This document shows, one piece after another, positions 1-64,000 of a stretch of 64,000 bases of DNA. The translations under genes were made by a program, and so were the position numbers. The DNA lies in the IMG/VR virus record IMGVR_UViG_3300020049_007251. One strand, 5' to 3'. Each line of letters begins with the position of its first letter. The first letter of the stretch is position 1. Under the pieces are notes generated by a model. The model was not told where the DNA came from. It saw only the letters and a list, made by a program, of their open reading frames with translations, and made no database searches. Source of the DNA: an uncultured virus (IMG/VR IMGVR_UViG_3300020049_007251) (lineage: Duplodnaviria; Heunggongvirae; Uroviricota; Caudoviricetes).

Positions 1-59
1 GAATATGTTGGTCATTGGATGAACGACTAAGAGATTCACCGAAAACAGTTTTCTCCGAC

Positions 60-94
60 GAGCCGCAGGCCAAAACTTGCGGCTCTTTTATTTA
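60..94 (+). terminator. Rho-independent terminator
   Basis: GAGCCGCAGG-ccaaaa-CTTGCGGCTC hairpin followed by TTTTATTT. Confidence 0.8.
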
Positions 95-106
95 TTAAAA
101 TAATTG

Positions 107-135
107 TTGCAATACAATAATACACATGCTATATT
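107..135 (+). promoter_or_regulatory. Sigma70-type promoter with extended -10
   Basis: TTGCAA (107-112), 17-nt spacer ending TGC, TATATT (130-135), directly upstream of the RHH gene. Confidence 0.7.
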
Positions 136-160
136 TTTACCAATGAAAGGAGCGAACGGA

Positions 161-301
161 ATGCCAAACATCATAATCAGAATTGATGAAAAGTTGAAAA
201 AGGAAATCAAGGTCTTGGCGGCAGAGAACGGCGTGACGATCACAAGCGTCGTTACGGATTTACTAAACAAGTGGTTAAAGAAGAAGGGGGCTAAAAAATG
301 A
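161..301 (+). CDS. Ribbon-helix-helix DNA-binding protein (Arc/CopG/ParG-like)
   Basis: MPNIIIRIDEKLKKEIKVLAAENGVTITSVVTDLLNKW fits the RHH pattern; AAGGAG RBS favours ATG 161 over the ORF-track start at 104. Confidence 0.8.
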   Translation: MPNIIIRIDEKLKKEIKVLAAENGVTITSVVTDLLNKWLKKKGAKK

Positions 302-504
302 GCTACGGAGAAAACCAAAAAGTCATCAATGAAGTGGGTGGGAATTATATGACCCGGCCGATTGCGGAATTGGTCGAAGATGATTATTGCGTTAATTGCG
401 GCGGGGAAGATGAGAAGGGCTTTGTCGCGGGATTATGCGAAAAGTGCCGCCGGGAGAATTACAAAGCACGAATGGCCGCTTCTAAAAATGCAGGGTTGCT
501 ATGA
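298..504 (+). CDS. Small zinc-finger protein
   Basis: CxxC...CxxC; ATGA overlap with the preceding gene. Confidence 0.6.
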   Translation: MSYGENQKVINEVGGNYMTRPIAELVEDDYCVNCGGEDEKGFVAGLCEKCRRENYKARMAASKNAGLL

Positions 505-639
505 ATTGGCCAGTCAAGTTATTGGCGGCCGCTTTAATCGCCGGGATGATTCACGGGCCGGTCAACGGTTCAATATTTGCAAAAAGCATGGCCGATAACG
601 ATGCGGATCGCCGGTCATTGCAATCAAAGGAGAAAGTCA

Positions 640-1749
640 ATGAGAGCAAGTTCGATTTCACTCGCTTCTAAGTGCCGCAAGTCGCCAAGCCTGAATACCG
701 GCTTCGGCAGTACAGCTTCAAATCTCGGGAACGCTTTCCACGAAGCGGCCCGGAATCGAGTATTGAATGTCGAGAATGACTTCGATTCACTCAAAATGCG
801 CTTTGGTCTTTCCGATAAAGACATTAATGGCATCAAGTCGGCTTTGTGGAATATCGAGATTAAAATCCCGATTGATGCGATCGTGTTCGCAGACGATCAG
901 AAGTTGACAGCCTTCAACGGCGCAATCACCGGGACGCCTGATCTTGGCATCATCGAAGTTGCAAAAAAGCGCGCGACGGTAATTGATTGGAAGTCGGGAT
1001 GGGCGGATGTTGAAGATCCCGAATCGAATTTGCAAACGATCAGCTATTTGATTTTGATCGCAGAGAAATGCCGCGAATTGGGGCTTCTTGAGATCGAAAC
1101 ATTTAGCGCGATGATCGTCTTGCCGAGGACGAATTCAATCAAAGCGTTTTCATTTAATCCGATGCAGTTAAGCAAGGCGATTTCCGACATCCTTGCGATT
1201 GTTAATGAGTCGGCAAGCCCGGACGCTCAATATACGACCGGGGCGCATTGCACATCGTGTTATGGATGTATGAAGTGTCCCGCGTTTGCCGGTGAGATAA
1301 TCCGATTCACGCAGTTAATCACCGACCCAAAGGCTACCGCCCCGATAAATTCCGTAGACGTCTTAAAGATTGCATTGCCTTTCGCAAAGACGATGACAAC
1401 GGTATCGGCCAAGATCGAAGCGGTAGCGAAAGCATACGTCGACCAAAACGGAAAGCTTGATCTCGGCGGCGGGATGACTTATGCAAAATACATCGAGCCG
1501 CGCGAGAAGATCGACCCGGTGAAAGCGATGCCGGTCTTGGAGTTATTTTTTAAGGACAAAGCGGTCGGCTTGATGTCGATCAGCAAGACAGCAGTTACCG
1601 AAGCGGCACAGGAAGCCGGGCGCGGCGTGAGCACAAAGGTTTTCACGCAGTTGAAAGAAGCCGGCGCAATCAAAGAAGAACAGTCAATCGCATACCGAAT
1701 CAAGAAAGGGGCAAACAATGAATCAGCAAAAATCAGCGACGGAAAATAA
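640..1749 (+). CDS. PD-(D/E)XK exonuclease (DUF2800/Cas4-like)
   Basis: GTPD and IDWKSG motifs, N-terminal Cys plus CxxC-x5-C cluster; AGGAG RBS before ATG 640; adjacent to recombinase. Confidence 0.8.
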   Translation: MRASSISLASKCRKSPSLNTGFGSTASNLGNAFHEAARNRVLNVENDFDSLKMRFGLSDKDINGIKSALWNIEIKIPIDAIVFADDQKLTAFNGAITGTPDLGIIEVAKKRATVIDWKSGWADVEDPESNLQTISYLILIAEKCRELGLLEIETFSAMIVLPRTNSIKAFSFNPMQLSKAISDILAIVNESASPDAQYTTGAHCTSCYGCMKCPAFAGEIIRFTQLITDPKATAPINSVDVLKIALPFAKTMTTVSAKIEAVAKAYVDQNGKLDLGGGMTYAKYIEPREKIDPVKAMPVLELFFKDKAVGLMSISKTAVTEAAQEAGRGVSTKVFTQLKEAGAIKEEQSIAYRIKKGANNESAKISDGK

Positions 1750-2665
1750 TGAAAATGCCTTATCCACAACAGAGCCAAAACCAAAATATGCTTTGGCTCA
1801 ATTAGCAGAAAAGTTGGCCGTAAAGTCAGACTTATTGACGGAGATATTGAAGAAAACCGCCTTTAAGGAGTGCAAGACTAACGAGGAATTTTATGCGGCC
1901 GTTGTTATCGCAAATTCTTACGGCCTAAATCCCATGCTCAAAGAAATCTACGCTTTCCCGGCAAAGGGCGGCGGGGTTATGGTGAGCGTGGGCATAGACG
2001 GTTGGATTAGATTGGTAAATCAACAGCCTACTTTTATGGGCCACAAGTTTATTCATCACAAAAACGAATCGGGGAAAGTTGAGTCGATCACATGCCAAAT
2101 CTACATCGCCGGGCGCGACTTTCCTATTGAAAAGACCGAGTATCTCGCAGAGTGCAAACGCTCGACAGAGCCTTGGGATAAATACCCGATCCGAATGTTA
2201 GAGCATAAAGCATTCATTCAGTGCGCGCGCTATGCTTTCGGGTTCGGCGGAATTTATGATTCGGATGAGGTGGAAAGAATCATTGAAACGGAAGGGAAAC
2301 CTTCAAGCGGCGATGATTCGATCGTGTCTTTAAGACGAGAAAACAAAGCGGTCGAAGTTGACCCGAAGAAGTCCGAACCGGCAAAAGCGTCACCGGCGGC
2401 CGAATCGAAGCCGGCCGTTGATGCCGAGATCGTAGACACAAAGCCTTCACCGTCAAATTTGGCGGCTCAAGAGTGGGCCCCGATCAGCGAAGGCGATCTT
2501 AAAGACCTTCTTGATGTTGCCGCAAAAGTCGATCACAGCGCGGCGCAAGTCAGTGAATACGTTTCAATCCGTTACAGCATCGACGATCTCGGGAAAATCC
2601 CGCGCGCTCTTTATAAAGAAATTATAACCCACTTTACGGCGATGGCCGGGAAAGGTGCAAACTGA
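1718..2665 (+). CDS. bet: RecT/Bet-family single-strand annealing recombinase
   Basis: YGLNPMLKEIY, VGIDGW, W-x-x-x-P-x-RML-x-HKA-x-x-QCARYAFG motifs typical of Redbeta. Confidence 0.9.
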   Translation: MNQQKSATENNENALSTTEPKPKYALAQLAEKLAVKSDLLTEILKKTAFKECKTNEEFYAAVVIANSYGLNPMLKEIYAFPAKGGGVMVSVGIDGWIRLVNQQPTFMGHKFIHHKNESGKVESITCQIYIAGRDFPIEKTEYLAECKRSTEPWDKYPIRMLEHKAFIQCARYAFGFGGIYDSDEVERIIETEGKPSSGDDSIVSLRRENKAVEVDPKKSEPAKASPAAESKPAVDAEIVDTKPSPSNLAAQEWAPISEGDLKDLLDVAAKVDHSAAQVSEYVSIRYSIDDLGKIPRALYKEIITHFTAMAGKGAN

Positions 2666-2666
2666 A

Positions 2667-2852
2667 ATGAACGTCGACGAAGCAAGAATCCTTGTCAAGG
2701 AGATCGAAAAGGTTAAGTTCGAAAAAACGGCGTGGGAATCGGCTTTCCTCGCTAAAATGCGGGATATGATTAAAGCGGGGGCTCGTTGTAGCCCCGCTCA
2801 AAGTCTATCGCTTCAATCAATCTATCGAAAATCACAGGAGAAAATCAAATGA
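2667..2852 (+). CDS. Hypothetical phage protein
   Basis: Compact ORF in an overlapping gene run; TAWESAFL motif. Confidence 0.55.
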   Translation: MNVDEARILVKEIEKVKFEKTAWESAFLAKMRDMIKAGARCSPAQSLSLQSIYRKSQEKIK

Positions 2853-3340
2853 AAATTGAAATTGATCTTGACGAAATATTGGGAGATGAAAGCGGGGCCG
2901 AAACACTTCAAGAGAGCGTGCGCCGGCAAGTAGTTGAGAGCATCGTCGCAAATATGAAGTTGGGCATTGGAAAGAAAATAGACATTGAGGTATCGAAGGC
3001 GATAAATGATGAAATCAAAAAAGCCCTCGCCGAACAGATGCCGACGATTATCAACGATCTGATGGACAAAGAATTTCAGTCCGTCAATCGTTGGGGCGAT
3101 CCAGAAGGGCATATGACAACATTTCGAAAAGCCCTTCTAAAGTCGATCAACGAAGAAATGGTGTATAAAAATACTTCCTACTCATCAGAACGGAACGCAT
3201 TCACAAATGCCGTGAATTCTTTAGTCGAATCCAAAGTCAACGATTTTAAAAAGGATTTCAATAAAAAAGTTGATGAAGGTTTTATCAATGACGCAATGAC
3301 TTACGCGCTCAATAAGTTAAAGGAAAGACTAAAAGTATAA
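2849..3340 (+). CDS. Hypothetical phage protein
   Basis: 163-aa ORF with AGGAG RBS. Confidence 0.7.
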   Translation: MKIEIDLDEILGDESGAETLQESVRRQVVESIVANMKLGIGKKIDIEVSKAINDEIKKALAEQMPTIINDLMDKEFQSVNRWGDPEGHMTTFRKALLKSINEEMVYKNTSYSSERNAFTNAVNSLVESKVNDFKKDFNKKVDEGFINDAMTYALNKLKERLKV

Positions 3341-3375
3341 AAAATTCCGGCCACGTCGGAGAAGGGATTTAAAAA

Positions 3376-4650
3376 ATGAAAATCATCAATTTAATCGCCC
3401 GCAACATCAAGAATCTGAAAGCGATCGAAATAAAGCCCGACGGGAAGCCGGTCATATTAGTCGGCCCCAACGGCGCAGGCAAGAGCGCAATCATGGACGC
3501 AATTCTCACAGCCTTGACCGGCAAGCGGTTCGATCAGATCATCCGCAACGGTGAGAAAGAAGCGGAAGTCGTCGTCGATCTCGGTGATTATATCGTCCGC
3601 AAGCGGTTCGTTGCCGATCGCGCGACGCTTGAGATCACAACGAAAGAAGGATTCAAAGCCCCGAGCCCGCAGGCTCTACTTGATAAAGTCGTCGGGAAGA
3701 TCAGCTTTGACCCGTTATCATTCGGCCGCATGAAGCCCAAAGAGCAGGCGGAGCAGTTGAAGGAATTAGCCGGCCTGAAATTGGACGATCTCGAAGCGCA
3801 AGAAAAAGAAGCATTTGACAAAAGAACGATGGCGAAAAAAGCGAATGCCGATTTGGTCGCGCAGTTGTCCGGAATGTCAACACCACCCGAAGGTATGCCG
3901 ACCGAGCCGGTGTCATATGATGATGCGATTGAGCGTGTCAACATGCTTTATAAACGCCGGGAAGAATTCAACAAGGTCACAGCGGCCCGCGATCAGGTTG
4001 CCGTCAATATTCAAAAACTTTCAGATCAGATCAAGCAAGTCGAAGAACAGCTTGCTAGCATGAAAGATAAGCTTGCCGAGGGAAAGCAGGCGTTCAAAGA
4101 AATTGTCATGCCCGAATTTGTTTCAGATGAACAGATCGAGGATGCCGCGCAAGCCGTCAAGGCGGTCGAAGAAGTCAATCGCTCAATATCCGAAGCCAAG
4201 AAATACAACGAAGTCAAAGCAAAGGCCTTGGCGTCAGGTGTTTCCGTTGATGCTCTGGACGTTGCTCTTGAGCTGATTCGCGATCAAAAGAAAGAGCGCA
4301 TTGCGGCCGCCAAGTTCCCGATCCCGGGCTTGTCCGTTGAAGGTGAAACGGTCTTTTATAACGGCATTCCCTTTGATCGTTTGAGTACGGGTCAGCAGAT
4401 CCGCGTCAGTGTAGCGATCGCGATGTCTTTGAATCCGACCTTGCGGGTGATATTTATCCGTGAAGGTAGCCTTTTAGATGATGCCGGCTTCAATGAAATT
4501 ATTGAAATGGCCGAAGCAAAGGACTATGACGTCTTTATTGAGAAAGTTGATGACGGAATTTGCTCCGGGATTCACATCGAAAACGGGGAGATCGTGACTA
4601 AAGAAGGCACAGCAGGCAAAGAAAGCCCGGAAAACGCAGGGAAGGCCTAA
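3376..4650 (+). CDS. SMC/ABC-type ATPase with central coiled coil
   Basis: Walker A GPNGAGKS, long coiled coil, LSTGQQ signature, IFIREGSLLD Walker B/D-loop region. Confidence 0.85.
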   Translation: MKIINLIARNIKNLKAIEIKPDGKPVILVGPNGAGKSAIMDAILTALTGKRFDQIIRNGEKEAEVVVDLGDYIVRKRFVADRATLEITTKEGFKAPSPQALLDKVVGKISFDPLSFGRMKPKEQAEQLKELAGLKLDDLEAQEKEAFDKRTMAKKANADLVAQLSGMSTPPEGMPTEPVSYDDAIERVNMLYKRREEFNKVTAARDQVAVNIQKLSDQIKQVEEQLASMKDKLAEGKQAFKEIVMPEFVSDEQIEDAAQAVKAVEEVNRSISEAKKYNEVKAKALASGVSVDALDVALELIRDQKKERIAAAKFPIPGLSVEGETVFYNGIPFDRLSTGQQIRVSVAIAMSLNPTLRVIFIREGSLLDDAGFNEIIEMAEAKDYDVFIEKVDDGICSGIHIENGEIVTKEGTAGKESPENAGKA

Positions 4651-4689
4651 TTCTGTTAGATTGTGGGCATTTTAAAACGGGGGTCAACA

Positions 4690-5034
4690 ATGATAAAACA
4701 GCAAGAATTTGATTTTAGTCAAGCCGAGATCAATAAACGGGATGGAATGAACCGCGCGGAGTTAAACGCGGAGCATTTAAACTCTGGATGGCACAGCGAT
4801 GCGCTTCAACACCTAAACGAATTCCTTGAAATTAATCCCGGCAGTTTTATGGCTGAAAATGTTCGCGCTTGGGCTGACCGCCGTGGGCTCCCCGCTCCGC
4901 CAAGTCTTAGGGCTTGGGGGGCCGTAATCATGAAGGCTTCAAAGATGAAAATGATTGAATTTGTCGGTTACGAAAAGACGACAAGCGCAAAATCAAACGG
5001 AACGCCGGCGAGCGTTTGGAGAAAGAGGAATTAA
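4690..5034 (+). CDS. Hypothetical phage protein, possibly DNA-binding
   Basis: ORF in co-directional run; basic C-terminal half. Confidence 0.6.
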   Translation: MIKQQEFDFSQAEINKRDGMNRAELNAEHLNSGWHSDALQHLNEFLEINPGSFMAENVRAWADRRGLPAPPSLRAWGAVIMKASKMKMIEFVGYEKTTSAKSNGTPASVWRKRN

Positions 5035-5313
5035 ATGGAAGAATATCCAAGTGTTTTGAGTTTAATTAGAGCGCAAAAGGTTAAGTTCTACAATAAGCCT
5101 GTAAATAATCACACGAAGCTAGTGATTATGCTCAACGTTTCAGAGTTGCAAAGATTGGCCGATGAAGTTCCGATTTCAAATTCAATTTATAATGATTTAA
5201 TTGCTTTGATGGAAGGAACCGTATCGAGGATTTTAGTTGTCGGCGTGTTTATCGAGATCGGAACGCCGAAAGAAAAGAGAGAATCTTTAATTTATAAATT
5301 CCCGTCAGAATGA
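5035..5313 (+). CDS. Hypothetical protein
   Basis: Abuts preceding stop; 92 aa. Confidence 0.55.
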   Translation: MEEYPSVLSLIRAQKVKFYNKPVNNHTKLVIMLNVSELQRLADEVPISNSIYNDLIALMEGTVSRILVVGVFIEIGTPKEKRESLIYKFPSE

Positions 5314-5343
5314 CGGATTAAAAACAAAAAAGGAGATAATAAA

Positions 5344-5709
5344 ATGGTGCACGATAATCAAGTCAAAGAAGGTGAAGAAGAAACGGCGGCCGCTGAAAAT
5401 ACCGGAGAGGACATTAAGATCAACAATGAAGAAGGTGAATTCACTTCCGAGCTATATCAAGTTGACGGCAAAGGTCAGCTTGAACTAAACGGAATCGACA
5501 CACCGATCGGCGAAAAGGCCGAAGCGTTTCTTCAGGCCGATGCACAGTTTAAGGCCGCAGTAGAAAATCGTCAAGCGGCGATGACTGACTTAGTGTCGGA
5601 AATGAAAGCGCGCAACATCAGAACACTGAAATTCAAGGGCGACAATCTCCAATATCAACCCGGACATATTACGCCCGAAAAGATCAAATTCGTCCCGAGT
5701 TCAACATAA
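5344..5709 (+). CDS. Hypothetical acidic protein
   Basis: AGGAG RBS; 121 aa. Confidence 0.65.
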   Translation: MVHDNQVKEGEEETAAAENTGEDIKINNEEGEFTSELYQVDGKGQLELNGIDTPIGEKAEAFLQADAQFKAAVENRQAAMTDLVSEMKARNIRTLKFKGDNLQYQPGHITPEKIKFVPSST

Positions 5710-5716
5710 AAGTGAT

Positions 5717-5747
5717 GGGGCCGTGCGGTATCGTAACCGCCGGCCCC
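5717..5747 (+). other. GC-rich intergenic stem-loop
   Basis: GGGGCCG-tGCGGT-atcgta-ACCGC-CGGCCCC; no U-tract, so not called a terminator. Confidence 0.6.
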
Positions 5748-5903
5748 ACTGAAAGGTCAAATGAAAAAGAAACCAAAAACGCGATTCAAGAATAAGCGCG
5801 GAACAGTAAGCAGAAAATATTTAATTAAGGGTGACGGTAAGAAGAATCGCCGCGCAAATCAAATTAGAAACAGAACGCTAAGAATAACCGAGGAGAAGTC
5901 AAA

Positions 5904-6389
5904 ATGAGAAAGCAACAATTACCAGAACCGACAGAATCAGGGGAAAGTATTTTTTTGGGAATTAATGTCGTTCTTTCGCTGATTCTTTTAATTGTCATCA
6001 TTATTGGTGCTCACTTAAATAAAAAGTCTAATGACTCCATGACTGGCCGTTTGAACATTATCGAGAATAAAGTGTGGGAATTGAAAAAAGAATTAACTGA
6101 TCGCAAAATCGTCGGGGAATATTTCGACGGTGAAAGATGGTGCAATCTCAAGAGGGGGACATACAACAATGACGATTATGGTGGGTTTACTTGCATCTAT
6201 CCGCCGACCGAAGAATATAATTATTGGGTTTTTGATTATACGATAGTGGCAAATCAAAGAATCGTTTGGTATGAAAGCCCGAATGCAGATTTTACAAAAA
6301 AAGAAGAAGATCGACGTGCTAAAGCCAAGCGAAGTATCGAGAAAAAATTCAGTAAAAATAACTGTATAAGCCAAGCGGTGTCAAAATGA
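5904..6389 (+). CDS. Hypothetical membrane-anchored protein
   Basis: One N-terminal hydrophobic helix; GAGGAG RBS. Confidence 0.65.
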   Translation: MRKQQLPEPTESGESIFLGINVVLSLILLIVIIIGAHLNKKSNDSMTGRLNIIENKVWELKKELTDRKIVGEYFDGERWCNLKRGTYNNDDYGGFTCIYPPTEEYNYWVFDYTIVANQRIVWYESPNADFTKKEEDRRAKAKRSIEKKFSKNNCISQAVSK

Positions 6390-6736
6390 TTACTTGCAGA
6401 AAATGCCAAGGCCCCATCGGTCAGATAGATAAAAAGGGGACAATCGGGTGCATGTGGTGCGACGGGATTAAAGGGAATCCCAAGCACTTCGGTTTTCTCA
6501 CCCTCGCCGAAGTCATTGTCTTGATTCTCGTATTGTCCGCTTTTTTTATGTTTTTCGCAATATCCGGGCTTCAGCGCATCGAACGGATGCAAAAACAAAT
6601 CGTCGCTGACGTTCTTCACGAACAGCAAGAAGCGATCGCCGGGCAAATAGAATTCGAAGCCGAAAAGGTTATAACTAAAAAAGAGCGGGTTCGGTGCATG
6701 GCCGACCCGCTAAAGTGTATCGGGGGTGTCAAATGA
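6386..6736 (+). CDS. Hypothetical membrane protein with N-terminal Cys pairs
   Basis: CxxC...CxxC followed by one TM segment. Confidence 0.6.
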   Translation: MITCRKCQGPIGQIDKKGTIGCMWCDGIKGNPKHFGFLTLAEVIVLILVLSAFFMFFAISGLQRIERMQKQIVADVLHEQQEAIAGQIEFEAEKVITKKERVRCMADPLKCIGGVK

Positions 6737-7329
6737 GAAGTTGGCTCAATAAAGACTCTGGCCTTTTAAATCGCCATGTAATTTTTCTCATAATTATTTC
6801 GGCGGTCGGAGCAAATTTAAGCCGGGAATTATTCATGCCGAAAAACGCTTGCGCCGGGAGCAACTTTTCAACGTTGTCAGAAATAACCAATGTCGTAAAA
6901 ATTAAAAATGACGATGAAATGCAAGAGATCATTGAGGAGATCCGCGAAGCCAGAGAACTAAGTCAAAAAGGTTTAAGCAAAGAAAAGCTCGACGAGTATC
7001 TTGCGATAGCAAACGAAGTATTGAGGGATAGTTCTTCGAGCGCAGTTTATTATGAATGGCTTTTGTATGAGCTTAGCAAGAACATCGATCAGCCAAACTT
7101 GTTTCACTTAGACATGGCTTTATTCTCCGAGCAGGTGAAGCGTGACGGCAGAGATACAGAATTCTTCTCGAGGAAAGAAAGAAACAACGTCCGAATTGCA
7201 GTAAAGGAAAAGAAATTTGACTATGCCTTGCAGATGATTAAAGAAGCAGAAAAGAAATTAAAGTCAAGTTCGGCAGTAGCGGCAATGGTTCAGGTGGGAT
7301 CAATCACGTCAACTTTGTGGCATCCTTAA
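6733..7329 (+). CDS. Putative exported helical protein (allele A)
   Basis: Hydrophobic N-terminus, then a domain homologous to 54117-54689 with many synonymous differences. Confidence 0.75.
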   Translation: MRSWLNKDSGLLNRHVIFLIIISAVGANLSRELFMPKNACAGSNFSTLSEITNVVKIKNDDEMQEIIEEIREARELSQKGLSKEKLDEYLAIANEVLRDSSSSAVYYEWLLYELSKNIDQPNLFHLDMALFSEQVKRDGRDTEFFSRKERNNVRIAVKEKKFDYALQMIKEAEKKLKSSSAVAAMVQVGSITSTLWHP

Positions 7330-7340
7330 AGGGGGATTTT

Positions 7341-7933
7341 ATGAAAAAAAATAATAGTGATTTTTGGTATAACTTTGGGTTTATCGCTTTTGCCGTATCA
7401 TTCTTGATCCCGTATTATTTGACTTTCTTTCAAGTAAGGGAGATCAAAAACTATATCTTAGAAATTAAATCCGAAAAAGCNNNNNNNNNNNNNNNNNNNN
7501 NNNNNNNNNNNNNNNNNNNNNNNNNNNNNNNNNNNNNNNNNNNNNNNNNNNNNNNNNNNNNNNNNNNNNNNNNNNNNNNGATTTTTGGTATAACTTTGGG
7601 TTTATCGCTTTTGCCGTATCATTCTTGATCCCGTATTATTTGACTTTCTTTCAAGTAAGGGAGATCAAAAACTATATCTTAGAAATTAAATCCGAAAAAG
7701 CCGTTTTCGACGCTCCCTACGAGCCTCTTCTGGAGTTAAGCAAAGAGTGTTGGGTAAGGGCTCTGGACACACTCAACCAAATCAGGAAAGACAAAGACAT
7801 CAAGAACCCGTCGATGATGATTGGTACAAAGCAGAATATCGGGCACGCTTGGATTAGATACGAGAAGAACGGCAAGGTTTATAACTACGATCCGGCCTTT
7901 GGGAAATTTATCAATATTGATGAGAGTAGATAG
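7341..7933 (+). CDS. Membrane-anchored transglutaminase-like protein, split by the scaffold gap
   Basis: Intact copy at 54701-55072; here interrupted by N run and a 122-bp duplication. Confidence 0.6.
7481..7579. other. Scaffold gap (99 N) with overlapping flanks
   Basis: 7359-7480 is repeated at 7580-7701. Confidence 0.95.
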
Positions 7934-7950
7934 CAAGGGGGATAAAACAG

Positions 7951-8322
7951 ATGGATAACGAACTTAAGAAATCAATAGATGCTTTAAATAGTTTCATGGA
8001 CGGTTCAGTAGCAAAAACTCCTCCAACGATAGCCTATATAGATGGAAAACCCGCAGGAGAATATTTTATGGATAAAGAACTCAGAGAGCAGATAGAAAAG
8101 GTGGCAGCTGATATGTTTGAGCATTTATGTGACCCATTGACTTGGGAAGCCGCAGACCAGCAGCCTAGTTTAAAGAAGAATTATTTAAAACTCGGTAAAT
8201 TCCATATTCAGCGGACACTTGAGGCAAGGATTGATGAAATTGTCAGTAATAAATGGTGCGAAGACATGAACGATAGAATATTTGAAATTAAGCACCAACT
8301 CCAACAACTAAAGGACGGGTGA
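7951..8322 (+). CDS. Hypothetical protein (copy 2 at 55090-55461)
   Basis: ORF conserved in both copies; differences mostly synonymous. Confidence 0.7.
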   Translation: MDNELKKSIDALNSFMDGSVAKTPPTIAYIDGKPAGEYFMDKELREQIEKVAADMFEHLCDPLTWEAADQQPSLKKNYLKLGKFHIQRTLEARIDEIVSNKWCEDMNDRIFEIKHQLQQLKDG

Positions 8323-8498
8323 GATGAGCAAGGAGCTTAAGCCATGTCAAGTCAATGTTAGATACGAGGGTACTGCTTATGCTCGTATGTGTAAATATCC
8401 ATCGGTTATTAAAATCGGAAACACCTGTATGTGTCGGTATCACTATCAACAATATATGAAAAGCCCACAACCGCAATCGACCGAGGAGAGGTGAAGAG

Positions 8499-8729
8499 AT
8501 GAGCGTGGGAAAGATAACCATAAGTAAACCGAAAGCTAAATATGGCGACACTGTTCTTGTTTTAAATTACAGGAAGACACCAAAAGTATGGCAAGAGGGA
8601 GAAGTTAGAGGCGTTGCTTATAAAAGTGGTTTTGGTGAACGTTTTTCGTGGGTATACGATATTTATATTGATACAGGTAAAGGTTATTTCATTTACGTTG
8701 GCGATGAAGCTATTAAGGAGCCAAAATGA
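8499..8729 (+). CDS. Small beta-barrel (SH3/KOW-like) protein (copy 2 at 55638-55868)
   Basis: KYGDTVLV...GEVRGV...YDIY pattern; GAGGTG RBS. Confidence 0.55.
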   Translation: MSVGKITISKPKAKYGDTVLVLNYRKTPKVWQEGEVRGVAYKSGFGERFSWVYDIYIDTGKGYFIYVGDEAIKEPK

Positions 8730-9391
8730 GCGACGCAAATAAGAGTGAAGAGTTATTGCCGTGTCCTGGTTGTATGGGTATTAAATTAACCAAGTGGCGA
8801 AGAGCAATTGAAATGGCAGTTTTATGCGAGGATTGCGGATTTAATGCTCCCACAATAATCCAATGGAACACCCGCAAGTATCTTGTAGAGAACACGTCAG
8901 AGAAGAAGTGTATAAAATGTAAGACCCCAACCGATACTTATGGATTAAACTCTGTTCCGATGTGTGGTAAGTGTATGTCTGAGATGTATGCGCCGGAGAA
9001 GAATCTGGAAGAATACCATTACAGCCGTGGTTATAGTAACGGATTTAAAGAGGGGCAGAACAACATTCTTCAACACACAATTAAAAATGAGCAGTTAAAA
9101 ACAAATATAACCATGTCAATCCCCGAGCGGAGGGTTCCGACGGTGGAAGAGATGAATAAATTATCCCCTCTGCCTTGGAAACTCTTTGGTCTTGACCGTC
9201 CGTGGAATGAGTTTGTAGAACAATGCAACCAGTTATCTCCAGACAAAGAAAAATATGTTGGTTACTGTATATCCGCAGAAAACAATGATATTGTTTGCCT
9301 ATTTGGACCTGGACCAAAAGCCTACGAAAATGCTCTAATGGTCGAGCAAGCCATCCACGCCCTATTCGCCAAGACGGAGGAAAAGCAATGA
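8726..9391 (+). CDS. Protein with Lar-like N-terminal zinc ribbon (copy 2 at 55865-56530)
   Basis: LLPCPGC...VLCEDCG...WNTR resembles the restriction-alleviation Lar pattern. Confidence 0.55.
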   Translation: MSDANKSEELLPCPGCMGIKLTKWRRAIEMAVLCEDCGFNAPTIIQWNTRKYLVENTSEKKCIKCKTPTDTYGLNSVPMCGKCMSEMYAPEKNLEEYHYSRGYSNGFKEGQNNILQHTIKNEQLKTNITMSIPERRVPTVEEMNKLSPLPWKLFGLDRPWNEFVEQCNQLSPDKEKYVGYCISAENNDIVCLFGPGPKAYENALMVEQAIHALFAKTEEKQ

Positions 9392-9867
9392 TTGAGAATC
9401 ATGTTACGAGTTTGGAGTTGAGTAAGAAGCTTAAGGAGTTGGGGGTTAAGCAAAGTTCTTTTTTCTATTGGACTGAAACAGATAATGCGGCTGGTACAGG
9501 ATACGATGCTTATGTTTTTTCTGGCGAAGACGCTATGGCTTGGGCTTCACCATTTAGATATTCCGCCTTCCTATCGTCCGAGCTGGGGGAGTTGTTGCCG
9601 CCAAAGATTGATATTGAGAATGGAGATAAGCAGTTTACCAATGGTGGAATTTGGAAAGAAGAAGCTCATCTTGTCTGTGGTAAATTTAAAACCCCTGAGC
9701 CATTGCAAGCTTGGTACTGTGATTATCAAATATATCGACCAAAGCCTTACGATAAGCAATTTGAGTTATACCACGGAGAGAAAGCAGTTACCGAAGCCGA
9801 CGCCAGAGCCAAAATGTTAATTTATTTAATCCAACAACGTCTTGTAAATACAGAGGATAAAAAGTGA
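9388..9867 (+). CDS. Hypothetical phage protein (copy 2 at 56527-57006)
   Basis: GGAGG RBS before ATG 9388; SLELSKKLKELGVKQ...SELGELLP...EADARAKMLIYLI. Confidence 0.7.
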   Translation: MIENHVTSLELSKKLKELGVKQSSFFYWTETDNAAGTGYDAYVFSGEDAMAWASPFRYSAFLSSELGELLPPKIDIENGDKQFTNGGIWKEEAHLVCGKFKTPEPLQAWYCDYQIYRPKPYDKQFELYHGEKAVTEADARAKMLIYLIQQRLVNTEDKK

Positions 9868-10085
9868 ATAATACCACCATAGTTTTTGAGTTTGTAAAAG
9901 TAAATAGTCGCCAAAGAAAAGCTATTGAGAAAAGAATTAAAAAGGCCATTGAAAATACGATAATAGATATTGAGAATGAGATTATGAAATCGTTCTTGGT
10001 GGATAAAAAACTATTCAAAGAAAGTAATGAAACTTGTTCAGAGATGAAAATTAAAATGATGGGGTTACCAAGGAGAGGTAAATAA
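9864..10085 (+). CDS. Hypothetical protein (copy 2 at 57003-57224)
   Basis: Overlapping start/stop in gene run. Confidence 0.5.
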   Translation: MNNTTIVFEFVKVNSRQRKAIEKRIKKAIENTIIDIENEIMKSFLVDKKLFKESNETCSEMKIKMMGLPRRGK

Positions 10086-10237
10086 ATGAGCCTACGAGAG
10101 TGTACTTATTGTTGGGATGAATGTGGAAGAACCTGTGATGGATTTATACAAAACCACTGGAGTAAAGAAAAAATTTTAAAGGAGATAGAGCGTCTTAAAA
10201 AACACCTAGCTGAGAAGTTAGAGAAAGAGAGTGGAAA

Positions 10238-10429
10238 ATGAGTAACAGTGCCAAAGCTATTATTTCATACTCAGCAAGTTTAATTTTACTGTGGGTAGGT
10301 TTTTACATCGGCAGTAAGCTTACATTGGAAGAAACTCCCTGGTATTTCGTTCCTTACATAGCTACCGTATTTATAGCTATTGTTACGACCTTTTGTATGG
10401 GAATGTATTACTCAGAGAAGGTAGAATAG
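10238..10429 (+). CDS. Small two-TM membrane protein (copy 2 at 57377-57568)
   Basis: Two hydrophobic helices. Confidence 0.6.
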   Translation: MSNSAKAIISYSASLILLWVGFYIGSKLTLEETPWYFVPYIATVFIAIVTTFCMGMYYSEKVE

Positions 10430-10563
10430 AATGGTCTACTGGAGTTTTTGTTATCACAAGTTTAATCAAGACGGTACCCTTTTTACTTGTCATGATACAT
10501 TCTATAGGACTAAGAGAGGAACACTAATACATGAACATGAGTCATTCGGAAAGGAACTAACAA

Positions 10564-10779
10564 GTGCCTGAGTCAAATCCAACACTAACTGTGAATTTAG
10601 CAATTCTTATAGGCATAGCTTTAGGGTTATTATTCTGGTTAATCTACGGGATCTATTGCTTGATTGCTTTTTTAATTAAGAAAATCCAAGAAGGATCTGC
10701 GGCTGTAAAGAGAGAACAAATATTTATTGAAAGATATAATGAGTGGTCAAACGAAGAGGAGGTTCAAGATGGAAAATAA
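10564..10779 (+). CDS. Small one-TM membrane protein (copy 2 at 57703-57918)
   Basis: Long hydrophobic segment. Confidence 0.55.
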   Translation: MPESNPTLTVNLAILIGIALGLLFWLIYGIYCLIAFLIKKIQEGSAAVKREQIFIERYNEWSNEEEVQDGK

Positions 10780-11149
10780 ATGGGATTGGTACATAAGATA
10801 TAACGATACCATAGGGGCACAAAGTAAGCTTTGGCCAGTTGGTGCATTACAGAGGTTCCCCAATAGTATCGATACCACTGGTTGGGTAAAGTGTTGTGGA
10901 CAATTATTACAGGTTAGTATGTTTCCTAAGCTATATGCGGTTATTGGTAAAACTTATGGTTACGACGACAGTGATGGAATCCCTCGTTTTAAATTACTAA
11001 CCTTGCATAGAACGGGATTTGTATCAGAGCGTAAAAAACGTTTTACACTCTCGTTTAATGAACTGGAATTGAGATGTCTACTGGATAAAGATCTACCGAT
11101 TGTTTTAAGGCATAAACTACTCCGGGCTTTAGATAAAATTACTGAGTAA
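10769..11149 (+). CDS. Stand-alone tail-collar-domain protein (copy 2 at 57908-58288)
   Basis: PVGAL...GWVKCCGQLL...FPKLYAVIGKTYG...F matches the collar pattern also present in 17828-18673 and 20820-21848; GAGGAGG RBS before ATG 10769. Confidence 0.7.
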   Translation: MENKWDWYIRYNDTIGAQSKLWPVGALQRFPNSIDTTGWVKCCGQLLQVSMFPKLYAVIGKTYGYDDSDGIPRFKLLTLHRTGFVSERKKRFTLSFNELELRCLLDKDLPIVLRHKLLRALDKITE

Positions 11150-11201
11150 AAAGAAATAGCCTCCAACTTGCTCAAGGTCGAAGGCTATTCTTCCGTTTTT
11201 T
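11148..11201. terminator. Probable bidirectional terminator between convergent arms (copy 2 near 58287-58340)
   Basis: AATAGCCT...AGGCTATT stem flanked by A-run and T-run. Confidence 0.55.
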
Positions 11202-11235
11202 CACCAACCGCCCTACCAATTACGGCAGGGGTATC

Positions 11236-11796
11236 TTAGTCACTCCACCAATACCCTGCGGGAATAAACACGTTGGGGTTTGGCTTGAAACTAGCATCCA
11301 GGTCAGCTGGACTTGGTTGCTGACGTATGAACTTAATTGCTCGGTCTAAGGGTTTAAGGAAATCCCATCTTACCTGCTCACTGCAAAACATTTGAAAAGG
11401 ATTCTGGATCCAACGGAGTCGGGTTACCTGGCCAACAAGAACCCCTAGGAAGTCATAGCTATTTTGCCACCACTTTCTTCCCAGTCTCTTTTTAATGTTC
11501 AAGAGGATAATACTTTTTTCCACCAAAGTCAAGTTTCTTACTTTCCAGAATTTCAACATCATTCCTTCGGTAAGATAGACATCGATCGGGTGTTCTTTAA
11601 ACCCTCCGAAATCCTGGGAAACACAGAATCCTGGACGATGCATAATGAAGGCGTGGTTGTAATTTCCTTTGGTATGGGACTTGATGGCGTAACCAATGAA
11701 CCCCCTTAGGTCATCCGCTAAAACAATCAGAGGTAAATCAGCTTCGGTGAATTTTTTAGGATCAGTATACACCTTTCCCTCTTTAATTTCTTCCAT
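11236..11796 (-). CDS. Permuted papain-like (YiiX/YaeF-type NlpC/P60) amidase, candidate lysis enzyme (copy 2 at 58375-58935)
   Basis: His motif YNHAFI precedes YDFLG...FCSE Cys motif and terminal SPADL. Confidence 0.75.
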   Translation of the reverse strand: MEEIKEGKVYTDPKKFTEADLPLIVLADDLRGFIGYAIKSHTKGNYNHAFIMHRPGFCVSQDFGGFKEHPIDVYLTEGMMLKFWKVRNLTLVEKSIILLNIKKRLGRKWWQNSYDFLGVLVGQVTRLRWIQNPFQMFCSEQVRWDFLKPLDRAIKFIRQQPSPADLDASFKPNPNVFIPAGYWWSD

Positions 11797-11956
11797 TTAA
11801 GAACCCCGTGGTTGTGTTAGATTTATACCCAGTGTTCAAGCTTCCGCTACCGTAAATGCTCTCAACATTCGTACCCGTTGCTGTAACTTCCATTTGCCTG
11901 GAAAAAGTGCAGCCGATAATACCCAGCATTAGAATCACTAGAATAAAATCCCTCAT
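11783..11956 (-). CDS. Small lipoprotein, 57 aa, not in the ORF track (copy 2 at 58922-59095)
   Basis: MRDFILVILMLGIIG-CTFSRQ...; lipobox-like Cys16; start overlaps holin stop. Confidence 0.6.
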   Translation of the reverse strand: MRDFILVILMLGIIGCTFSRQMEVTATGTNVESIYGSGSLNTGYKSNTTTGFLNGRN

Positions 11957-12165
11957 AGTTTTTCTCCAGTTGCTTTGGATACAGTCGTAGTAATGGCGTG
12001 TCGAATGTTCATACTTTGGATAGCGGTAAAGACTGCTGTGAGCAACTCCTCGATTGTGATAGCGTGATTAAGGTAGGCAACGATAGCCGTTAGAACAGCA
12101 GCTGTTGCTGTTAGGTAAGTCTTGTAGCCGTTTAAAAGATTGAGTAGTTTGATAATCAAGTTCAT
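11953..12165 (-). CDS. Putative holin (copy 2 at 59092-59304)
   Basis: 70 aa, GYKTYL followed by hydrophobic helices; lysis-cassette position. Confidence 0.6.
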   Translation of the reverse strand: MNLIIKLLNLLNGYKTYLTATAAVLTAIVAYLNHAITIEELLTAVFTAIQSMNIRHAITTTVSKATGEKL

Positions 12166-12359
12166 TCGTGTCTCCTTTGTTTTCTTTCTTCATTTAGTAG
12201 ACCTAAATCAAACCTAAGCTGATCAATGAGAGTAATGGCTAATTCGAGTTTATTTAATTGTATAGCTTTCTCCAGTATCACAATCTTCCTCACACAGTCC
12301 TTAATGTTTTTTAGTTGTTCGGGGGTCATAGTAATTGGGTTGCACTGGTGTTTTTGCAT
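12162..12359 (-). CDS. Hypothetical protein (copy 2 at 59301-59498)
   Basis: Short ORF overlapping neighbours. Confidence 0.5.
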   Translation of the reverse strand: MQKHQCNPITMTPEQLKNIKDCVRKIVILEKAIQLNKLELAITLIDQLRFDLGLLNEERKQRRHE

Positions 12360-12645
12360 TCATTCTCTCGTCAATAAAGTATTTAATATATTTGTCGTGC
12401 CACTCAATTCGTTCTTCCATTTTGCCGTATAGTATGAACCCTCCGACAACGTAGGTGGCAAAGGATCCGATCAATCCAATAATCGCCCACCGCCACTTCT
12501 TACCGTCACGGACGTAATTGTCGTGATCTTTTACAACACCGATCAATCCGGTATTTTCTAGTGTGCCGTCACCTACGAGTAGGACTCTGAAATTTTTAAT
12601 CTCCTTTAGCATTTCATCTTTAAATTCTTGAGTGAATTCCATCAC
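12301..12645 (-). CDS. One-TM holin/spanin-like membrane protein (copy 2 at 59440-59784)
   Basis: Central TM helix; protein identical in both copies despite several nucleotide differences. Confidence 0.65.
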   Translation of the reverse strand: MMEFTQEFKDEMLKEIKNFRVLLVGDGTLENTGLIGVVKDHDNYVRDGKKWRWAIIGLIGSFATYVVGGFILYGKMEERIEWHDKYIKYFIDERMNAKTPVQPNYYDPRTTKKH

Positions 12646-12818
12646 TGACTCCTATTAGTTTTAATGATGCTCTCTATGGTGTGGAGTTCTTTTATTAGGC
12701 TTTGTTTATAAAGTGCATTTAGGTTTAATAAACGTATTCCTGACTTAAAAGATTCTAGGGTCTTTACCATGAACTTATATTTTTCTGGAGGAATAGTCAA
12801 GACTACGTTTTCTATCAT
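12642..12818 (-). CDS. Hypothetical 58-aa protein, not in the ORF track (copy 2 at 59781-59957)
   Basis: MIENVVLTIPPEKYKF...NRSQ; inter-copy differences are synonymous in this frame. Confidence 0.65.
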   Translation of the reverse strand: MIENVVLTIPPEKYKFMVKTLESFKSGIRLLNLNALYKQSLIKELHTIESIIKTNRSQ

Positions 12819-12819
12819 A

Positions 12820-14088
12820 TTAGTAACCTTTGATTGTTGTTGTTCCCGGAGCGTTAAAAGTTAATACCGTACCATATCTAATCGTTGAAGTTACGGGTGT
12901 ACCTGAAGGGGTAAGTTGATAGTTCACTGCAAAGTTCGAAGCTGATAAAGCTTCACGGAAACTTTCACTACACGTAGTTGCTGCTTCCGATATCACACAA
13001 CCTGTAAGGTCAGTCAAGGAGTTAGTATGGTCTCTTAAATTAAATGTCCAAGATTGTACCCCTGCTCCACTTCCCGGAGCCGTGGCTGCCTTAGCATAAA
13101 ATCCCATGGCATATAGATTACCAGGTAATAATTGATTATTCGTAGTAGTGGAAGCAGTAGTCGTTGCTCCTCCTGAGAAGGCTGAATAGTGAACGACACT
13201 TACCGAAGGTGACGCTGCTCCACTGGGAACTACGAAAGTTCCAGGAATACTGGAAGTCAATTTTACACCTGCGGATATGTACCTGGCTGTGGGCGTATTA
13301 GCAGGTACTACTTTTAATGAAAGGATATCTCCCGGTGCCGTAGTTATACTGTTTACTGTATCTTGACATGTGGTAGCTGTTTCGAGTACTACGCAGGTAA
13401 TAGCTGTATCTACTTGATTTTTTCGTAAGGTTATCGTGTAAGATTTCCCTGATGCGCCTGCCCCTGCTGAACCATCTAGGTAAACATAAAGCTGTGAAAC
13501 TTGTGCCACGATGGGAATTAGCCCACCACCTTCGGTAGCATTTGGAGCACAACTACTATTGATACCGAGGTAATTTGTAGCTGAAGCACTAAAAATTGTA
13601 GCTGAGGCTGGACAACCAACGAAGTCATTACGATTTGTATTGGTAATATCCTTTATAACGTAGCCAGTAATTGCACTATATGTAGGTGCTCCGGCTGCGG
13701 TTGTAGCTTGTAAAGATACTGTGTCACCACGTACAAGATTAATTACGTTGGTACTATCCGTACAGGTAGTTGCAGGGTCGGTCATAGTGCAGGTTAACAA
13801 AGAAGCTGAACCATTAACAATCACCGTATAAGCTATGGCACCAGTTCCCCCACCTGGTGCTGTAGCCGCTGAGATACTTAGGTTCCTGAGACTCATGTTT
13901 CCAGCAACTACCATTCTTCTTTTAGTATTGCTAGCATCTCCTCCACCACCCTGACCAAAAGACAAGTAATGATTGGCCGTTACCGTATTACCTGCACTAC
14001 TTAGTGACCACATCGTAGTCAAAGCATGAGCCAATGAGGTTTGAAGTAGCATTAGCAGAGTGATTATAAATACTTTACTTAGTTTCAT
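12820..14088 (-). CDS. Signal-peptide-bearing protein of three tandem beta-sandwich (C1q/BclA-CTD-like) repeats, allele 1
   Basis: N-terminal K + hydrophobic core + AHA; three repeats each with C-x8-C. Confidence 0.7.
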   Translation of the reverse strand: MKLSKVFIITLLMLLQTSLAHALTTMWSLSSAGNTVTANHYLSFGQGGGGDASNTKRRMVVAGNMSLRNLSISAATAPGGGTGAIAYTVIVNGSASLLTCTMTDPATTCTDSTNVINLVRGDTVSLQATTAAGAPTYSAITGYVIKDITNTNRNDFVGCPASATIFSASATNYLGINSSCAPNATEGGGLIPIVAQVSQLYVYLDGSAGAGASGKSYTITLRKNQVDTAITCVVLETATTCQDTVNSITTAPGDILSLKVVPANTPTARYISAGVKLTSSIPGTFVVPSGAASPSVSVVHYSAFSGGATTTASTTTNNQLLPGNLYAMGFYAKAATAPGSGAGVQSWTFNLRDHTNSLTDLTGCVISEAATTCSESFREALSASNFAVNYQLTPSGTPVTSTIRYGTVLTFNAPGTTTIKGY

Positions 14089-14116
14089 ATTTTAAATCTC
14101 CTTTATATTAATTAAT

Positions 14117-16924
14117 TTAATAGTCAAGTTTAGCAATAACATTAGCTGAAACAACGTCCACCGTTCCTCCTCCAGTAGCCGCTGACATTCCGCAATAGAG
14201 TTGGATTTGATCGTTGTAATTCGTTGTGATATACTGAATTTCTGGAATAGCAACTAAGCCTGCACTATCCGTGATTGCACTTAGTATTCTTAAGTCCACC
14301 GTACGTGTGGCATTGGTTAATGCTCCAGCGGTATTGTTCGTACGATAGAGAAGACACGTGGCTGTTTGCGGTGCTGCAAATGTAGCAGCATTATACTTAA
14401 GCTGTGCACTAGCGTTTAATCGATACGTTCCAGGTTGATCAATGGTTATTACTGGAGAAGTAGTCCCAAAGGTTACTGCTGCTGAAGCGTTAGTTAATGA
14501 GTACACGGTACCTGCAGCGTAGGCCGAGATAGTGTAATTAAGTTGTACTCCGTTTGAAGCGTATTCTTGACCACTGGGTAGATTAATTCCTCCTGCGAAT
14601 GAAGAGAACCCTGAGGCAGAAATTCCAGATCCTCCGATAGTAAGTGGAGAAATGAACGGAGAAGAATTGCTATTGATGACGGCGTCATTTACTGCGTACG
14701 TGTTTATGGTATCAGCTGCTCCCATGAGACCGTATTGGTTAGCTGTAATCAGTGGACCACTGGCGTAAATACCGTAAGCCGATCCTGTGGATTTACTGGT
14801 ACGATAGTATCCTCCGTATACGTTAAAGGTAGAAGCAAACGTAGCTCCGGTATCTGTAAATTCAAACGCCTTAGATACCCCGGTAGTCGCTGGAATGATA
14901 ATATTCGGACTATACACACTCAGAGTGGAGACCGCATCTAAAGTAGAAGCTTGTGTACTAGAAATACCGAGACAGGTTCCAGAGGCACAAGCTATGTTGA
15001 TTACTGGATTATAGATTGATCCTCCAGCGTCATTGTATATAATTCCCGTACTGTTACCGCTTGCAGTTGGTTTATTAATTTTAATATTCCTGAGATTAAC
15101 ACTAGCAAGGCTGGTTCCCCCCGTACCGTTAACCAGGATTCCGCTCCAACCTCCGATAAGATCTAAGCAGAAATTTTCAATAGAAACGTTGTCTGCTGTA
15201 ACATTGAAAAGCTGTGTGTTTGTTCCTCCGTAAGTAGCTATGTGAGTACATCCATCAGTACCGCTTCCAATCAGGTGTACCGACTTAGTAATAGAGAGAG
15301 CCGCATTGAATTGCATTGATGGTGGGAAGTAAACTCGATCGTTGGTAGCAACAACATAGGCTATAAAAGGAGCTATGTAGCTCTGTGAGTCTATTGAAGT
15401 AGTTGCACTAGAACTAATTGTCCAAAAGTTACTTGTCTTTCCAGAAGATCCCTTTAGAGTATAAGTACCCGTTGATTTGAGGGAGTATTTACCGTTCGTG
15501 AATTCCACGTTATCAATATGGGCTATTACTGGATCACCAAATCCAGAACCGTCACGGAAGTCAGAAGATACCCCATCACATACCCCGTTAGACCACCAGG
15601 TTTCGTTTACTGTTCCATGCCCTGAGTCATTGGTAACCTTACAGGCTTCACCTGTTCCGGTCGCACCACCAGAGTGAGCATAGCTATAAAAATTACTTAC
15701 CTTTGCATACGTATTAAATAAACTTCCGCCTGCGGATGCGTTCTGGTAGGCAACATCAAGACCTCTACAGAAAGTCGGTGCGTAGGATTGGCAATCAACT
15801 CTAACGTTCCAATCATTGATTGACCCCGACATGTCTGCTTCTGCAGTTGAATTCATCGGAGTACGAATACCCCATGCGCTTGTTGTTGCTGAAGAAGTTA
15901 AAATATTCCCACGTACTCCATCGATTACGTAACCTGAATCGTTAATAACAAAACCGTAAACAGTTGTCATGGAGGCATCGGGAGTAAAATCAAACTGAAT
16001 ATTCCTTAATATGAAAGCATTTTCGCTACCCACCGTACCAGCATTTTGATTAATACTTATACACGAAGTAGCAAAGGCTCCCGTGCAACGGACATTACCA
16101 ATATACATAGGTTTAGTTACGTCTTTGGTAGTAGCTGTAATAATAGCTGCAGCCGTAGCTGTTCTATTAAATAGAGTATTAGCAAAGTCTACCCACACAC
16201 CGCTAGGAATTTCAACCGTTGAAGCGGTAGTAAGAGTATATGAACATCCCGCAGGAAATTGAACTCTTGTACTTTCTGGTAATGCTGCCATATAAGCTAC
16301 AATGTCAGCTGGACAAGATGTCAGCTGTGTGAAGGCTCCAGTAACCTGACTACCTCCTCCACTACTAGTTCCACAACTAAATGAATTCGTAGTAGCATCA
16401 TAGTTCAAATGGTTCCCTCCAGAGTCAGTACACGAAGGAAGTATCGTAGCCTGAAATGCTGTACCATTAGATACCACAGTAGCGTCATCAGCAGCACTAG
16501 AAAGACCAGTACCACCGTTAGCTAAGGGCACCTGTCCAGAAAGTTGCGCTGCAGGAATGGAGGTTAATCCCGAACCACTACCACTAAACGTGGTGGCTTT
16601 CACAGTTCCAGTAACGTCCAGTTTCTGGGTTGGGGAAGCATTACCAATCCCGATGTTTGTACCGTCCGTGTAAAGCATGTTACCGCCAGCAAAGATCCCT
16701 CCGTTATTATACTGAAACTGCCCAGTAGAACCTGCTGGGGTACCACCAAAGGTGGCATCGTTGACAGCCTGAAGAGCCTTTTGGACTGTGTTTGCGTTGA
16801 CAGGTATATTGTCTCCGAAGGTAGACGTATTAACTGTCACGTCCTTGGCTGGGACTCTCGTATCAGCAAAAGCTAAAGATGACGAAAGTAGGATTGCAAG
16901 TAAACTTAAAAACCATTTTTTCAT
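14117..16924 (-). CDS. Fibre/tailspike-like beta-helix protein with signal peptide, allele 1
   Basis: [35 protein letters not shown] fibre motif; pectin-lyase-like beta-helix segments; position after baseplate and fibre genes. Confidence 0.75.
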   Translation of the reverse strand: MKKWFLSLLAILLSSSLAFADTRVPAKDVTVNTSTFGDNIPVNANTVQKALQAVNDATFGGTPAGSTGQFQYNNGGIFAGGNMLYTDGTNIGIGNASPTQKLDVTGTVKATTFSGSGSGLTSIPAAQLSGQVPLANGGTGLSSAADDATVVSNGTAFQATILPSCTDSGGNHLNYDATTNSFSCGTSSGGGSQVTGAFTQLTSCPADIVAYMAALPESTRVQFPAGCSYTLTTASTVEIPSGVWVDFANTLFNRTATAAAIITATTKDVTKPMYIGNVRCTGAFATSCISINQNAGTVGSENAFILRNIQFDFTPDASMTTVYGFVINDSGYVIDGVRGNILTSSATTSAWGIRTPMNSTAEADMSGSINDWNVRVDCQSYAPTFCRGLDVAYQNASAGGSLFNTYAKVSNFYSYAHSGGATGTGEACKVTNDSGHGTVNETWWSNGVCDGVSSDFRDGSGFGDPVIAHIDNVEFTNGKYSLKSTGTYTLKGSSGKTSNFWTISSSATTSIDSQSYIAPFIAYVVATNDRVYFPPSMQFNAALSITKSVHLIGSGTDGCTHIATYGGTNTQLFNVTADNVSIENFCLDLIGGWSGILVNGTGGTSLASVNLRNIKINKPTASGNSTGIIYNDAGGSIYNPVINIACASGTCLGISSTQASTLDAVSTLSVYSPNIIIPATTGVSKAFEFTDTGATFASTFNVYGGYYRTSKSTGSAYGIYASGPLITANQYGLMGAADTINTYAVNDAVINSNSSPFISPLTIGGSGISASGFSSFAGGINLPSGQEYASNGVQLNYTISAYAAGTVYSLTNASAAVTFGTTSPVITIDQPGTYRLNASAQLKYNAATFAAPQTATCLLYRTNNTAGALTNATRTVDLRILSAITDSAGLVAIPEIQYITTNYNDQIQLYCGMSAATGGGTVDVVSANVIAKLDY

Positions 16925-17308
16925 TTGTTTCTCCTTAGCTGTTAATTCCGACTACATATAGTTTATCGTTTATATCTAATCCTACGTTCAAGGTTAATGT
17001 GTAACCATTTATTGTATAGTCTAAGTTGTCTTGTACAACTCCGTTCACTGCTACGTACACAATAGGGTTAGGCTGGAAAGAAAGTGTGAATACGGTCTTG
17101 TTAGCTGTGCCGACCAATTCATAGTACGAGGCAAAATTAAGAACATTAGCCCCCACCACCGGAGTCATGACTTGGTAAAAACCAGCCACCTTGTCTCCGA
17201 TGTCTCTTCCAGGACTTACAGTCAGGGTACTGTCCAAAATAGTGTAATCTCCGTTTAAAGGATCCTGAGCTATCCCATTTATGTTCACGGAAATAATTCC
17301 AGTCAATA
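16555..17308 (+). repeat. Diverged direct repeat (pairs with 63247-64000)
   Basis: Offset 46692; many third-position differences, proteins almost identical. Confidence 0.9.
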
Positions 17309-17450
17309 CCGGGTAGTCATCAAGTTCAAAATCCGTTTGTCCGTCTGAAGTAGCGACAATCGAGAAGTTTCGATACTGGGGTAGAATGGGAAATTGAGAT
17401 AGTGCCTCAATTACTTTCTGCTGTTGTAGTAGCACTATTCCTGGATTCAT
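16935..17450 (-). CDS. Putative fibre adaptor with two internal beta repeats
   Basis: Repeat x-F-x-L...V-x-(I/V)NG-x-x-Q...DYTI...TLT...D-x-x-DK occurs twice. Confidence 0.6.
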   Translation of the reverse strand: MNPGIVLLQQQKVIEALSQFPILPQYRNFSIVATSDGQTDFELDDYPVLTGIISVNINGIAQDPLNGDYTILDSTLTVSPGRDIGDKVAGFYQVMTPVVGANVLNFASYYELVGTANKTVFTLSFQPNPIVYVAVNGVVQDNLDYTINGYTLTLNVGLDINDKLYVVGINS

Positions 17451-17818
17451 TTAGTAGTCCTTTCAATAACATTAGCCGTCCCGAAAATAATTTGTTCTGT
17501 CCACCCACTTACGTTTGTTACTAAAACATCATAACTCCAGCTTCCTACTGGAAGAGTAGTGGTTACGCTTTTAGGGATTAATAATTCTATTTTTCCATTT
17601 GGTCCATCAATTAAAATTGTACCCAGTGCCGTAGAAATATTCACTAGTGGTGTACCCGTAGAACCCACCGTTGGTCTTACCTGCATTTGCACACTGTACC
17701 CAGTGATATTAACTGGATATTTTAGTCCGATCGATTCTACACTTACCATATAAATAATTGGTAAATAAAAATCTGTTCCTCTTACGATATCGATAGCTAC
17801 TTCACAATTATTCTGCAT
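17447..17818 (-). CDS. BppU-N-like tail adaptor protein
   Basis: RGTDF...NITGYSVQMQVR...G-x-I-x-L...YDV pattern. Confidence 0.6.
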   Translation of the reverse strand: MQNNCEVAIDIVRGTDFYLPIIYMVSVESIGLKYPVNITGYSVQMQVRPTVGSTGTPLVNISTALGTILIDGPNGKIELLIPKSVTTTLPVGSWSYDVLVTNVSGWTEQIIFGTANVIERTTK

Positions 17819-17827
17819 ATAAGATCC

Positions 17828-18673
17828 TTAAGTTTTGATGATGTAATTAAGAACCAATGAAGGTTGAATATTATTGTGTGCATTTCCACCACCTTCAGTT
17901 GAAGTAGAAGCGTCTTGTCTATTGGTATTACTACCACCTGCCGGAGATTCACTACCGCTTCCAGAGTTATGAGCATACCAGGTAGAGTGACTATGTGCTG
18001 GCATTTCTGAGGTAGTTAAGGTATGTGTCTTTGCTCCAGGGTTCGCTCCTAGAGTACCAAAATCAGAATCAGCTGCTTTATATCCTACTGCTACATTTCC
18101 TCTTAAGTCTGGAATATTGAAGGTTGTTGCCCCATCTCCTGCACCATAAGTTGTACCGCAAATTGCAAAAAGGGCTGCATAGGTCGCTCTACTAACTGCG
18201 GCACCGTTACATATTAAATAGCCAGTAGGAGCAATTGCTCCAGCAAACATCTTTACAACCCCTGAAGTCTCAGTGTTCTTAGCACCAATACCAGGCTGCC
18301 AACTTGCAGGAGAAGAAGCAGGAGCATTACCAGTGTTGTTGTCTGCAAGTGATTGGTAGATCTGTCCAGCAATCTGAACATAGCTATCAAGGTAATAGGT
18401 TGTTGCTGAGTCATATTCGGGAATACCCATTTGAAGTAAGTAGGCCAGCATATAGCCATAGACATAGTCTACTGCATTCATGTCTTCAAGAAAAGGTCGA
18501 TTGGTTGCTATTGTTTCAGCTGCCCAACCTCTTGGCCAGGCAGTTCCTGCTTGTAGAGTAGCAATATCTGCTGAATATATTGGAGCAGCATAAGAACCAA
18601 ACTGACCAATTTCAGATCCAGCATTTACTGTGCTCCCGAATTGTAATAGTGTTTTTCTAAGTAGCTTTGCCAT
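17828..18673 (-). CDS. Short tail fibre with tail-collar domain
   Basis: N-terminal QMGIPEYD baseplate-binding region; PTGYLICNG...FNIPDLRG collar; PAHSH; HNNIQP...NYIIK C-terminus. Confidence 0.85.
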   Translation of the reverse strand: MAKLLRKTLLQFGSTVNAGSEIGQFGSYAAPIYSADIATLQAGTAWPRGWAAETIATNRPFLEDMNAVDYVYGYMLAYLLQMGIPEYDSATTYYLDSYVQIAGQIYQSLADNNTGNAPASSPASWQPGIGAKNTETSGVVKMFAGAIAPTGYLICNGAAVSRATYAALFAICGTTYGAGDGATTFNIPDLRGNVAVGYKAADSDFGTLGANPGAKTHTLTTSEMPAHSHSTWYAHNSGSGSESPAGGSNTNRQDASTSTEGGGNAHNNIQPSLVLNYIIKT

Positions 18674-18682
18674 TTAATTCTC

Positions 18683-19285
18683 CTAGATATTAACAATCGT
18701 GATACCTACGCCCATTGGTTTAGGTAGTATGTTGCCAAGAAAAGCACAAATTGTTCCAACGTTATGGTACGGATTTTGTAGATTATAAGTAATAGTATAA
18801 TCAAGGTTATCTACCACGTCTATTGCTCCTTCAAAGATCTCATATAAAGCTTCCTTAATAGTTTTCAAAGAAGTATAATTATTGTTAGCAATGATCTTAA
18901 TCTTTATTAGTGATAGTAATTCAAAGTCTGTAGTGGTATATGAAGTTGTAGTTTGCCAACGTGAAATATAGTAAGTATCTGTTGGAGTACTAAAGCGATT
19001 AAATCCAATACTAGCTGGAACTCCTGAGTACCTAGTAAAATTAAAAAATTCATGGGTAAGATCAAGGCCAAATATTTCTCTGGGAACTCCTACAATATTT
19101 CCTAAGATGGTTAGTTGTTGACCAGAAGCTGTGTCTAGATTAAAAGCATCTTGAAGAGAAAAGACTAATCCATCACAAGCAGCATTGTTCACTAGGCACT
19201 TAATGGTATCTTTTGCCTTAGGTAATTCGGCATATTGGATAATTAATTGATTTGCATAATAGTCTAGTGCTTCAGTTAGTGTCAT
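18683..19285 (-). CDS. Baseplate wedge protein (DUF2612-like)
   Basis: LIIQY...FNLDTASGQQL-x-ILG-x-IVG...LPKPMGV. Confidence 0.8.
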   Translation of the reverse strand: MTLTEALDYYANQLIIQYAELPKAKDTIKCLVNNAACDGLVFSLQDAFNLDTASGQQLTILGNIVGVPREIFGLDLTHEFFNFTRYSGVPASIGFNRFSTPTDTYYISRWQTTTSYTTTDFELLSLIKIKIIANNNYTSLKTIKEALYEIFEGAIDVVDNLDYTITYNLQNPYHNVGTICAFLGNILPKPMGVGITIVNI

Positions 19286-19289
19286 GGCT

Positions 19290-20465
19290 TTAGCTCAACG
19301 TTATTCTAGCGGTTGATAGAACAAATTTATTCTTTTTAGATAAGGGACTCAAAAGATTTACCCAGGTAACTCCATCATTAGAAACTCCTAATCCTGAGCA
19401 AACTACATCTGGGTTAATAGCTCTGATCTGTATATTTAGAGTTGAAACATCTGCTGGATCATAAATACCTAAAATGTAGTTAGTTACTAGAGCTTCTTTT
19501 ATTGCCGTCCGATCAATGGCTGAACCACTAATGGAAACTAGAGTTGCCTGTAGGTAAAGATTTTCATTTACTGCTGAATCATATTGCATAGTAATAGTTG
19601 AAAGATCTACTTGAGTAATAACGTAAGTTAAGGTTCCTTTCATCGGTATACCTAAGTTCCGATAAGTATAAATTGTTTCTCCAATTAGTGCTGCTGTACC
19701 TCCGTCAGTAACTACCCAAATGCCATGTGCTGGAATACCATCAGCATCTACTGCATTAGTAGTATTCTCATAAACTACAGCCTCAGTTACTCCTACCAGA
19801 GAATTTAGTCCTGAAAAGAGAGCCTTCAAAGAACTTTGTGCTGGGAAAGCAGTAGAAGCTTGTCGACGTAATCTGAAATTAGCATCCGTCTCTTGATTCG
19901 TACCTACTTGAGTAGGAACTGCTGGATTATTTACACTCACTACCCCGGCTACAATTGTTACTGGAGTAGTTAAAGTATTTGCCAATACCTGGATAAAACC
20001 AATTGCTGCTGATTGGAAACTAAGGCTAGTAGTTCCAGAAGAAAGAGAAGCTGAAGTAATAAGGTAGAATAAATTACCATTAGAGTCCTGTATAGTAAAG
20101 GGAGTGGAAGTATCAAGTCCGTTCAGGTTAACACTCTGGTTAGTTACCACATCGATGGCCACTTGTGTATAAGTTCCCGGCTTCCTTGTCAATCCTGAAA
20201 TTTGAGCAATACGGTCTAATGATACTCCCACAGCTTGATCTGGATCCATGGAATTATAGATAGCTACACAGAGATTTAAAATATCCATTTTTGAAAGAGC
20301 ATAGATATTAATCATTTGTCCATCTGGTGAATTTGAGGCCACGTTAATATCAGCCCCGTAAATCTGAATCAAACCGGGAGTATCTGAAGTACCATTAGTG
20401 ATATTTGCTACAATTTGTTCAAAGGTTTCAATTTGAATTCCAGCTGCTGTTATTTGATTAGACAT
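19290..20465 (-). CDS. Baseplate J-like protein
   Basis: SPDGQ, DPDQAVG-x-x-LD, GTNQETD-x-x-FR-x-R, YEN-x-T...G-x-PAH. Confidence 0.85.
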   Translation of the reverse strand: MSNQITAAGIQIETFEQIVANITNGTSDTPGLIQIYGADINVASNSPDGQMINIYALSKMDILNLCVAIYNSMDPDQAVGVSLDRIAQISGLTRKPGTYTQVAIDVVTNQSVNLNGLDTSTPFTIQDSNGNLFYLITSASLSSGTTSLSFQSAAIGFIQVLANTLTTPVTIVAGVVSVNNPAVPTQVGTNQETDANFRLRRQASTAFPAQSSLKALFSGLNSLVGVTEAVVYENTTNAVDADGIPAHGIWVVTDGGTAALIGETIYTYRNLGIPMKGTLTYVITQVDLSTITMQYDSAVNENLYLQATLVSISGSAIDRTAIKEALVTNYILGIYDPADVSTLNIQIRAINPDVVCSGLGVSNDGVTWVNLLSPLSKKNKFVLSTARITLS

Positions 20466-20823
20466 TTGGGACTACCTCTAAGGTTTGGGTATAATTTTGA
20501 GTATAGATAGTATTTATGTTGTAAGTCAGAGTTGCTCTACGATTAGAATTAGTAGAATTTAGTGTTAAGCTATTCACACTTACAACTCCATAAGATTGAA
20601 GTATTATAGCTCTGACATTTAATAGGATTTGCTGATCACTATTAGGAGTACCTAAAAGAGTGAACCACTCAATACCAGCTGACATATCAAAAAAGCAATT
20701 ACCAAAAAAGGATAGTATTCTCGTCTGGATATTCTCAGCAATAGCTAATTGGGCTGATAGATAGTTCTCTTTACCCTTACCAAATGTCCAATCGTGATTT
20801 ATATCTAATGCTCTAATGATCAT
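20458..20823 (-). CDS. Baseplate wedge/sheath initiator (gp25-like)
   Basis: RALD...DWTFG-x-G...I-x-TR...F-x-G...G pattern and synteny. Confidence 0.75.
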   Translation of the reverse strand: MIIRALDINHDWTFGKGKENYLSAQLAIAENIQTRILSFFGNCFFDMSAGIEWFTLLGTPNSDQQILLNVRAIILQSYGVVSVNSLTLNSTNSNRRATLTYNINTIYTQNYTQTLEVVPNV

Positions 20824-21848
20824 ATTTTTATAATCCAATTAACCATCTTTGTAGGTTGAACGTTCTGGTGAGGTGTGTCACTACCTTGAGGAGCTACTGT
20901 AACGTTTATAAGACTATTGATTAATTGAGCTTGAACTGCTGCATCAGCACCACCAGCAGCTGAGGAGTCATTTCTAGTATTAGCAGTACTACCGGGGTGA
21001 TCATGTTCTGGCATCTCTGGAATACTAAGTTGGTGGGCTTCTTCTCCAGTATTACCACCTAAGGTATTTCTGTTAGGGTTGTAGGCATTAGTTAAAACAT
21101 TAGCATTGGAACCACCCATATTATCAAGGCCAGCTACTGTACGGCCTCTTAAGTCTGGTACATTAAAGGTAGTTGATCCATCTCCAGAACCATAGGTTGT
21201 GCCTATAATGGCAAAGAGCGTAGCATAGGTAGTACGGCTGATAGCTTGACCATAGCACAATAACCAGCCTGAGGGAGCAGTTGATCCTGCATAAGGCTGA
21301 AGGAATCCAGCTTGATTTAGTCTTTCCCCGGTTAAGTCATTTACTGTTACTAGGCCAGTTGGAAAGTTTAGCTGTACTTGAGTAGTTGAATATCCTACTA
21401 ATGACTGCTGTAGGTTTCTTATACCTACTAAAGCAACAGCATCATTTATATCATGTAATCTTTCAGAGTTTGGTGGAACTACCTGTCCAGTAGCAAACCA
21501 GATATCCATATCACGATCACAAAATAATAAAATACAAGTATCTCCTGGAGTAATCGGGAAGGTTAAATATCCACCTCCTCCATTCATAAAGGCTACTGGT
21601 ACATTTACTAAAGTGGGATAATTAATAACCATATCTGAAACTTCACCAACAATACTAGTAGGGTTTACTCCTTTTATTACCTTCTGGAAATTAACCGAGA
21701 CTATTGCCGTTTGATTAGTGGCATTAAAAGAGATGATCGTCCCCATAGTCAAGCAATTAATTCTTGCTGAAATGTCATTCATTCTTCTAGAAAGAAACTC
21801 AGTTAAGTCTGGTACTATATACCTATTATTTGAAATATTATCTGTCAT
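20820..21848 (-). CDS. Central spike (Gp138-like N-terminus) fused to a tail-collar domain
   Basis: VPV-x-F...GG...TFP...GD-x-C-x-x-x-F-x-DRD...R-x-H-x-x-x-D, then PSGWLLCYG...FNVPDLRG, PEHDH, HQNVQP. Confidence 0.8.
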   Translation of the reverse strand: MTDNISNNRYIVPDLTEFLSRRMNDISARINCLTMGTIISFNATNQTAIVSVNFQKVIKGVNPTSIVGEVSDMVINYPTLVNVPVAFMNGGGGYLTFPITPGDTCILLFCDRDMDIWFATGQVVPPNSERLHDINDAVALVGIRNLQQSLVGYSTTQVQLNFPTGLVTVNDLTGERLNQAGFLQPYAGSTAPSGWLLCYGQAISRTTYATLFAIIGTTYGSGDGSTTFNVPDLRGRTVAGLDNMGGSNANVLTNAYNPNRNTLGGNTGEEAHQLSIPEMPEHDHPGSTANTRNDSSAAGGADAAVQAQLINSLINVTVAPQGSDTPHQNVQPTKMVNWIIKI

Positions 21849-22786
21849 AATCCAAACCTTGCCACAAAGGGAGTTCCAATAAGTTGCATAGTTATTAGCG
21901 TCTTACATTTACCACTTACAGCTGAAGAAATTACTCCGGCATGTTGAACTCCTGTAACCTTATAGGTTCCATTCTGAGAGCTATTAAAAGACTTATCTAA
22001 ATTTGTATCTAGGTAAATCTGTTGTCCAGGAATAATAGAAGGTTCAAATACCATTTCGGCTACTAGATTACTTTGGTATCTGCGAGGACTACCCAGCAGC
22101 CCAGTCTCAGAAGATACCAAATTAACATCACCTTCAAATACATAATTGTTAGGTAGGCAATAGATTTTTCCATTATCAATATATGAAAGCCTATTAGTTT
22201 CTACCTGTAGTAGATTCCAGGTATAATCATTGGCGGTATAGGTATAACGATTAGCTAAGAAGCCACCTACTACCCCTGTTGAAAGGGTTTTACCATACTT
22301 AGTAGCAGTAAGTTTAAGGTCATCTATCAGCCTATTAATTATTCCTTCTTGATTTACTGGATTGCTATTGTCCCCTATAGTCCAATGAGAGAAGCTATTA
22401 GACATGATTAATGAGTAGTCTTGTGCTTCAATCTCAGTAATAAAATCTGTACCTCCCTCTTCCCGACATGAGGATATAGATAAAGCAATGCCATTAAATA
22501 TGGTAGAGAGAGGAGTATTTAAGTACCCAGCTTTTACTATTAGTGTAGGCAATCTTCCAGTATCAAACCAATCCTTATAAATCTGTGATCTAATACTGGA
22601 ATTTAGATTACGAATACGAAAGGTACCTGATTGAGCAGAAGCTAAAACATCACGTCTTACAGAAAATTCCATAGTTAGAAGGCTTTCACCATTCTCGGAA
22701 CCTATATTGAAAAGGGTACCATCTATGCCTTGAATTTGCATAGTGTAGGTTCTCTGGAATTTATTTGTGCTAGTAATTAATGGCAT
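21845..22786 (-). CDS. Baseplate hub protein
   Basis: I-x-NL, KAGY, IF-x-G, TGLLGSP, G-x-YKV...H-x-G motifs and synteny. Confidence 0.75.
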   Translation of the reverse strand: MPLITSTNKFQRTYTMQIQGIDGTLFNIGSENGESLLTMEFSVRRDVLASAQSGTFRIRNLNSSIRSQIYKDWFDTGRLPTLIVKAGYLNTPLSTIFNGIALSISSCREEGGTDFITEIEAQDYSLIMSNSFSHWTIGDNSNPVNQEGIINRLIDDLKLTATKYGKTLSTGVVGGFLANRYTYTANDYTWNLLQVETNRLSYIDNGKIYCLPNNYVFEGDVNLVSSETGLLGSPRRYQSNLVAEMVFEPSIIPGQQIYLDTNLDKSFNSSQNGTYKVTGVQHAGVISSAVSGKCKTLITMQLIGTPFVARFGL

Positions 22787-23157
22787 TAGTTTAAGGGATA
22801 GCCTACAAAGTTTGGTAAAGTTATTGTTATTAAAGTCTCAGTCTCAACTAAATCCAGTTCATTTAAAATATATAATGCTGCTCTACCATCTACGAAATCA
22901 CTTTGGTATATTGGTTCATAACCATCTACGACTAAGCAGGCTAATCCAAATGGGATAATGTCTCTGAACTGTCTTAGCATATTAGGTGAATTAACTATCC
23001 TACGATTATTAACTACAAAGTCATTGTAGGTTAGGGAGTAAAACCATCCCAGCTGATTGGGGCAATAGCTTAGAGTAATATTAACCCTGGTCCCATCATC
23101 TAGCAAGATGGCCAATACTTGATTTGCATCATTAGTTAAAGAGGTTATCTGCTTCAT
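22786..23157 (-). CDS. Baseplate protein
   Basis: Synteny between tube initiator and hub. Confidence 0.6.
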   Translation of the reverse strand: MKQITSLTNDANQVLAILLDDGTRVNITLSYCPNQLGWFYSLTYNDFVVNNRRIVNSPNMLRQFRDIIPFGLACLVVDGYEPIYQSDFVDGRAALYILNELDLVETETLITITLPNFVGYPLN

Positions 23158-23160
23158 AGA

Positions 23161-24051
23161 CTAATACTCATTTGGGGCACCGGCTTGTTGAATATAGAGA
23201 TTTTGAGAAGTATTTGCTACTGAAATTAAATTGCCATTTGAGTCATTGGACTTCCCAGGATCTGTGCCTAAACTTACAGGTTGAGAAGTCATTTGTTCAA
23301 AGCGTCCGCCTGCCTCACGAGGTAAATTAGAAATAGACCCAAGGTTCTGAGCTACTATAGAACTGGTATTGCCAGAGAAGACTGTAGTAGAAGTCGTTTG
23401 TATTTGTTTAAAGGTAACTACAAATTCACTAATAAGGTTAGTATCCCCAGATTGATAGGCACGAACTGATTCTATGGCCATGTTCTCAAATACTGCAAAT
23501 GGAGTTTCTACTGAGCACAGTTGTCTAGTTTTCCACATATTGTAGAAGAACTGATATACAGTTTGTTGCTTATTAGTTGTAGTAGAGGATTGATCAAATA
23601 GTTGAAATACGTTCTTTACCTGCTTTAGAACATTAGTGCCTAACTGAACTACATCATTTACCTTAGCATAGAATTGAGCATCCTGGATATTGAATTGAGG
23701 AGTTAGTCCACCCAAAGTAGAAAGACCAGTTACCTGGGTAAAGATACTAGCTAAAGAATTTGGTATGGTATCTACTTGTTCGCCTACTAATCCCTTAAGA
23801 GAAAACCTAACCGGCCTTAGTGCTATGTGGTCTTGTATAGCATAATTCTGTTCTACATAGTGATCAGTAATATCTGAGTCTAAGCTTATTTCTTCATCAT
23901 CAAGTATGTCCATTACAAACCCAGAAACTCCTACAACATTGGGCATTCCTAGTGGCCTAACTATAGCTTGATTCACTACTGAAGAAAGTAGATTAGCAGC
24001 ATTCTGAACTAAGTTTGGTTTCTTTGAAGCAAAGTTTAAGTTTAGGCTCAT
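23161..24051 (-). CDS. Tail tube initiator/distal tail-like protein
   Basis: SDITDHYVE...IQDH...P...NM-x-IES; follows tape measure. Confidence 0.7.
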   Translation of the reverse strand: MSLNLNFASKKPNLVQNAANLLSSVVNQAIVRPLGMPNVVGVSGFVMDILDDEEISLDSDITDHYVEQNYAIQDHIALRPVRFSLKGLVGEQVDTIPNSLASIFTQVTGLSTLGGLTPQFNIQDAQFYAKVNDVVQLGTNVLKQVKNVFQLFDQSSTTTNKQQTVYQFFYNMWKTRQLCSVETPFAVFENMAIESVRAYQSGDTNLISEFVVTFKQIQTTSTTVFSGNTSSIVAQNLGSISNLPREAGGRFEQMTSQPVSLGTDPGKSNDSNGNLISVANTSQNLYIQQAGAPNEY

Positions 24052-25088
24052 CGTTGTTGTCCGAATTGAATGTCAGCGTTAGAAAGATATTTTTTAAATA
24101 CCGAATCAAATTTAGTTACAAACTCTTCGGGATTATTAGCATTGACGTGAACAGTAACATTATTTGTTTGTTTCATACTTTGACCAGCGGGAGAATTAGC
24201 TGGAACTGGATTCAAGAACCTATTGAACTTATCTCTCTTACTCAGTATGGAATTATTAAAATCTGCTGCAGCTGCTTTAGTAAAAGTACCAATTATTTTT
24301 AGTCTCTCAATAAAGCCACCGAGAACTTGAAATTTATTTTCTAGGATTACTACAGCATCTACAATCTTTAATACTTCAATAGCTATAGGAGTAAGGTTAG
24401 TAACTACCTTTTGTATTTCTACATTTAGGTCATTCATTGATGCAACCCATTTCTCATGGACTTCAGCATTGAGCCTAATCTCTTCCTCATTTAAGGCTAA
24501 GATCTTACTCATCTCTCTCCACTTTTCATTTGATTGATCTAGGCCTCTTAACATACTAGAAGGAATACCAAATTGGTTGGCTATCATATCTTTCCAGGCT
24601 GCTCTCATTTCTTGAAGAGATTGTGCACCTTGAGCAAATGATCCAGCCCAATTCTTAAGGAAAGAAGTATCACTAAACTTTTCATGAATTTGATCAAGGA
24701 GTTTCAAAGTATCAGTAGTGGGTAATAAGCCAGTTAAAATAAAAGCCTGAGGATCTCCTTTACCCTGTAAAACTTCTAGTCTTAGTTTATTCAAATTATA
24801 AAGTGCTTGTTGAGCTTCACCTGCACTAGCACCAAATTTTTGAAAGTAAACATCAAGTTGCTGTAGTCTAACTGGGTCTAATCCCGTAGCTTGTTTTAGG
24901 TTTAATAGTGCTACTGAAGCTTTACTAGCTGCTCCCATTACATCAACTATCTTTAGTCCTAAAGCAGTTAATGATGTAGCACCAATAATAGAAGAGAGGT
25001 TAAGGTCACCGAGTAACTTACCTACTTCTCTTAATTTAATAGAATCAAATTTAAAACCAACCTCTGCGAATAATTCTGCTACTTTCAT
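24048..25088 (-). CDS. Tape measure protein (short, 346 aa)
   Basis: Helical, follows tube and chaperone genes. Confidence 0.7.
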   Translation of the reverse strand: MKVAELFAEVGFKFDSIKLREVGKLLGDLNLSSIIGATSLTALGLKIVDVMGAASKASVALLNLKQATGLDPVRLQQLDVYFQKFGASAGEAQQALYNLNKLRLEVLQGKGDPQAFILTGLLPTTDTLKLLDQIHEKFSDTSFLKNWAGSFAQGAQSLQEMRAAWKDMIANQFGIPSSMLRGLDQSNEKWREMSKILALNEEEIRLNAEVHEKWVASMNDLNVEIQKVVTNLTPIAIEVLKIVDAVVILENKFQVLGGFIERLKIIGTFTKAAAADFNNSILSKRDKFNRFLNPVPANSPAGQSMKQTNNVTVHVNANNPEEFVTKFDSVFKKYLSNADIQFGQQR

Positions 25089-25638
25089 TTTTGGTCCTTA
25101 TTTAATTCCATAGTGGCACTTTCTAAATCCTGAATAAAGTTATCATATTCCCAAGCTGCTAAAACCATTTCAGATGGTAACTCCATTAATTCTTTAATAC
25201 TGCCATATCCATTTTTACTTAACCTAAGCACAATAACTATTGATTCGTCAACATGTATTTCTACTCTAGGATATTTATATCTTTTCGGAATATGGCTGTT
25301 GACAATGAACCTAGGTTTTTTGAGAAAGGGACGAGGTTAAAACCAAGTACCTCCTTCATGACTTCTAAAAAGTCACATCTTATTTTTGCGTCTTCAAATA
25401 GTTCCTGATTTACCTTTAAGCCATCATATGTTGCTCTGGCCATGCAAGGCCATAAAGCTTGTTCAATTGCCTCACTGGAAACTAATTGCATGGATAGCTT
25501 TTGAACTGTATCTTCAGCTAGATCAATACTTTGTAATTCTTTTGTTACCGCTTTGAATAGACGGTGTCCTTCCGGAAAAGACGCTAGGCTGATGGTCAAT
25601 TCCGCTCCGGACTCGAGTGTCTTTTTAAATGGTTCCAT
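25085..25638 (-). CDS. Tail assembly chaperone G (25261-25638) and predicted -1 frameshift product GT
   Basis: A-AAA-AAC heptamer at 25321-25315; the -1 frame stays open to a TGA overlapping the tape-measure ATG. Confidence 0.75.
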
Positions 25639-25642
25639 GGGC

Positions 25643-26098
25643 TTAACCTATCGCTCTGGGCGCATTGCTAAATAATAGACGCCATTCGGAAACTGATTGA
25701 TTGGTATCACCATCAGAATTTTCCATGGCCTTGACTGCTCCCTTAAATACTCCACCTGACATAACATAAGTGACCGACTTAATATTACCAGCTCCATCAC
25801 CAACATTCTTAACGAAGGTACCAGCCATTAAAGCAAAGCCAGCAAAGTTAGCCTGCATGTTTAATAAAAGATTATTTAAGAAAATATCATCTGAAGAGCC
25901 TAAGATTAGTCTTAAATTTACTCCTGATTGTTTTCCAGTATTGTTAAGGCCATAAATTGTATTACCATTCTTTCCAGTTTTCATTTGAACTACATCATTT
26001 GGGAAATCAATTTCTGCTACTATACCATCGGCAAAGTCATTAAAGTTTCGACCGTTGATAGTAATAGTATCTTTACCAGTCATTGCTACAATTGACAT
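25643..26098 (-). CDS. Tail tube protein (DUF3277-like)
   Basis: 151 aa directly after sheath. Confidence 0.75.
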   Translation of the reverse strand: MSIVAMTGKDTITINGRNFNDFADGIVAEIDFPNDVVQMKTGKNGNTIYGLNNTGKQSGVNLRLILGSSDDIFLNNLLLNMQANFAGFALMAGTFVKNVGDGAGNIKSVTYVMSGGVFKGAVKAMENSDGDTNQSVSEWRLLFSNAPRAIG

Positions 26099-26118
26099 TA
26101 TCGTCTCCTTCTTTAGAA

Positions 26119-27483
26119 TTACGGATTAACATATACGTTGATAACACTGGATTGAATAGCTCCAGCTTCTTTAACTGCTATCTGAACTAGTGGTGCTTGA
26201 CGTGCTGCACGAGCTGCTACTGTTTGTAGGTTAATAGGAGCTGAATAAATATAGTATCCCTTTGAAAGAATATTATTTAGGAAGTCAGCCTGATTACCAA
26301 AAGTATCTACCGCTGTCCAAGTACCAGGAGCAAGATACCCATTAGCAACTGCCTGTTCACAAATTTGTTTTAATGCTCCTTTATAAAGATTCATTCCACT
26401 ATCAGTTTGAGGAATCTTAGTCGATACGGTAGCTAAAGCATTATACCCAGCTACTTGAAGAGCTAAGACAAACCAGATAAGATTGAATACTTGATCTGCA
26501 TATTTATTCGTACCATTTGAGATAGTAGCCGGCACATTGGCATAGGAGCCATATACATCAACCCCAGCTGTAGCACATAAGGCAGCTACTGTAGTACTAA
26601 TACCACTATCAGCTGTAACTCCTGAGAGCTGCTTAAGGTTCATAGTAATAGCAGTAAATGATCCAGTGAAGTCTACAGATAAGAGTCTAGCTGCATAGGA
26701 CGCTGCAAATAGTCTTGATTGTAAAGCAGTACCTGAGTAATATAGGCACCGAGTATAGTAATTAGTGGCATCTTTAATAGTAGTAAATACCCCTGGAATA
26801 TCAGTAAGAGCATTAGAGGGTAAGAATAAAAGCTTATTACCATAGGACTGAACTGCTGTAGCTAATGCCGCCCAGGTAGAATTTAGTCCATAAGCTGTTG
26901 AGATAATACCACAGAAGTAAACCATTTCAGATACCCGAGCAATGGCTTGAGTTAATGTTTCTGTAGTAACTGAAGCAATAGTAATAGTACATCCACCACC
27001 CGTACCACCAGTAGTAGCTAAGCCAGCTGCTGCTGAGTAGCCAGCACCACCTGAAACTAAGGTAACTCCTGTAACTGCTCCTGCATATACTGTAGTAACC
27101 CTAACTACCCCACCATAAGCTGATCCTTGAACTACATTAAGAAGATCACCAATTACATAGCCAGTTCCAGCTGCTCCAATACTAATAGCATTAATAGCAC
27201 TATTAACAAAACTCGGAAAGATAATTAGAGTACCACCACCTGCTAGAATATTAGGCTGCTGAGAAAATACCGCTACTGCCTGTTGATAGGTTTCTGTAGT
27301 TGTACCAAAATCTACTCCTACTTGTTGGGCAGAAGTATAGACACGATAAGTATCAAGACTCGGATTGCTTAGAAAAGCATCACTGGTAAATAAAGCTAAG
27401 TTATTAACATTGAATGCTCCCACCCCAGTAGGTGGAAAAAAGACATTCACAGAAATTACGTTACTTAGTGGAAGTGTAGACAT
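26119..27483 (-). CDS. Tail sheath protein (DUF3383-like)
   Basis: ITMNLKQL-x-G, KIPQTD-x-G, NGYLAPG-x-W, GYYIY, AGAI motifs. Confidence 0.85.
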   Translation of the reverse strand: MSTLPLSNVISVNVFFPPTGVGAFNVNNLALFTSDAFLSNPSLDTYRVYTSAQQVGVDFGTTTETYQQAVAVFSQQPNILAGGGTLIIFPSFVNSAINAISIGAAGTGYVIGDLLNVVQGSAYGGVVRVTTVYAGAVTGVTLVSGGAGYSAAAGLATTGGTGGGCTITIASVTTETLTQAIARVSEMVYFCGIISTAYGLNSTWAALATAVQSYGNKLLFLPSNALTDIPGVFTTIKDATNYYTRCLYYSGTALQSRLFAASYAARLLSVDFTGSFTAITMNLKQLSGVTADSGISTTVAALCATAGVDVYGSYANVPATISNGTNKYADQVFNLIWFVLALQVAGYNALATVSTKIPQTDSGMNLYKGALKQICEQAVANGYLAPGTWTAVDTFGNQADFLNNILSKGYYIYSAPINLQTVAARAARQAPLVQIAVKEAGAIQSSVINVYVNP

Positions 27484-27496
27484 TCATTATGCTCCT

Positions 27497-28069
27497 TTAT
27501 GTTGGTTGAGTTAATATCTGAGTAAATTGGTTTGTCATTTTTCCAACTCCTGGATCATTAGCAGTAACTCTCACTAGGAATGGAGGTGAAATATATTTAG
27601 CTGTAATAATCTTTTGATACCAAGCAAATATAGTTAAATTAATATCATATCTTTTCAGCATTGCAGCACCCTCTAAGCTAGAAAGATCATCTATAGAACC
27701 AACTCTTGCTATTTTGAATGCATAAGACTCCTGGATAAATTGAGCATATTGTGACATGATCGCCATTAAGACTTCTTCTTTTCTTTGCATAGCTGAGCGG
27801 TCTCTTGAGAAAACTCCTACCGTAATGTTCTCAAGCATATTCACATCCTGCTCTTCTATGGGATCTCCACCGGTAGAGATAAAGGTATTACGATTAGCTA
27901 TGCACCTAGCATTACGATATTCTAGAGTAATGAATAGATCTTCATAAGCTGGGATCTTCCATTTTTCATCATAAATATTAACCCGATCACCTTCTAGGCC
28001 CATTTGATTAATTAGAATCAGGCGTAAAAGGTCAAGAGAAGTTTGTGGTATACCATCAGATCTAATCAT
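27497..28069 (-). CDS. Tail terminator/neck protein
   Basis: Synteny; RYDINL motif. Confidence 0.6.
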   Translation of the reverse strand: MIRSDGIPQTSLDLLRLILINQMGLEGDRVNIYDEKWKIPAYEDLFITLEYRNARCIANRNTFISTGGDPIEEQDVNMLENITVGVFSRDRSAMQRKEEVLMAIMSQYAQFIQESYAFKIARVGSIDDLSSLEGAAMLKRYDINLTIFAWYQKIITAKYISPPFLVRVTANDPGVGKMTNQFTQILTQPT

Positions 28070-28473
28070 AGGACATTAGGTAATGGGTTATAAATTTTAG
28101 TATAATCTTGGACAACTGAGTATTTATTATAGCCATACTCTGACCACTCCTCAGTAGTCACTACTCGATACTGTATTCCTTGAAATAAAAATAAGTCATC
28201 AGCCTCTAGGTTAATATCATTTAAAAGGTATATTTCAACTGAGTCCCAGATTCTTTCACCGGTCTTTGATATAACTAGTTGATTGGAGGTTTGAATACGT
28301 ACGCCTTTAGTCTTTATCCTGCTGGAAATAATAGTTTGAGTATATCCATTAATCTGTGTAGCTTTAATTATGCCTACAGCTACTGGTTGAAATAAGTTCA
28401 TCACAGCAGGTGAGACATCAGGTAGTCCAGCAGATGATTGTCCAAAAGCTTTGTCTTTACCATTCTTAATCAT
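28066..28473 (-). CDS. Head closure protein
   Basis: GER-x-W...G-x-x-YRV...W-x-x-YGY; synteny. Confidence 0.65.
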   Translation of the reverse strand: MIKNGKDKAFGQSSAGLPDVSPAVMNLFQPVAVGIIKATQINGYTQTIISSRIKTKGVRIQTSNQLVISKTGERIWDSVEIYLLNDINLEADDLFLFQGIQYRVVTTEEWSEYGYNKYSVVQDYTKIYNPLPNVL

Positions 28474-29021
28474 TTACTTACAACCTCAGAGGTAACAGAT
28501 TTTTTAAGTTGTGCTGTATCTACTAGAATACGGTCTGATCCTTTAGCGTTAATGGTAGACTGCTTAAGGGCTTTCCACTTCCCAAAACCATTAGTCTCAA
28601 AGCCCTTTAAAATTATTTGCTCACAAACAAGCCCTAGGTGTTGAAAAGCTAATTTAGGTTGATTGACTAACATATTAGAAATTACTTCAGGCCCTAGCTT
28701 CTTAAAGTATTCATTTAGGTGATCCTGTAGTGGTACTTCAAGCCATGAACGTCTGGGTAAATTCTTTGACTTAATACCCTTTTCATGAGCTAGACCAATC
28801 TCAGCATTAGTAGTAGGTGAGTCATTTTTACCCTTCTTGTGACCGCCTCCTTTAGCTAATGCACCTGTTTCCTTTCTTTGATGGACTTGTGTAGCATCTC
28901 CTCCAAGGATACCAACCTTAACTGTATACTGAGAATTGATATTTTTTATCAAGGATTTAAGACCAGTTAGATCTAGTTTAACTGAACTTGAATTTCCAAT
29001 TTTGGTAACCTTGGAGCTCAT
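28470..29021 (-). CDS. Neck/virion morphogenesis protein
   Basis: VKVG, HE-x-G, P-x-RS-x-L, L-x-x-STI-x-x-KGS...L-x-DT-x-QL. Confidence 0.75.
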   Translation of the reverse strand: MSSKVTKIGNSSSVKLDLTGLKSLIKNINSQYTVKVGILGGDATQVHQRKETGALAKGGGHKKGKNDSPTTNAEIGLAHEKGIKSKNLPRRSWLEVPLQDHLNEYFKKLGPEVISNMLVNQPKLAFQHLGLVCEQIILKGFETNGFGKWKALKQSTINAKGSDRILVDTAQLKKSVTSEVVSK

Positions 29022-29029
29022 ATTAATCC

Positions 29030-29473
29030 TTAGGCAGCAGTAGTAATACCACAGCTTATGCCAACGTTTCCAACTGTATATGGATAGACGAGATCTAAAT
29101 ACTTCTTACCATAACCAGTTGTTAGATAACCAGAGAATGCAGGATCACCTGCAAACTTATCATTAATGTTATTTGATATTGATACTCCACCAACTGAACT
29201 AGATTCTAAGGCAAACTTTGCTAAAGATGAGAGGCCCATAGATGAATTTCTAATATTAGTAACTAAGGTATGAGCTGCTAGATATAAAAATATCGTAACA
29301 GCCTGATCACCAAATAAACTATAATTGAAGTTAGTAAAAGCTTCATTAATAGCATTGGTAATGTCTAGATCAATCACATAATCTAGGTTACTTGAGTCAC
29401 TATCTGGAGCATAAGGAAAGTCTCGATAAAACTGAGTCTTAAAAATAGCTACGGTTGGTAGTGTCCAACTCAT
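29030..29473 (-). CDS. Head-tail adaptor (DUF4054-like)
   Basis: F...F, YLAAH-x-L, S-x-SVG-x-VS, T-x-YG. Confidence 0.75.
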   Translation of the reverse strand: MSWTLPTVAIFKTQFYRDFPYAPDSDSSNLDYVIDLDITNAINEAFTNFNYSLFGDQAVTIFLYLAAHTLVTNIRNSSMGLSSLAKFALESSSVGGVSISNNINDKFAGDPAFSGYLTTGYGKKYLDLVYPYTVGNVGISCGITTAA

Positions 29474-29474
29474 T

Positions 29475-29684
29475 TTATTTTCCTTTGGTTTCTTTAACAA
29501 TTTCAATAACGGTAATTCCGGGATAGCTTACTAAATTCTTACCAAGCTTATCTGTAACTTCAATAATACCCTTACCAGGTTCAATAATCTTTTCTTCCTT
29601 CTTATGCCCAGCACTTGCTCCCTTGATTACATCTTCCGACCTAACGATAAAGGACCGGTTGGAACCATTTGTAATTCTATACAT
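29475..29684 (-). CDS. Small head-associated hypothetical protein
   Basis: AAGGAG RBS; follows the capsid gene. Confidence 0.6.
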   Translation of the reverse strand: MYRITNGSNRSFIVRSEDVIKGASAGHKKEEKIIEPGKGIIEVTDKLGKNLVSYPGITVIEIVKETKGK

Positions 29685-29703
29685 CGTTAACTCCTTTTAT
29701 TTG

Positions 29704-29737
29704 TGGGAGGGCAGGACTATTATTCCCCACCCTCCCA
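29704..29737 (-). other. Stem-loop downstream of the capsid gene
   Basis: TGGGAGGG...CCCTCCCA; no U-tract on the coding strand. Confidence 0.55.
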
Positions 29738-29749
29738 AGTCTATGGTAA

Positions 29750-30805
29750 TTAGGTTTTATCTAAGTACAAGATCTCCAATGGTTTCAAGGCCGTAACCCC
29801 TGCATATTGAGCATAGGCAACGTTCTGGAAGTTGAAGTTATTCAATGTACCAACTGCCGTTGTTTGATAGTCAACCGGAAGTTCTTGGAAGACAGTATCA
29901 ATATCACGACGCATTAAGATGTAGCGTTGTTTATTGACACCAGCCACCGTATTGTAATCATCCATACCATAAGCACACGGTAAGATCTTGAAATTACCAT
30001 TCGGGACAATCTGATTGAAAGCCTGAGTTAAGTAATTCAACATGCTAATGTTAGGATAGGTTTGAGAAAGAGGAGTAGCCAAACCTGCATATACGTCTTG
30101 AGGAATAATAAACGTATTCGGGAACCGGGTTTGATTACAGTTAGATAAGAAGGCACCGATTAAACCAGCAACTAATGTAGAGAACTGTGCTGTGCTCATG
30201 CTCTGGATGTCAGCTGGAATCAACGTGGTGTTGATATTAACATTCGGCTGAGTATAGAGACCAGGGAAGTTTGTAAGATCATCAGTATCACCTAAGAAGG
30301 CAATTTCCTGAATACCAAGATCGTAGTCCATTTTACGGGCACGTTCTTTAGCTTCAACTGGATCCCAAGAACCCGTGAACAAAGCCTGTTGAATATCGAA
30401 AATGCTGTATTCGATAGCTAAGGCCCAGTTACGGACGTAGGTGTAGAACGGTGTAACAGCAGCATCAGCAGTAGCTAATTTGCTGTTATGACCAGCCGTG
30501 TTGATCTTACCAGATTTAAAACTAGCTCCTGTTTTGATGGAAGCCTGGGTAATGATCTGAGCAGAGAATGCTCCTTCACCAGGGATGACATCAAAGTAGT
30601 CAGAAGGATTAATCTCATAGAACGATTGCTCCACGATACGTTGACGAATGTAGGTCAAACGATCAGTAGCATATTGGTATGATAAAGAAGAAGTAGCAAT
30701 ATCACCATTAGCGTTCATGAGTTCCAATCCTCTGAACTTCTTGGTATTATACTTCTCTTCCATCATTTTTTGGAACTTAGCTGGTTCAATACCTTTGTAA
30801 TTCAT
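29750..30805 (-). CDS. Major capsid protein (DUF2184/linocin-like HK97 fold)
   Basis: 351 aa; AFLGD, GL-x-x-x-PN, P-x-T-x-x-x-P, terminal G-x-x-x-x-x-P...Y-x-D; GGAGG RBS. Confidence 0.85.
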   Translation of the reverse strand: MNYKGIEPAKFQKMMEEKYNTKKFRGLELMNANGDIATSSLSYQYATDRLTYIRQRIVEQSFYEINPSDYFDVIPGEGAFSAQIITQASIKTGASFKSGKINTAGHNSKLATADAAVTPFYTYVRNWALAIEYSIFDIQQALFTGSWDPVEAKERARKMDYDLGIQEIAFLGDTDDLTNFPGLYTQPNVNINTTLIPADIQSMSTAQFSTLVAGLIGAFLSNCNQTRFPNTFIIPQDVYAGLATPLSQTYPNISMLNYLTQAFNQIVPNGNFKILPCAYGMDDYNTVAGVNKQRYILMRRDIDTVFQELPVDYQTTAVGTLNNFNFQNVAYAQYAGVTALKPLEILYLDKT

Positions 30806-30837
30806 TTTTAATTTCCTCCTTAGTTTTTATTTTAAAA

Positions 30838-31296
30838 TTATGCCAAAGCGTTAGGTGTAGGACGAATTAATACCCGAACAATATCACCTGCAGCTGAAGC
30901 TTCATCAAGGGTAATACCAATGTAGTTCTGGTTCGTAGCAGTTGCTTGAACATACTTACTAACTGAGTTCCAAGAAACTAATTGTCGTCTCGGTAATGTA
31001 CCAGCAGCAGCCATGGTAACGATTGTACCTTCCAAGGCAATTTCAGTTACATCTAAAGCAGCATAGGTAGCTTTCTTTGCATTGAAGAGAATAACACCCT
31101 GACCGGCATCACCAGAGATAGCTGGATTAACCACTGGGGTATCACCGTCTTCGGTGGCATTGAATTTAACTACGTCACCAGCTGCACCAGAAGGCGTATA
31201 AGTACTAGAAAGACGAACGGCAATAACATTAGCTGCCGGGTTCATCACTTCACCAAGTTGGTTGCTGAGTTTAAACTGATTCAATTGAATAGGCAT
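30838..31296 (-). CDS. Head decoration/cement protein
   Basis: G-rich beta protein between protease and capsid genes. Confidence 0.7.
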   Translation of the reverse strand: MPIQLNQFKLSNQLGEVMNPAANVIAVRLSSTYTPSGAAGDVVKFNATEDGDTPVVNPAISGDAGQGVILFNAKKATYAALDVTEIALEGTIVTMAAAGTLPRRQLVSWNSVSKYVQATATNQNYIGITLDEASAAGDIVRVLIRPTPNALA

Positions 31297-31326
31297 TGCT
31301 ATAACCTCCTGTTTTATTTTCGATTG

Positions 31327-32463
31327 TTAAGACTTTTTATTGGTTTTAGCTCTAAATTCAGCTGCTCTCTCTGCACGAGTTTTAGGAGCAGGAGAACCAG
31401 ATTCATTTTCTAGAGCATCAAAGTTTTTGCTTGCGTTACTTAATTCAAGGAAGAAAGCATCGGACTTAGCTTTGGAGTTCTTCTTCTCTTCTTCCTTAGC
31501 TTTTTCTTCTTCAGCTGCAGCGTTCTTTTTCTCTTCGTCCTCCTTAGCTTTTTTCTCTTCCTCTTCTTTAGCATTCTTTTTATCTTCTTCAGCTTTCTTC
31601 TTTTCCTCTTCTTCCTTCTCATTCTTGGCTTCATCTTCTTCCATCTTTTTGTCATCAGAGTTTTTCTTTTCATTCTCAGATTTCATAAGATAGCAGGCTT
31701 TGAGTTCACCAATACTGACCGTATTGCCATTCATATCAACGATGTCTTCATCTTTGGCAACATATTTTTCTTTGTCATTACTAGCTGCATAATTTTCAAA
31801 CTCTAATTTCTTGCCATTAATGCAGTACCGAAGAACGTCTGCAAGGGGAACGGCTTTGTCATTTAAAGCAACATGAAGAGCAGAAGCGTCTTCTTGTTTT
31901 TCATTCTCCTTCTTTTTGAATAATTTAAAGATTGACATTTCACTCTCCTCTTGATTGTTTAGATAATGAGCAGTCTTTCCATTCACCAGCATAGCTGGTA
32001 ACTGCTTTGTGATTTTAGAATCCTCGTACCGTGGAGAATTCACTAACGCTAAATGCGTGAATGAACCGTCAGTAATCTCTCCGTCGAATTTGATGTCGTG
32101 CCATAAACCCCCTTCTGCTACGTCTAGTACGTTATATGCGCAGGAAACTGAATATCCCTTGTCGTCGATCAAAGCCCTTGCTTCGTCGTCCGTGATAATG
32201 AAGTCTGCATAGAACCAAGCATCTTCTGAATTGAATCTTACATTAATTACATAACCAACGGCTACTTTATCGTAATTCTCAGGAGTCACATTCTGGTGAT
32301 CAATAATAACTGGTCTACCAATAAAAGTATGCTTCATCTTATCAATAGTCTCTTTTTTCAATAGGGCTATACCAGCACCAGAATCTTCATAAGAGACTAT
32401 ACCTGCCTCAAGGAATTTGCAGGAATATACTTCAGGCCAATCTTTACCATTCTTAATTTCCAT
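31327..32463 (-). CDS. Prohead protease-scaffold (DUF2213-like)
   Basis: G-x-PV-x-x-x-H, SCAY, HLALV-x-x-PRY, then E/K-rich scaffold. Confidence 0.85.
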   Translation of the reverse strand: MEIKNGKDWPEVYSCKFLEAGIVSYEDSGAGIALLKKETIDKMKHTFIGRPVIIDHQNVTPENYDKVAVGYVINVRFNSEDAWFYADFIITDDEARALIDDKGYSVSCAYNVLDVAEGGLWHDIKFDGEITDGSFTHLALVNSPRYEDSKITKQLPAMLVNGKTAHYLNNQEESEMSIFKLFKKKENEKQEDASALHVALNDKAVPLADVLRYCINGKKLEFENYAASNDKEKYVAKDEDIVDMNGNTVSIGELKACYLMKSENEKKNSDDKKMEEDEAKNEKEEEEKKKAEEDKKNAKEEEEKKAKEDEEKKNAAAEEEKAKEEEKKNSKAKSDAFFLELSNASKNFDALENESGSPAPKTRAERAAEFRAKTNKKS

Positions 32464-32818
32464 TTTGTTCCTCAACAGATTTAATCTTAGAACCTTTACC
32501 ACCTACCGTTTGTGAGTGTTTCTTTGCTGCAGCTTCTTCATTAGGTGCTTCTAAAGTATAGGCTTCCCCATCTTCCATGGTAATTTTAAACTTCTTATTT
32601 CTCTTTTCTAATATCTCATCACCTACTCCATAGTAGCCATTTTTCTTTTCAGATTGATAAGCTTTGTCTACAAAAGCCCTAGCTTTTTCTAAGGTTTCAA
32701 ATGCTCCATCAATAAATACACCACGGTCATCATAAACCATGAATCCGCCTTTATGCTCTCGGATTTCATAGTTTTTGTATTTACTATTTCTTCTTTCAAC
32801 TAACTCGTGTCTTCTCAT
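32453..32818 (-). CDS. Small head-region protein with MRRHELVE leader
   Basis: Shares N-terminus with 34580-34801. Confidence 0.7.
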   Translation of the reverse strand: MRRHELVERRNSKYKNYEIREHKGGFMVYDDRGVFIDGAFETLEKARAFVDKAYQSEKKNGYYGVGDEILEKRNKKFKITMEDGEAYTLEAPNEEAAAKKHSQTVGGKGSKIKSVEEQNGN

Positions 32819-33612
32819 GCATCTGCCCCTTTCATTTCAAACTCTTTATTAGGTAGGTTACTATCACTAGGTGGATCCAGTGGTTCAGCTAAATAAACAT
32901 TCTTACTATCTTCATTTAGTCCAGGATGAGCGGCCAAGACATCAGCATTAAATAGATGACCAGAATTAGCAAAGCTTACATGTGCATGATTAAGTCTTAC
33001 TCCCCAGTGCACATACTGAGGAATATTATTATCCAGGCATATCTGAGCAAAATAAGAATCATCAGGACAAACTTCATCTCCCTTATAAATAGGTCTTTCC
33101 AGATATTTAAAAGGAGCTACTTTAATTAGGGTCATACCAAAGCCAATTAGATCTACCTTTTGAATATCATCACCTGTATAGCCATGGAATTGTACCGATT
33201 CAAGTGTCTGCTCATTCTTATCGAATGTCTCAATTAGGCTCTTAGAAGGATCTTTCCTTAGCATAGCCTGTACTGTATATGGATACCGACGATTAGGATA
33301 AGCAGCTCCTATTACCGTCTTATTAGCATTAAATAATTTGCTAAAGCCATCCACTGGTACTCCATGAATATCATCATCAATACGAAGGATATAGTCAAAT
33401 TTATTAGCAAAAGCTACGTCCCAGATCTCGTTATTAGCAGGCCACCAGTTCTGTCTATAAGGAGCAAATAGGGCATGAGTAATACCTTCACGACGAATAT
33501 TATTAAGGATCTTGAGCAATGAATTAAGCCAGCGATCTGGATCTGGATCTAGTCCTAAAGTAGGACAAGCAATTAATACCTTAAGTGGTTTATTATTTGT
33601 CTGCATAATCAA
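32815..33612 (-). CDS. GT-A fold (GT2-like) glycosyltransferase
   Basis: VLIACPT, RIDDDI (DxD), IGFGMTLIK, DDSYF...H. Confidence 0.8.
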   Translation of the reverse strand: MIMQTNNKPLKVLIACPTLGLDPDPDRWLNSLLKILNNIRREGITHALFAPYRQNWWPANNEIWDVAFANKFDYILRIDDDIHGVPVDGFSKLFNANKTVIGAAYPNRRYPYTVQAMLRKDPSKSLIETFDKNEQTLESVQFHGYTGDDIQKVDLIGFGMTLIKVAPFKYLERPIYKGDEVCPDDSYFAQICLDNNIPQYVHWGVRLNHAHVSFANSGHLFNADVLAAHPGLNEDSKNVYLAEPLDPPSDSNLPNKEFEMKGADA

Positions 33613-34579
33613 ACTCCAACATATTAGCGGTTGATAAAACGGGGATTGCTACACAGCGGCAGTTAAAGTCTTCTCCGGGATTGTTTCGAGCTCCGGTTGC
33701 AAGATCAGTTACAGGAGGTTGATCAAACCTAAAGATCTTCCCCTGTAGATGTTTATGAGAATCACGAACACGTTGATCTCTTGAAGTACTCCACTGATAC
33801 TGATTAATACCGGCATCTTCATACCTTACCTGTCGATACTTAGATACCATTAATGATGTTTCCTGTTTAGCTAAAAACTTTGCCTTATTGTAGGACACCT
33901 TCTTTTCCGCTTGAATGTCCTGAATCAAGTTCTCTGCTCGGAAACCTTGCTGTACGTTTGAAGACACTTTTTGTCTTAAACGCAGGATTTGTTCGTCGTG
34001 CCACTTCTGAATATAAAGATCTAAGTTTTCGGTGTAGTCGTCTTTAAGCTTTTCCACCAACTCTGGACGTAAAGGAATCCCTAACTCTTTGCCTGTGACC
34101 TTCTTTGTGGTGGTGTCGAATTGCTTGTCCAACCCCTGTAAGGTTTTTCCGAAGAGCGGAGTTAAGTCACCCACCTTGATCTTTTGCCCTTCGACGGCTT
34201 TAAGGAAATCCTCGACCTGTCTTAGCTTTGCTTTTGCTTCGATGTTACCTTCTGTGATTGCCAACAGTACATCTTGGGGCAGGTCGCCAGTCTCCAGCTT
34301 ATAGGCCTTTTTTACTTTATTGTAAACTGCGCCGATGCCCCGAAGTTCTTTTGAAAGGTTTGAATTGAGTTGTCCAATGAAAAATCCTTCAACGTATTGC
34401 AATTTTCCCGAACGTAAAGCCTGGATCAAGTAACGACTGGAAGCATTCTCAACCGTCGACTTGCCTTCCATGATCTGGAAGAGAGGAGCGAAAATAGCCA
34501 AATACAAAGCATAGTAAATCTCCTTTGCAATCGGGGCTGAATAAGAATCGTGGTCGTATATTGGTTTAAGGGTGTTCAT
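33593..34579 (-). CDS. Head morphogenesis protein (SPP1 gp7/Mu gpF family)
   Basis: Y-x-WSTS-x-D-x-RVR-x-SH...PG-x-D-x-NCRC. Confidence 0.9.
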   Translation of the reverse strand: MNTLKPIYDHDSYSAPIAKEIYYALYLAIFAPLFQIMEGKSTVENASSRYLIQALRSGKLQYVEGFFIGQLNSNLSKELRGIGAVYNKVKKAYKLETGDLPQDVLLAITEGNIEAKAKLRQVEDFLKAVEGQKIKVGDLTPLFGKTLQGLDKQFDTTTKKVTGKELGIPLRPELVEKLKDDYTENLDLYIQKWHDEQILRLRQKVSSNVQQGFRAENLIQDIQAEKKVSYNKAKFLAKQETSLMVSKYRQVRYEDAGINQYQWSTSRDQRVRDSHKHLQGKIFRFDQPPVTDLATGARNNPGEDFNCRCVAIPVLSTANMLEFDYADK

Positions 34580-34801
34580 TTAGCCTTTAATAAGTTCGCC
34601 TAACGGTCTTTGAATAATTCTATTAATATCCTCTCTACGATGACTTTGAGTAATTCTTATAGAGGCAACCCCTGAAATAATTTGTTCAATAACCCCTCTC
34701 CGACCTCCGAACCCCATAACCGTATCCCCAGGACGTAGCACCCGAGTTCCCGTAGAATCATAATCTGAGTTCATCTTTTCAACTAGCTCATGTCGTCTCA
34801 T
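34580..34801 (-). CDS. Small head-region protein with MRRHELVE leader and SH3/KOW-like domain
   Basis: DSTG-x-x-x-L-x-PGD-x-V...G-x-I pattern after the leader. Confidence 0.65.
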   Translation of the reverse strand: MRRHELVEKMNSDYDSTGTRVLRPGDTVMGFGGRRGVIEQIISGVASIRITQSHRREDINRIIQRPLGELIKG

Positions 34802-36207
34802 TATTCTTTCTCCTTTGTCGGACTCTTTCCACTGCTTGGTTTTTTTGCTCCAGAAATGTCTTCACCTTCTTCTCCACCCATGTCCATTTGCTGCATCATT
34901 GGCGGTTCAGGTTCGGTACCTTTGGAAACTTCAGTCTCAATTTGAAGGATGCCTTCCTGCTTGAGCACTTCACAATATTCTTGAGGATTAAGGATGCCCT
35001 GAGAATAAAGAGAAGAATATCTAGCAAATTTAGAGGTCTTAACATTCTCTTCTTGCTCAGCTGATAATACTCTTAAAGGCTTCCATTCAATTGCCCAATC
35101 ATCTGGCACAAAGCCCCATACCTTCATCATAATGACTGGAATAATAAGCTCTAGGATCTCTTCAGCTTTCTCTCTTTCATTCTCAACAATAGCATTGTAG
35201 TTCTCAATATCATCTTCCCCACTAGCAAAGCCTTTAGCGGCTAAACCAAAGATCTTAGCCATTGGCATTCTTACTGCTGCTGCAATACCAATACGAATTT
35301 GCTCAAGCATATCAGAGAGGCCAGTAAAGGTCATAGTCTTTTGCTGGTAATCATCCTCGGCATCTAGAGTAATGGCATTAAGGAAGTTCTTCATATAAGT
35401 AGCCATTTGAATTCTCTTAGCTGTCTTACCTTGAGCTAATTGAGATAGTACCTGAGAATTAAATCCTTTGATCTTCCAAATATCTATCTTGGCCTCATCT
35501 AATAACTCAAAGATAACATTATTATTTTTAAAGTAAGCAGAGATCTCACGAATGACACATTCAATCTTTGACATACCCCAACCTTGTAGTCTCTGTCTTA
35601 CTAGAGATGGTGCCTGCTCACCAATAATACGAGCTACACGAGATTGATGCACATTCTTAGTATAATATGTAAAAGAAGCATCCTTAGAGGTGGGTACTCC
35701 ATTCCAACTTAATTCCCAACGATCAGCTGCAATTAATTCAATAGGAGAATCTTCTTTGATCTGCTTTATATTTAAAGGACTACTAAAGTTTTGGTTGGTA
35801 TTAACGATTATACCAGCTCCACCAAATAGGCCATCCCATCTCATGGCTTCTACTACCTTCTTTACTACTCGAAGCTTCTTTAATTCTCTTTGTAGATCTT
35901 CAATTTCTTCAGGACTTACTTCATCAGTCTTAATTTTAATACCGCCACGAAAGGCATCATATACTGGTTGATCTACTAGAGTACGAAGTGGACCATGAAG
36001 GACATAGGCATAAGTAAGTAATACTCTTTGAAGGGAGATAAGATTATAAGAATTATTATTGGCCATTTCATAGGGAAGAGAAGCTGCTGCTCCTCCACCT
36101 AATCCAAATGAATCAAAAACACCGCTCATAGGATTAGTTAATGGTCCAATAGAATTGTTCTTAAGAGTCTTACCTTTAAGCTTTGAATTGTTCTTCTTAA
36201 TTGCCAT
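34801..36207 (-). CDS. Portal protein (DUF1073-like)
   Basis: LFGGA, GWG-x-S, P-x-x-KIFG-x-x-x-x-GF-x-SGE-x-D-x-x-NY. Confidence 0.85.
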   Translation of the reverse strand: MAIKKNNSKLKGKTLKNNSIGPLTNPMSGVFDSFGLGGGAAASLPYEMANNNSYNLISLQRVLLTYAYVLHGPLRTLVDQPVYDAFRGGIKIKTDEVSPEEIEDLQRELKKLRVVKKVVEAMRWDGLFGGAGIIVNTNQNFSSPLNIKQIKEDSPIELIAADRWELSWNGVPTSKDASFTYYTKNVHQSRVARIIGEQAPSLVRQRLQGWGMSKIECVIREISAYFKNNNVIFELLDEAKIDIWKIKGFNSQVLSQLAQGKTAKRIQMATYMKNFLNAITLDAEDDYQQKTMTFTGLSDMLEQIRIGIAAAVRMPMAKIFGLAAKGFASGEDDIENYNAIVENEREKAEEILELIIPVIMMKVWGFVPDDWAIEWKPLRVLSAEQEENVKTSKFARYSSLYSQGILNPQEYCEVLKQEGILQIETEVSKGTEPEPPMMQQMDMGGEEGEDISGAKKPSSGKSPTKEKE

Positions 36208-36208
36208 T

Positions 36209-36751
36209 TTATAAAGCCTTCTGTATAAACCAAACTGAAGATTTGTCCATAGCCTTGAAGCTATCTCCAAAGCTTTCCTTTAATGCTCTCTGTACACCGG
36301 GATGTGCAGAATCATTATCATGACCAGCCATAATAGCACCAGGCATAAGCTTCTCGAACCAATTAAAGTCTTCCATTACTGCTTCATAGCTATGATCTCC
36401 ATCGATATAAATGAAATCAATAATACCTGGGATAAAGATCTTTTGTGCTTGAGCTGAGGTCATTACCATTGGCTTAACTTTTTCAGTTAAATTCAAGTTC
36501 TTCATATTACTACGAAAGATCTCTAATACTGATCTCAAAGAAGCTTCTGCTACCATGTGCTCCTCATTCATGGCACCTTGCCAAGTATCTACACAATATA
36601 AAAGATCAGAGTATCGAGCAATGATACTAGATGAAAGGCCTTTCCATGAACCGATCTCAACAGCACAATGAGGCCTCTTTTGTTCAACTAAAGCTTCTAG
36701 TGAAGCCATATCATAAGAGGTCATCTGAGGATCAAAGATAATATCACTCAT
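36209..36751 (-). CDS. Class I SAM-dependent methyltransferase (small-molecule/glycan type)
   Basis: VEIGSWKG-x-S, VDTW-x-G, DFIYIDGDH-x-YE-x-V-x-x-D, GHD. Confidence 0.85.
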   Translation of the reverse strand: MSDIIFDPQMTSYDMASLEALVEQKRPHCAVEIGSWKGLSSSIIARYSDLLYCVDTWQGAMNEEHMVAEASLRSVLEIFRSNMKNLNLTEKVKPMVMTSAQAQKIFIPGIIDFIYIDGDHSYEAVMEDFNWFEKLMPGAIMAGHDNDSAHPGVQRALKESFGDSFKAMDKSSVWFIQKAL

Positions 36752-37448
36752 TAGTAAGCTCCTTACGAAGAGAAGCTAATAAGGCATTGACTTCACTATA
36801 ATGTGGCCTTACGTCAAAAGCTACTTGGTTCTCAGCAATACGAATACTGACCTTATCTTGCTCACGAGTAAAGTTATGATAGTTATAATGTATAAGTTTA
36901 ATGGGTAAATAAACTACTGAATCAATGGCATCATAAATATTCTTGCACCATATATCAGCCCCCCAAGTGGGTATTCTAGCTGGAAAGATAAATCCAAGAG
37001 CTTCAAACCCTTTACGTCCTTGAAGTGGGAAGCAGCAGTAATTGCCGTGTCCTTTAGCTCTATACTCACCCAGGCCGTCCTCACACCAGCCATAGATAGT
37101 ATTTGGTAGGTCCTTGAGAATGTCATAAGCAATCACATCCCAGTCCATAGTCTCAAAGCAGCAATCATCATTAGCGGCTATAATCCACTTACCCTTTGAT
37201 TGATGAGCAAGGAAAGTATAGTAATCCTGAGAAAAATTTAGTGAACGCTTAACTCTAAAGACTTTAAAGCAAGAGTAGAATTTTAAATGGTTATAGCTAT
37301 TATCATCTTCATCTATGGCAATTAAAACTTCTACCTCACTAAGGTTTCTGGTATTCTCTAATACCGAGGTCATAAGCTTCTCAAGTAGTTCAGGTCTTTC
37401 TCTAGTAGGGAATACAATTGAGAATTTAATTTCACTATCCATAATCAC
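36744..37448 (-). CDS. GT-A fold (GT2-like) glycosyltransferase
   Basis: SIVFPTR-x-R, IDEDD, NDD, W-x-AD-x-W. Confidence 0.8.
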   Translation of the reverse strand: MIMDSEIKFSIVFPTRERPELLEKLMTSVLENTRNLSEVEVLIAIDEDDNSYNHLKFYSCFKVFRVKRSLNFSQDYYTFLAHQSKGKWIIAANDDCCFETMDWDVIAYDILKDLPNTIYGWCEDGLGEYRAKGHGNYCCFPLQGRKGFEALGFIFPARIPTWGADIWCKNIYDAIDSVVYLPIKLIHYNYHNFTREQDKVSIRIAENQVAFDVRPHYSEVNALLASLRKELTNE

Positions 37449-38665
37449 ATTACGTCATAGATACTGACGTCACCTTTCATATAAGGTTCCAATGCGTATC
37501 TTGCGGCATCACAAGCATGATTTGATTTGTCAATGGGTATTGGGAGTACTTGGTCTGTAATTCTATCAACCTTCCAGCGATAGTTTGAGAAGTCTCCGAC
37601 AGAACCTGTGCAAGAGGGATGGATGATGATAGATTCAAAGTTTTTAAGGAATTCGATTCCATCTTCTACGCTCCCTGGACCTTTCTCTGCACCGATACAA
37701 TTAAATCCTTTATTTGCCATATAAGAGATTGTATCAGGCCTGGAAGAATCACCACGAATTGTAAACTTACGAGAATGTTCAACGCTATCAAAGCAGGTAG
37801 GTAAATCATCAATCTCAATACCATACCCGTAGAACTCTCGATCAATATACAATTTACGGTCCCTAATAAACATACGAACCAAGCAACAAGGGTCAGAACC
37901 AAAACCCCAGTCTGCACCAAGGTAAAATTGGGTACCTTCACCGGCTGGTTCAAAGTCTTCAACCTTAAGCTTATTCTTAAATATAACTGCTTGACCATAT
38001 TTCTTAGGCCTGCCTCCCCAAACGTGTTCATATTTCTCAGGATCATTCTTACGACACCAATCCATTTCTCGATAGAGAACATTAGGGAACCAAGGATTGT
38101 CCCACCAATTGACAAAAGCTTTAAGGCAGTCTGGGAGATTAACTGGCTTCCCATCTTTTTCAATGAACATATTGTATGTGGCAGATTTCTCATCTTCTGG
38201 GTTGAAGCTCACGATAATCTCGGAGCCTTCCTTTCTCACTGTGGGTATAAGTACATCCCAAGAGTCTTGAGCTACCTTCTCTGCTTCTTCTACCCAACAT
38301 ATATCAATTCCCTCTGTTGACTTAACCTCTGAGATATTTTGTCTAAGTCCCTTAAAGATAATCTCAGAGCCGTATATACTCGATATAGAGTCTTTGTTGA
38401 TAAGGAAATACTTCTGAAGTTTATGAAAGTAAATACGATCAACAAGTAGACGATATACAGAATCCTTAATGCTTCCTTGAATTTCCCTAGTACACAATAC
38501 CCTAAACTTACCGAAAGCAGTCTTTTGAACAATATAGTCTGCAATTGCCCAAGACTTAGTAGACCCTCTACCTCCATATAAGACTTTATATCTAGCGACT
38601 TCATAGAGTACTGCTCCTACTAAATCCACTACTTCGATGTCTAATTTTAAGGCTGATGCTATCAT
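37445..38665 (-). CDS. terL: Terminase large subunit (PBSX-type)
   Basis: GGRGSTKS, WVEEA, GADWG, NH-x-x-DA-x-RY. Confidence 0.95.
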   Translation of the reverse strand: MIASALKLDIEVVDLVGAVLYEVARYKVLYGGRGSTKSWAIADYIVQKTAFGKFRVLCTREIQGSIKDSVYRLLVDRIYFHKLQKYFLINKDSISSIYGSEIIFKGLRQNISEVKSTEGIDICWVEEAEKVAQDSWDVLIPTVRKEGSEIIVSFNPEDEKSATYNMFIEKDGKPVNLPDCLKAFVNWWDNPWFPNVLYREMDWCRKNDPEKYEHVWGGRPKKYGQAVIFKNKLKVEDFEPAGEGTQFYLGADWGFGSDPCCLVRMFIRDRKLYIDREFYGYGIEIDDLPTCFDSVEHSRKFTIRGDSSRPDTISYMANKGFNCIGAEKGPGSVEDGIEFLKNFESIIIHPSCTGSVGDFSNYRWKVDRITDQVLPIPIDKSNHACDAARYALEPYMKGDVSIYDVM

Positions 38666-39315
38666 ACATTACTCTGAACCTCTGGTCGTATCTGAAGATC
38701 AATTTGTTGTGTTGGTATTTCTGATGTTGGTTGAGTATGAGCTATATGACGATGCACATGAACTTCTACTGCAGGTAATGGTTGGCCATTAGGATCTTCT
38801 AATCTTTGTCTATCTATAAACATCGCTAAATACTTACCAAGTAATTCTAGTCCTTTAGCTTTATCCCAGAATCTTATTTTCTTTGTCTCACCAATTTTAG
38901 TCTTTCGCTTCTCTTTACCATTACCTTGGAATTCCCAGATCTCATCTACTTCAAGTGAAGATATTGATTTCTGCAATGATTCTGGCATATCATGAATGCT
39001 CTTAAGGGTTCCATCTTCTTCATAAGCATCCTTTGGATTGGCCATTGCAAAATCTTTTAATCCTTTAAGAACCATCTCTACATCAATCTCAACCTTCTCG
39101 GTTCTTTTAGAAAATTCTTTTTGGATTTCTTGAGCTACCTTGAGATTTGATAAGAGGCGGCTACCCTTAGCTTGTGCTGAAGATTGTTTCATACCATAAG
39201 AACGCATTACTGCTTGTGTGGCATTAAGATCTTTAAGATATTCACGTACGAAGAGTTGCTGTTCTTTATTAAGGAGAGGTTTAGGGGTAGCAGCTGTGAG
39301 GTTCTTCTTGGTCAT
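38662..39315 (-). CDS. terS: Terminase small subunit
   Basis: FVREYL-x-DLNATQA, DK-x-K-x-LELLG-x-x-L-x-MF. Confidence 0.9.
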   Translation of the reverse strand: MTKKNLTAATPKPLLNKEQQLFVREYLKDLNATQAVMRSYGMKQSSAQAKGSRLLSNLKVAQEIQKEFSKRTEKVEIDVEMVLKGLKDFAMANPKDAYEEDGTLKSIHDMPESLQKSISSLEVDEIWEFQGNGKEKRKTKIGETKKIRFWDKAKGLELLGKYLAMFIDRQRLEDPNGQPLPAVEVHVHRHIAHTQPTSEIPTQQIDLQIRPEVQSNV

Positions 39316-39470
39316 TGCCTTTAAAATTTCTTGTAAATGGTGTGTTTGATTACACTTACAATATACCACCACTAGTTCCGGCCATGTAAATAACTATTTT
39401 AAAATAAATAATGCCTCTTGTAAGTGTAGAGCGTACCGGAACTTTACATGAATATATTTTAGAATTATCC

Positions 39471-39499
39471 TTGCGAAGCTCAACTTGATGTGGTATATT
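39471..39499 (+). promoter_or_regulatory. Early promoter P1
   Basis: TTGCGA, 17 nt, TATATT with upstream TG; at the divergence point of the two arms. Confidence 0.75.
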
Positions 39500-39528
39500 T
39501 AGAGTGTAAATAAAGGAAGGAGCGGATA

Positions 39529-39666
39529 ATGGACCACCCATACAAAACAATACTTCAAGAGAAATTAGAAAAAGCCCAAGCTAGACTCGACATCATGTAT
39601 AACAAAGTCCAATATGGTAGCTATGGATATTGGCACTCATTAACCATTCTTTATGGAGGAGAATAA
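39529..39666 (+). CDS. 45-aa first early ORF, not in the ORF track
   Basis: AAGGAG RBS; MDHPYKTILQEKLEKAQARL...GGE. Confidence 0.6.
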   Translation: MDHPYKTILQEKLEKAQARLDIMYNKVQYGSYGYWHSLTILYGGE

Positions 39667-39824
39667 AATGAATAAATTTTTAACTTTTGCCTTTGGAGAA
39701 AAAGGCTCTGAATTTGAAAAAACCTGGGTATTGATATTACATTTTTATTTCTTCGGAATTTATTTATCAGGATTGGATTTCAAAATCTTAACATGCAATT
39801 TTCTAACCAATGGAGGAAATTAAA

Positions 39825-40073
39825 ATGAAAACAGCTTATCTTCGAGAATCTAAAGAACTTAGATATTTCCATCCCACCGAAAAAGTATGGTATGTAATTC
39901 AACCAAGCGTCTTTGCCAAAACTTCTTACATGATCACTAGGTTAGGAAATGGTTATTCAGACTCTGACTATTCTCAAATAGTTATGATAGGATCAATGAA
40001 TCATTGCTTAGCTAAAATACAAGCATTAAAAAACCAGGTAGCCGTTAACTCATTAGAAGGAATACTTAAATGA
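39825..40073 (+). CDS. Hypothetical early protein
   Basis: GGAGG RBS before ATG 39825. Confidence 0.6.
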   Translation: MKTAYLRESKELRYFHPTEKVWYVIQPSVFAKTSYMITRLGNGYSDSDYSQIVMIGSMNHCLAKIQALKNQVAVNSLEGILK

Positions 40074-40185
40074 AGTTCTTTAATTTTATTTATAATCTTA
40101 TCTTATTAGTCTTCACTCCAGATCCACCAAGTGAGGTAGAGAAAGATAAAGAAATAGAATATGAAACAAAGACCTGGGGTAGAAA

Positions 40186-40395
40186 ATGAGCAAACTAATA
40201 ATAACCATAGATGCAAATAAATTAGCTGAAGTCTTATTCATAAGGGATAATACAGAACTCTATTTAGACCTTAAAAGAAGAATGGATAATCCTCATGCTA
40301 AATACTTCTATGATCAAATGATAGAAAATAAATTAAAAGAGGCAAGAGAATTAATTAAAATAGTTCAAGGCTGTTTAGTCAAAGCAGAATTATAA
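40186..40395 (+). CDS. Hypothetical early protein
   Basis: ORF in early run. Confidence 0.55.
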   Translation: MSKLIITIDANKLAEVLFIRDNTELYLDLKRRMDNPHAKYFYDQMIENKLKEARELIKIVQGCLVKAEL

Positions 40396-40541
40396 TAAAG
40401 GAAAGGAGGATAATAGAATGGGTAGAGTAATAATCATCTTCATCTTATTAGTAATGTGTTCTTTAATAAGTAGCATTAGTACTAAACTAGATACACTTAA
40501 TTCAACCATAATGAGTCTTAAAACAGAAAGGGCCTACTAAG

Positions 40542-40814
40542 ATGGCTTTATTAAAGTTAATTTGTTATAGCTGCAATACCCACCACAAAGAAACCAAGAT
40601 GCAGGCTGAGATTATATCCACCAATCCCCAAACAAAAGAAAGTAAAGTAATTGGATATCTATGTGCAAAATGTAATAAGAAGAATGCAGTAAGTAAAAGA
40701 CCAAAGGGAATGGGTTGGAGATCAGCCTTTCAAAAATTAGTACAACAAGCTATCCAAAATAAGATTAATGAGAAAGTGAGTTATGCTAAAAGTGAATCCC
40801 TCGCTAAATCCTGA
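40542..40814 (+). CDS. Zinc-ribbon early protein
   Basis: CxxC...CxxC. Confidence 0.6.
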   Translation: MALLKLICYSCNTHHKETKMQAEIISTNPQTKESKVIGYLCAKCNKKNAVSKRPKGMGWRSAFQKLVQQAIQNKINEKVSYAKSESLAKS

Positions 40815-41049
40815 AAAGATACATAATCGAATGATTCAAGTCAGTCTCTCAGATTTATTCTACTTTTACGGACCTAAACATAACCAAAGCTCATTCTTTG
40901 CCTTCTCTTTAATATCCCGAGAAGAGAGAATTAATGCCCTAAAGAAAGATGCAGCTGAAATGGTAGCTACATACGGACTAGAAGATCAAATTGAGACAAT
41001 GGGAATAACACTAGAACAGATAGCAATAGACTATCTAGATCGGAATTAG
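40783..41049 (+). CDS. Hypothetical early protein
   Basis: ORF in early run. Confidence 0.55.
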   Translation: MLKVNPSLNPEKIHNRMIQVSLSDLFYFYGPKHNQSSFFAFSLISREERINALKKDAAEMVATYGLEDQIETMGITLEQIAIDYLDRN

Positions 41050-41051
41050 AA

Positions 41052-41270
41052 ATGGATGAAGAACAACTCGCTCTGTTATACCCCGAATCATACTCCAATA
41101 AAATAGATTCAATTAATCATGGACATACTGAGAATATTTTTAAAGAGCAACTAGAAGAAGGCCCTATGCTAAGAAACAATATGAGAGGAGTAAAGGGCTG
41201 TAAAGGATTTGGATACACAGTACCTAAACTCACCCTTACAAGATCACAAAGAATAAACTTTGGGCTATAG
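41052..41270 (+). CDS. Hypothetical early protein
   Basis: ORF in early run. Confidence 0.5.
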   Translation: MDEEQLALLYPESYSNKIDSINHGHTENIFKEQLEEGPMLRNNMRGVKGCKGFGYTVPKLTLTRSQRINFGL

Positions 41271-41478
41271 TATATTATAGACTAGATTATCTATTGCTGC
41301 AGCTATTGCAATTAGCATTAGCAATAGCAGTAAAGATAAAGTATTAAAGTAAAGTAAAAGTATTCTGTCTGCTGTAGCAATAGCCATAGCAAATGCAATT
41401 AGCAATAGCAATTATGTAGGCCATATGCCACATAGGCTATATGCTATATATACCGTATATACTATATAGCCCTACAAA
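41271..41478. repeat. Non-coding GCAATAGC repeat/palindrome tract, candidate origin
   Basis: GCAATAGC at 41321, 41377, 41402 and inverted at 41302; further inverted repeats at 41416-41475. Confidence 0.6.
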
Positions 41479-41489
41479 AGGAGCAATAA

Positions 41490-41744
41490 ATGAAAGCTGA
41501 AATTGGTATTTGTCTCAGTCAAGCAAAATGCAGATATTTAATTCTTAACAAAGGATTCACTAATCTCAATCAGAAGGAAGAGAAGAGCACATATCTTTGC
41601 GGAGTAGGTAAGTTCTCTTTACATAGAGATCCTAATTTACTTCCAGCTAAATGTTCCCTTTACAAAGAAAAAGATTTAGTTAAAATAGTAGATGTACCAA
41701 CTAATGAGCCTTTACAAGCTCCAGAAAAGGGATTCAATGGATAA
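41490..41744 (+). CDS. Cys-containing hypothetical protein
   Basis: AAGGAG RBS; four Cys. Confidence 0.55.
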   Translation: MKAEIGICLSQAKCRYLILNKGFTNLNQKEEKSTYLCGVGKFSLHRDPNLLPAKCSLYKEKDLVKIVDVPTNEPLQAPEKGFNG

Positions 41745-41757
41745 GGAGAATATAGAA

Positions 41758-42210
41758 ATGAGACTATGGAGTATTCATCCCAAGTATTTAGATTCAAAAG
41801 GTTTAGTAGCATGTTGGAGAGAATCACTTTTAGCCCAGGCTGTTCTGAGAAATGAAACTATTGGTTATAAGAATCATTCTCAGCTAATAAGATTTAAAGC
41901 ACACCCAGATCCAAAAGCCGCTATTCTTTCTTATCTTCAAGGATTAAAAAATGAATCAATTGAAAGAGGATATAATTTTAAAGAAATAGATCCACCAAGA
42001 AAAGTAGATTGTATTCCAGTATCAGCTGGACAACTTATTTTTGAAATGCAATGGATTTATAAGAAACTAGTTTATCGCAATGACCGAGAAAGAATGCACT
42101 TAGTAAAATCCATCTTAACTAAGGGCTATAGAAATATTGAAATGCATCCACTATTTACTATTAAAGAAATAAAGGAGGTAGAATCTTGGGAGAAAAATAT
42201 TTTAAAATAG
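41758..42210 (+). CDS. Pyrimidine-dimer DNA glycosylase (T4 endonuclease V family)
   Basis: MRLWS-x-HPKYLD-x-KGLVA-x-WRE-x-LLAQ...GY-x-NH-x-QL-x-RF...RGYNF. Confidence 0.85.
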   Translation: MRLWSIHPKYLDSKGLVACWRESLLAQAVLRNETIGYKNHSQLIRFKAHPDPKAAILSYLQGLKNESIERGYNFKEIDPPRKVDCIPVSAGQLIFEMQWIYKKLVYRNDRERMHLVKSILTKGYRNIEMHPLFTIKEIKEVESWEKNILK

Positions 42211-42213
42211 TCC

Positions 42214-42241
42214 TTGCGAAGATTTTAAAGTATGGTATTAT
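42214..42241 (+). promoter_or_regulatory. Early promoter P2
   Basis: TTGCGA, 16 nt, TATTAT with upstream TG; shares ATATTTTA...TCCTTGCGAAG...TGGTAT with P1. Confidence 0.65.
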
Positions 42242-42279
42242 AGCTAAGTAACTTAAACATTCTTCAAACGGAGCGGATA

Positions 42280-42582
42280 ATGGAAATGGTAATTAACAGT
42301 TCAAAATTAAGTAATACCCTAAAATCAATTTTAAATATATTACGAACCCTAGCCCCCAGCCAAAAGAGTTATCCGCTCCTAAAGCAAGAAAGCTCGGTTG
42401 GAAACAATCGAGACACACGGGGGCAGGGTTCTTTACATAATCCACCTTATCTTACTATAGATCAAACTTACAAATTATGGTTAAGTTATTGCCGTAAAGA
42501 AAAAGCATTAGGCCACTACAATTTTATGAAGTATGGTGAATACTTAGAAAAAGTAATTGCTAAAGAATATCTAATCTACTAA
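42280..42582 (+). CDS. Hypothetical protein overlapping a structured RNA element
   Basis: GGAG RBS directly after P2. Confidence 0.5.
   Translation: MEMVINSSKLSNTLKSILNILRTLAPSQKSYPLLKQESSVGNNRDTRGQGSLHNPPYLTIDQTYKLWLSYCRKEKALGHYNFMKYGEYLEKVIAKEYLIY
42344..42431 (+). ncRNA. Putative structured RNA element
   Basis: 13-bp closing stem, internal CTCGGTTG-GAAA-CAATCGAG hairpin, and an anti-RBS segment. Confidence 0.5.
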
Positions 42583-42583
42583 A

Positions 42584-43036
42584 ATGAATTCACTAAGAAC
42601 CATAATTATTATTTCCATGTTGACCTTTATTTTCTCAGATAAAGAAGTAAAGGCTAATCAAATTAGTGATGAAGACTTAGCTAGGGCCATTGTAGGAGAA
42701 GCTAGTAATCAAGGCTACAATGGAATGTTAGCTGTAGCCTGTGCAATAAGAAATAGAGGAACTTTAAAAGGAGTATATGGATTTACAAGTTCTTTACCTA
42801 ATAGAGAACCTAAGTGGGTATGGGACTTAGCAAAAAAGGCAGTAAAGAATTCCCTAAAAGAGGACCCAACAAAAGGAGCAACCCACTGGGAAAATATTAC
42901 TTCCTTCGGAGAACCCTACTGGGCTAAGGCCATGGTAGAAACCTATAAAATAAAAGATCATATTTTCTATAAAGAAAAGAAAAAGGTATCTCATGGAAAA
43001 AAGAATCGAAAGAAAAACAACAAGAAGCTTTCATAA
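42584..43036 (+). CDS. SleB/CwlJ-like cell wall hydrolase with signal peptide
   Basis: LARAI-x-GEA...GM-x-AVA-x-x-I-x-NR, DPT-x-GATH, P-x-W, I-x-x-H-x-FY. Confidence 0.85.
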   Translation: MNSLRTIIIISMLTFIFSDKEVKANQISDEDLARAIVGEASNQGYNGMLAVACAIRNRGTLKGVYGFTSSLPNREPKWVWDLAKKAVKNSLKEDPTKGATHWENITSFGEPYWAKAMVETYKIKDHIFYKEKKKVSHGKKNRKKNNKKLS

Positions 43037-43433
43037 AGACGGTAGACCTACCTTCGTATTAGTAGATGGTAAGTTATTCGCAATCATGGAAAGTATTCAA
43101 ACCCTAGAAGATATTAAAAGAATGCCATTAGATAAGAGGCCACATATTAGGCACTTAAATGAAATACCAGAACGTAGTCCAGATGAACAATCCTATAAGA
43201 ATAAAAAAGATCTACAAGAAGAAATAGAAATCTACAGTCAAATACCCACTCACGGTAAAGAAAAAGTAACATCACTTAAGAAGGCTATTCAACTAGGAGT
43301 AAATGTTACTGATGAAGTAAAAAAACTACTAAAAGAAAAGGAGGAAGCTTTCAAATGCGGTGATAAAACTAAAGCAAGAAAAATAAGGATGCAATTAAGA
43401 AAATTAGATTATAAACGAAATAAAGGAGAATAA
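42993..43433 (+). CDS. Basic hypothetical protein
   Basis: C-terminal helical motif shared with the next gene. Confidence 0.65.
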   Translation: MEKRIERKTTRSFHKDGRPTFVLVDGKLFAIMESIQTLEDIKRMPLDKRPHIRHLNEIPERSPDEQSYKNKKDLQEEIEIYSQIPTHGKEKVTSLKKAIQLGVNVTDEVKKLLKEKEEAFKCGDKTKARKIRMQLRKLDYKRNKGE

Positions 43434-43437
43434 GAAA

Positions 43438-43722
43438 ATGGCTACAAATAAAAAAGTTGAAGAACTCTTAAAGAAATTAGAAAAAATCTCAGATCGTGCT
43501 AGTAAAGAAGCTGCTAATATTCGCCGCCAGTTACGAGCTGAAGGTTATTCATTACGCGGTGATGGTAAAAAGAAAGAAGCAAAAGAAACTACCAAGGCTA
43601 AAGAAAAACCAGTAGCTAAAAAAGATGCAGTCAAGTCTTCTAAAGTTTCTAAGAAGGTTTCTTCAAAGAAGGCTAAAGCTGAAGATGACGATGATGATGA
43701 TTCTGATGAGGATGGCATTTAA
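43438..43722 (+). CDS. Lys-rich protein with acidic tail
   Basis: AAGGAG RBS; K-rich middle, poly-Asp end. Confidence 0.7.
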   Translation: MATNKKVEELLKKLEKISDRASKEAANIRRQLRAEGYSLRGDGKKKEAKETTKAKEKPVAKKDAVKSSKVSKKVSSKKAKAEDDDDDDSDEDGI

Positions 43723-43848
43723 TCCAATAGGTATCTTATTATTATTACTTCGGAGATAAGGGTTCAAATCCCTATTTAAGGAAAGATTCTCTTAATAGTT
43801 TAATCAGGTAAAATACCGATGTACAATTTAAAAATAGATTTTTGGATT
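43721..43848 (+). ncRNA. Circularly permuted tRNA-like element (T arm, closed acceptor-like stem, D arm)
   Basis: AGGG-TTCAAAT-CCCT, TTAAG...CTTAA, TA-GTTT-AATCAGGTA-AAAT, enclosed by TCGG/CCGA and an outer AATCCAA/TTGGATT stem. Confidence 0.6.
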
Positions 43849-43995
43849 CCTTCATTTAAGTATCAACTAGTTGAGTGGCTATCAAATCACTACTCAATAG
43901 ACAAAAGCAATAAAGTTATCTCATGGGCTAAATACTCAAAAAAAGAACTACTAGCCATTTATATCAACTATAGAAAAAATATTTTAAAAAGGTAG
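43819..43995 (+). CDS. Hypothetical 58-aa protein, not in the ORF track
   Basis: MYNLKIDFWIPSFKYQLVEWL...KR; start lies within the tRNA-like stem. Confidence 0.55.
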   Translation: MYNLKIDFWIPSFKYQLVEWLSNHYSIDKSNKVISWAKYSKKELLAIYINYRKNILKR

Positions 43996-44003
43996 TCCTC
44001 ACC

Positions 44004-44273
44004 ATGGGCAAATTCCAAGAAGAGAAAATTACTGAATATCCTTCAATCATAAAAAGGAATGATTCTGAGAAGATAATCAAATATAGGATTAGAGTGCTAA
44101 TTAGAAACTACAATCTAGTTTTAGACTTAAGAGAATGTACTCATAATTCAAAAGGTTTTATGTTTACCAGCAATGGGCTGAGCTTTAATCAAAAAGAGTT
44201 ACGGTGCCTGATAAAGTATTTGATTCATGCAGAAAAGGAGCATTTTAGTTATGGAAGCAACCAAGCAAACTGA
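44004..44273 (+). CDS. PC4/YdbC-like ssDNA-binding protein
   Basis: LDLRE...FT-x-x-G-x-SF...EL pattern. Confidence 0.65.
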   Translation: MGKFQEEKITEYPSIIKRNDSEKIIKYRIRVLIRNYNLVLDLRECTHNSKGFMFTSNGLSFNQKELRCLIKYLIHAEKEHFSYGSNQAN

Positions 44274-45522
44274 AATCCGCATTCTAAGTACCATAAGAGT
44301 AAAAGAAAATTGGTTCAAGTATAAGTCTATCCTACAGCCAGCCTTCTTTGCTAGTGAAGAGACAAAGCAATTATTCCAGATTATTGAAGGCTTCTTTCAA
44401 AAGTATGATTCATATAAGCTAAGCACAGGAAATATGAGGCTTCTAATTAATAAGAATATTAAGGATGAAGACTTAAGAGAAAGTTGCCTATCGATAGTTA
44501 GTTTAATTAGAAGGCAAAATAGTACAGATAATAAAATCATTCAAGAAACTATTAGTCATTTTGCTAAGATTCAATTAGTTAAATTAGCTATAACAGAGGC
44601 CTTAGCTTTATTGGACCACAGCAATCCTGATTTCCTAACGGTAAAAGAATATATTGATAAGGCCATGAACTTAGACGTAGGAGTAGCCTCTGATACTTAT
44701 TCATATTTTGAAGATCCAGGACAAAGGATGATAGATGAGGTAAAAGAAAAGAAGATTTCCACTGGAATTAAAAGGCTAGATCTTGAACTAGATGGAGGAA
44801 TGAGTCCAGGAGAATTACTGGTATTTCTAGGCCCTCCTGGTAGAGGTAAGACTACCGCTTTAATCAATATGGGTATGGGAGCTTTAATGCAGGGACTAAA
44901 GGTACTACACTTAACTCTAGAAATATCCGATCGGAAAATAGCTCGTAGATATGATATGAGGATAACTAAAAATACTTTCCAGAGTCTCAGAGATAATCCC
45001 GGAGCCATTAAGAACCCACTTAGTAGACTAAAGGCTAAAGGATGCAACCTAGTTATTAAAGACTACTCAATGGAATCACCTAGAGTACAAGATATTTACT
45101 CAATGGTCCTTAATTATCAAAGTCGGAATAATGAGCAGTTTGATATTATAGTGGTTGACTATGGTGATTTATTAGCTCCTGGGCAAAAGCACAAAGATAC
45201 CCGCCATAGCTTAGAAGAAGTATATACTGACCTAAGGAGATTAGCTGTAAAGCTACAAGTACCAATTTATACGGCAAGTCAAAGTAATAGAGAAAGCTTA
45301 AATAGGAACCTGGTTGGCCTCAGGGACGTAGCTGAGTCTTTTGGTAAAGTAAAGGTAGCTGATGTAGTTATTGGTATTTGTCAAACACCAGAAGAGGAAG
45401 AAGAAAAGTTAGTAAGACTATTTATTGCTAAGTCTAGAAAGAAGTCTGGGCATCCAACAATACGTTTAGCATTAGAGCCAGAGACTATGTTTATGGGAGA
45501 ATATAAAAGTGGTAAGAATTAA
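44251..45522 (+). CDS. DnaB-like (SF4) replicative helicase
   Basis: GPPGRGKT, LTLE, VVDY-x-DL, TASQ-x-NR, AES-x-x-K...AD, KSR. Confidence 0.9.
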   Translation: MEATKQTEIRILSTIRVKENWFKYKSILQPAFFASEETKQLFQIIEGFFQKYDSYKLSTGNMRLLINKNIKDEDLRESCLSIVSLIRRQNSTDNKIIQETISHFAKIQLVKLAITEALALLDHSNPDFLTVKEYIDKAMNLDVGVASDTYSYFEDPGQRMIDEVKEKKISTGIKRLDLELDGGMSPGELLVFLGPPGRGKTTALINMGMGALMQGLKVLHLTLEISDRKIARRYDMRITKNTFQSLRDNPGAIKNPLSRLKAKGCNLVIKDYSMESPRVQDIYSMVLNYQSRNNEQFDIIVVDYGDLLAPGQKHKDTRHSLEEVYTDLRRLAVKLQVPIYTASQSNRESLNRNLVGLRDVAESFGKVKVADVVIGICQTPEEEEEKLVRLFIAKSRKKSGHPTIRLALEPETMFMGEYKSGKN

Positions 45523-46354
45523 TCTTCTATCATTAGGAGAATCTAAAAGAACTAATAATCCCAGGCAGGTAAGATTCTGCTGTACTAATTGCGATGACCA
45601 GAAATATCACTTATATGTCCACCTCGGTAAAAAACTATTCTATTGTCAAAAATGTGCCTTTAAGGGAAAGGTAGAAGACTTAGGCCCTACCCTAGACAAC
45701 TTTCAAGATAGAGCTAATAAGTTTTTAACAAAAGAATCAAGGGAAATTAAAGAAAGAAAGATAATGAAATTACCAGAACATTTTAACAAGCTTAATTCTA
45801 ATAGTGGCCTTCCCTATAACTACCTCATTAATAGAGGAATTAATCCAGATGAGGTTGCTCAGTACAATATGGGGTATTGCAGTGATGGAGACTACTCAGA
45901 AAGAATAATTTTGCCAATTTATCGATTGAGTAAATTAATTTATTTTGTTGGTAGATCATTTACTAATAAGGAACCCAGATACTTTAATTCAATTAGTTTC
46001 TCAAAGAAAGGAGTATTATTCACTACTTTTGCTGGAAGAGTAGACCATGCTATTGTAGTAGAGGGAGTATTCGATGCAATAAAAATTGGTCGAGTAAAGC
46101 CAGCTATTTCATTACTAGGGAAGAGAGCAGATGCTGCTCAACTCCAGGAGATAGCTAAAGTAGCTAATAGTGCCACCATTATGCTCGATCGAGATGCTGT
46201 TAAGGAGCAATGGGAATTAATTAAGCAACTAAGTTTTCATATACCTACTAAGTATATCTTCTTAGATAATTATAAAGATCCAGATGATATTCCAGCTCGT
46301 GAACTTCGTAAAATAATAGGAGGAAATAAAAAATGCGTATCTATGAAGGATTAG
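45509..46354 (+). CDS. DNA primase (zinc finger + TOPRIM)
   Basis: CxxC...CxxC, YL-x-x-RG, RIILP, VEG-x-FD, D-x-D. Confidence 0.85.
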   Translation: MVRINLLSLGESKRTNNPRQVRFCCTNCDDQKYHLYVHLGKKLFYCQKCAFKGKVEDLGPTLDNFQDRANKFLTKESREIKERKIMKLPEHFNKLNSNSGLPYNYLINRGINPDEVAQYNMGYCSDGDYSERIILPIYRLSKLIYFVGRSFTNKEPRYFNSISFSKKGVLFTTFAGRVDHAIVVEGVFDAIKIGRVKPAISLLGKRADAAQLQEIAKVANSATIMLDRDAVKEQWELIKQLSFHIPTKYIFLDNYKDPDDIPARELRKIIGGNKKCVSMKD

Positions 46355-47040
46355 CACAAGCAGTAAATGAAGTGGAAAGAGATCTAAATGAAATGGGAAC
46401 TTTAGTACACCCAGAAACTATGCAGGATAAAAATGTAAAAGATAATGATGACTTCATTACTAAAGAAATTCAGGGTTATTCTTTTATGATTACTAGCCAA
46501 AAATTTATCTGGCAAGATATTAAAGAGCTAGGGTTAAATAGAGCCTATATCGATGAAGAAGTAGATGCCCGTATTTCAAGTACCTACCTTAATCCAGGAG
46601 AGGCTTATCTAAATAGATTAGAGGTATGGCAACAATTCCTACATGACGGTAAGTTTTCTTATACCTACAATGAAAGAATTCGTGAACAACTTACTCCTAT
46701 CCTTGAAAACTTAATTAAAAATCCTAATACTAGACAGGCTATTATTACTTTATATGACAAGGACAAAGACTTAGCTAATATTGGTGGTAAAGCTAGAATA
46801 CCGTGCAGTATGTACTACCAATTTTTAAGAAGAGTTCGTGATAATGTAGAGTACCTAGATTGTATTTATACCATGCGCTCATGTGATTTCTATACTCATT
46901 TCCCCTATGATATAGCCCTAACAATGGGTTTCCAAAGAGCACTAGCAGATTATTTAGATATTGAGCCTGGTAGATTTACACAATTTATTGGATCTTTACA
47001 TGCTTATCGTAAAGACTGGAACAAGAAAAAGGTGTTTTAA
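46333..47040 (+). CDS. Thymidylate-synthase-fold enzyme, probable dCMP C5-modifying enzyme
   Basis: TRQA, PC, MRSCD, SLHAY; FPYDI has Asp where canonical ThyA has Asn. Confidence 0.8.
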   Translation: MRIYEGLAQAVNEVERDLNEMGTLVHPETMQDKNVKDNDDFITKEIQGYSFMITSQKFIWQDIKELGLNRAYIDEEVDARISSTYLNPGEAYLNRLEVWQQFLHDGKFSYTYNERIREQLTPILENLIKNPNTRQAIITLYDKDKDLANIGGKARIPCSMYYQFLRRVRDNVEYLDCIYTMRSCDFYTHFPYDIALTMGFQRALADYLDIEPGRFTQFIGSLHAYRKDWNKKKVF

Positions 47041-47819
47041 TGATCGATATTACTGTAGAGAATCCAACTCATTTATGGATAAAATTAGGTGATATGGCTT
47101 TAAATAATGACCAAAGTGGGATTATAGATTGTGATCTGGGAACAAGAATTATCTCTTTAAATAATCGTATGGTCATAAAGAGCTGGGAAAAATCATGGAC
47201 TGGTATGGCACTATTTCATACTGTGGGCTATGAGAGGACAGTAAGTAATAAAATGACTAGGTTAGTTAATACTTATATTGACCAAGAACAGTGGAGAGAA
47301 TTAAGGGAAAAGTTTGAGGAGATTAAAAATACTAGGTATTTCGCTATTGGTATGAACTTTAAAATGAAGCCCAGTGGTAAGGGAGGGTGCTTATCTTCTT
47401 TCCATATTTTTAAAGCTAATAAACAAATAACCGTAGTAGTAACCAGTAAGATAGCTGAAGTACCCAAGAAATTCTTAGCTGACCTAAGATTAATCTCTTA
47501 CATGTTAAATCAATTGAAGCTAGAGAAGGTAAAGGTAGTCTTTAATTGTACTGTAATATTTTTCTCTATGGTAACTATGAGAAGCTACAAAACAATCTTT
47601 GGTGAAAATGTAGGGACCAGCTTAGACTTAGAAAAAGACTTTGGTGGATATCAGTTACCTACTATAAGAAGATTAACAAACTATAGAAACTACTTAATGG
47701 GTATCTATGGAGAAAAACAGGTAAAGAATGGTATGCTACCTTTACTTAACTATAAGACTGGAGAATGGAATGACCTTCAAAAGAATAGATCGAATAAAGT
47801 ATTACACAAAGATAGCTAA
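47040..47819 (+). CDS. Divergent second thymidylate-synthase-like protein
   Basis: GGCL-x-S (Cys), later KF-x-ADL; adjacency to the first; weak match only. Confidence 0.45.
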   Translation: MIDITVENPTHLWIKLGDMALNNDQSGIIDCDLGTRIISLNNRMVIKSWEKSWTGMALFHTVGYERTVSNKMTRLVNTYIDQEQWRELREKFEEIKNTRYFAIGMNFKMKPSGKGGCLSSFHIFKANKQITVVVTSKIAEVPKKFLADLRLISYMLNQLKLEKVKVVFNCTVIFFSMVTMRSYKTIFGENVGTSLDLEKDFGGYQLPTIRRLTNYRNYLMGIYGEKQVKNGMLPLLNYKTGEWNDLQKNRSNKVLHKDS

Positions 47820-48201
47820 GTTAGTAGCCTTGAGATCTACCTGTTCCCGGGCTCAAGTAGGAGCAGTATTAGTCTATAACAATAGGATAGTAGCAACAGG
47901 CTATAACGGCTCTCCTCCTGGAGAAGCCCATTGTATAGATATTGGTTGTCTTATACACGAAGGTCATTGCATTAGAACTATTCATGCTGAGATGAATGCC
48001 CTTCTACACTTGGAACATAATTACTCAAGACTTATTATGTTTTGTACTCACGAACCTTGCAAAGATTGCTTTAAGCATCTATACTCAGTAGGAGTAAGAG
48101 AGTTCTATTTTATTAATTTATACAAGGATCTAGCCAGAGACCGGTTTATTCTTAACCTACTTGGCGGTGAATCAGAACTAATATATGAGCAGGTAGATTA
48201 A
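47770..48201 (+). CDS. dCMP deaminase
   Basis: RSTC-x-R-x-x-VGA, TGYNG, HAE-x-NA, PC-x-x-C. Confidence 0.9.
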   Translation: MTFKRIDRIKYYTKIAKLVALRSTCSRAQVGAVLVYNNRIVATGYNGSPPGEAHCIDIGCLIHEGHCIRTIHAEMNALLHLEHNYSRLIMFCTHEPCKDCFKHLYSVGVREFYFINLYKDLARDRFILNLLGGESELIYEQVD

Positions 48202-48202
48202 A

Positions 48203-50017
48203 ATGGCCCACTATAAATTGGTAGATAAAACAAATTTAAAAAGAATTACCGAGTTACTGCAGGGATCTGAGAATTTAGTTTGTGACCTTGAAACTGAAGG
48301 ACTAGATTGCTTTGATAATTCTAAAACTATTAAATTTGTAGGTTTTACTAATAAGCCAGATTTAGGCTATGTATTTCCATATCATGAAAGATACTTTAAG
48401 AATATCTCAGAGATTTTAAATTCATGTGAAATGTTAATCAACCAGGATATTAAATTTGATTTAAAGTGGCTATTAAGACATGAGCTAATTAAATCAATTA
48501 AGTCTAAAATATTCTGCACCCATGTTGCTGAGCATTTATTAGATGAAAACCAATGGCAGAATACCTTAGATGCTTTAACAAGAAAGTATAACCCAGAGCT
48601 TGGGAAATACCTTACTAAGCAAAAGGATTTATTTAAGAAGAGTAAATACGGAGAAGGCTGGAATTTAAAACAATGGACTGATTATAATGGGGGAGATGTT
48701 GATGCAGCCTTTCAAGTATTCTCAGCTCAAAAAAGGCTACTAGAGAAAGAAGAGCTATCTGACCTCATGGATTTTGAGATGAAAAATCTAAAGGTTCTGT
48801 GTTATATGGAAATGAATGGGTTTAAGATAGATGATGGAGTAAGACGTGAACTAAGAACTAAGTACGAAAAGGAATTAAAGGAAAGTGAAAAGACACTACT
48901 TCACCACTTCGGTGATATGAATTTTAATTCTTCAAAGCAGCTAAGTGAAAAGTTATATGGAGAATATAAGTTTCCCATTATTAAAAGGAATCCACCCACT
49001 AAGAAGAATCCAGATAAACCAGGAGCACCTTCTTGTGATGAAGATACTCTTTTAAAATTGGGTAGGATGAAATTAAATAAAGTACATAAGCAACCACTAT
49101 TAGATCTGCTAAAGTATCGCTATACTGCTAAGATGTACTCTACCTATGTTGCTGGATTAACAGATAACTATATTATGAAGTCAGATGGTAAAGTACACTG
49201 CAATTATAAGATGTTTACAGTAACAGGCCGGATGTCATGTGAAGGACCAAACCTACAGAATATTCCAAGGAATGGAGATATTAAAAGATTATTTATTTCT
49301 TCATATACCAATGGTGTATTAGTACAAGGAGATTATTCTCAGGCTGAGCTTAGGCTATTAGCCCATCATAGCGGTGATAAATCTTTAATAGGAGCCTTTA
49401 AGTCAGGGAGAGACATTCATCAAGAGGTTGCTGCTAAGGTATTTAATATTGCTTATGAAAAGGTAACTGAAGAGCAGAGGAAATTTGCTAAGCAGGTAAA
49501 CTTTGGTATAGTTTATATGATTGGACCACTGGGATTATCGGATAAATTAGACTGTAGTGAGGAAAGAGCTAGGGAATTGATTAATGATTGGTTCAGAGAA
49601 TTTAAAAGAGTTAAGAGATATATTGATGACCAGAAAGAAAATACTATAGAGAATGGCTTTGTAACTAATCTTTTTGGAAGGAAGAGAAGACTACCAGGAG
49701 CTAACTATAATACTGGACCAGGTAGAGGAAAGCTTAGACAAGGAGTTAATTCACCCATACAAGGTGGAGCAGGAGACTTAACTAAGTGGGTAGGGACTAG
49801 AGCACATTATGCTCTTAAGAAACTAAAACTAAACGGAAAGGTGGTATGTAATGTACACGACTCAGTAATCATAGACTGTAAGAAAGAGGATGCTTTAAAG
49901 ATAGGTAAGATGCTAAAATCCATAGCCGAGAATCCACCTATAGAATTAAGAGTACCAATGAAAATGGACATTAAAATTGGAGAACGTTGGAGTGACCTTA
50001 AGGAGGTTAGTCTGTGA
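48203..50017 (+). CDS. polA: Family A DNA polymerase with 3'-5' exonuclease
   Basis: DLET, TGR-x-S...PNLQNIP, DYSQAELR, K-x-x-NFG-x-x-Y, VHDS. Confidence 0.95.
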   Translation: MAHYKLVDKTNLKRITELLQGSENLVCDLETEGLDCFDNSKTIKFVGFTNKPDLGYVFPYHERYFKNISEILNSCEMLINQDIKFDLKWLLRHELIKSIKSKIFCTHVAEHLLDENQWQNTLDALTRKYNPELGKYLTKQKDLFKKSKYGEGWNLKQWTDYNGGDVDAAFQVFSAQKRLLEKEELSDLMDFEMKNLKVLCYMEMNGFKIDDGVRRELRTKYEKELKESEKTLLHHFGDMNFNSSKQLSEKLYGEYKFPIIKRNPPTKKNPDKPGAPSCDEDTLLKLGRMKLNKVHKQPLLDLLKYRYTAKMYSTYVAGLTDNYIMKSDGKVHCNYKMFTVTGRMSCEGPNLQNIPRNGDIKRLFISSYTNGVLVQGDYSQAELRLLAHHSGDKSLIGAFKSGRDIHQEVAAKVFNIAYEKVTEEQRKFAKQVNFGIVYMIGPLGLSDKLDCSEERARELINDWFREFKRVKRYIDDQKENTIENGFVTNLFGRKRRLPGANYNTGPGRGKLRQGVNSPIQGGAGDLTKWVGTRAHYALKKLKLNGKVVCNVHDSVIIDCKKEDALKIGKMLKSIAENPPIELRVPMKMDIKIGERWSDLKEVSL

Positions 50018-50241
50018 AAAAAGATAAGAGTGAAAAAGTCTATGGTTATTCAGTACGGCTGGGTAAGAAAGTAGAGATGGTAGATTGTGAAACTATTATC
50101 ATGAAAAATAATATGAAGGCTATTCGTGGTAAGTCAAAGGAAAATGGGGATGTTATTTTTAGGATCATCGGTAAAGCTACCCCAGAAGAAATCAAAGCAA
50201 ACAAAAGTAAAGGAGAAAAAAATGGTAAAGCAAAAAAGTAA
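50014..50241 (+). CDS. DUF5679-like small basic protein
   Basis: Y-x-V-x-x-x-KKVEM...MKN...G...G...FRI; Cys ligands absent. Confidence 0.55.
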   Translation: MKKDKSEKVYGYSVRLGKKVEMVDCETIIMKNNMKAIRGKSKENGDVIFRIIGKATPEEIKANKSKGEKNGKAKK

Positions 50242-51139
50242 AATTGGTAAAACAAACATGGATAAGGCTAAACAAAAATTAGCTGAGATCGGAAGTGGTA
50301 AATTTTTTAAGCCCGTAGTTGGGCCTAATAGAGTAAGAATCCTACCTCCTAATAATGATTCAGGTAATTTTTATCATGAGGAAAGTATTCACTATGGTCT
50401 TAAAAAAGATGGTAGAGGTATCTCAGTTAAGTTTACTGGTAATGATTCCCCTATCATGCAGTATATCAATAAGTTAAAGCAAGAAGGGGCTGAAGGAGAA
50501 AAATTAGCTAAGAGACTAGAACCAAAGACTAAGTACTTTGCTAATATCATTGATCGTAAAACTGGTATGATTTGCATTTGGGGATTTAGTAAGAAGACCT
50601 TAAAGGTATTACTTGGAGCTATGGATGATGAGGACATTGGTGATATTACCGACCTCGAAGAAGGCTTCGACGTAATTATCGATCGTGAAGGAACTGGTAT
50701 GACTGATACTCGATATGAAGTAAGAGTTAGACCAAAATCTACTCCTGCCTTAAATGCAGATGGTGAACCAGATCTTTCTAAGATGTTTGATTTAGAAGAT
50801 GAGGTATCTGAGGAATTAGATGAAGATGAACAAGAAGATGTTATTGCTGAGAACTTTGGAAAGAGTACTAAGGCCAAGAAATCCAAAGACAGTGATGACG
50901 ACGATGATGACTCTGATAACGATGATGATGATCAAGATGAGGAACCAAAAGGTAAATCAAAGAAAGTAGCTGATGATGATGATGATTCCGATGACTCAGA
51001 TGACTCAGATGACTCAGATGATGACTCTGAAGATGATGATGAAGAGCCAGCTAAGGTCACTAAAAAGAAGAAGGTAGTTGAAGAAGAGGAAGAAGAACCA
51101 GCTCGTACCCGTAAACCACGCAACAGAGTAAGGAAATAA
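50222..51139 (+). CDS. Single-stranded DNA-binding protein (gp32-like) with long acidic tail
   Basis: FFK...G-x-N-x-VRILP, GDITD-x-x-x-G-x-D, G-x-G-x-x-x-T-x-Y; AAGGAG RBS. Confidence 0.8.
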   Translation: MVKQKSKIGKTNMDKAKQKLAEIGSGKFFKPVVGPNRVRILPPNNDSGNFYHEESIHYGLKKDGRGISVKFTGNDSPIMQYINKLKQEGAEGEKLAKRLEPKTKYFANIIDRKTGMICIWGFSKKTLKVLLGAMDDEDIGDITDLEEGFDVIIDREGTGMTDTRYEVRVRPKSTPALNADGEPDLSKMFDLEDEVSEELDEDEQEDVIAENFGKSTKAKKSKDSDDDDDDSDNDDDDQDEEPKGKSKKVADDDDDSDDSDDSDDSDDDSEDDDEEPAKVTKKKKVVEEEEEEPARTRKPRNRVRK

Positions 51140-51141
51140 TC

Positions 51142-52050
51142 ATGAGAGAACATCCTGAAGCATTAGATAATACTGAGGGCTGGATGATACCGCCTAATAA
51201 GCACATTGTTCTAAGAACCTCCTATATTAAAATGGCCTTAAAATGTTCTGCCCAGGCTTTATTTAGGTACCACAAGGGTATTATAGAACCACCTCGTAGC
51301 TATGCTACCTTCGGTACCTCAATGCACAAGTCAGCTGAGCATCAAAATAAGTACAAATTAAGAAAAGGTAGAGATGCTAAATTATCAGTGCTTCAGGATG
51401 TTTTCAATGAATCATGGAAAGAGAGAGCAGTCTTAACTAGGTTTACTCAGGATGAAAAGCCTGAGGCTATGAGGGAGTACGGTATTAGGAAAGCATTACC
51501 AGTTTATTATGAGAAACTAGCTAAGAGAGTAGATCCCTTATACGTTGAAGAACCCTTTGCCATAGAGTTTAAAGAGGTCAATGCTAGTATTACTGGTACT
51601 ATTGACTTGGTTACCACTAGGCATATGATTAGGGACTTAAAGAATAAGAGTAGGGCCCCTAATTGGTTAGAAGCTATAAAGTCTACTCAGGGAGTTTCTT
51701 ATTGGCTGGGGTATCAAGCTAAGTTTAATAAGAATCCTTCTGGCTTTGTACTTGATACTCTAATTAAGAAGGCTGAGCCTGAAATGAGAAGCAGTGAGCT
51801 AAGGATCATTACTCCAGAAGATACTAGACAGTTTATTAATCTAGTTTATAAAATAGTTCTTCAGGTAAGAAGAGGAGTATTCCTACCACAAAGAGAAAAT
51901 AATATGTTCTGCTCTCCCCAAATGTGCGGCTACTGGAATAGATGTACAAAGAGAGGTGAGTGGATGGATTTACCCAAAGAACATCGGTTGTTCATGGAAA
52001 ATGATGGTGGTGAAACTACTTCAGAGGTTGATTACGATGGCGAAGATTGA
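51142..52050 (+). CDS. PD-(D/E)XK exonuclease (RecB/Cas4-like)
   Basis: G-x-x-x-H, E, G-x-ID, D-x-K, Q-x-x-x-Y, terminal Cys cluster. Confidence 0.8.
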   Translation: MREHPEALDNTEGWMIPPNKHIVLRTSYIKMALKCSAQALFRYHKGIIEPPRSYATFGTSMHKSAEHQNKYKLRKGRDAKLSVLQDVFNESWKERAVLTRFTQDEKPEAMREYGIRKALPVYYEKLAKRVDPLYVEEPFAIEFKEVNASITGTIDLVTTRHMIRDLKNKSRAPNWLEAIKSTQGVSYWLGYQAKFNKNPSGFVLDTLIKKAEPEMRSSELRIITPEDTRQFINLVYKIVLQVRRGVFLPQRENNMFCSPQMCGYWNRCTKRGEWMDLPKEHRLFMENDGGETTSEVDYDGED

Positions 52051-52381
52051 GGTATGGAAACCAGTAATTGGTTATAAAAAATTATACTCAGTTTCTTCAC
52101 TGGGTAGAATAAGAAGAGACGGTAAAGCCATGTGTGGTACTTGGCCAGGAAGAATATTAAAAGGACAAAAGAGAGGTAAGGGAAGATATTTAAATGTTAC
52201 TTTACTAGGTAATAGTATTTCAGTTGCTAGTATCGTAGCAAGGGCTTTTATAGGTAGAAAACCTAGAAAACTTCAAATAAACCATAAGGACGGTGATAGG
52301 CTAAATAATTGTAAGGGTAATCTGGAATATGTAACAGCTAGTGAGAATATTAAACATGCTTATAGAATAGGCTTAAAATGA
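52037..52381 (+). CDS. NUMOD4-HNH homing endonuclease-like protein
   Basis: WKPV-x-GY...Y-x-VS-x-x-GR, NHKDG-x-x-x-NN...NLEYVT-x-x-EN-x-x-H. Confidence 0.85.
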   Translation: MAKIEVWKPVIGYKKLYSVSSLGRIRRDGKAMCGTWPGRILKGQKRGKGRYLNVTLLGNSISVASIVARAFIGRKPRKLQINHKDGDRLNNCKGNLEYVTASENIKHAYRIGLK

Positions 52382-52401
52382 AACTACAAGTGAAGGAGAA
52401 T

Positions 52402-52563
52402 ATGATGGAGAAGACTAAATATGATGATAAGCTTGTTAAACTATTTACTAAAGCTTTAAGGATGGTTGAAAAATACCTACTAGAAAGAGGGTGGGATATT
52501 GAAGATATTAGGGGCCTACAGGATCAACTCATTGCAGAAAGCTTAGGACTAACAAAGGAGTAG
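52402..52563 (+). CDS. Small hypothetical protein
   Basis: AAGGAG RBS. Confidence 0.5.
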   Translation: MMEKTKYDDKLVKLFTKALRMVEKYLLERGWDIEDIRGLQDQLIAESLGLTKE

Positions 52564-52567
52564 TAAA

Positions 52568-52996
52568 ATGAATATTCAAAATATAACTAAAGAAGATATT
52601 CAAAAGGAATTCCAAACTAGTGGTGATATGCTCACCGATATTTTTAAAAGACAGGAAGAGCTTGAAAAGAAGTACTATGAAATTGAAATAAAAAATGGAG
52701 AAGCATTACCTAGTTTCCCCATAGATATTGATACTTTTGAAGGGCAGAGAAGAGCAAGAGCTATCATATATCGTATTACTGAAGAGCTATATGAAGCTGG
52801 TAATTGCTTAAGAAATAAAGCTTGGAAGAATACTCATGTACCTACGGATAAAGACCATTTCCTAGAAGAACTAGCAGATGCTCTTCATTTTATGATCCAG
52901 CTATTTTTGGAGTTAGGACTTACCTCTACTCAGGTTTATATCCTATATTTTAAAAAGTCTATGGTTAACCTTTTTAGACAAAAAAGTAATTACTAA
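52568..52996 (+). CDS. All-alpha dimeric dUTPase/dCTPase (MazG-like fold)
   Basis: EE-x-x-E...K-x-WK...EE-x-x-D-x-x-HF...K-x-x-x-N-x-x-RQ-x-x-x-Y. Confidence 0.8.
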   Translation: MNIQNITKEDIQKEFQTSGDMLTDIFKRQEELEKKYYEIEIKNGEALPSFPIDIDTFEGQRRARAIIYRITEELYEAGNCLRNKAWKNTHVPTDKDHFLEELADALHFMIQLFLELGLTSTQVYILYFKKSMVNLFRQKSNY

Positions 52997-52997
52997 T

Positions 52998-53579
52998 ATG
53001 GCACTAAGGAAATCAGAGAGTATTATTAAAATGCAAGAACTGGGATTAAATACCCTAGAGTGCTTTATGACCAGGGATCTTATTGAAGCTTGTGCCTACT
53101 TAGATAAGAATGAAGGTACTCTATTGTCTATGAGGACTGAAAGGGGCTATGAATTCCTATGCCCCTTTTATTACCTCTTAAAGCCCATGGACCTCTTACC
53201 TAAAGTAATAAGGCACCTAGAAGAAGGCTATTTACTCTTATTATATCCTGCCTTAGATAAGAAGGATAGCTTAGCCTTTGGGACAGTAGCTACCCTCCCC
53301 GAGGGAGGTATTTTGGTGGAGTTCGTAGAGGGAATTGGGCTGGTAAGGGAACTAGACACCCACCCACACAAAAAGAGCCTTGAGATCCCTGCGGGGAGCC
53401 TTAAATGGGTTACTAATGAGCTATCTCCCTTTTATCGAGAGATCAATGAAATAATCTATGAAGTAAGAGACCTATGCTGGGATGAAGGATCTTGTATAGT
53501 AGAGTGGAGTTATTATAAAATAAAAGTTGGTAGTTTACAGAAAAATCCAATCTACTGGGAACTGAGAAACTATCGTTAA
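52998..53579 (+). CDS. Possible PPDK/PEP-synthase-type ATP-grasp-like protein
   Basis: K...GL, S-x-RT, VE-x-x-x-G-x-G-x-V, VEWS, E-x-R echo the PPDK nucleotide-binding domain; weak match. Confidence 0.4.
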   Translation: MALRKSESIIKMQELGLNTLECFMTRDLIEACAYLDKNEGTLLSMRTERGYEFLCPFYYLLKPMDLLPKVIRHLEEGYLLLLYPALDKKDSLAFGTVATLPEGGILVEFVEGIGLVRELDTHPHKKSLEIPAGSLKWVTNELSPFYREINEIIYEVRDLCWDEGSCIVEWSYYKIKVGSLQKNPIYWELRNYR

Positions 53580-53594
53580 GTTAAAGGAAATAAA

Positions 53595-53972
53595 ATGCCA
53601 AAGAGAAGAAGGAAAAAGAAGCTCAGTCCCATGAAAGTTCTTATAGCTAAGATAAGAAAGACTAAAGAGTATTTAAGGTGGAAGTTAAAGATTATTAAAG
53701 CTCAGTGTCCTACGTATCCAAAGGTAAAGAAGTTTACTCAAGTACACCACCTTAGACACATTAGTAAAATCATAGTAGAGAATAATATTACTACTGTAGA
53801 AGAGGCCATTAAGTGCAGGGCCTTATGGACAGCTAAAGGAGTAGTTATGAGTAGAGGAGAGCACATGTTTATTCATAGATTAGAAAGAATTAAGTACCCT
53901 ACTGCTGGTTTTGTAAAATTATTAAAAGAACAGTCATTAAGACTAAGTGAGGCCTTATATGCCAAGACCTAA
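53595..53972 (+). CDS. Degenerate HNH-like basic protein
   Basis: W...VHH...LW...H-x-x-x-H. Confidence 0.45.
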   Translation: MPKRRRKKKLSPMKVLIAKIRKTKEYLRWKLKIIKAQCPTYPKVKKFTQVHHLRHISKIIVENNITTVEEAIKCRALWTAKGVVMSRGEHMFIHRLERIKYPTAGFVKLLKEQSLRLSEALYAKT

Positions 53973-54116
53973 AATATACCATGGAGAAGTAAAGTGTGAG
54001 AGTATATTATGCAAGAAGATGATTAAACTATATGGGGATAATAAAGACCAAAAATATTGTGGTCAAGCTTGTAAGTTTAAGGCAATGAAAGGTAAAAGAA
54101 AAGGAGGGAAGTATCA

Positions 54117-54689
54117 ATGAAAGTAAAATTAGCCATGATAGGGATGGTGGTATATATCTTTATAGCACTGGTATTAATGGTTCTATTTTGTCTACACGCT
54201 AAGGAAGCTTGTGCTGGAAGTAATTTTTCAACTCTATCTGAGGTAACAAGTATTATCAAACTCAAGAACGATAAAGAAATGCAAGAGATTGCTGAAGAGA
54301 TTCGGGAAGCAAAAGAGTTAAGCCAGAAGGGTTTGAGTAAAGAGAAGCTCGATGAGTATCTCGCAAAAGCAAATGAAGTTTTAAAGGGAAGTTCATCCAG
54401 TGCAGTTTATTACGAATGGCTTTTGTACGAACTCTCAAAAAATATTGCAGAACCTAATCTATTCCACCTTGACATGGCATTGTTTTCCGAGCAGGTGACA
54501 CGTGATGGGAAGGATACTGAGTTCTTTTCCAGAAAAGAAAGAAACAATGTAAGAATTGCAGTTAAAGAAAAGAAATTTGACTACGCCTTACAGATGATCA
54601 AAGAAGCGCAAGAGAAGCTAAAGTCAAGCTCGGCGGTCGCGGCAATGGTTCATGTTGGTTCAAACACTGTAACTTTGTGGCATCCTTAA
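54117..54689 (+). CDS. Putative exported helical protein (allele B)
   Basis: Signal-like N-terminus ending ACA; mature part homologous to 6733-7329. Confidence 0.75.
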   Translation: MKVKLAMIGMVVYIFIALVLMVLFCLHAKEACAGSNFSTLSEVTSIIKLKNDKEMQEIAEEIREAKELSQKGLSKEKLDEYLAKANEVLKGSSSSAVYYEWLLYELSKNIAEPNLFHLDMALFSEQVTRDGKDTEFFSRKERNNVRIAVKEKKFDYALQMIKEAQEKLKSSSAVAAMVHVGSNTVTLWHP

Positions 54690-54700
54690 AGGGGAATTGT

Positions 54701-55072
54701 ATGAAAAAAAATAATAACGATTTTTGGTATAACTTTGGGTTTATCGCTTTTGCCGTATCATTCTTGATCCCGTATTATTTGACTTTCTTTCAAGTAAGGG
54801 AGATCAAAAACTATATCTTAGAAATTAAATCCGAAAAAGCCGTTTTCGACGCTCCCTACGAGCCTCTTCTGGAGTTAAGCAAAGAGTGTTGGGTAAGGGC
54901 TCTGGACACACTCAACCAAATCAGGAAAGACAAAGACATCAAGAACCCGTCGATGATGATTGGTACAAAGCAGAATATCGGGCACGCTTGGATTAGATAC
55001 GAGAAGAACGGCAAGGTTTATAACTACGATCCGGCCTTTGGGAAATTTATCAATATTGATGAGAGTAGATAG
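54701..55072 (+). CDS. Membrane-anchored transglutaminase-like protein
   Basis: TM helix; Cys (ECW), GHAW, YDP triad. Confidence 0.65.
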   Translation: MKKNNNDFWYNFGFIAFAVSFLIPYYLTFFQVREIKNYILEIKSEKAVFDAPYEPLLELSKECWVRALDTLNQIRKDKDIKNPSMMIGTKQNIGHAWIRYEKNGKVYNYDPAFGKFINIDESR

Positions 55073-58000
55073 CAAGGGGGATAAAACAGATGGATAACGA
55101 ACTTAAGAAATCAATAGATGCTTTAAATAGTTTCATGGACGGTTCAGTATCAAAGACTCCTCCAACGATAGCATATATAGACGGGAAACCCGCAGGAGAA
55201 TATTTTATGGATAAAGAACTCAGAGAGCAGATAGAAAAGGTGGCAGCTGATATGTTTGAGCATTTATGTGACCCATTGACTTGGGAAGCCGCAGACCAGC
55301 AGCCTAGTTTAAAGAAGAATTATTTAAAACTCGGTAAATTCCATATTCAGCGGACACTTGAGGCAAGGATTGATGAAATTGTCAGTAATAAATGGTGCGA
55401 AGACATGAACGATAGAATATTTGAAATTAAGCACCAACTCCAACAACTAAAGGACGGGTGAGATGAGCAAGGAGCTTAAGCCATGTCAAGTCAATGTTAG
55501 ATACGAGGGTACTGCTTATGCTCGTATGTGTAAATATCCATCGGTTATTAAAATCGGAAACACCTGTATGTGTCGGTATCACTATCAACAATATATGAAA
55601 AGCCCACAACCGCAATCGACCGAGGAGAGGTGAAGAGATGAGCGTGGGAAAGATAACCATAAGTAAACCGAAAGCTAAATATGGCGACACTGTTCTTGTT
55701 TTAAATTACAGGAAGACACCAAAAGTATGGCAAGAGGGAGAAGTTAGAGGCGTTGCTTATAAAAGTGGTTTTGGTGAACGTTTTTCGTGGGTATACGATA
55801 TTTATATTGATACAGGTAAAGGTTATTTCATTTACGTTGGCGATGAAGCTATTAAGGAGCCAAAATGAGCGACGCAAATAAGAGTGAAGAGTTATTGCCG
55901 TGTCCTGGTTGTATGGGTATTAAATTAACCAAGTGGCGAAGAGCAATTGAAATGGCAGTTTTATGCGAGGATTGCGGATTTAATGCTCCCACAATAATCC
56001 AATGGAACACCCGCAAGTATCTTGTAGAGAACACGTCAGAGAAGAAGTGTATAAAATGTAAGACCCCAACCGATACTTATGGATTAAACTCTGTTCCGAT
56101 GTGTGGTAAGTGTATGTCTGAGATGTATGCGCCGGAGAAGAATCTGGAAGAATACCATTACAGCCGTGGTTATAGTAACGGATTTAAAGAGGGGCAGAAC
56201 AACATTCTTCAACACACAATTAAAAATGAGCAGTTAAAAACAAATATAACCATGTCAATCCCCGAGCGGAGGGTTCCGACGGTGGAAGAGATGAATAAAT
56301 TATCCCCTCTGCCTTGGAAACTCTTTGGTCTTGACCGTCCGTGGAATGAGTTTGTAGAACAATGCAACCAGTTATCTCCAGACAAAGAAAAATATGTTGG
56401 TTACTGTATATCCGCAGAAAACAATGATATTGTTTGCCTATTTGGACCTGGACCAAAAGCCTACGAAAATGCTCTAATGGTCGAGCAAGCCATCCACGCC
56501 CTATTCGCCAAGACGGAGGAAAAGCAATGATTGAGAATCATGTTACGAGTTTGGAGTTGAGTAAGAAGCTTAAGGAGTTGGGGGTTAAGCAAAGTTCTTT
56601 TTTCTATTGGACTGAAACAGATAATGCGGCTGGTACAGGATACGATGCTTATGTTTTTTCTGGCGAAGACGCTATGGCTTGGGCTTCACCATTTAGATAT
56701 TCCGCCTTCCTATCGTCCGAGCTGGGGGAGTTGTTGCCGCCAAAGATTGATATTGAGAATGGAGATAAGCAGTTTACCAATGGTGGAATTTGGAAAGAAG
56801 AAGCTCATCTTGTCTGTGGTAAATTTAAAACCCCTGAGCCATTGCAAGCTTGGTACTGTGATTATCAAATATATCGACCAAAGCCTTACGATAAGCAATT
56901 TGAGTTATACCACGGAGAGAAAGCAGTTACCGAAGCCGACGCCAGAGCCAAAATGTTAATTTATTTAATCCAACAACGTCTTGTAAATACAGAGGATAAA
57001 AAGTGAATAATACCACCATAGTTTTTGAGTTTGTAAAAGTAAATAGTCGCCAAAGAAAAGCTATTGAGAAAAGAATTAAAAAGGCCATTGAAAATACGAT
57101 AATAGATATTGAGAATGAGATTATGAAATCGTTCTTGGTGGATAAAAAACTATTCAAAGAAAGTAATGAAACTTGTTCAGAGATGAAAATTAAAATGATG
57201 GGGTTACCAAGGAGAGGTAAATAAATGAGCCTACGAGAGTGTACTTATTGTTGGGATGAATGTGGAAGAACCTGTGATGGATTTATACAAAACCACTGGA
57301 GTAAAGAAAAAATTTTAAAGGAGATAGAGCGTCTTAAAAAACACCTAGCTGAGAAGTTAGAGAAAGAGAGTGGAAAATGAGTAACAGTGCCAAAGCTATT
57401 ATTTCATACTCAGCAAGTTTAATTTTACTGTGGGTAGGTTTTTACATCGGCAGTAAGCTTACATTGGAAGAAACTCCCTGGTATTTCGTTCCTTACATAG
57501 CTACCGTATTTATAGCTATTGTTACGACCTTTTGTATGGGAATGTATTACTCAGAGAAGGTAGAATAGAATGGTCTACTGGAGTTTTTGTTATCACAAGT
57601 TTAATCAAGACGGTACCCTTTTTACTTGTCATGATACATTCTATAGGACTAAGAGAGGAACACTAATACATGAACATGAGTCATTCGGAAAGGAACTAAC
57701 AAGTGCCTGAGTCAAATCCAACACTAACTGTGAATTTAGCAATTCTTATAGGCATAGCTTTAGGGTTATTATTCTGGTTAATCTACGGGATCTATTGCTT
57801 GATTGCTTTTTTAATTAAGAAAATCCAAGAAGGATCTGCGGCTGTAAAGAGAGAACAAATATTTATTGAAAGATATAATGAGTGGTCAAACGAAGAGGAG
57901 GTTCAAGATGGAAAATAAATGGGATTGGTACATAAGATATAACGATACCATAGGGGCACAAAGTAAGCTTTGGCCAGTTGGTGCATTACAGAGGTTCCCC

Positions 58001-59970
58001 AATAGTATCGATACCACTGGTTGGGTAAAGTGTTGTGGACAATTATTACAGGTTAGTATGTTTCCTAAGCTATATGCGGTTATTGGTAAAACTTATGGTT
58101 ACGACGACAGTGATGGAATCCCTCGTTTTAAATTACTAACCTTGCATAGAACGGGATTTGTATCAGAGCGTAAAAAACGTTTTACACTCTCGTTTAATGA
58201 ACTGGAATTGAGATGTCTACTGGATAAAGATCTACCGATTGTTTTAAGGCATAAACTACTCCGGGCTTTAGATAAAATTACTGAGTAAAAAGAAATAGCC
58301 TCCAACTTGCTCAAGGTCGAAGGCTATTCTTCCGTTTTTTCACCAACCGCCCTACCAATTACGGCAGGGGTATCTTAGTCACTCCACCAATACCCTGCGG
58401 GAATAAACACGTTGGGGTTTGGCTTGAAACTAGCATCCAGGTCAGCTGGACTTGGTTGCTGACGTATGAACTTAATTGCTCGGTCTAAGGGTTTAAGGAA
58501 ATCCCATCTTACCTGCTCACTGCAAAACATTTGAAAAGGATTCTGGATCCAACGGAGTCGGGTTACCTGGCCAACAAGAACCCCTAGGAAGTCATAGCTA
58601 TTTTGCCACCACTTTCTTCCCAGTCTCTTTTTAATGTTCAAGAGGATAATACTTTTTTCCACCAAAGTCAAGTTTCTTACTTTCCAGAATTTCAACATCA
58701 TTCCTTCGGTAAGATAGACATCGATCGGGTGTTCTTTAAACCCTCCGAAATCCTGGGAAACACAGAATCCTGGACGATGCATAATGAAGGCGTGGTTGTA
58801 ATTTCCTTTGGTATGGGACTTGATGGCGTAACCAATGAACCCCCTTAGGTCATCCGCTAAAACAATCAGAGGTAAATCAGCTTCGGTGAATTTTTTAGGA
58901 TCAGTATACACCTTTCCCTCTTTAATTTCTTCCATTTAAGAACCCCGTGGTTGTGTTAGATTTATACCCAGTGTTCAAGCTTCCGCTACCGTAAATGCTC
59001 TCAACATTCGTACCCGTTGCTGTAACTTCCATTTGCCTGGAAAAAGTGCAGCCGATAATACCCAGCATTAGAATCACTAGAATAAAATCCCTCATAGTTT
59101 TTCTCCAGTTGCTTTGGATACAGTCGTAGTAATGGCGTGTCGAATGTTCATACTTTGGATAGCGGTAAAGACTGCTGTGAGCAACTCCTCGATTGTGATA
59201 GCGTGATTAAGGTAGGCAACGATAGCCGTTAGAACAGCAGCTGTTGCTGTTAGGTAAGTCTTGTAGCCGTTTAAAAGATTGAGTAGTTTGATAATCAAGT
59301 TCATTCGTGTCTCCTTTGTTTTCTTTCTTCATTTAGTAGACCTAAATCAAACCTAAGCTGATCAATGAGAGTAATGGCTAATTCGAGTTTATTTAATTGT
59401 ATAGCTTTCTCCAGTATCACAATCTTCCTCACACAGTCCTTAATGTTTTTTAGTTGTTCGGGGGTCATAGTAATTGGGTTGCACTGGTGTTTTTGCATTC
59501 ATTCTCTCGTCAATAAAGTATTTAATGTATTTGTCGTGCCATTCAATTCGTTCTTCCATTTTGCCGTACAGTATGAACCCTCCGACAACGTACGTGGCAA
59601 ATGATCCGATCAATCCAATAATCGCCCACCGCCACTTCTTACCGTCACGGACGTAATTGTCGTGATCTTTTACAACACCGATCAATCCAGTATTTTCTAG
59701 TGTGCCGTCACCTACGAGTAGGACTCTGAAATTTTTAATCTCCTTTAGCATTTCATCTTTAAATTCTTGAGTGAATTCCATCACTGACTCCTATTAGTTT
59801 TAATGATGCTCTCTATGGTGTGGAGTTCTTTTATTAGGCTTTGTTTATAAAGTGCATTTAGGTTTAATAAACGTATTCCTGACTTGAAGGATTCTAGGGT
59901 CTTTACCATGAACTTGTATTTTTCTGGAGGAATAGTCAAGACTACGTTTTCTATCATATTAGTAACCTTT
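54719..59970 (+). repeat. Long direct repeat, copy 2 (accessory and lysis genes)
   Basis: Same ORF set as 7580-12831 at offset 47139. Confidence 0.95.
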
Positions 59971-61215
59971 AATATTAGATGCTTGAGGAGGGATTAGAGT
60001 AAATGCTCCACCTACAGTTAAGGTTGACGCTGCCGGTGTACCAGAAGGAACTGCACTATAAGATGCTCGCATATCGGTAGCAGGTAAAGGTACTGGGTAT
60101 TTGAATAAACAAGATTGAGCGATATCGGATATAGTACACGTTGCTGTGGTGTTACTGGAAGCTGTTGAATCTCTGAGGGTAATTGCGTAACTTTGAGTCC
60201 CTACTCCCGTGTCAGGAGCAGTGGCTAAATAGGCGTACATTCTTTTTAAGTAAAGATTCGGTGGGATAAGTTCATTCTGCGTTAGACCTGACGTAGTGGG
60301 GGCTATGGTACCTACAAAGGCAGTATAGTAAGTGGAAGATGGGGAGAGTGAGGTAGAACCCGTGTTCATACCTTTAATAAAATACCCCGAGATTGAAGAA
60401 GTATAGACAGCAGAAAATGATACAATTCTAGCTGTGGGGGTTCCTGAAGGTACCACTGATACCGCAATAAGATCACCAGCAGATACTGCTATTCTATTAA
60501 ATAAATCTTCATTAGTTGTTGCACTATCTGCAACTGGGATAGTTAAAGCAGTATCGGCTCCATTTTTTCTGACAGTAATAGTATAGCTTTTTCCTGCTCC
60601 AGGAATTCCTGAGAGCTGAACGTATAATTTAGACAGATATCCATCTAAGGGAATGACGAATTGGTGGGCTGCTTCACTTGTTGAGGGGGTCTCAGTAAAT
60701 AACCCAAGGTAATTAGTTACCGCATTACTCACTGACGTATTATTTGCACCACTTCCCACCAATGAGTCATAGTTATTATTTTCAATTTCAGCCTGTACAT
60801 ATCCTACAAATGGACCATAGGTTGGAGTCCCTGATTTTGTAACGTAGATAGAAACATTGTCATTTTTATTCAGATAGAGGGTATGCGTAGTATCAGTACA
60901 TACTAGAAGCAGATCAGGAATAGTACACGTTAAAGCTGTTGCAACACCATTAACGAATACTGTATAAATAACTCCCTGTCCTGCTGTGGGAGCAATTGTT
61001 GTTACTACCGATAGGTTACTAAGTTTTACAGGTAAAGCTACAGGCATAAATCTTTGGGCTTCGAAAGCCGAAGATGTTCCGATACCGTCGATATACCAGT
61101 AGGATACGTCAGCTGAATTATTAGTATTTGACCCGAAATTGTACATGAATTTTGTAGCAAAAGCGTTACTGCAGAACCCAAAGATTAGTAGTAGTAGTAA
61201 TATTAATTTTTTCAT
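59959..61215 (-). CDS. Signal-peptide-bearing triple beta-sandwich protein, allele 2
   Basis: MKKLILLLLLIFGFCSNAFA; colinear but strongly diverged from 12820-14088; same IKGY end. Confidence 0.7.
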   Translation of the reverse strand: MKKLILLLLLIFGFCSNAFATKFMYNFGSNTNNSADVSYWYIDGIGTSSAFEAQRFMPVALPVKLSNLSVVTTIAPTAGQGVIYTVFVNGVATALTCTIPDLLLVCTDTTHTLYLNKNDNVSIYVTKSGTPTYGPFVGYVQAEIENNNYDSLVGSGANNTSVSNAVTNYLGLFTETPSTSEAAHQFVIPLDGYLSKLYVQLSGIPGAGKSYTITVRKNGADTALTIPVADSATTNEDLFNRIAVSAGDLIAVSVVPSGTPTARIVSFSAVYTSSISGYFIKGMNTGSTSLSPSSTYYTAFVGTIAPTTSGLTQNELIPPNLYLKRMYAYLATAPDTGVGTQSYAITLRDSTASSNTTATCTISDIAQSCLFKYPVPLPATDMRASYSAVPSGTPAASTLTVGGAFTLIPPQASNIKGY

Positions 61216-61246
61216 TGCATAATCTCCTTTATATTTTTATAAGTTT

Positions 61247-63616
61247 TTAGAATTCTCTATGTGCTCTTACCCAAGCGGAAATAACCTGTACACTACCTGC
61301 TCCTGGAGTAGCTGATACTGAACACCATAACTGAACTTGATCACTTGTATTTGTTGTGGTGTATAGAACAGGGGGTAAGGTAATAGTGCCAGCATTATCG
61401 GTAATAGGTGAAGCAATAATTCTTAGGTTAACAGTACTTGTAGCTAAGGGAACTGCTCCTGCGGTATTGTTGGTACGATAAAGTACACAGTTTGCTGTCT
61501 GATCAGCCGCGTAAGTAACCGCATTATACTTTAGTTGAGCACTCCCTGAAAGGGTGTATGTTCCAGCTTTATCGATTACCATGGTGGGGTCACTGGTACC
61601 CATGTCAACAAATGCTGAAGCGTTAGTAAGTGTGTAAGCGGTTCCTGTACCGTAGCCAATTAAATTGTAATTTATTCTTGAACCCCCTGATTGAATATCC
61701 GCAGTTGTAGGAACGTTTAGCCCTCCAGCAAGAGTAGAGATACCTTCTCCGCCAGCTAAGATAACTCGATCTAAAGGAACCTTTGTAAAATTAGTCTCCC
61801 CTGTACTGTTGTCTGCTAAGTAATTATTATCCATAGCAAAGTTAGATAGTAATCCTGCGTTGTCAATAGTAATACCATATCTTTGAGTAGGGGTGGTTTG
61901 AGTATCGGTGATGATATTGCTCTTAATCTGTAAAGCATTTATAGCTTTACCAGCAGGTATAACGATATTAATCCCGTCATTTCTTCCTGCTGTTCCTAAT
62001 GTACCATTGTTGGTAATGGTATTATTGGAAATATTTACATTATCCACGTTCCGAAGAATGGTTAAATCTGCGTAGATGCCTTCTAACCCGTTGGCTGAAA
62101 TAATATTTCCACTGATGAGGGATCGATTGAACATTGTTCTAACACCGTAGCCTCCGTTATTCCTCACAATGTTATTAGTAAAGATTATTCGAGAATTTGT
62201 ATCTGTTGAATACCCACGGAATTCAACACCATTAAGGGTATTATTTAATACTATGTTTCCTGTAACTGTGAAATCATTTACCGTAAGATTAACAAAGGTG
62301 CCCGTAGTAACTACTATTCCATCATTACTATTATTAACTGCGGTGTTATTTGCAATAATTACTCCGGAAGTCCCACTAATACGAATGCCATCAAAACAAC
62401 CTGAAGTGGTATTATTAGCAATAACAAAATTATAATTCGGAGAAGTAGATCCCGTTTGTTCTTCTAAAAGAATTCCTGCATCGTATAAGACATTTACAGC
62501 CTGGTTATTTGTTATAATAACATTTTCATCTATGCCAGTACCGTTCGTTCCAAATCCGATACCATTACTTCCCAGCGGTACACCGTGACCGCCAATCGAT
62601 CTAGCAGCACTACCACAACTTTCAACAATATTATTGTCAATAACTGTTCGAGTAGCGTGATCGGTTGCTAAGCACGTAGCTGGAGTATCATATATCCAAG
62701 TATGATCAATTTTACTATTGTTTAAATAAATTATACTTATTCCTTTTTGAGATACCCCATACGTAGCATTTCGCATATCGGTTCCTACCATTTTCATATC
62801 GCTTATACGGATATTATTTGTTGGAGAACCAGCAGTTCCATCCCAATTTTGAAAGATACCCGTATTATTTAGCGATTGTAGACCAAACAACGTTGTTTGA
62901 CCTAACATACCTGAGCCTTGAACCCACACATTAGGTAGTGGTTTTATACTTTGAGAAATATTAAAACTTCCTTCAGTTAAAAATACTTTTCCTCCGTACG
63001 TAAGAGCATTAGCTGCAACTATAGCAGCATTAATCTCTACCTGATCCGCAGTTCCGTCCGCCGTATAATCGCACTTATACGTAGCGGTTTTATTAGAGGC
63101 ACATACCGTATACGTAGCAATAGCTCCGCCGCTACTTGTAGGTGCAGCCCACGTCCCATCCCCCCTCCAGAAAGTTGAAGAACTTGCGGAAGTACCGCTG
63201 TTTAAATTACCCACGGGAAGATTACCAGTAACCGCACCACTTAATGGAATACCTGTTAACCCTGAACCACTACCACTGAACGTGGTGGCTTTTACAGTTC
63301 CAGTAACGTCCAGTTTCTGGGTAGGAGAAGCATTACCAATCCCGATGTTTGTGCCGTCCGTGTAAAGCATGTTACCGGCAGCAAAGATCCCTCCGTTATT
63401 ATACTGAAACTGCCCAGTAGAACCTGCTGGGGTACCACCAAAGGTGGCATCGTTGACAGCCTGAAGAGCCTTTTGAACCGTGTTTGCGTCGACAGGTATG
63501 TTGTCTCCGAAAGTAGACGTATTAACTGTAACGTCCTTGGCCGGGACTTTCGTATCAGCAAAAGCTAAAGACGACGAAAGTAGGATTGCAAGTAAACTTA
63601 AAAACCATTTTTTCAT
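61247..63616 (-). CDS. Fibre/tailspike-like beta-helix protein with signal peptide, allele 2
   Basis: First ~120 aa near-identical to 14117-16924; different Asn-ladder beta-helix core; homologous C-terminal domain. Confidence 0.8.
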
Positions 63617-63626
63617 TTGTTTCTCC

Positions 63627-64000
63627 TTAGCTGTTAATTCCGACTACATATAGTTTATCGTTTATATCTAATCCTACGTTCAAGGTCAATGTGTAACCGT
63701 TTATTGTATAGTCTAAGTTGTCTTGTACGACTCCGTTCACTGCTACATATACAATAGGGTTAGGCTGGAAAGAAAGCGTGAACACGGTCTTGTCAGCTGT
63801 GCCGACCAACTCATAATACGAGGCAAAATTAAGAACATTAGCCCCCACCACCGGAGTCATGACTTGATAAAAACCAGCCACCTTGTCTCCGATGTCTCTT
63901 CCAGGGCTTACAGTCAGGGTACTGTCCAAAATAGTATAATCCCCGTTTAAAGGATCCTGAGCTATCCCATTTATATTCACGGAAATAATCCCCGTCAATA
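63627..64000 (-). CDS. Fibre adaptor, copy 2 (truncated by window edge)
   Basis: Near-identical protein to 16935-17450. Confidence 0.8.

Follow-up and report, generated by a model that had tools for sequence, protein, structure and literature searches.

The virions of tailed phages assemble wholly in the cytoplasm. Tailspike depolymerases, such as K2-2 TSP, CBA120 TSP4 and those of Acinetobacter phages, have a right-handed beta-helix at their centre, come last in the tail module and undergo modular exchange behind a conserved N-terminus. In T-even phages a separate small adhesin gene (gp38) comes after the fibre gene (gp37) and co-varies with the fibre tip, and gp38 is cytoplasmic. T5 Llp and Cor are small receptor-blocking lipoproteins with a lipobox cysteine at position +1, and TNF/C1q-like knobs, among them the fibre tip of phage 7-7-1 (9rkv), BclA and the C1q heads, share a jelly-roll fold. 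In the MAT fibres of Bdellovibrio bacteriovorus a signal peptide precedes a conserved N-domain and a trimeric phage-like fibre that carries a variable tip, as described in excerpts of their report (PMC10769870). PBSX XepA, again according to excerpts (PMC6834076), is an exported protein that particles do not contain.

Here we analysed a 64,000-nucleotide stretch of phage DNA (the window) that carries a two-gene cassette resembling several of these systems in part. The cassette has the beta-helix or fibre fold, the terminal place in the tail module and the modular exchange of tailspike depolymerases, but it differs from tailspikes and tail fibres, which have no leader, in its Sec leaders, and also in its paired cysteines, its TNF-like knob, its separate three-repeat partner and the weakness of the fold match. 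Like MAT fibres, as far as the excerpts describe them, the cassette places a conserved N-terminal module behind a signal peptide and joins it to a shaft of phage-fibre type with swappable tips, and its shaft motif and one of its tip domains also occur in chromosomal Bdellovibrionota proteins; in contrast to MAT fibres, it has a non-homologous N-terminal domain, lies in a phage tail operon, lacks an S74 domain and is made up of two genes, with a single-chain pseudo-trimer as the partner. In its gene order, a fibre gene and then that of a small putative adhesin, the cassette is like T-even gp37/gp38. XepA is likewise encoded late, between tail and lysis genes, and has jelly-roll domains, but it forms a pentamer shaped like a dumbbell, is about 280 aa long and comes from a Gram-positive element, and the excerpts of PMC6834076 describe no classical leader for it. 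The cassette proteins, at 418-935 aa and with predicted AxA cleavage, are also unlike T5 Llp and Cor. Finally, the repeats and the tip have the jelly-roll fold of TNF/C1q-like knobs, except that the small protein fuses three copies in one chain.

Results

The phage belongs to the phiPLPE-like dwarf myoviruses, small and with a contractile tail. Two related genomes, 79-83% identical in nucleotide sequence over the structural genes, are joined head to tail within a single 95-kb record. The phage carries its own replication genes, the window has no tRNA genes, and no integrase or other lysogeny family was found among the scanned ORFs (68 references, of 113 genes); the phage looks lytic. The baseplate block (17828..24051, minus strand) encodes, by family matches, a 281-aa collar-domain fibre, DUF2612, wedge proteins, a spike with a collar domain, and hub, plug and Dit-like proteins. 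The cassette forms the last part of the tail module and, as originally predicted, comes after baseplate and collar-fibre genes, with hub, wedge, DUF2612 and the collar-domain fibre directly upstream. Between the collar fibre and the cassette, two leaderless small proteins of 171 and 123 aa (16935..17818, minus strand) are candidate adaptors; the 123-aa protein matches phrog_1084, and the 171-aa protein has no PHROGs or Pfam match. The small genes downstream of the cassette (11236..12818, minus strand) encode one-TM proteins, a 57-aa lipoprotein (11783-11956) and a 186-aa protein. They gave no family matches, and their membrane features and synteny with phi1422 gp69-72 suggest possible lysis genes. 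A 150-aa cell-wall hydrolase with a signal-like N-terminus (42584..43036, plus strand; phrog_938, Pfam Hydrolase_2) is, from its sequence, a candidate exported endolysin.

All four cassette ORFs are on the minus strand: large protein A (935 aa, 14117..16924), small protein A (422 aa, 12820..14088), large protein B (789 aa, 61247..63616) and small protein B (418 aa, 59959..61215). The ORFs and their N-terminal leaders were recovered as the original prediction had described them. AAGGAG, a strong ribosome-binding site, precedes the ATG by 6-9 nt in large A, small A and small B, the three starts inspected, and the fourth ORF, large B, has a leader and N-terminus identical to those of large A. No in-frame start was found immediately downstream of the hydrophobic stretch in the cassette ORFs. 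Two alleles had been proposed; two versions do exist, but they belong to two related genomes joined in one record, and the cassette is the site where these ~80% identical genomes diverge. A two-gene, highly variable host-surface recognition module is the best explanation for the cassette.

Each of the four proteins begins with a basic n-region, a hydrophobic h-region of 10-15 residues and a small-x-small motif of the form AxA, the layout of Sec/SPase I signal peptides, as called by eye or with a home-made hydropathy/charge/AxA heuristic and not with SignalP. In large A the predicted signal peptide spans residues 1-20 (16865..16924, minus strand), with cleavage between AFA and DT and retention of the leader in homologues. 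The predicted sites in the cassette proteins are AFA-D, AHA-L or AFA-T; the +1 residue is D, L or T, and the cysteine of a receptor-blocking-lipoprotein lipobox is absent. The heuristic flagged only 6 of the 113 non-nested window genes as signal-like, four being the cassette ORFs and the others the cell-wall hydrolase (42584-43036) and one membrane protein. The basic-hydrophobic-AxA leaders reported earlier for all four proteins are thus confirmed, and those of small A and small B are indeed unrelated in sequence and both signal-like. A survey of close large A homologues found the leader kept in 6/6, with sequences that had diverged yet remained signal-like (diverged leaders are retained in P0031-33 and P0038, for instance), and the residues just past the predicted cleavage site are conserved among homologues.

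Large A consists of an N-terminal module with a fibre shaft (residues 21-195; 16340..16864, minus strand), a central beta-rich/beta-helix region (residues 196-752; 14669..16339, minus strand) and a C-terminal jelly-roll tip (residues 796-935; 14120..14539, minus strand). The AF2 model has a pLDDT of 70.8; in this monomer model the N-terminal module and shaft have low pLDDT, and the shaft is disordered. Foldseek matched the centre to the tailspikes Klebsiella K2-2 TSP and CBA120 TSP4 and to Acinetobacter tailspikes (E 7.5e-8 to 1e-3, TM 0.15-0.25), and the tip to BxpB and ExsFA (TMt about 0.6). Large A had no match in PHROGs, Pfam or a PDB sequence search. Large B has Pfam Beta_helix/NosD in its centre and a homologous tip, 47% identical to that of large A. 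The fibre/beta-helix features noted earlier were confirmed, and the modelled beta-helix is a probable polysaccharide depolymerase.

Residues 1-145 of the large proteins are 86% identical, and the N-terminal module is conserved at least as well as the phage backbone. The original prediction of a conserved N-terminal region holds for the large proteins but not for the small ones, which have unrelated leaders and 41% identity overall. The shaft motif of large A is common to many fibre proteins, and tips homologous to its tip occur on both leader-bearing and leaderless fibres. In the closest large A homologues the ~190-aa N-terminal region is missing, and only 25-45 residues separate the leader from the enzyme domain; the MAG contig that encodes one close homologue is short and has no phage genes around it. 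A metagenome scan found the full N-terminal module at only 1/7 loci. Upstream of one N-terminal homologue (L056), the 171-aa protein was not found in the one readable flank.

The small proteins share the same three-repeat body over their 41% identity. AF2 and Foldseek placed three TNF/C1q-like jelly rolls in small A (about 13639-14022, 13243-13638 and 12850-13242, minus strand; pLDDT 82.7), and the top Foldseek matches were engineered single-chain C1q/TNF trimers. Each repeat aligned to known jelly rolls with Z 7.5-10.1 and rmsd 2.5-3.5 over 105-120 residues, the best VIA match being the fibre tip of phage 7-7-1 (9rkv, Z 10.1). The ten-strand jelly roll and three-fold head of TNF/C1q-like knobs are present in the small A model, where the head is made from one chain, not three, and the small protein is best explained as what the model suggests, a ready-made pseudo-trimeric knob in one chain. 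PHROGs and Pfam gave nothing for small A or small B. One leaderless fibre (L008) ends in a single repeat of this type. The family locus scan was run with alignment A2, as A1 was too diverse; none of the 12 loci with a callable ORF paired a leaderless three-repeat protein with a same-tip fibre, and one further locus had no ORF.

Large A has 16 cysteines in sequential pairs, small A carries cysteine pairs as well, and the cysteine content of the A proteins is 1.7-1.9% versus 0.69% in 24 other structural proteins. In a 23-row alignment of the small-protein family, both cysteines were present at 36/42 repeat pair sites in the 14 leader-bearing rows and at 0/24 in the 8 leaderless rows. Among the best 96 full-length representatives of this family of 16,785 representatives, at least two close cysteine pairs were found in 33/37 leader-bearing versus 5/59 leaderless proteins (Fisher 4e-16, with kinship ignored), and about 4 in 10 of the 96 have both leader and cysteine pairs. 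This large and so far uncultured family of fibre-tip proteins turns out to have two forms, one leaderless and cysteine-poor at the pair sites and the other with a leader and paired cysteines, and this co-variation is as expected for disulfide folding outside the cytoplasm. Leader-bearing members also occur in high-GC phage contigs that are unlikely to come from Bdellovibrionota.

Among cultured phages, Bdellovibrio phage phi1422 is the closest relative; its gp68 lies at the same position and has a leader, and a leader-bearing protein occupies this position in three related prophages of Bdellovibrionota genomes. The cassette layout was present in all four of these and absent in 3/3 non-Bdellovibrio phages of the phiPLPE group. 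The 281-aa collar fibre has an N-terminus common to phi1422 gp73 and the prophage fibres, and the phage host is probably one of the Bdellovibrionota. The MAG contig, of genome G002, is a weak host lead, because neither the phage TerL nor the wedge protein has a match in G002; the N-terminal 180 residues of large A gave one weak match in 38 genomes of its order and none in G002 itself. The shaft motif of large A (profile A3) was found in long proteins of 124/401 Bdellovibrionota genomes, with matches that cover shaft positions only and start at about position 45-57, and a MAT-like chromosomal protein (L028) ends in the same jelly-roll domain. The conserved ~130-aa beta-rich domain that follows the signal peptide of MAT fibres was not found in the cassette by blastp against three S74-bearing MAT-like proteins. 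Neither the cassette DNA nor large A, small A or P0009 had a match among GenBank phages, and in these searches no cultured phage with virion proteomics carried the cassette family. Among the papers listed in literature searches on tail fibres, secreted tailspike depolymerases and bdellophages, none reported a tail fibre with a signal peptide, and the term 'signal peptide' is absent from the phi1422 genome paper.

Discussion

Since they combine secretion signals with paired cysteines, the cassette proteins probably fold outside the cytoplasm, which would probably set them apart from known phage fibres. Judged from their sequences, the large and small proteins are very probably taken across the inner membrane by Sec; the leaders would be cleaved off, and disulfide-bonded folding would follow in the periplasm. 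Of the original interpretation, export and disulfide folding are supported by comparison, through the retained leaders and the cysteine pairs, while docking onto virions by way of the conserved ~100-aa region is no general rule, because the closest large A homologues lack the N-terminal region.

Our best explanation, a tentative one, is that the exported fibres dock on particles at lysis. Oxidised fibres would wait in the periplasm, the N-terminal module would attach them to fibre-less particles once the inner membrane is breached, and the small protein would be the distal adhesin. We know of no tailed phage that takes Sec-exported proteins into its virion, which counts against docking. So do the 25-45 residues before the enzyme domain in the closest large A homologues, the one copy on a MAG contig that lacks neighbouring phage genes, the presence of leaderless fibres such as the 281-aa collar fibre, the 0/12 loci noted above, and the missing 171-aa candidate adaptor upstream of the L056 module.

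Nearly as likely, and likewise short of probable, is the alternative raised in the original prediction of a secreted depolymerase or receptor blocker: a non-virion exported depolymerase and its lectin-like partner would be secreted during infection and act on the envelope polysaccharide of the infected cell or its neighbours. Like a receptor-destroying enzyme or PBSX XepA, the pair could strip or hide receptors, which would spare progeny from being lost to debris, or it could aid release by clearing capsule or matrix. Export is what the leaders and the cysteine-pair comparison support, the cassette lies directly before putative lysis genes as xepA does in PBSX, and small A repeat 2, the one repeat concerned, weakly resembles XepA (Z 8.1). 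Close large A homologues manage without shaft or docking region, and the phage has its own leaderless fibres, including the collar fibre that could in principle serve adsorption. To our knowledge every Sec-exported phage protein is a non-virion protein, which also favours secretion. However, a free enzyme would not need fibre shafts or an N-terminal module conserved at least as well as the backbone, and a cytoplasmic enzyme would be freed by lysis in any case. In addition, comparison with the three neighbouring leaderless tail proteins of 123, 171 and 281 aa revealed no paralogue of the beta-helix or of the repeats, so a receptor-destroying role would be without a virion-borne receptor-binding protein of matching specificity.

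Display of the exported fibres on the surface of the infected predator, as with Bdellovibrio MAT fibres, seems improbable to us. The N-terminal module would anchor the fibres, and binding of prey or other cells would be changed. The signal peptide, phage-like fibre and variable tip that excerpts of PMC10769870 describe for MAT fibres agree with such display, as do the chromosomal proteins with the shaft motif, the jelly-roll end of L028 and the host leads to Bdellovibrionota. Against it, the N-terminal module is distinct from the MAT N-domain and has no N-to-N match to the three S74-bearing proteins, the phage looks lytic with these genes in a late tail operon, and leader-bearing members occur in the high-GC phage contigs. 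Least likely, and very doubtful, is that the hydrophobic N-termini are unused for export, as uncleaved structural segments or in ordinary fibres assembled in the cytoplasm. Gene position and fibre architecture would fit; the canonical n-h-c layout with AxA and the freely diverging yet signal-like leaders speak against it, as do the cysteine pairs that track leaders, which a cytoplasmic protein would leave unexplained.

Docking at lysis has a broader counterpart, namely that some tailed phages complete their virions outside the cytoplasm, by Sec export, periplasmic disulfides and addition at envelope breach, which we regard as conceivable rather than probable. The leader-bearing fibre-tip form means that either phages routinely secrete fibre-like enzymes and lectins or virion completion takes place, for some phages, in the periplasm, and either outcome would be an extra step in phage biology. 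The question can be tested now because the cultured phi1422 (gp68) has the same layout. If true, extracytoplasmic virion completion would be widespread, given the proportion of leader-bearing, cysteine-paired proteins among the best 96 representatives, and it would connect the fibres of phages with the MAT fibres that predatory bacteria secrete. The finding bears on the reading of host range from metagenomic phage genomes and on the origin of phage-like adhesin fibres in predatory bacteria.

The cassette proteins carry predicted signal peptides

The two-gene cassette at the end of the tail genes, which encodes a large fibre-like protein and a small three-jelly-roll protein, occurs in two versions on the minus strand: large A (14117-16924, 935 aa) with small A (12820-14088, 422 aa), and large B (61247-63616, 789 aa) with small B (59959-61215, 418 aa). 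The original prediction that all four begin with a Sec-type leader held up: AAGGAG, a ribosome site, lies 6-9 nt 5' of the ATG at the three starts examined, every N-terminus runs from Lys/Arg through a hydrophobic stretch to AxA, and leaders are retained among homologues. The N-terminus of large B is that of large A. Leaders were called throughout by a home-made heuristic or by eye, not by SignalP. The heuristic marked 6 of the 113 non-nested window genes as signal-like, namely the four cassette genes, one membrane protein and a 150-aa SleB-type cell-wall hydrolase (Pfam Hydrolase_2; 42584-43036, plus strand). By its sequence this hydrolase is a candidate exported endolysin, encoded far from the putative lysis genes, a role inferred for the genes downstream of the cassette. 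On the strand opposite to the tail module, these genes are adjoined by a 140-aa ORF that encodes a phage tail collar domain (10727-11149 and 57866-58288, both plus).

In a survey for leader retention, as originally suggested, the close homologues of large A (six, at 53-87% identity) all proved to have leaders, of differing sequence. Among homologues of the N-terminal region, 88 begin with Met and 42 of these are signal-like by that heuristic (five that lack a Met start were excluded); for homologues of the centre and tip the figure is 13 of 27. In L006, an IMG/VR contig of 26,340 bp, the cassette (5573-9936) encodes a 76% identical large protein and a three-repeat protein, both with leaders, and is preceded by proteins of 881 and 550 aa and a fibre-anchor-like protein of 300 aa; since the same cassette sits in a different backbone, it moves between phage types. 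The high-GC phage contig L074 (IMG/VR, 43,090 bp) encodes at 4259-7116 two adjoining leader-bearing proteins with an identical post-leader peptide, one of them a three-repeat family member.

Leaders and cysteine pairs occur together

The small protein consists of three repeats, and every repeat contains a Cys-x(8-9)-Cys pair. Its family was aligned in 23 rows, comprising 21 of 25 hits and the two window proteins, with one 99% copy, two fragments and one near-duplicate omitted. Judged by eye, leaders are present in 14 rows and absent from 8; P0022, a homologue on a 3-kb contig, has no called leader. Both cysteines are present at 36 of 42 pair sites in leader rows versus 0 of 24 in leaderless rows, and at 3/3 in P0022. 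An exhaustive profile search with this family returned 16,785 metagenome-derived representatives at E<=0.001. We took 96 proteins (380-460 aa, Met start) from 140 new proteins in the best 150 of the 16,785 plus 10 earlier hits; at least two close Cys pairs occur in 33 of 37 leader-bearing versus 5 of 59 leaderless proteins (Fisher's p 4e-16, uncorrected for relatedness), and two of the five leaderless exceptions look like cut-off leaders. Two members used as tblastn queries found no match in 50,697 GenBank phage records. The 16 cysteines of large A are arranged in sequential pairs, and cysteine makes up 1.7-1.9% of the A proteins versus 0.69% of 24 other structural proteins. Proteins that fold in an oxidising compartment would be expected to show this pattern of leaders and cysteine pairs. 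Export followed by oxidative folding is well supported by comparison and very probable.

The phage likely infects Bdellovibrionota

PHROG and Pfam searches identified terminase, portal, capsid, sheath, baseplate and the phage's own replication genes, and no integrase or other lysogeny family among the scanned ORFs. The closest TerL among 2,103 records is that of Bdellovibrio phage phi1422 (48.8%), described as a phiPLPE-like dwarf myovirus (PMC3391216), followed by those of Nitratiruptor phages (46.5%); phi1422 also has the same gene order. A 47%-identical cassette copy is present in a Pseudobdellovibrionaceae MAG, on a contig of 3,986 bp; the TerL and wedge protein of the window phage have no match in that MAG. 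Capsid homologues were found in 3 of 401 sampled Bdellovibrionota genomes. In phi1422 and the three Bdellovibrionota prophages with capsid homologues (4/4), leader-bearing ORFs come next after the leaderless fibre that follows DUF2612: gp68 (614 aa) in phi1422, and ORFs of 603 aa, of 137, 667 and 538 aa, and of 169 and 187+ aa in the prophages. Two of these proteins have shaft segments in common with the window proteins, at up to 68% identity over 50 residues. Leaders are present on none of the fibre proteins (0/3) of Aeromonas phage 56, Vibrio phage 138 and phiPLPE. A likely host among Bdellovibrionota is assigned from modest identities and a single short MAG contig. The trait extends beyond this host group: high-GC contigs, too, encode leader-bearing members of the family. 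Signal-like leaders were also seen on phi1422 (L031) gp75 (170 aa; 44298-44810) and gp01 (1-828); the gp75 counterpart in prophage G143 is apparently leaderless.

The record holds two related phage genomes

The window covers a phage genome of about 47 kb roughly 1.36 times, 1-17 kb being repeated at 47-64 kb. Structural genes of the copies are 79-83% identical in nucleotide sequence; only the cassette has almost no similarity at the DNA level, and directly past it identity returns. Both cassette versions are present in the nearest record (G001, 95,131 bp). On this sequence comparison the copies are two related genomes head to tail, not strains of a single phage. The block 7580-7879 is 100% identical to 54719-55018, compared with 79-83% in the structural genes, and the head-to-tail record may be an assembly join through this block instead of a genuine concatemer. 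The early regions differ: 1-6400 has a GC of 45-47% and exonuclease, RecT-like and SbcC-like genes, and 47700-53600 has a GC of about 35% and genes for DNA polymerase, SSB and another exonuclease, which suggests mosaic replacement of a replication/recombination module. The SSB-like protein (50126-51139) has an Asp/Ser-rich acidic tail encoded by a GAT/GAC-rich repeat run (50789-51056). A perfect 122-nt direct repeat (7359-7480 and 7580-7701, spacing 221 nt) lies within small early genes.

The exported proteins may dock on virions at lysis

The AF2 model of large A (pLDDT 70.8) comprises a shaft (residues 21-195, disordered as a monomer), a confident beta-rich/beta-helical centre (196-752), a linker and a jelly-roll tip (796-935). 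Large B matches Pfam Beta_helix and NosD. Foldseek matches of large A are weak overall, with phage tailspike depolymerases at the top (E down to 7.5e-8, low TM-scores); the tip resembles BxpB/ExsFA. The small protein (pLDDT 82.7) is modelled as three jelly rolls in tandem, and engineered single-chain C1q and TNF trimers lead its Foldseek matches. When single repeats were compared by VIA, the tail-fibre tip of Agrobacterium phage 7-7-1 ranked first (Z 10.1, rmsd 2.5 over 108 residues); TNF ligands, C1q heads and BclA came next. A leaderless fibre of 552 aa on another viral contig (L008) also ends in a single repeat, and Atlas clusters of the three-repeat architecture are about 93% viral.

This fibre architecture favours docking of the exported proteins on virions at lysis, as originally proposed, a reading we hold tentatively. 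It is also favoured by the N-terminal module conserved along with the phage backbone, by the hypervariability of the cassette, typical of host-range genes, by the apparently lytic lifestyle, and by the finding of no leaderless paralogue among three neighbouring tail proteins compared. A somewhat doubtful possibility is that the proteins act off the virion as an exported enzyme and a lectin: to our knowledge, Sec-exported virion parts have no precedent, the closest large A homologues have short N-termini, the same phage has leaderless fibres, and the late PBSX protein XepA offers a precedent.

Display on the cell surface is quite improbable. According to PMC10769870, the mosaic adhesive trimer (MAT) fibres of B. 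bacteriovorus begin with a signal peptide and a conserved N-domain of ~130 aa, continue as a trimeric phage-like fibre and end in a variable tip; the jelly-roll domain of the small protein also forms the C-terminus of one chromosomal MAT-like protein. The layout is thus alike, but the MAT-defining N-domain is absent from the cassette proteins: long proteins with S74 were found in 190 of the 401 Bdellovibrionota genomes sampled, the N-domain common to the three examined is unrelated to the window module, and the window N-terminus profile matches 124 of 401 genomes essentially over the shaft motif only. That the leaders are unused for export is very improbable, given cysteine pairing that tracks the leaders. 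For docking on virions, periplasmic fibres could, by our own estimate and not as a result, bind particles within the seconds that separate membrane breach from cell rupture.
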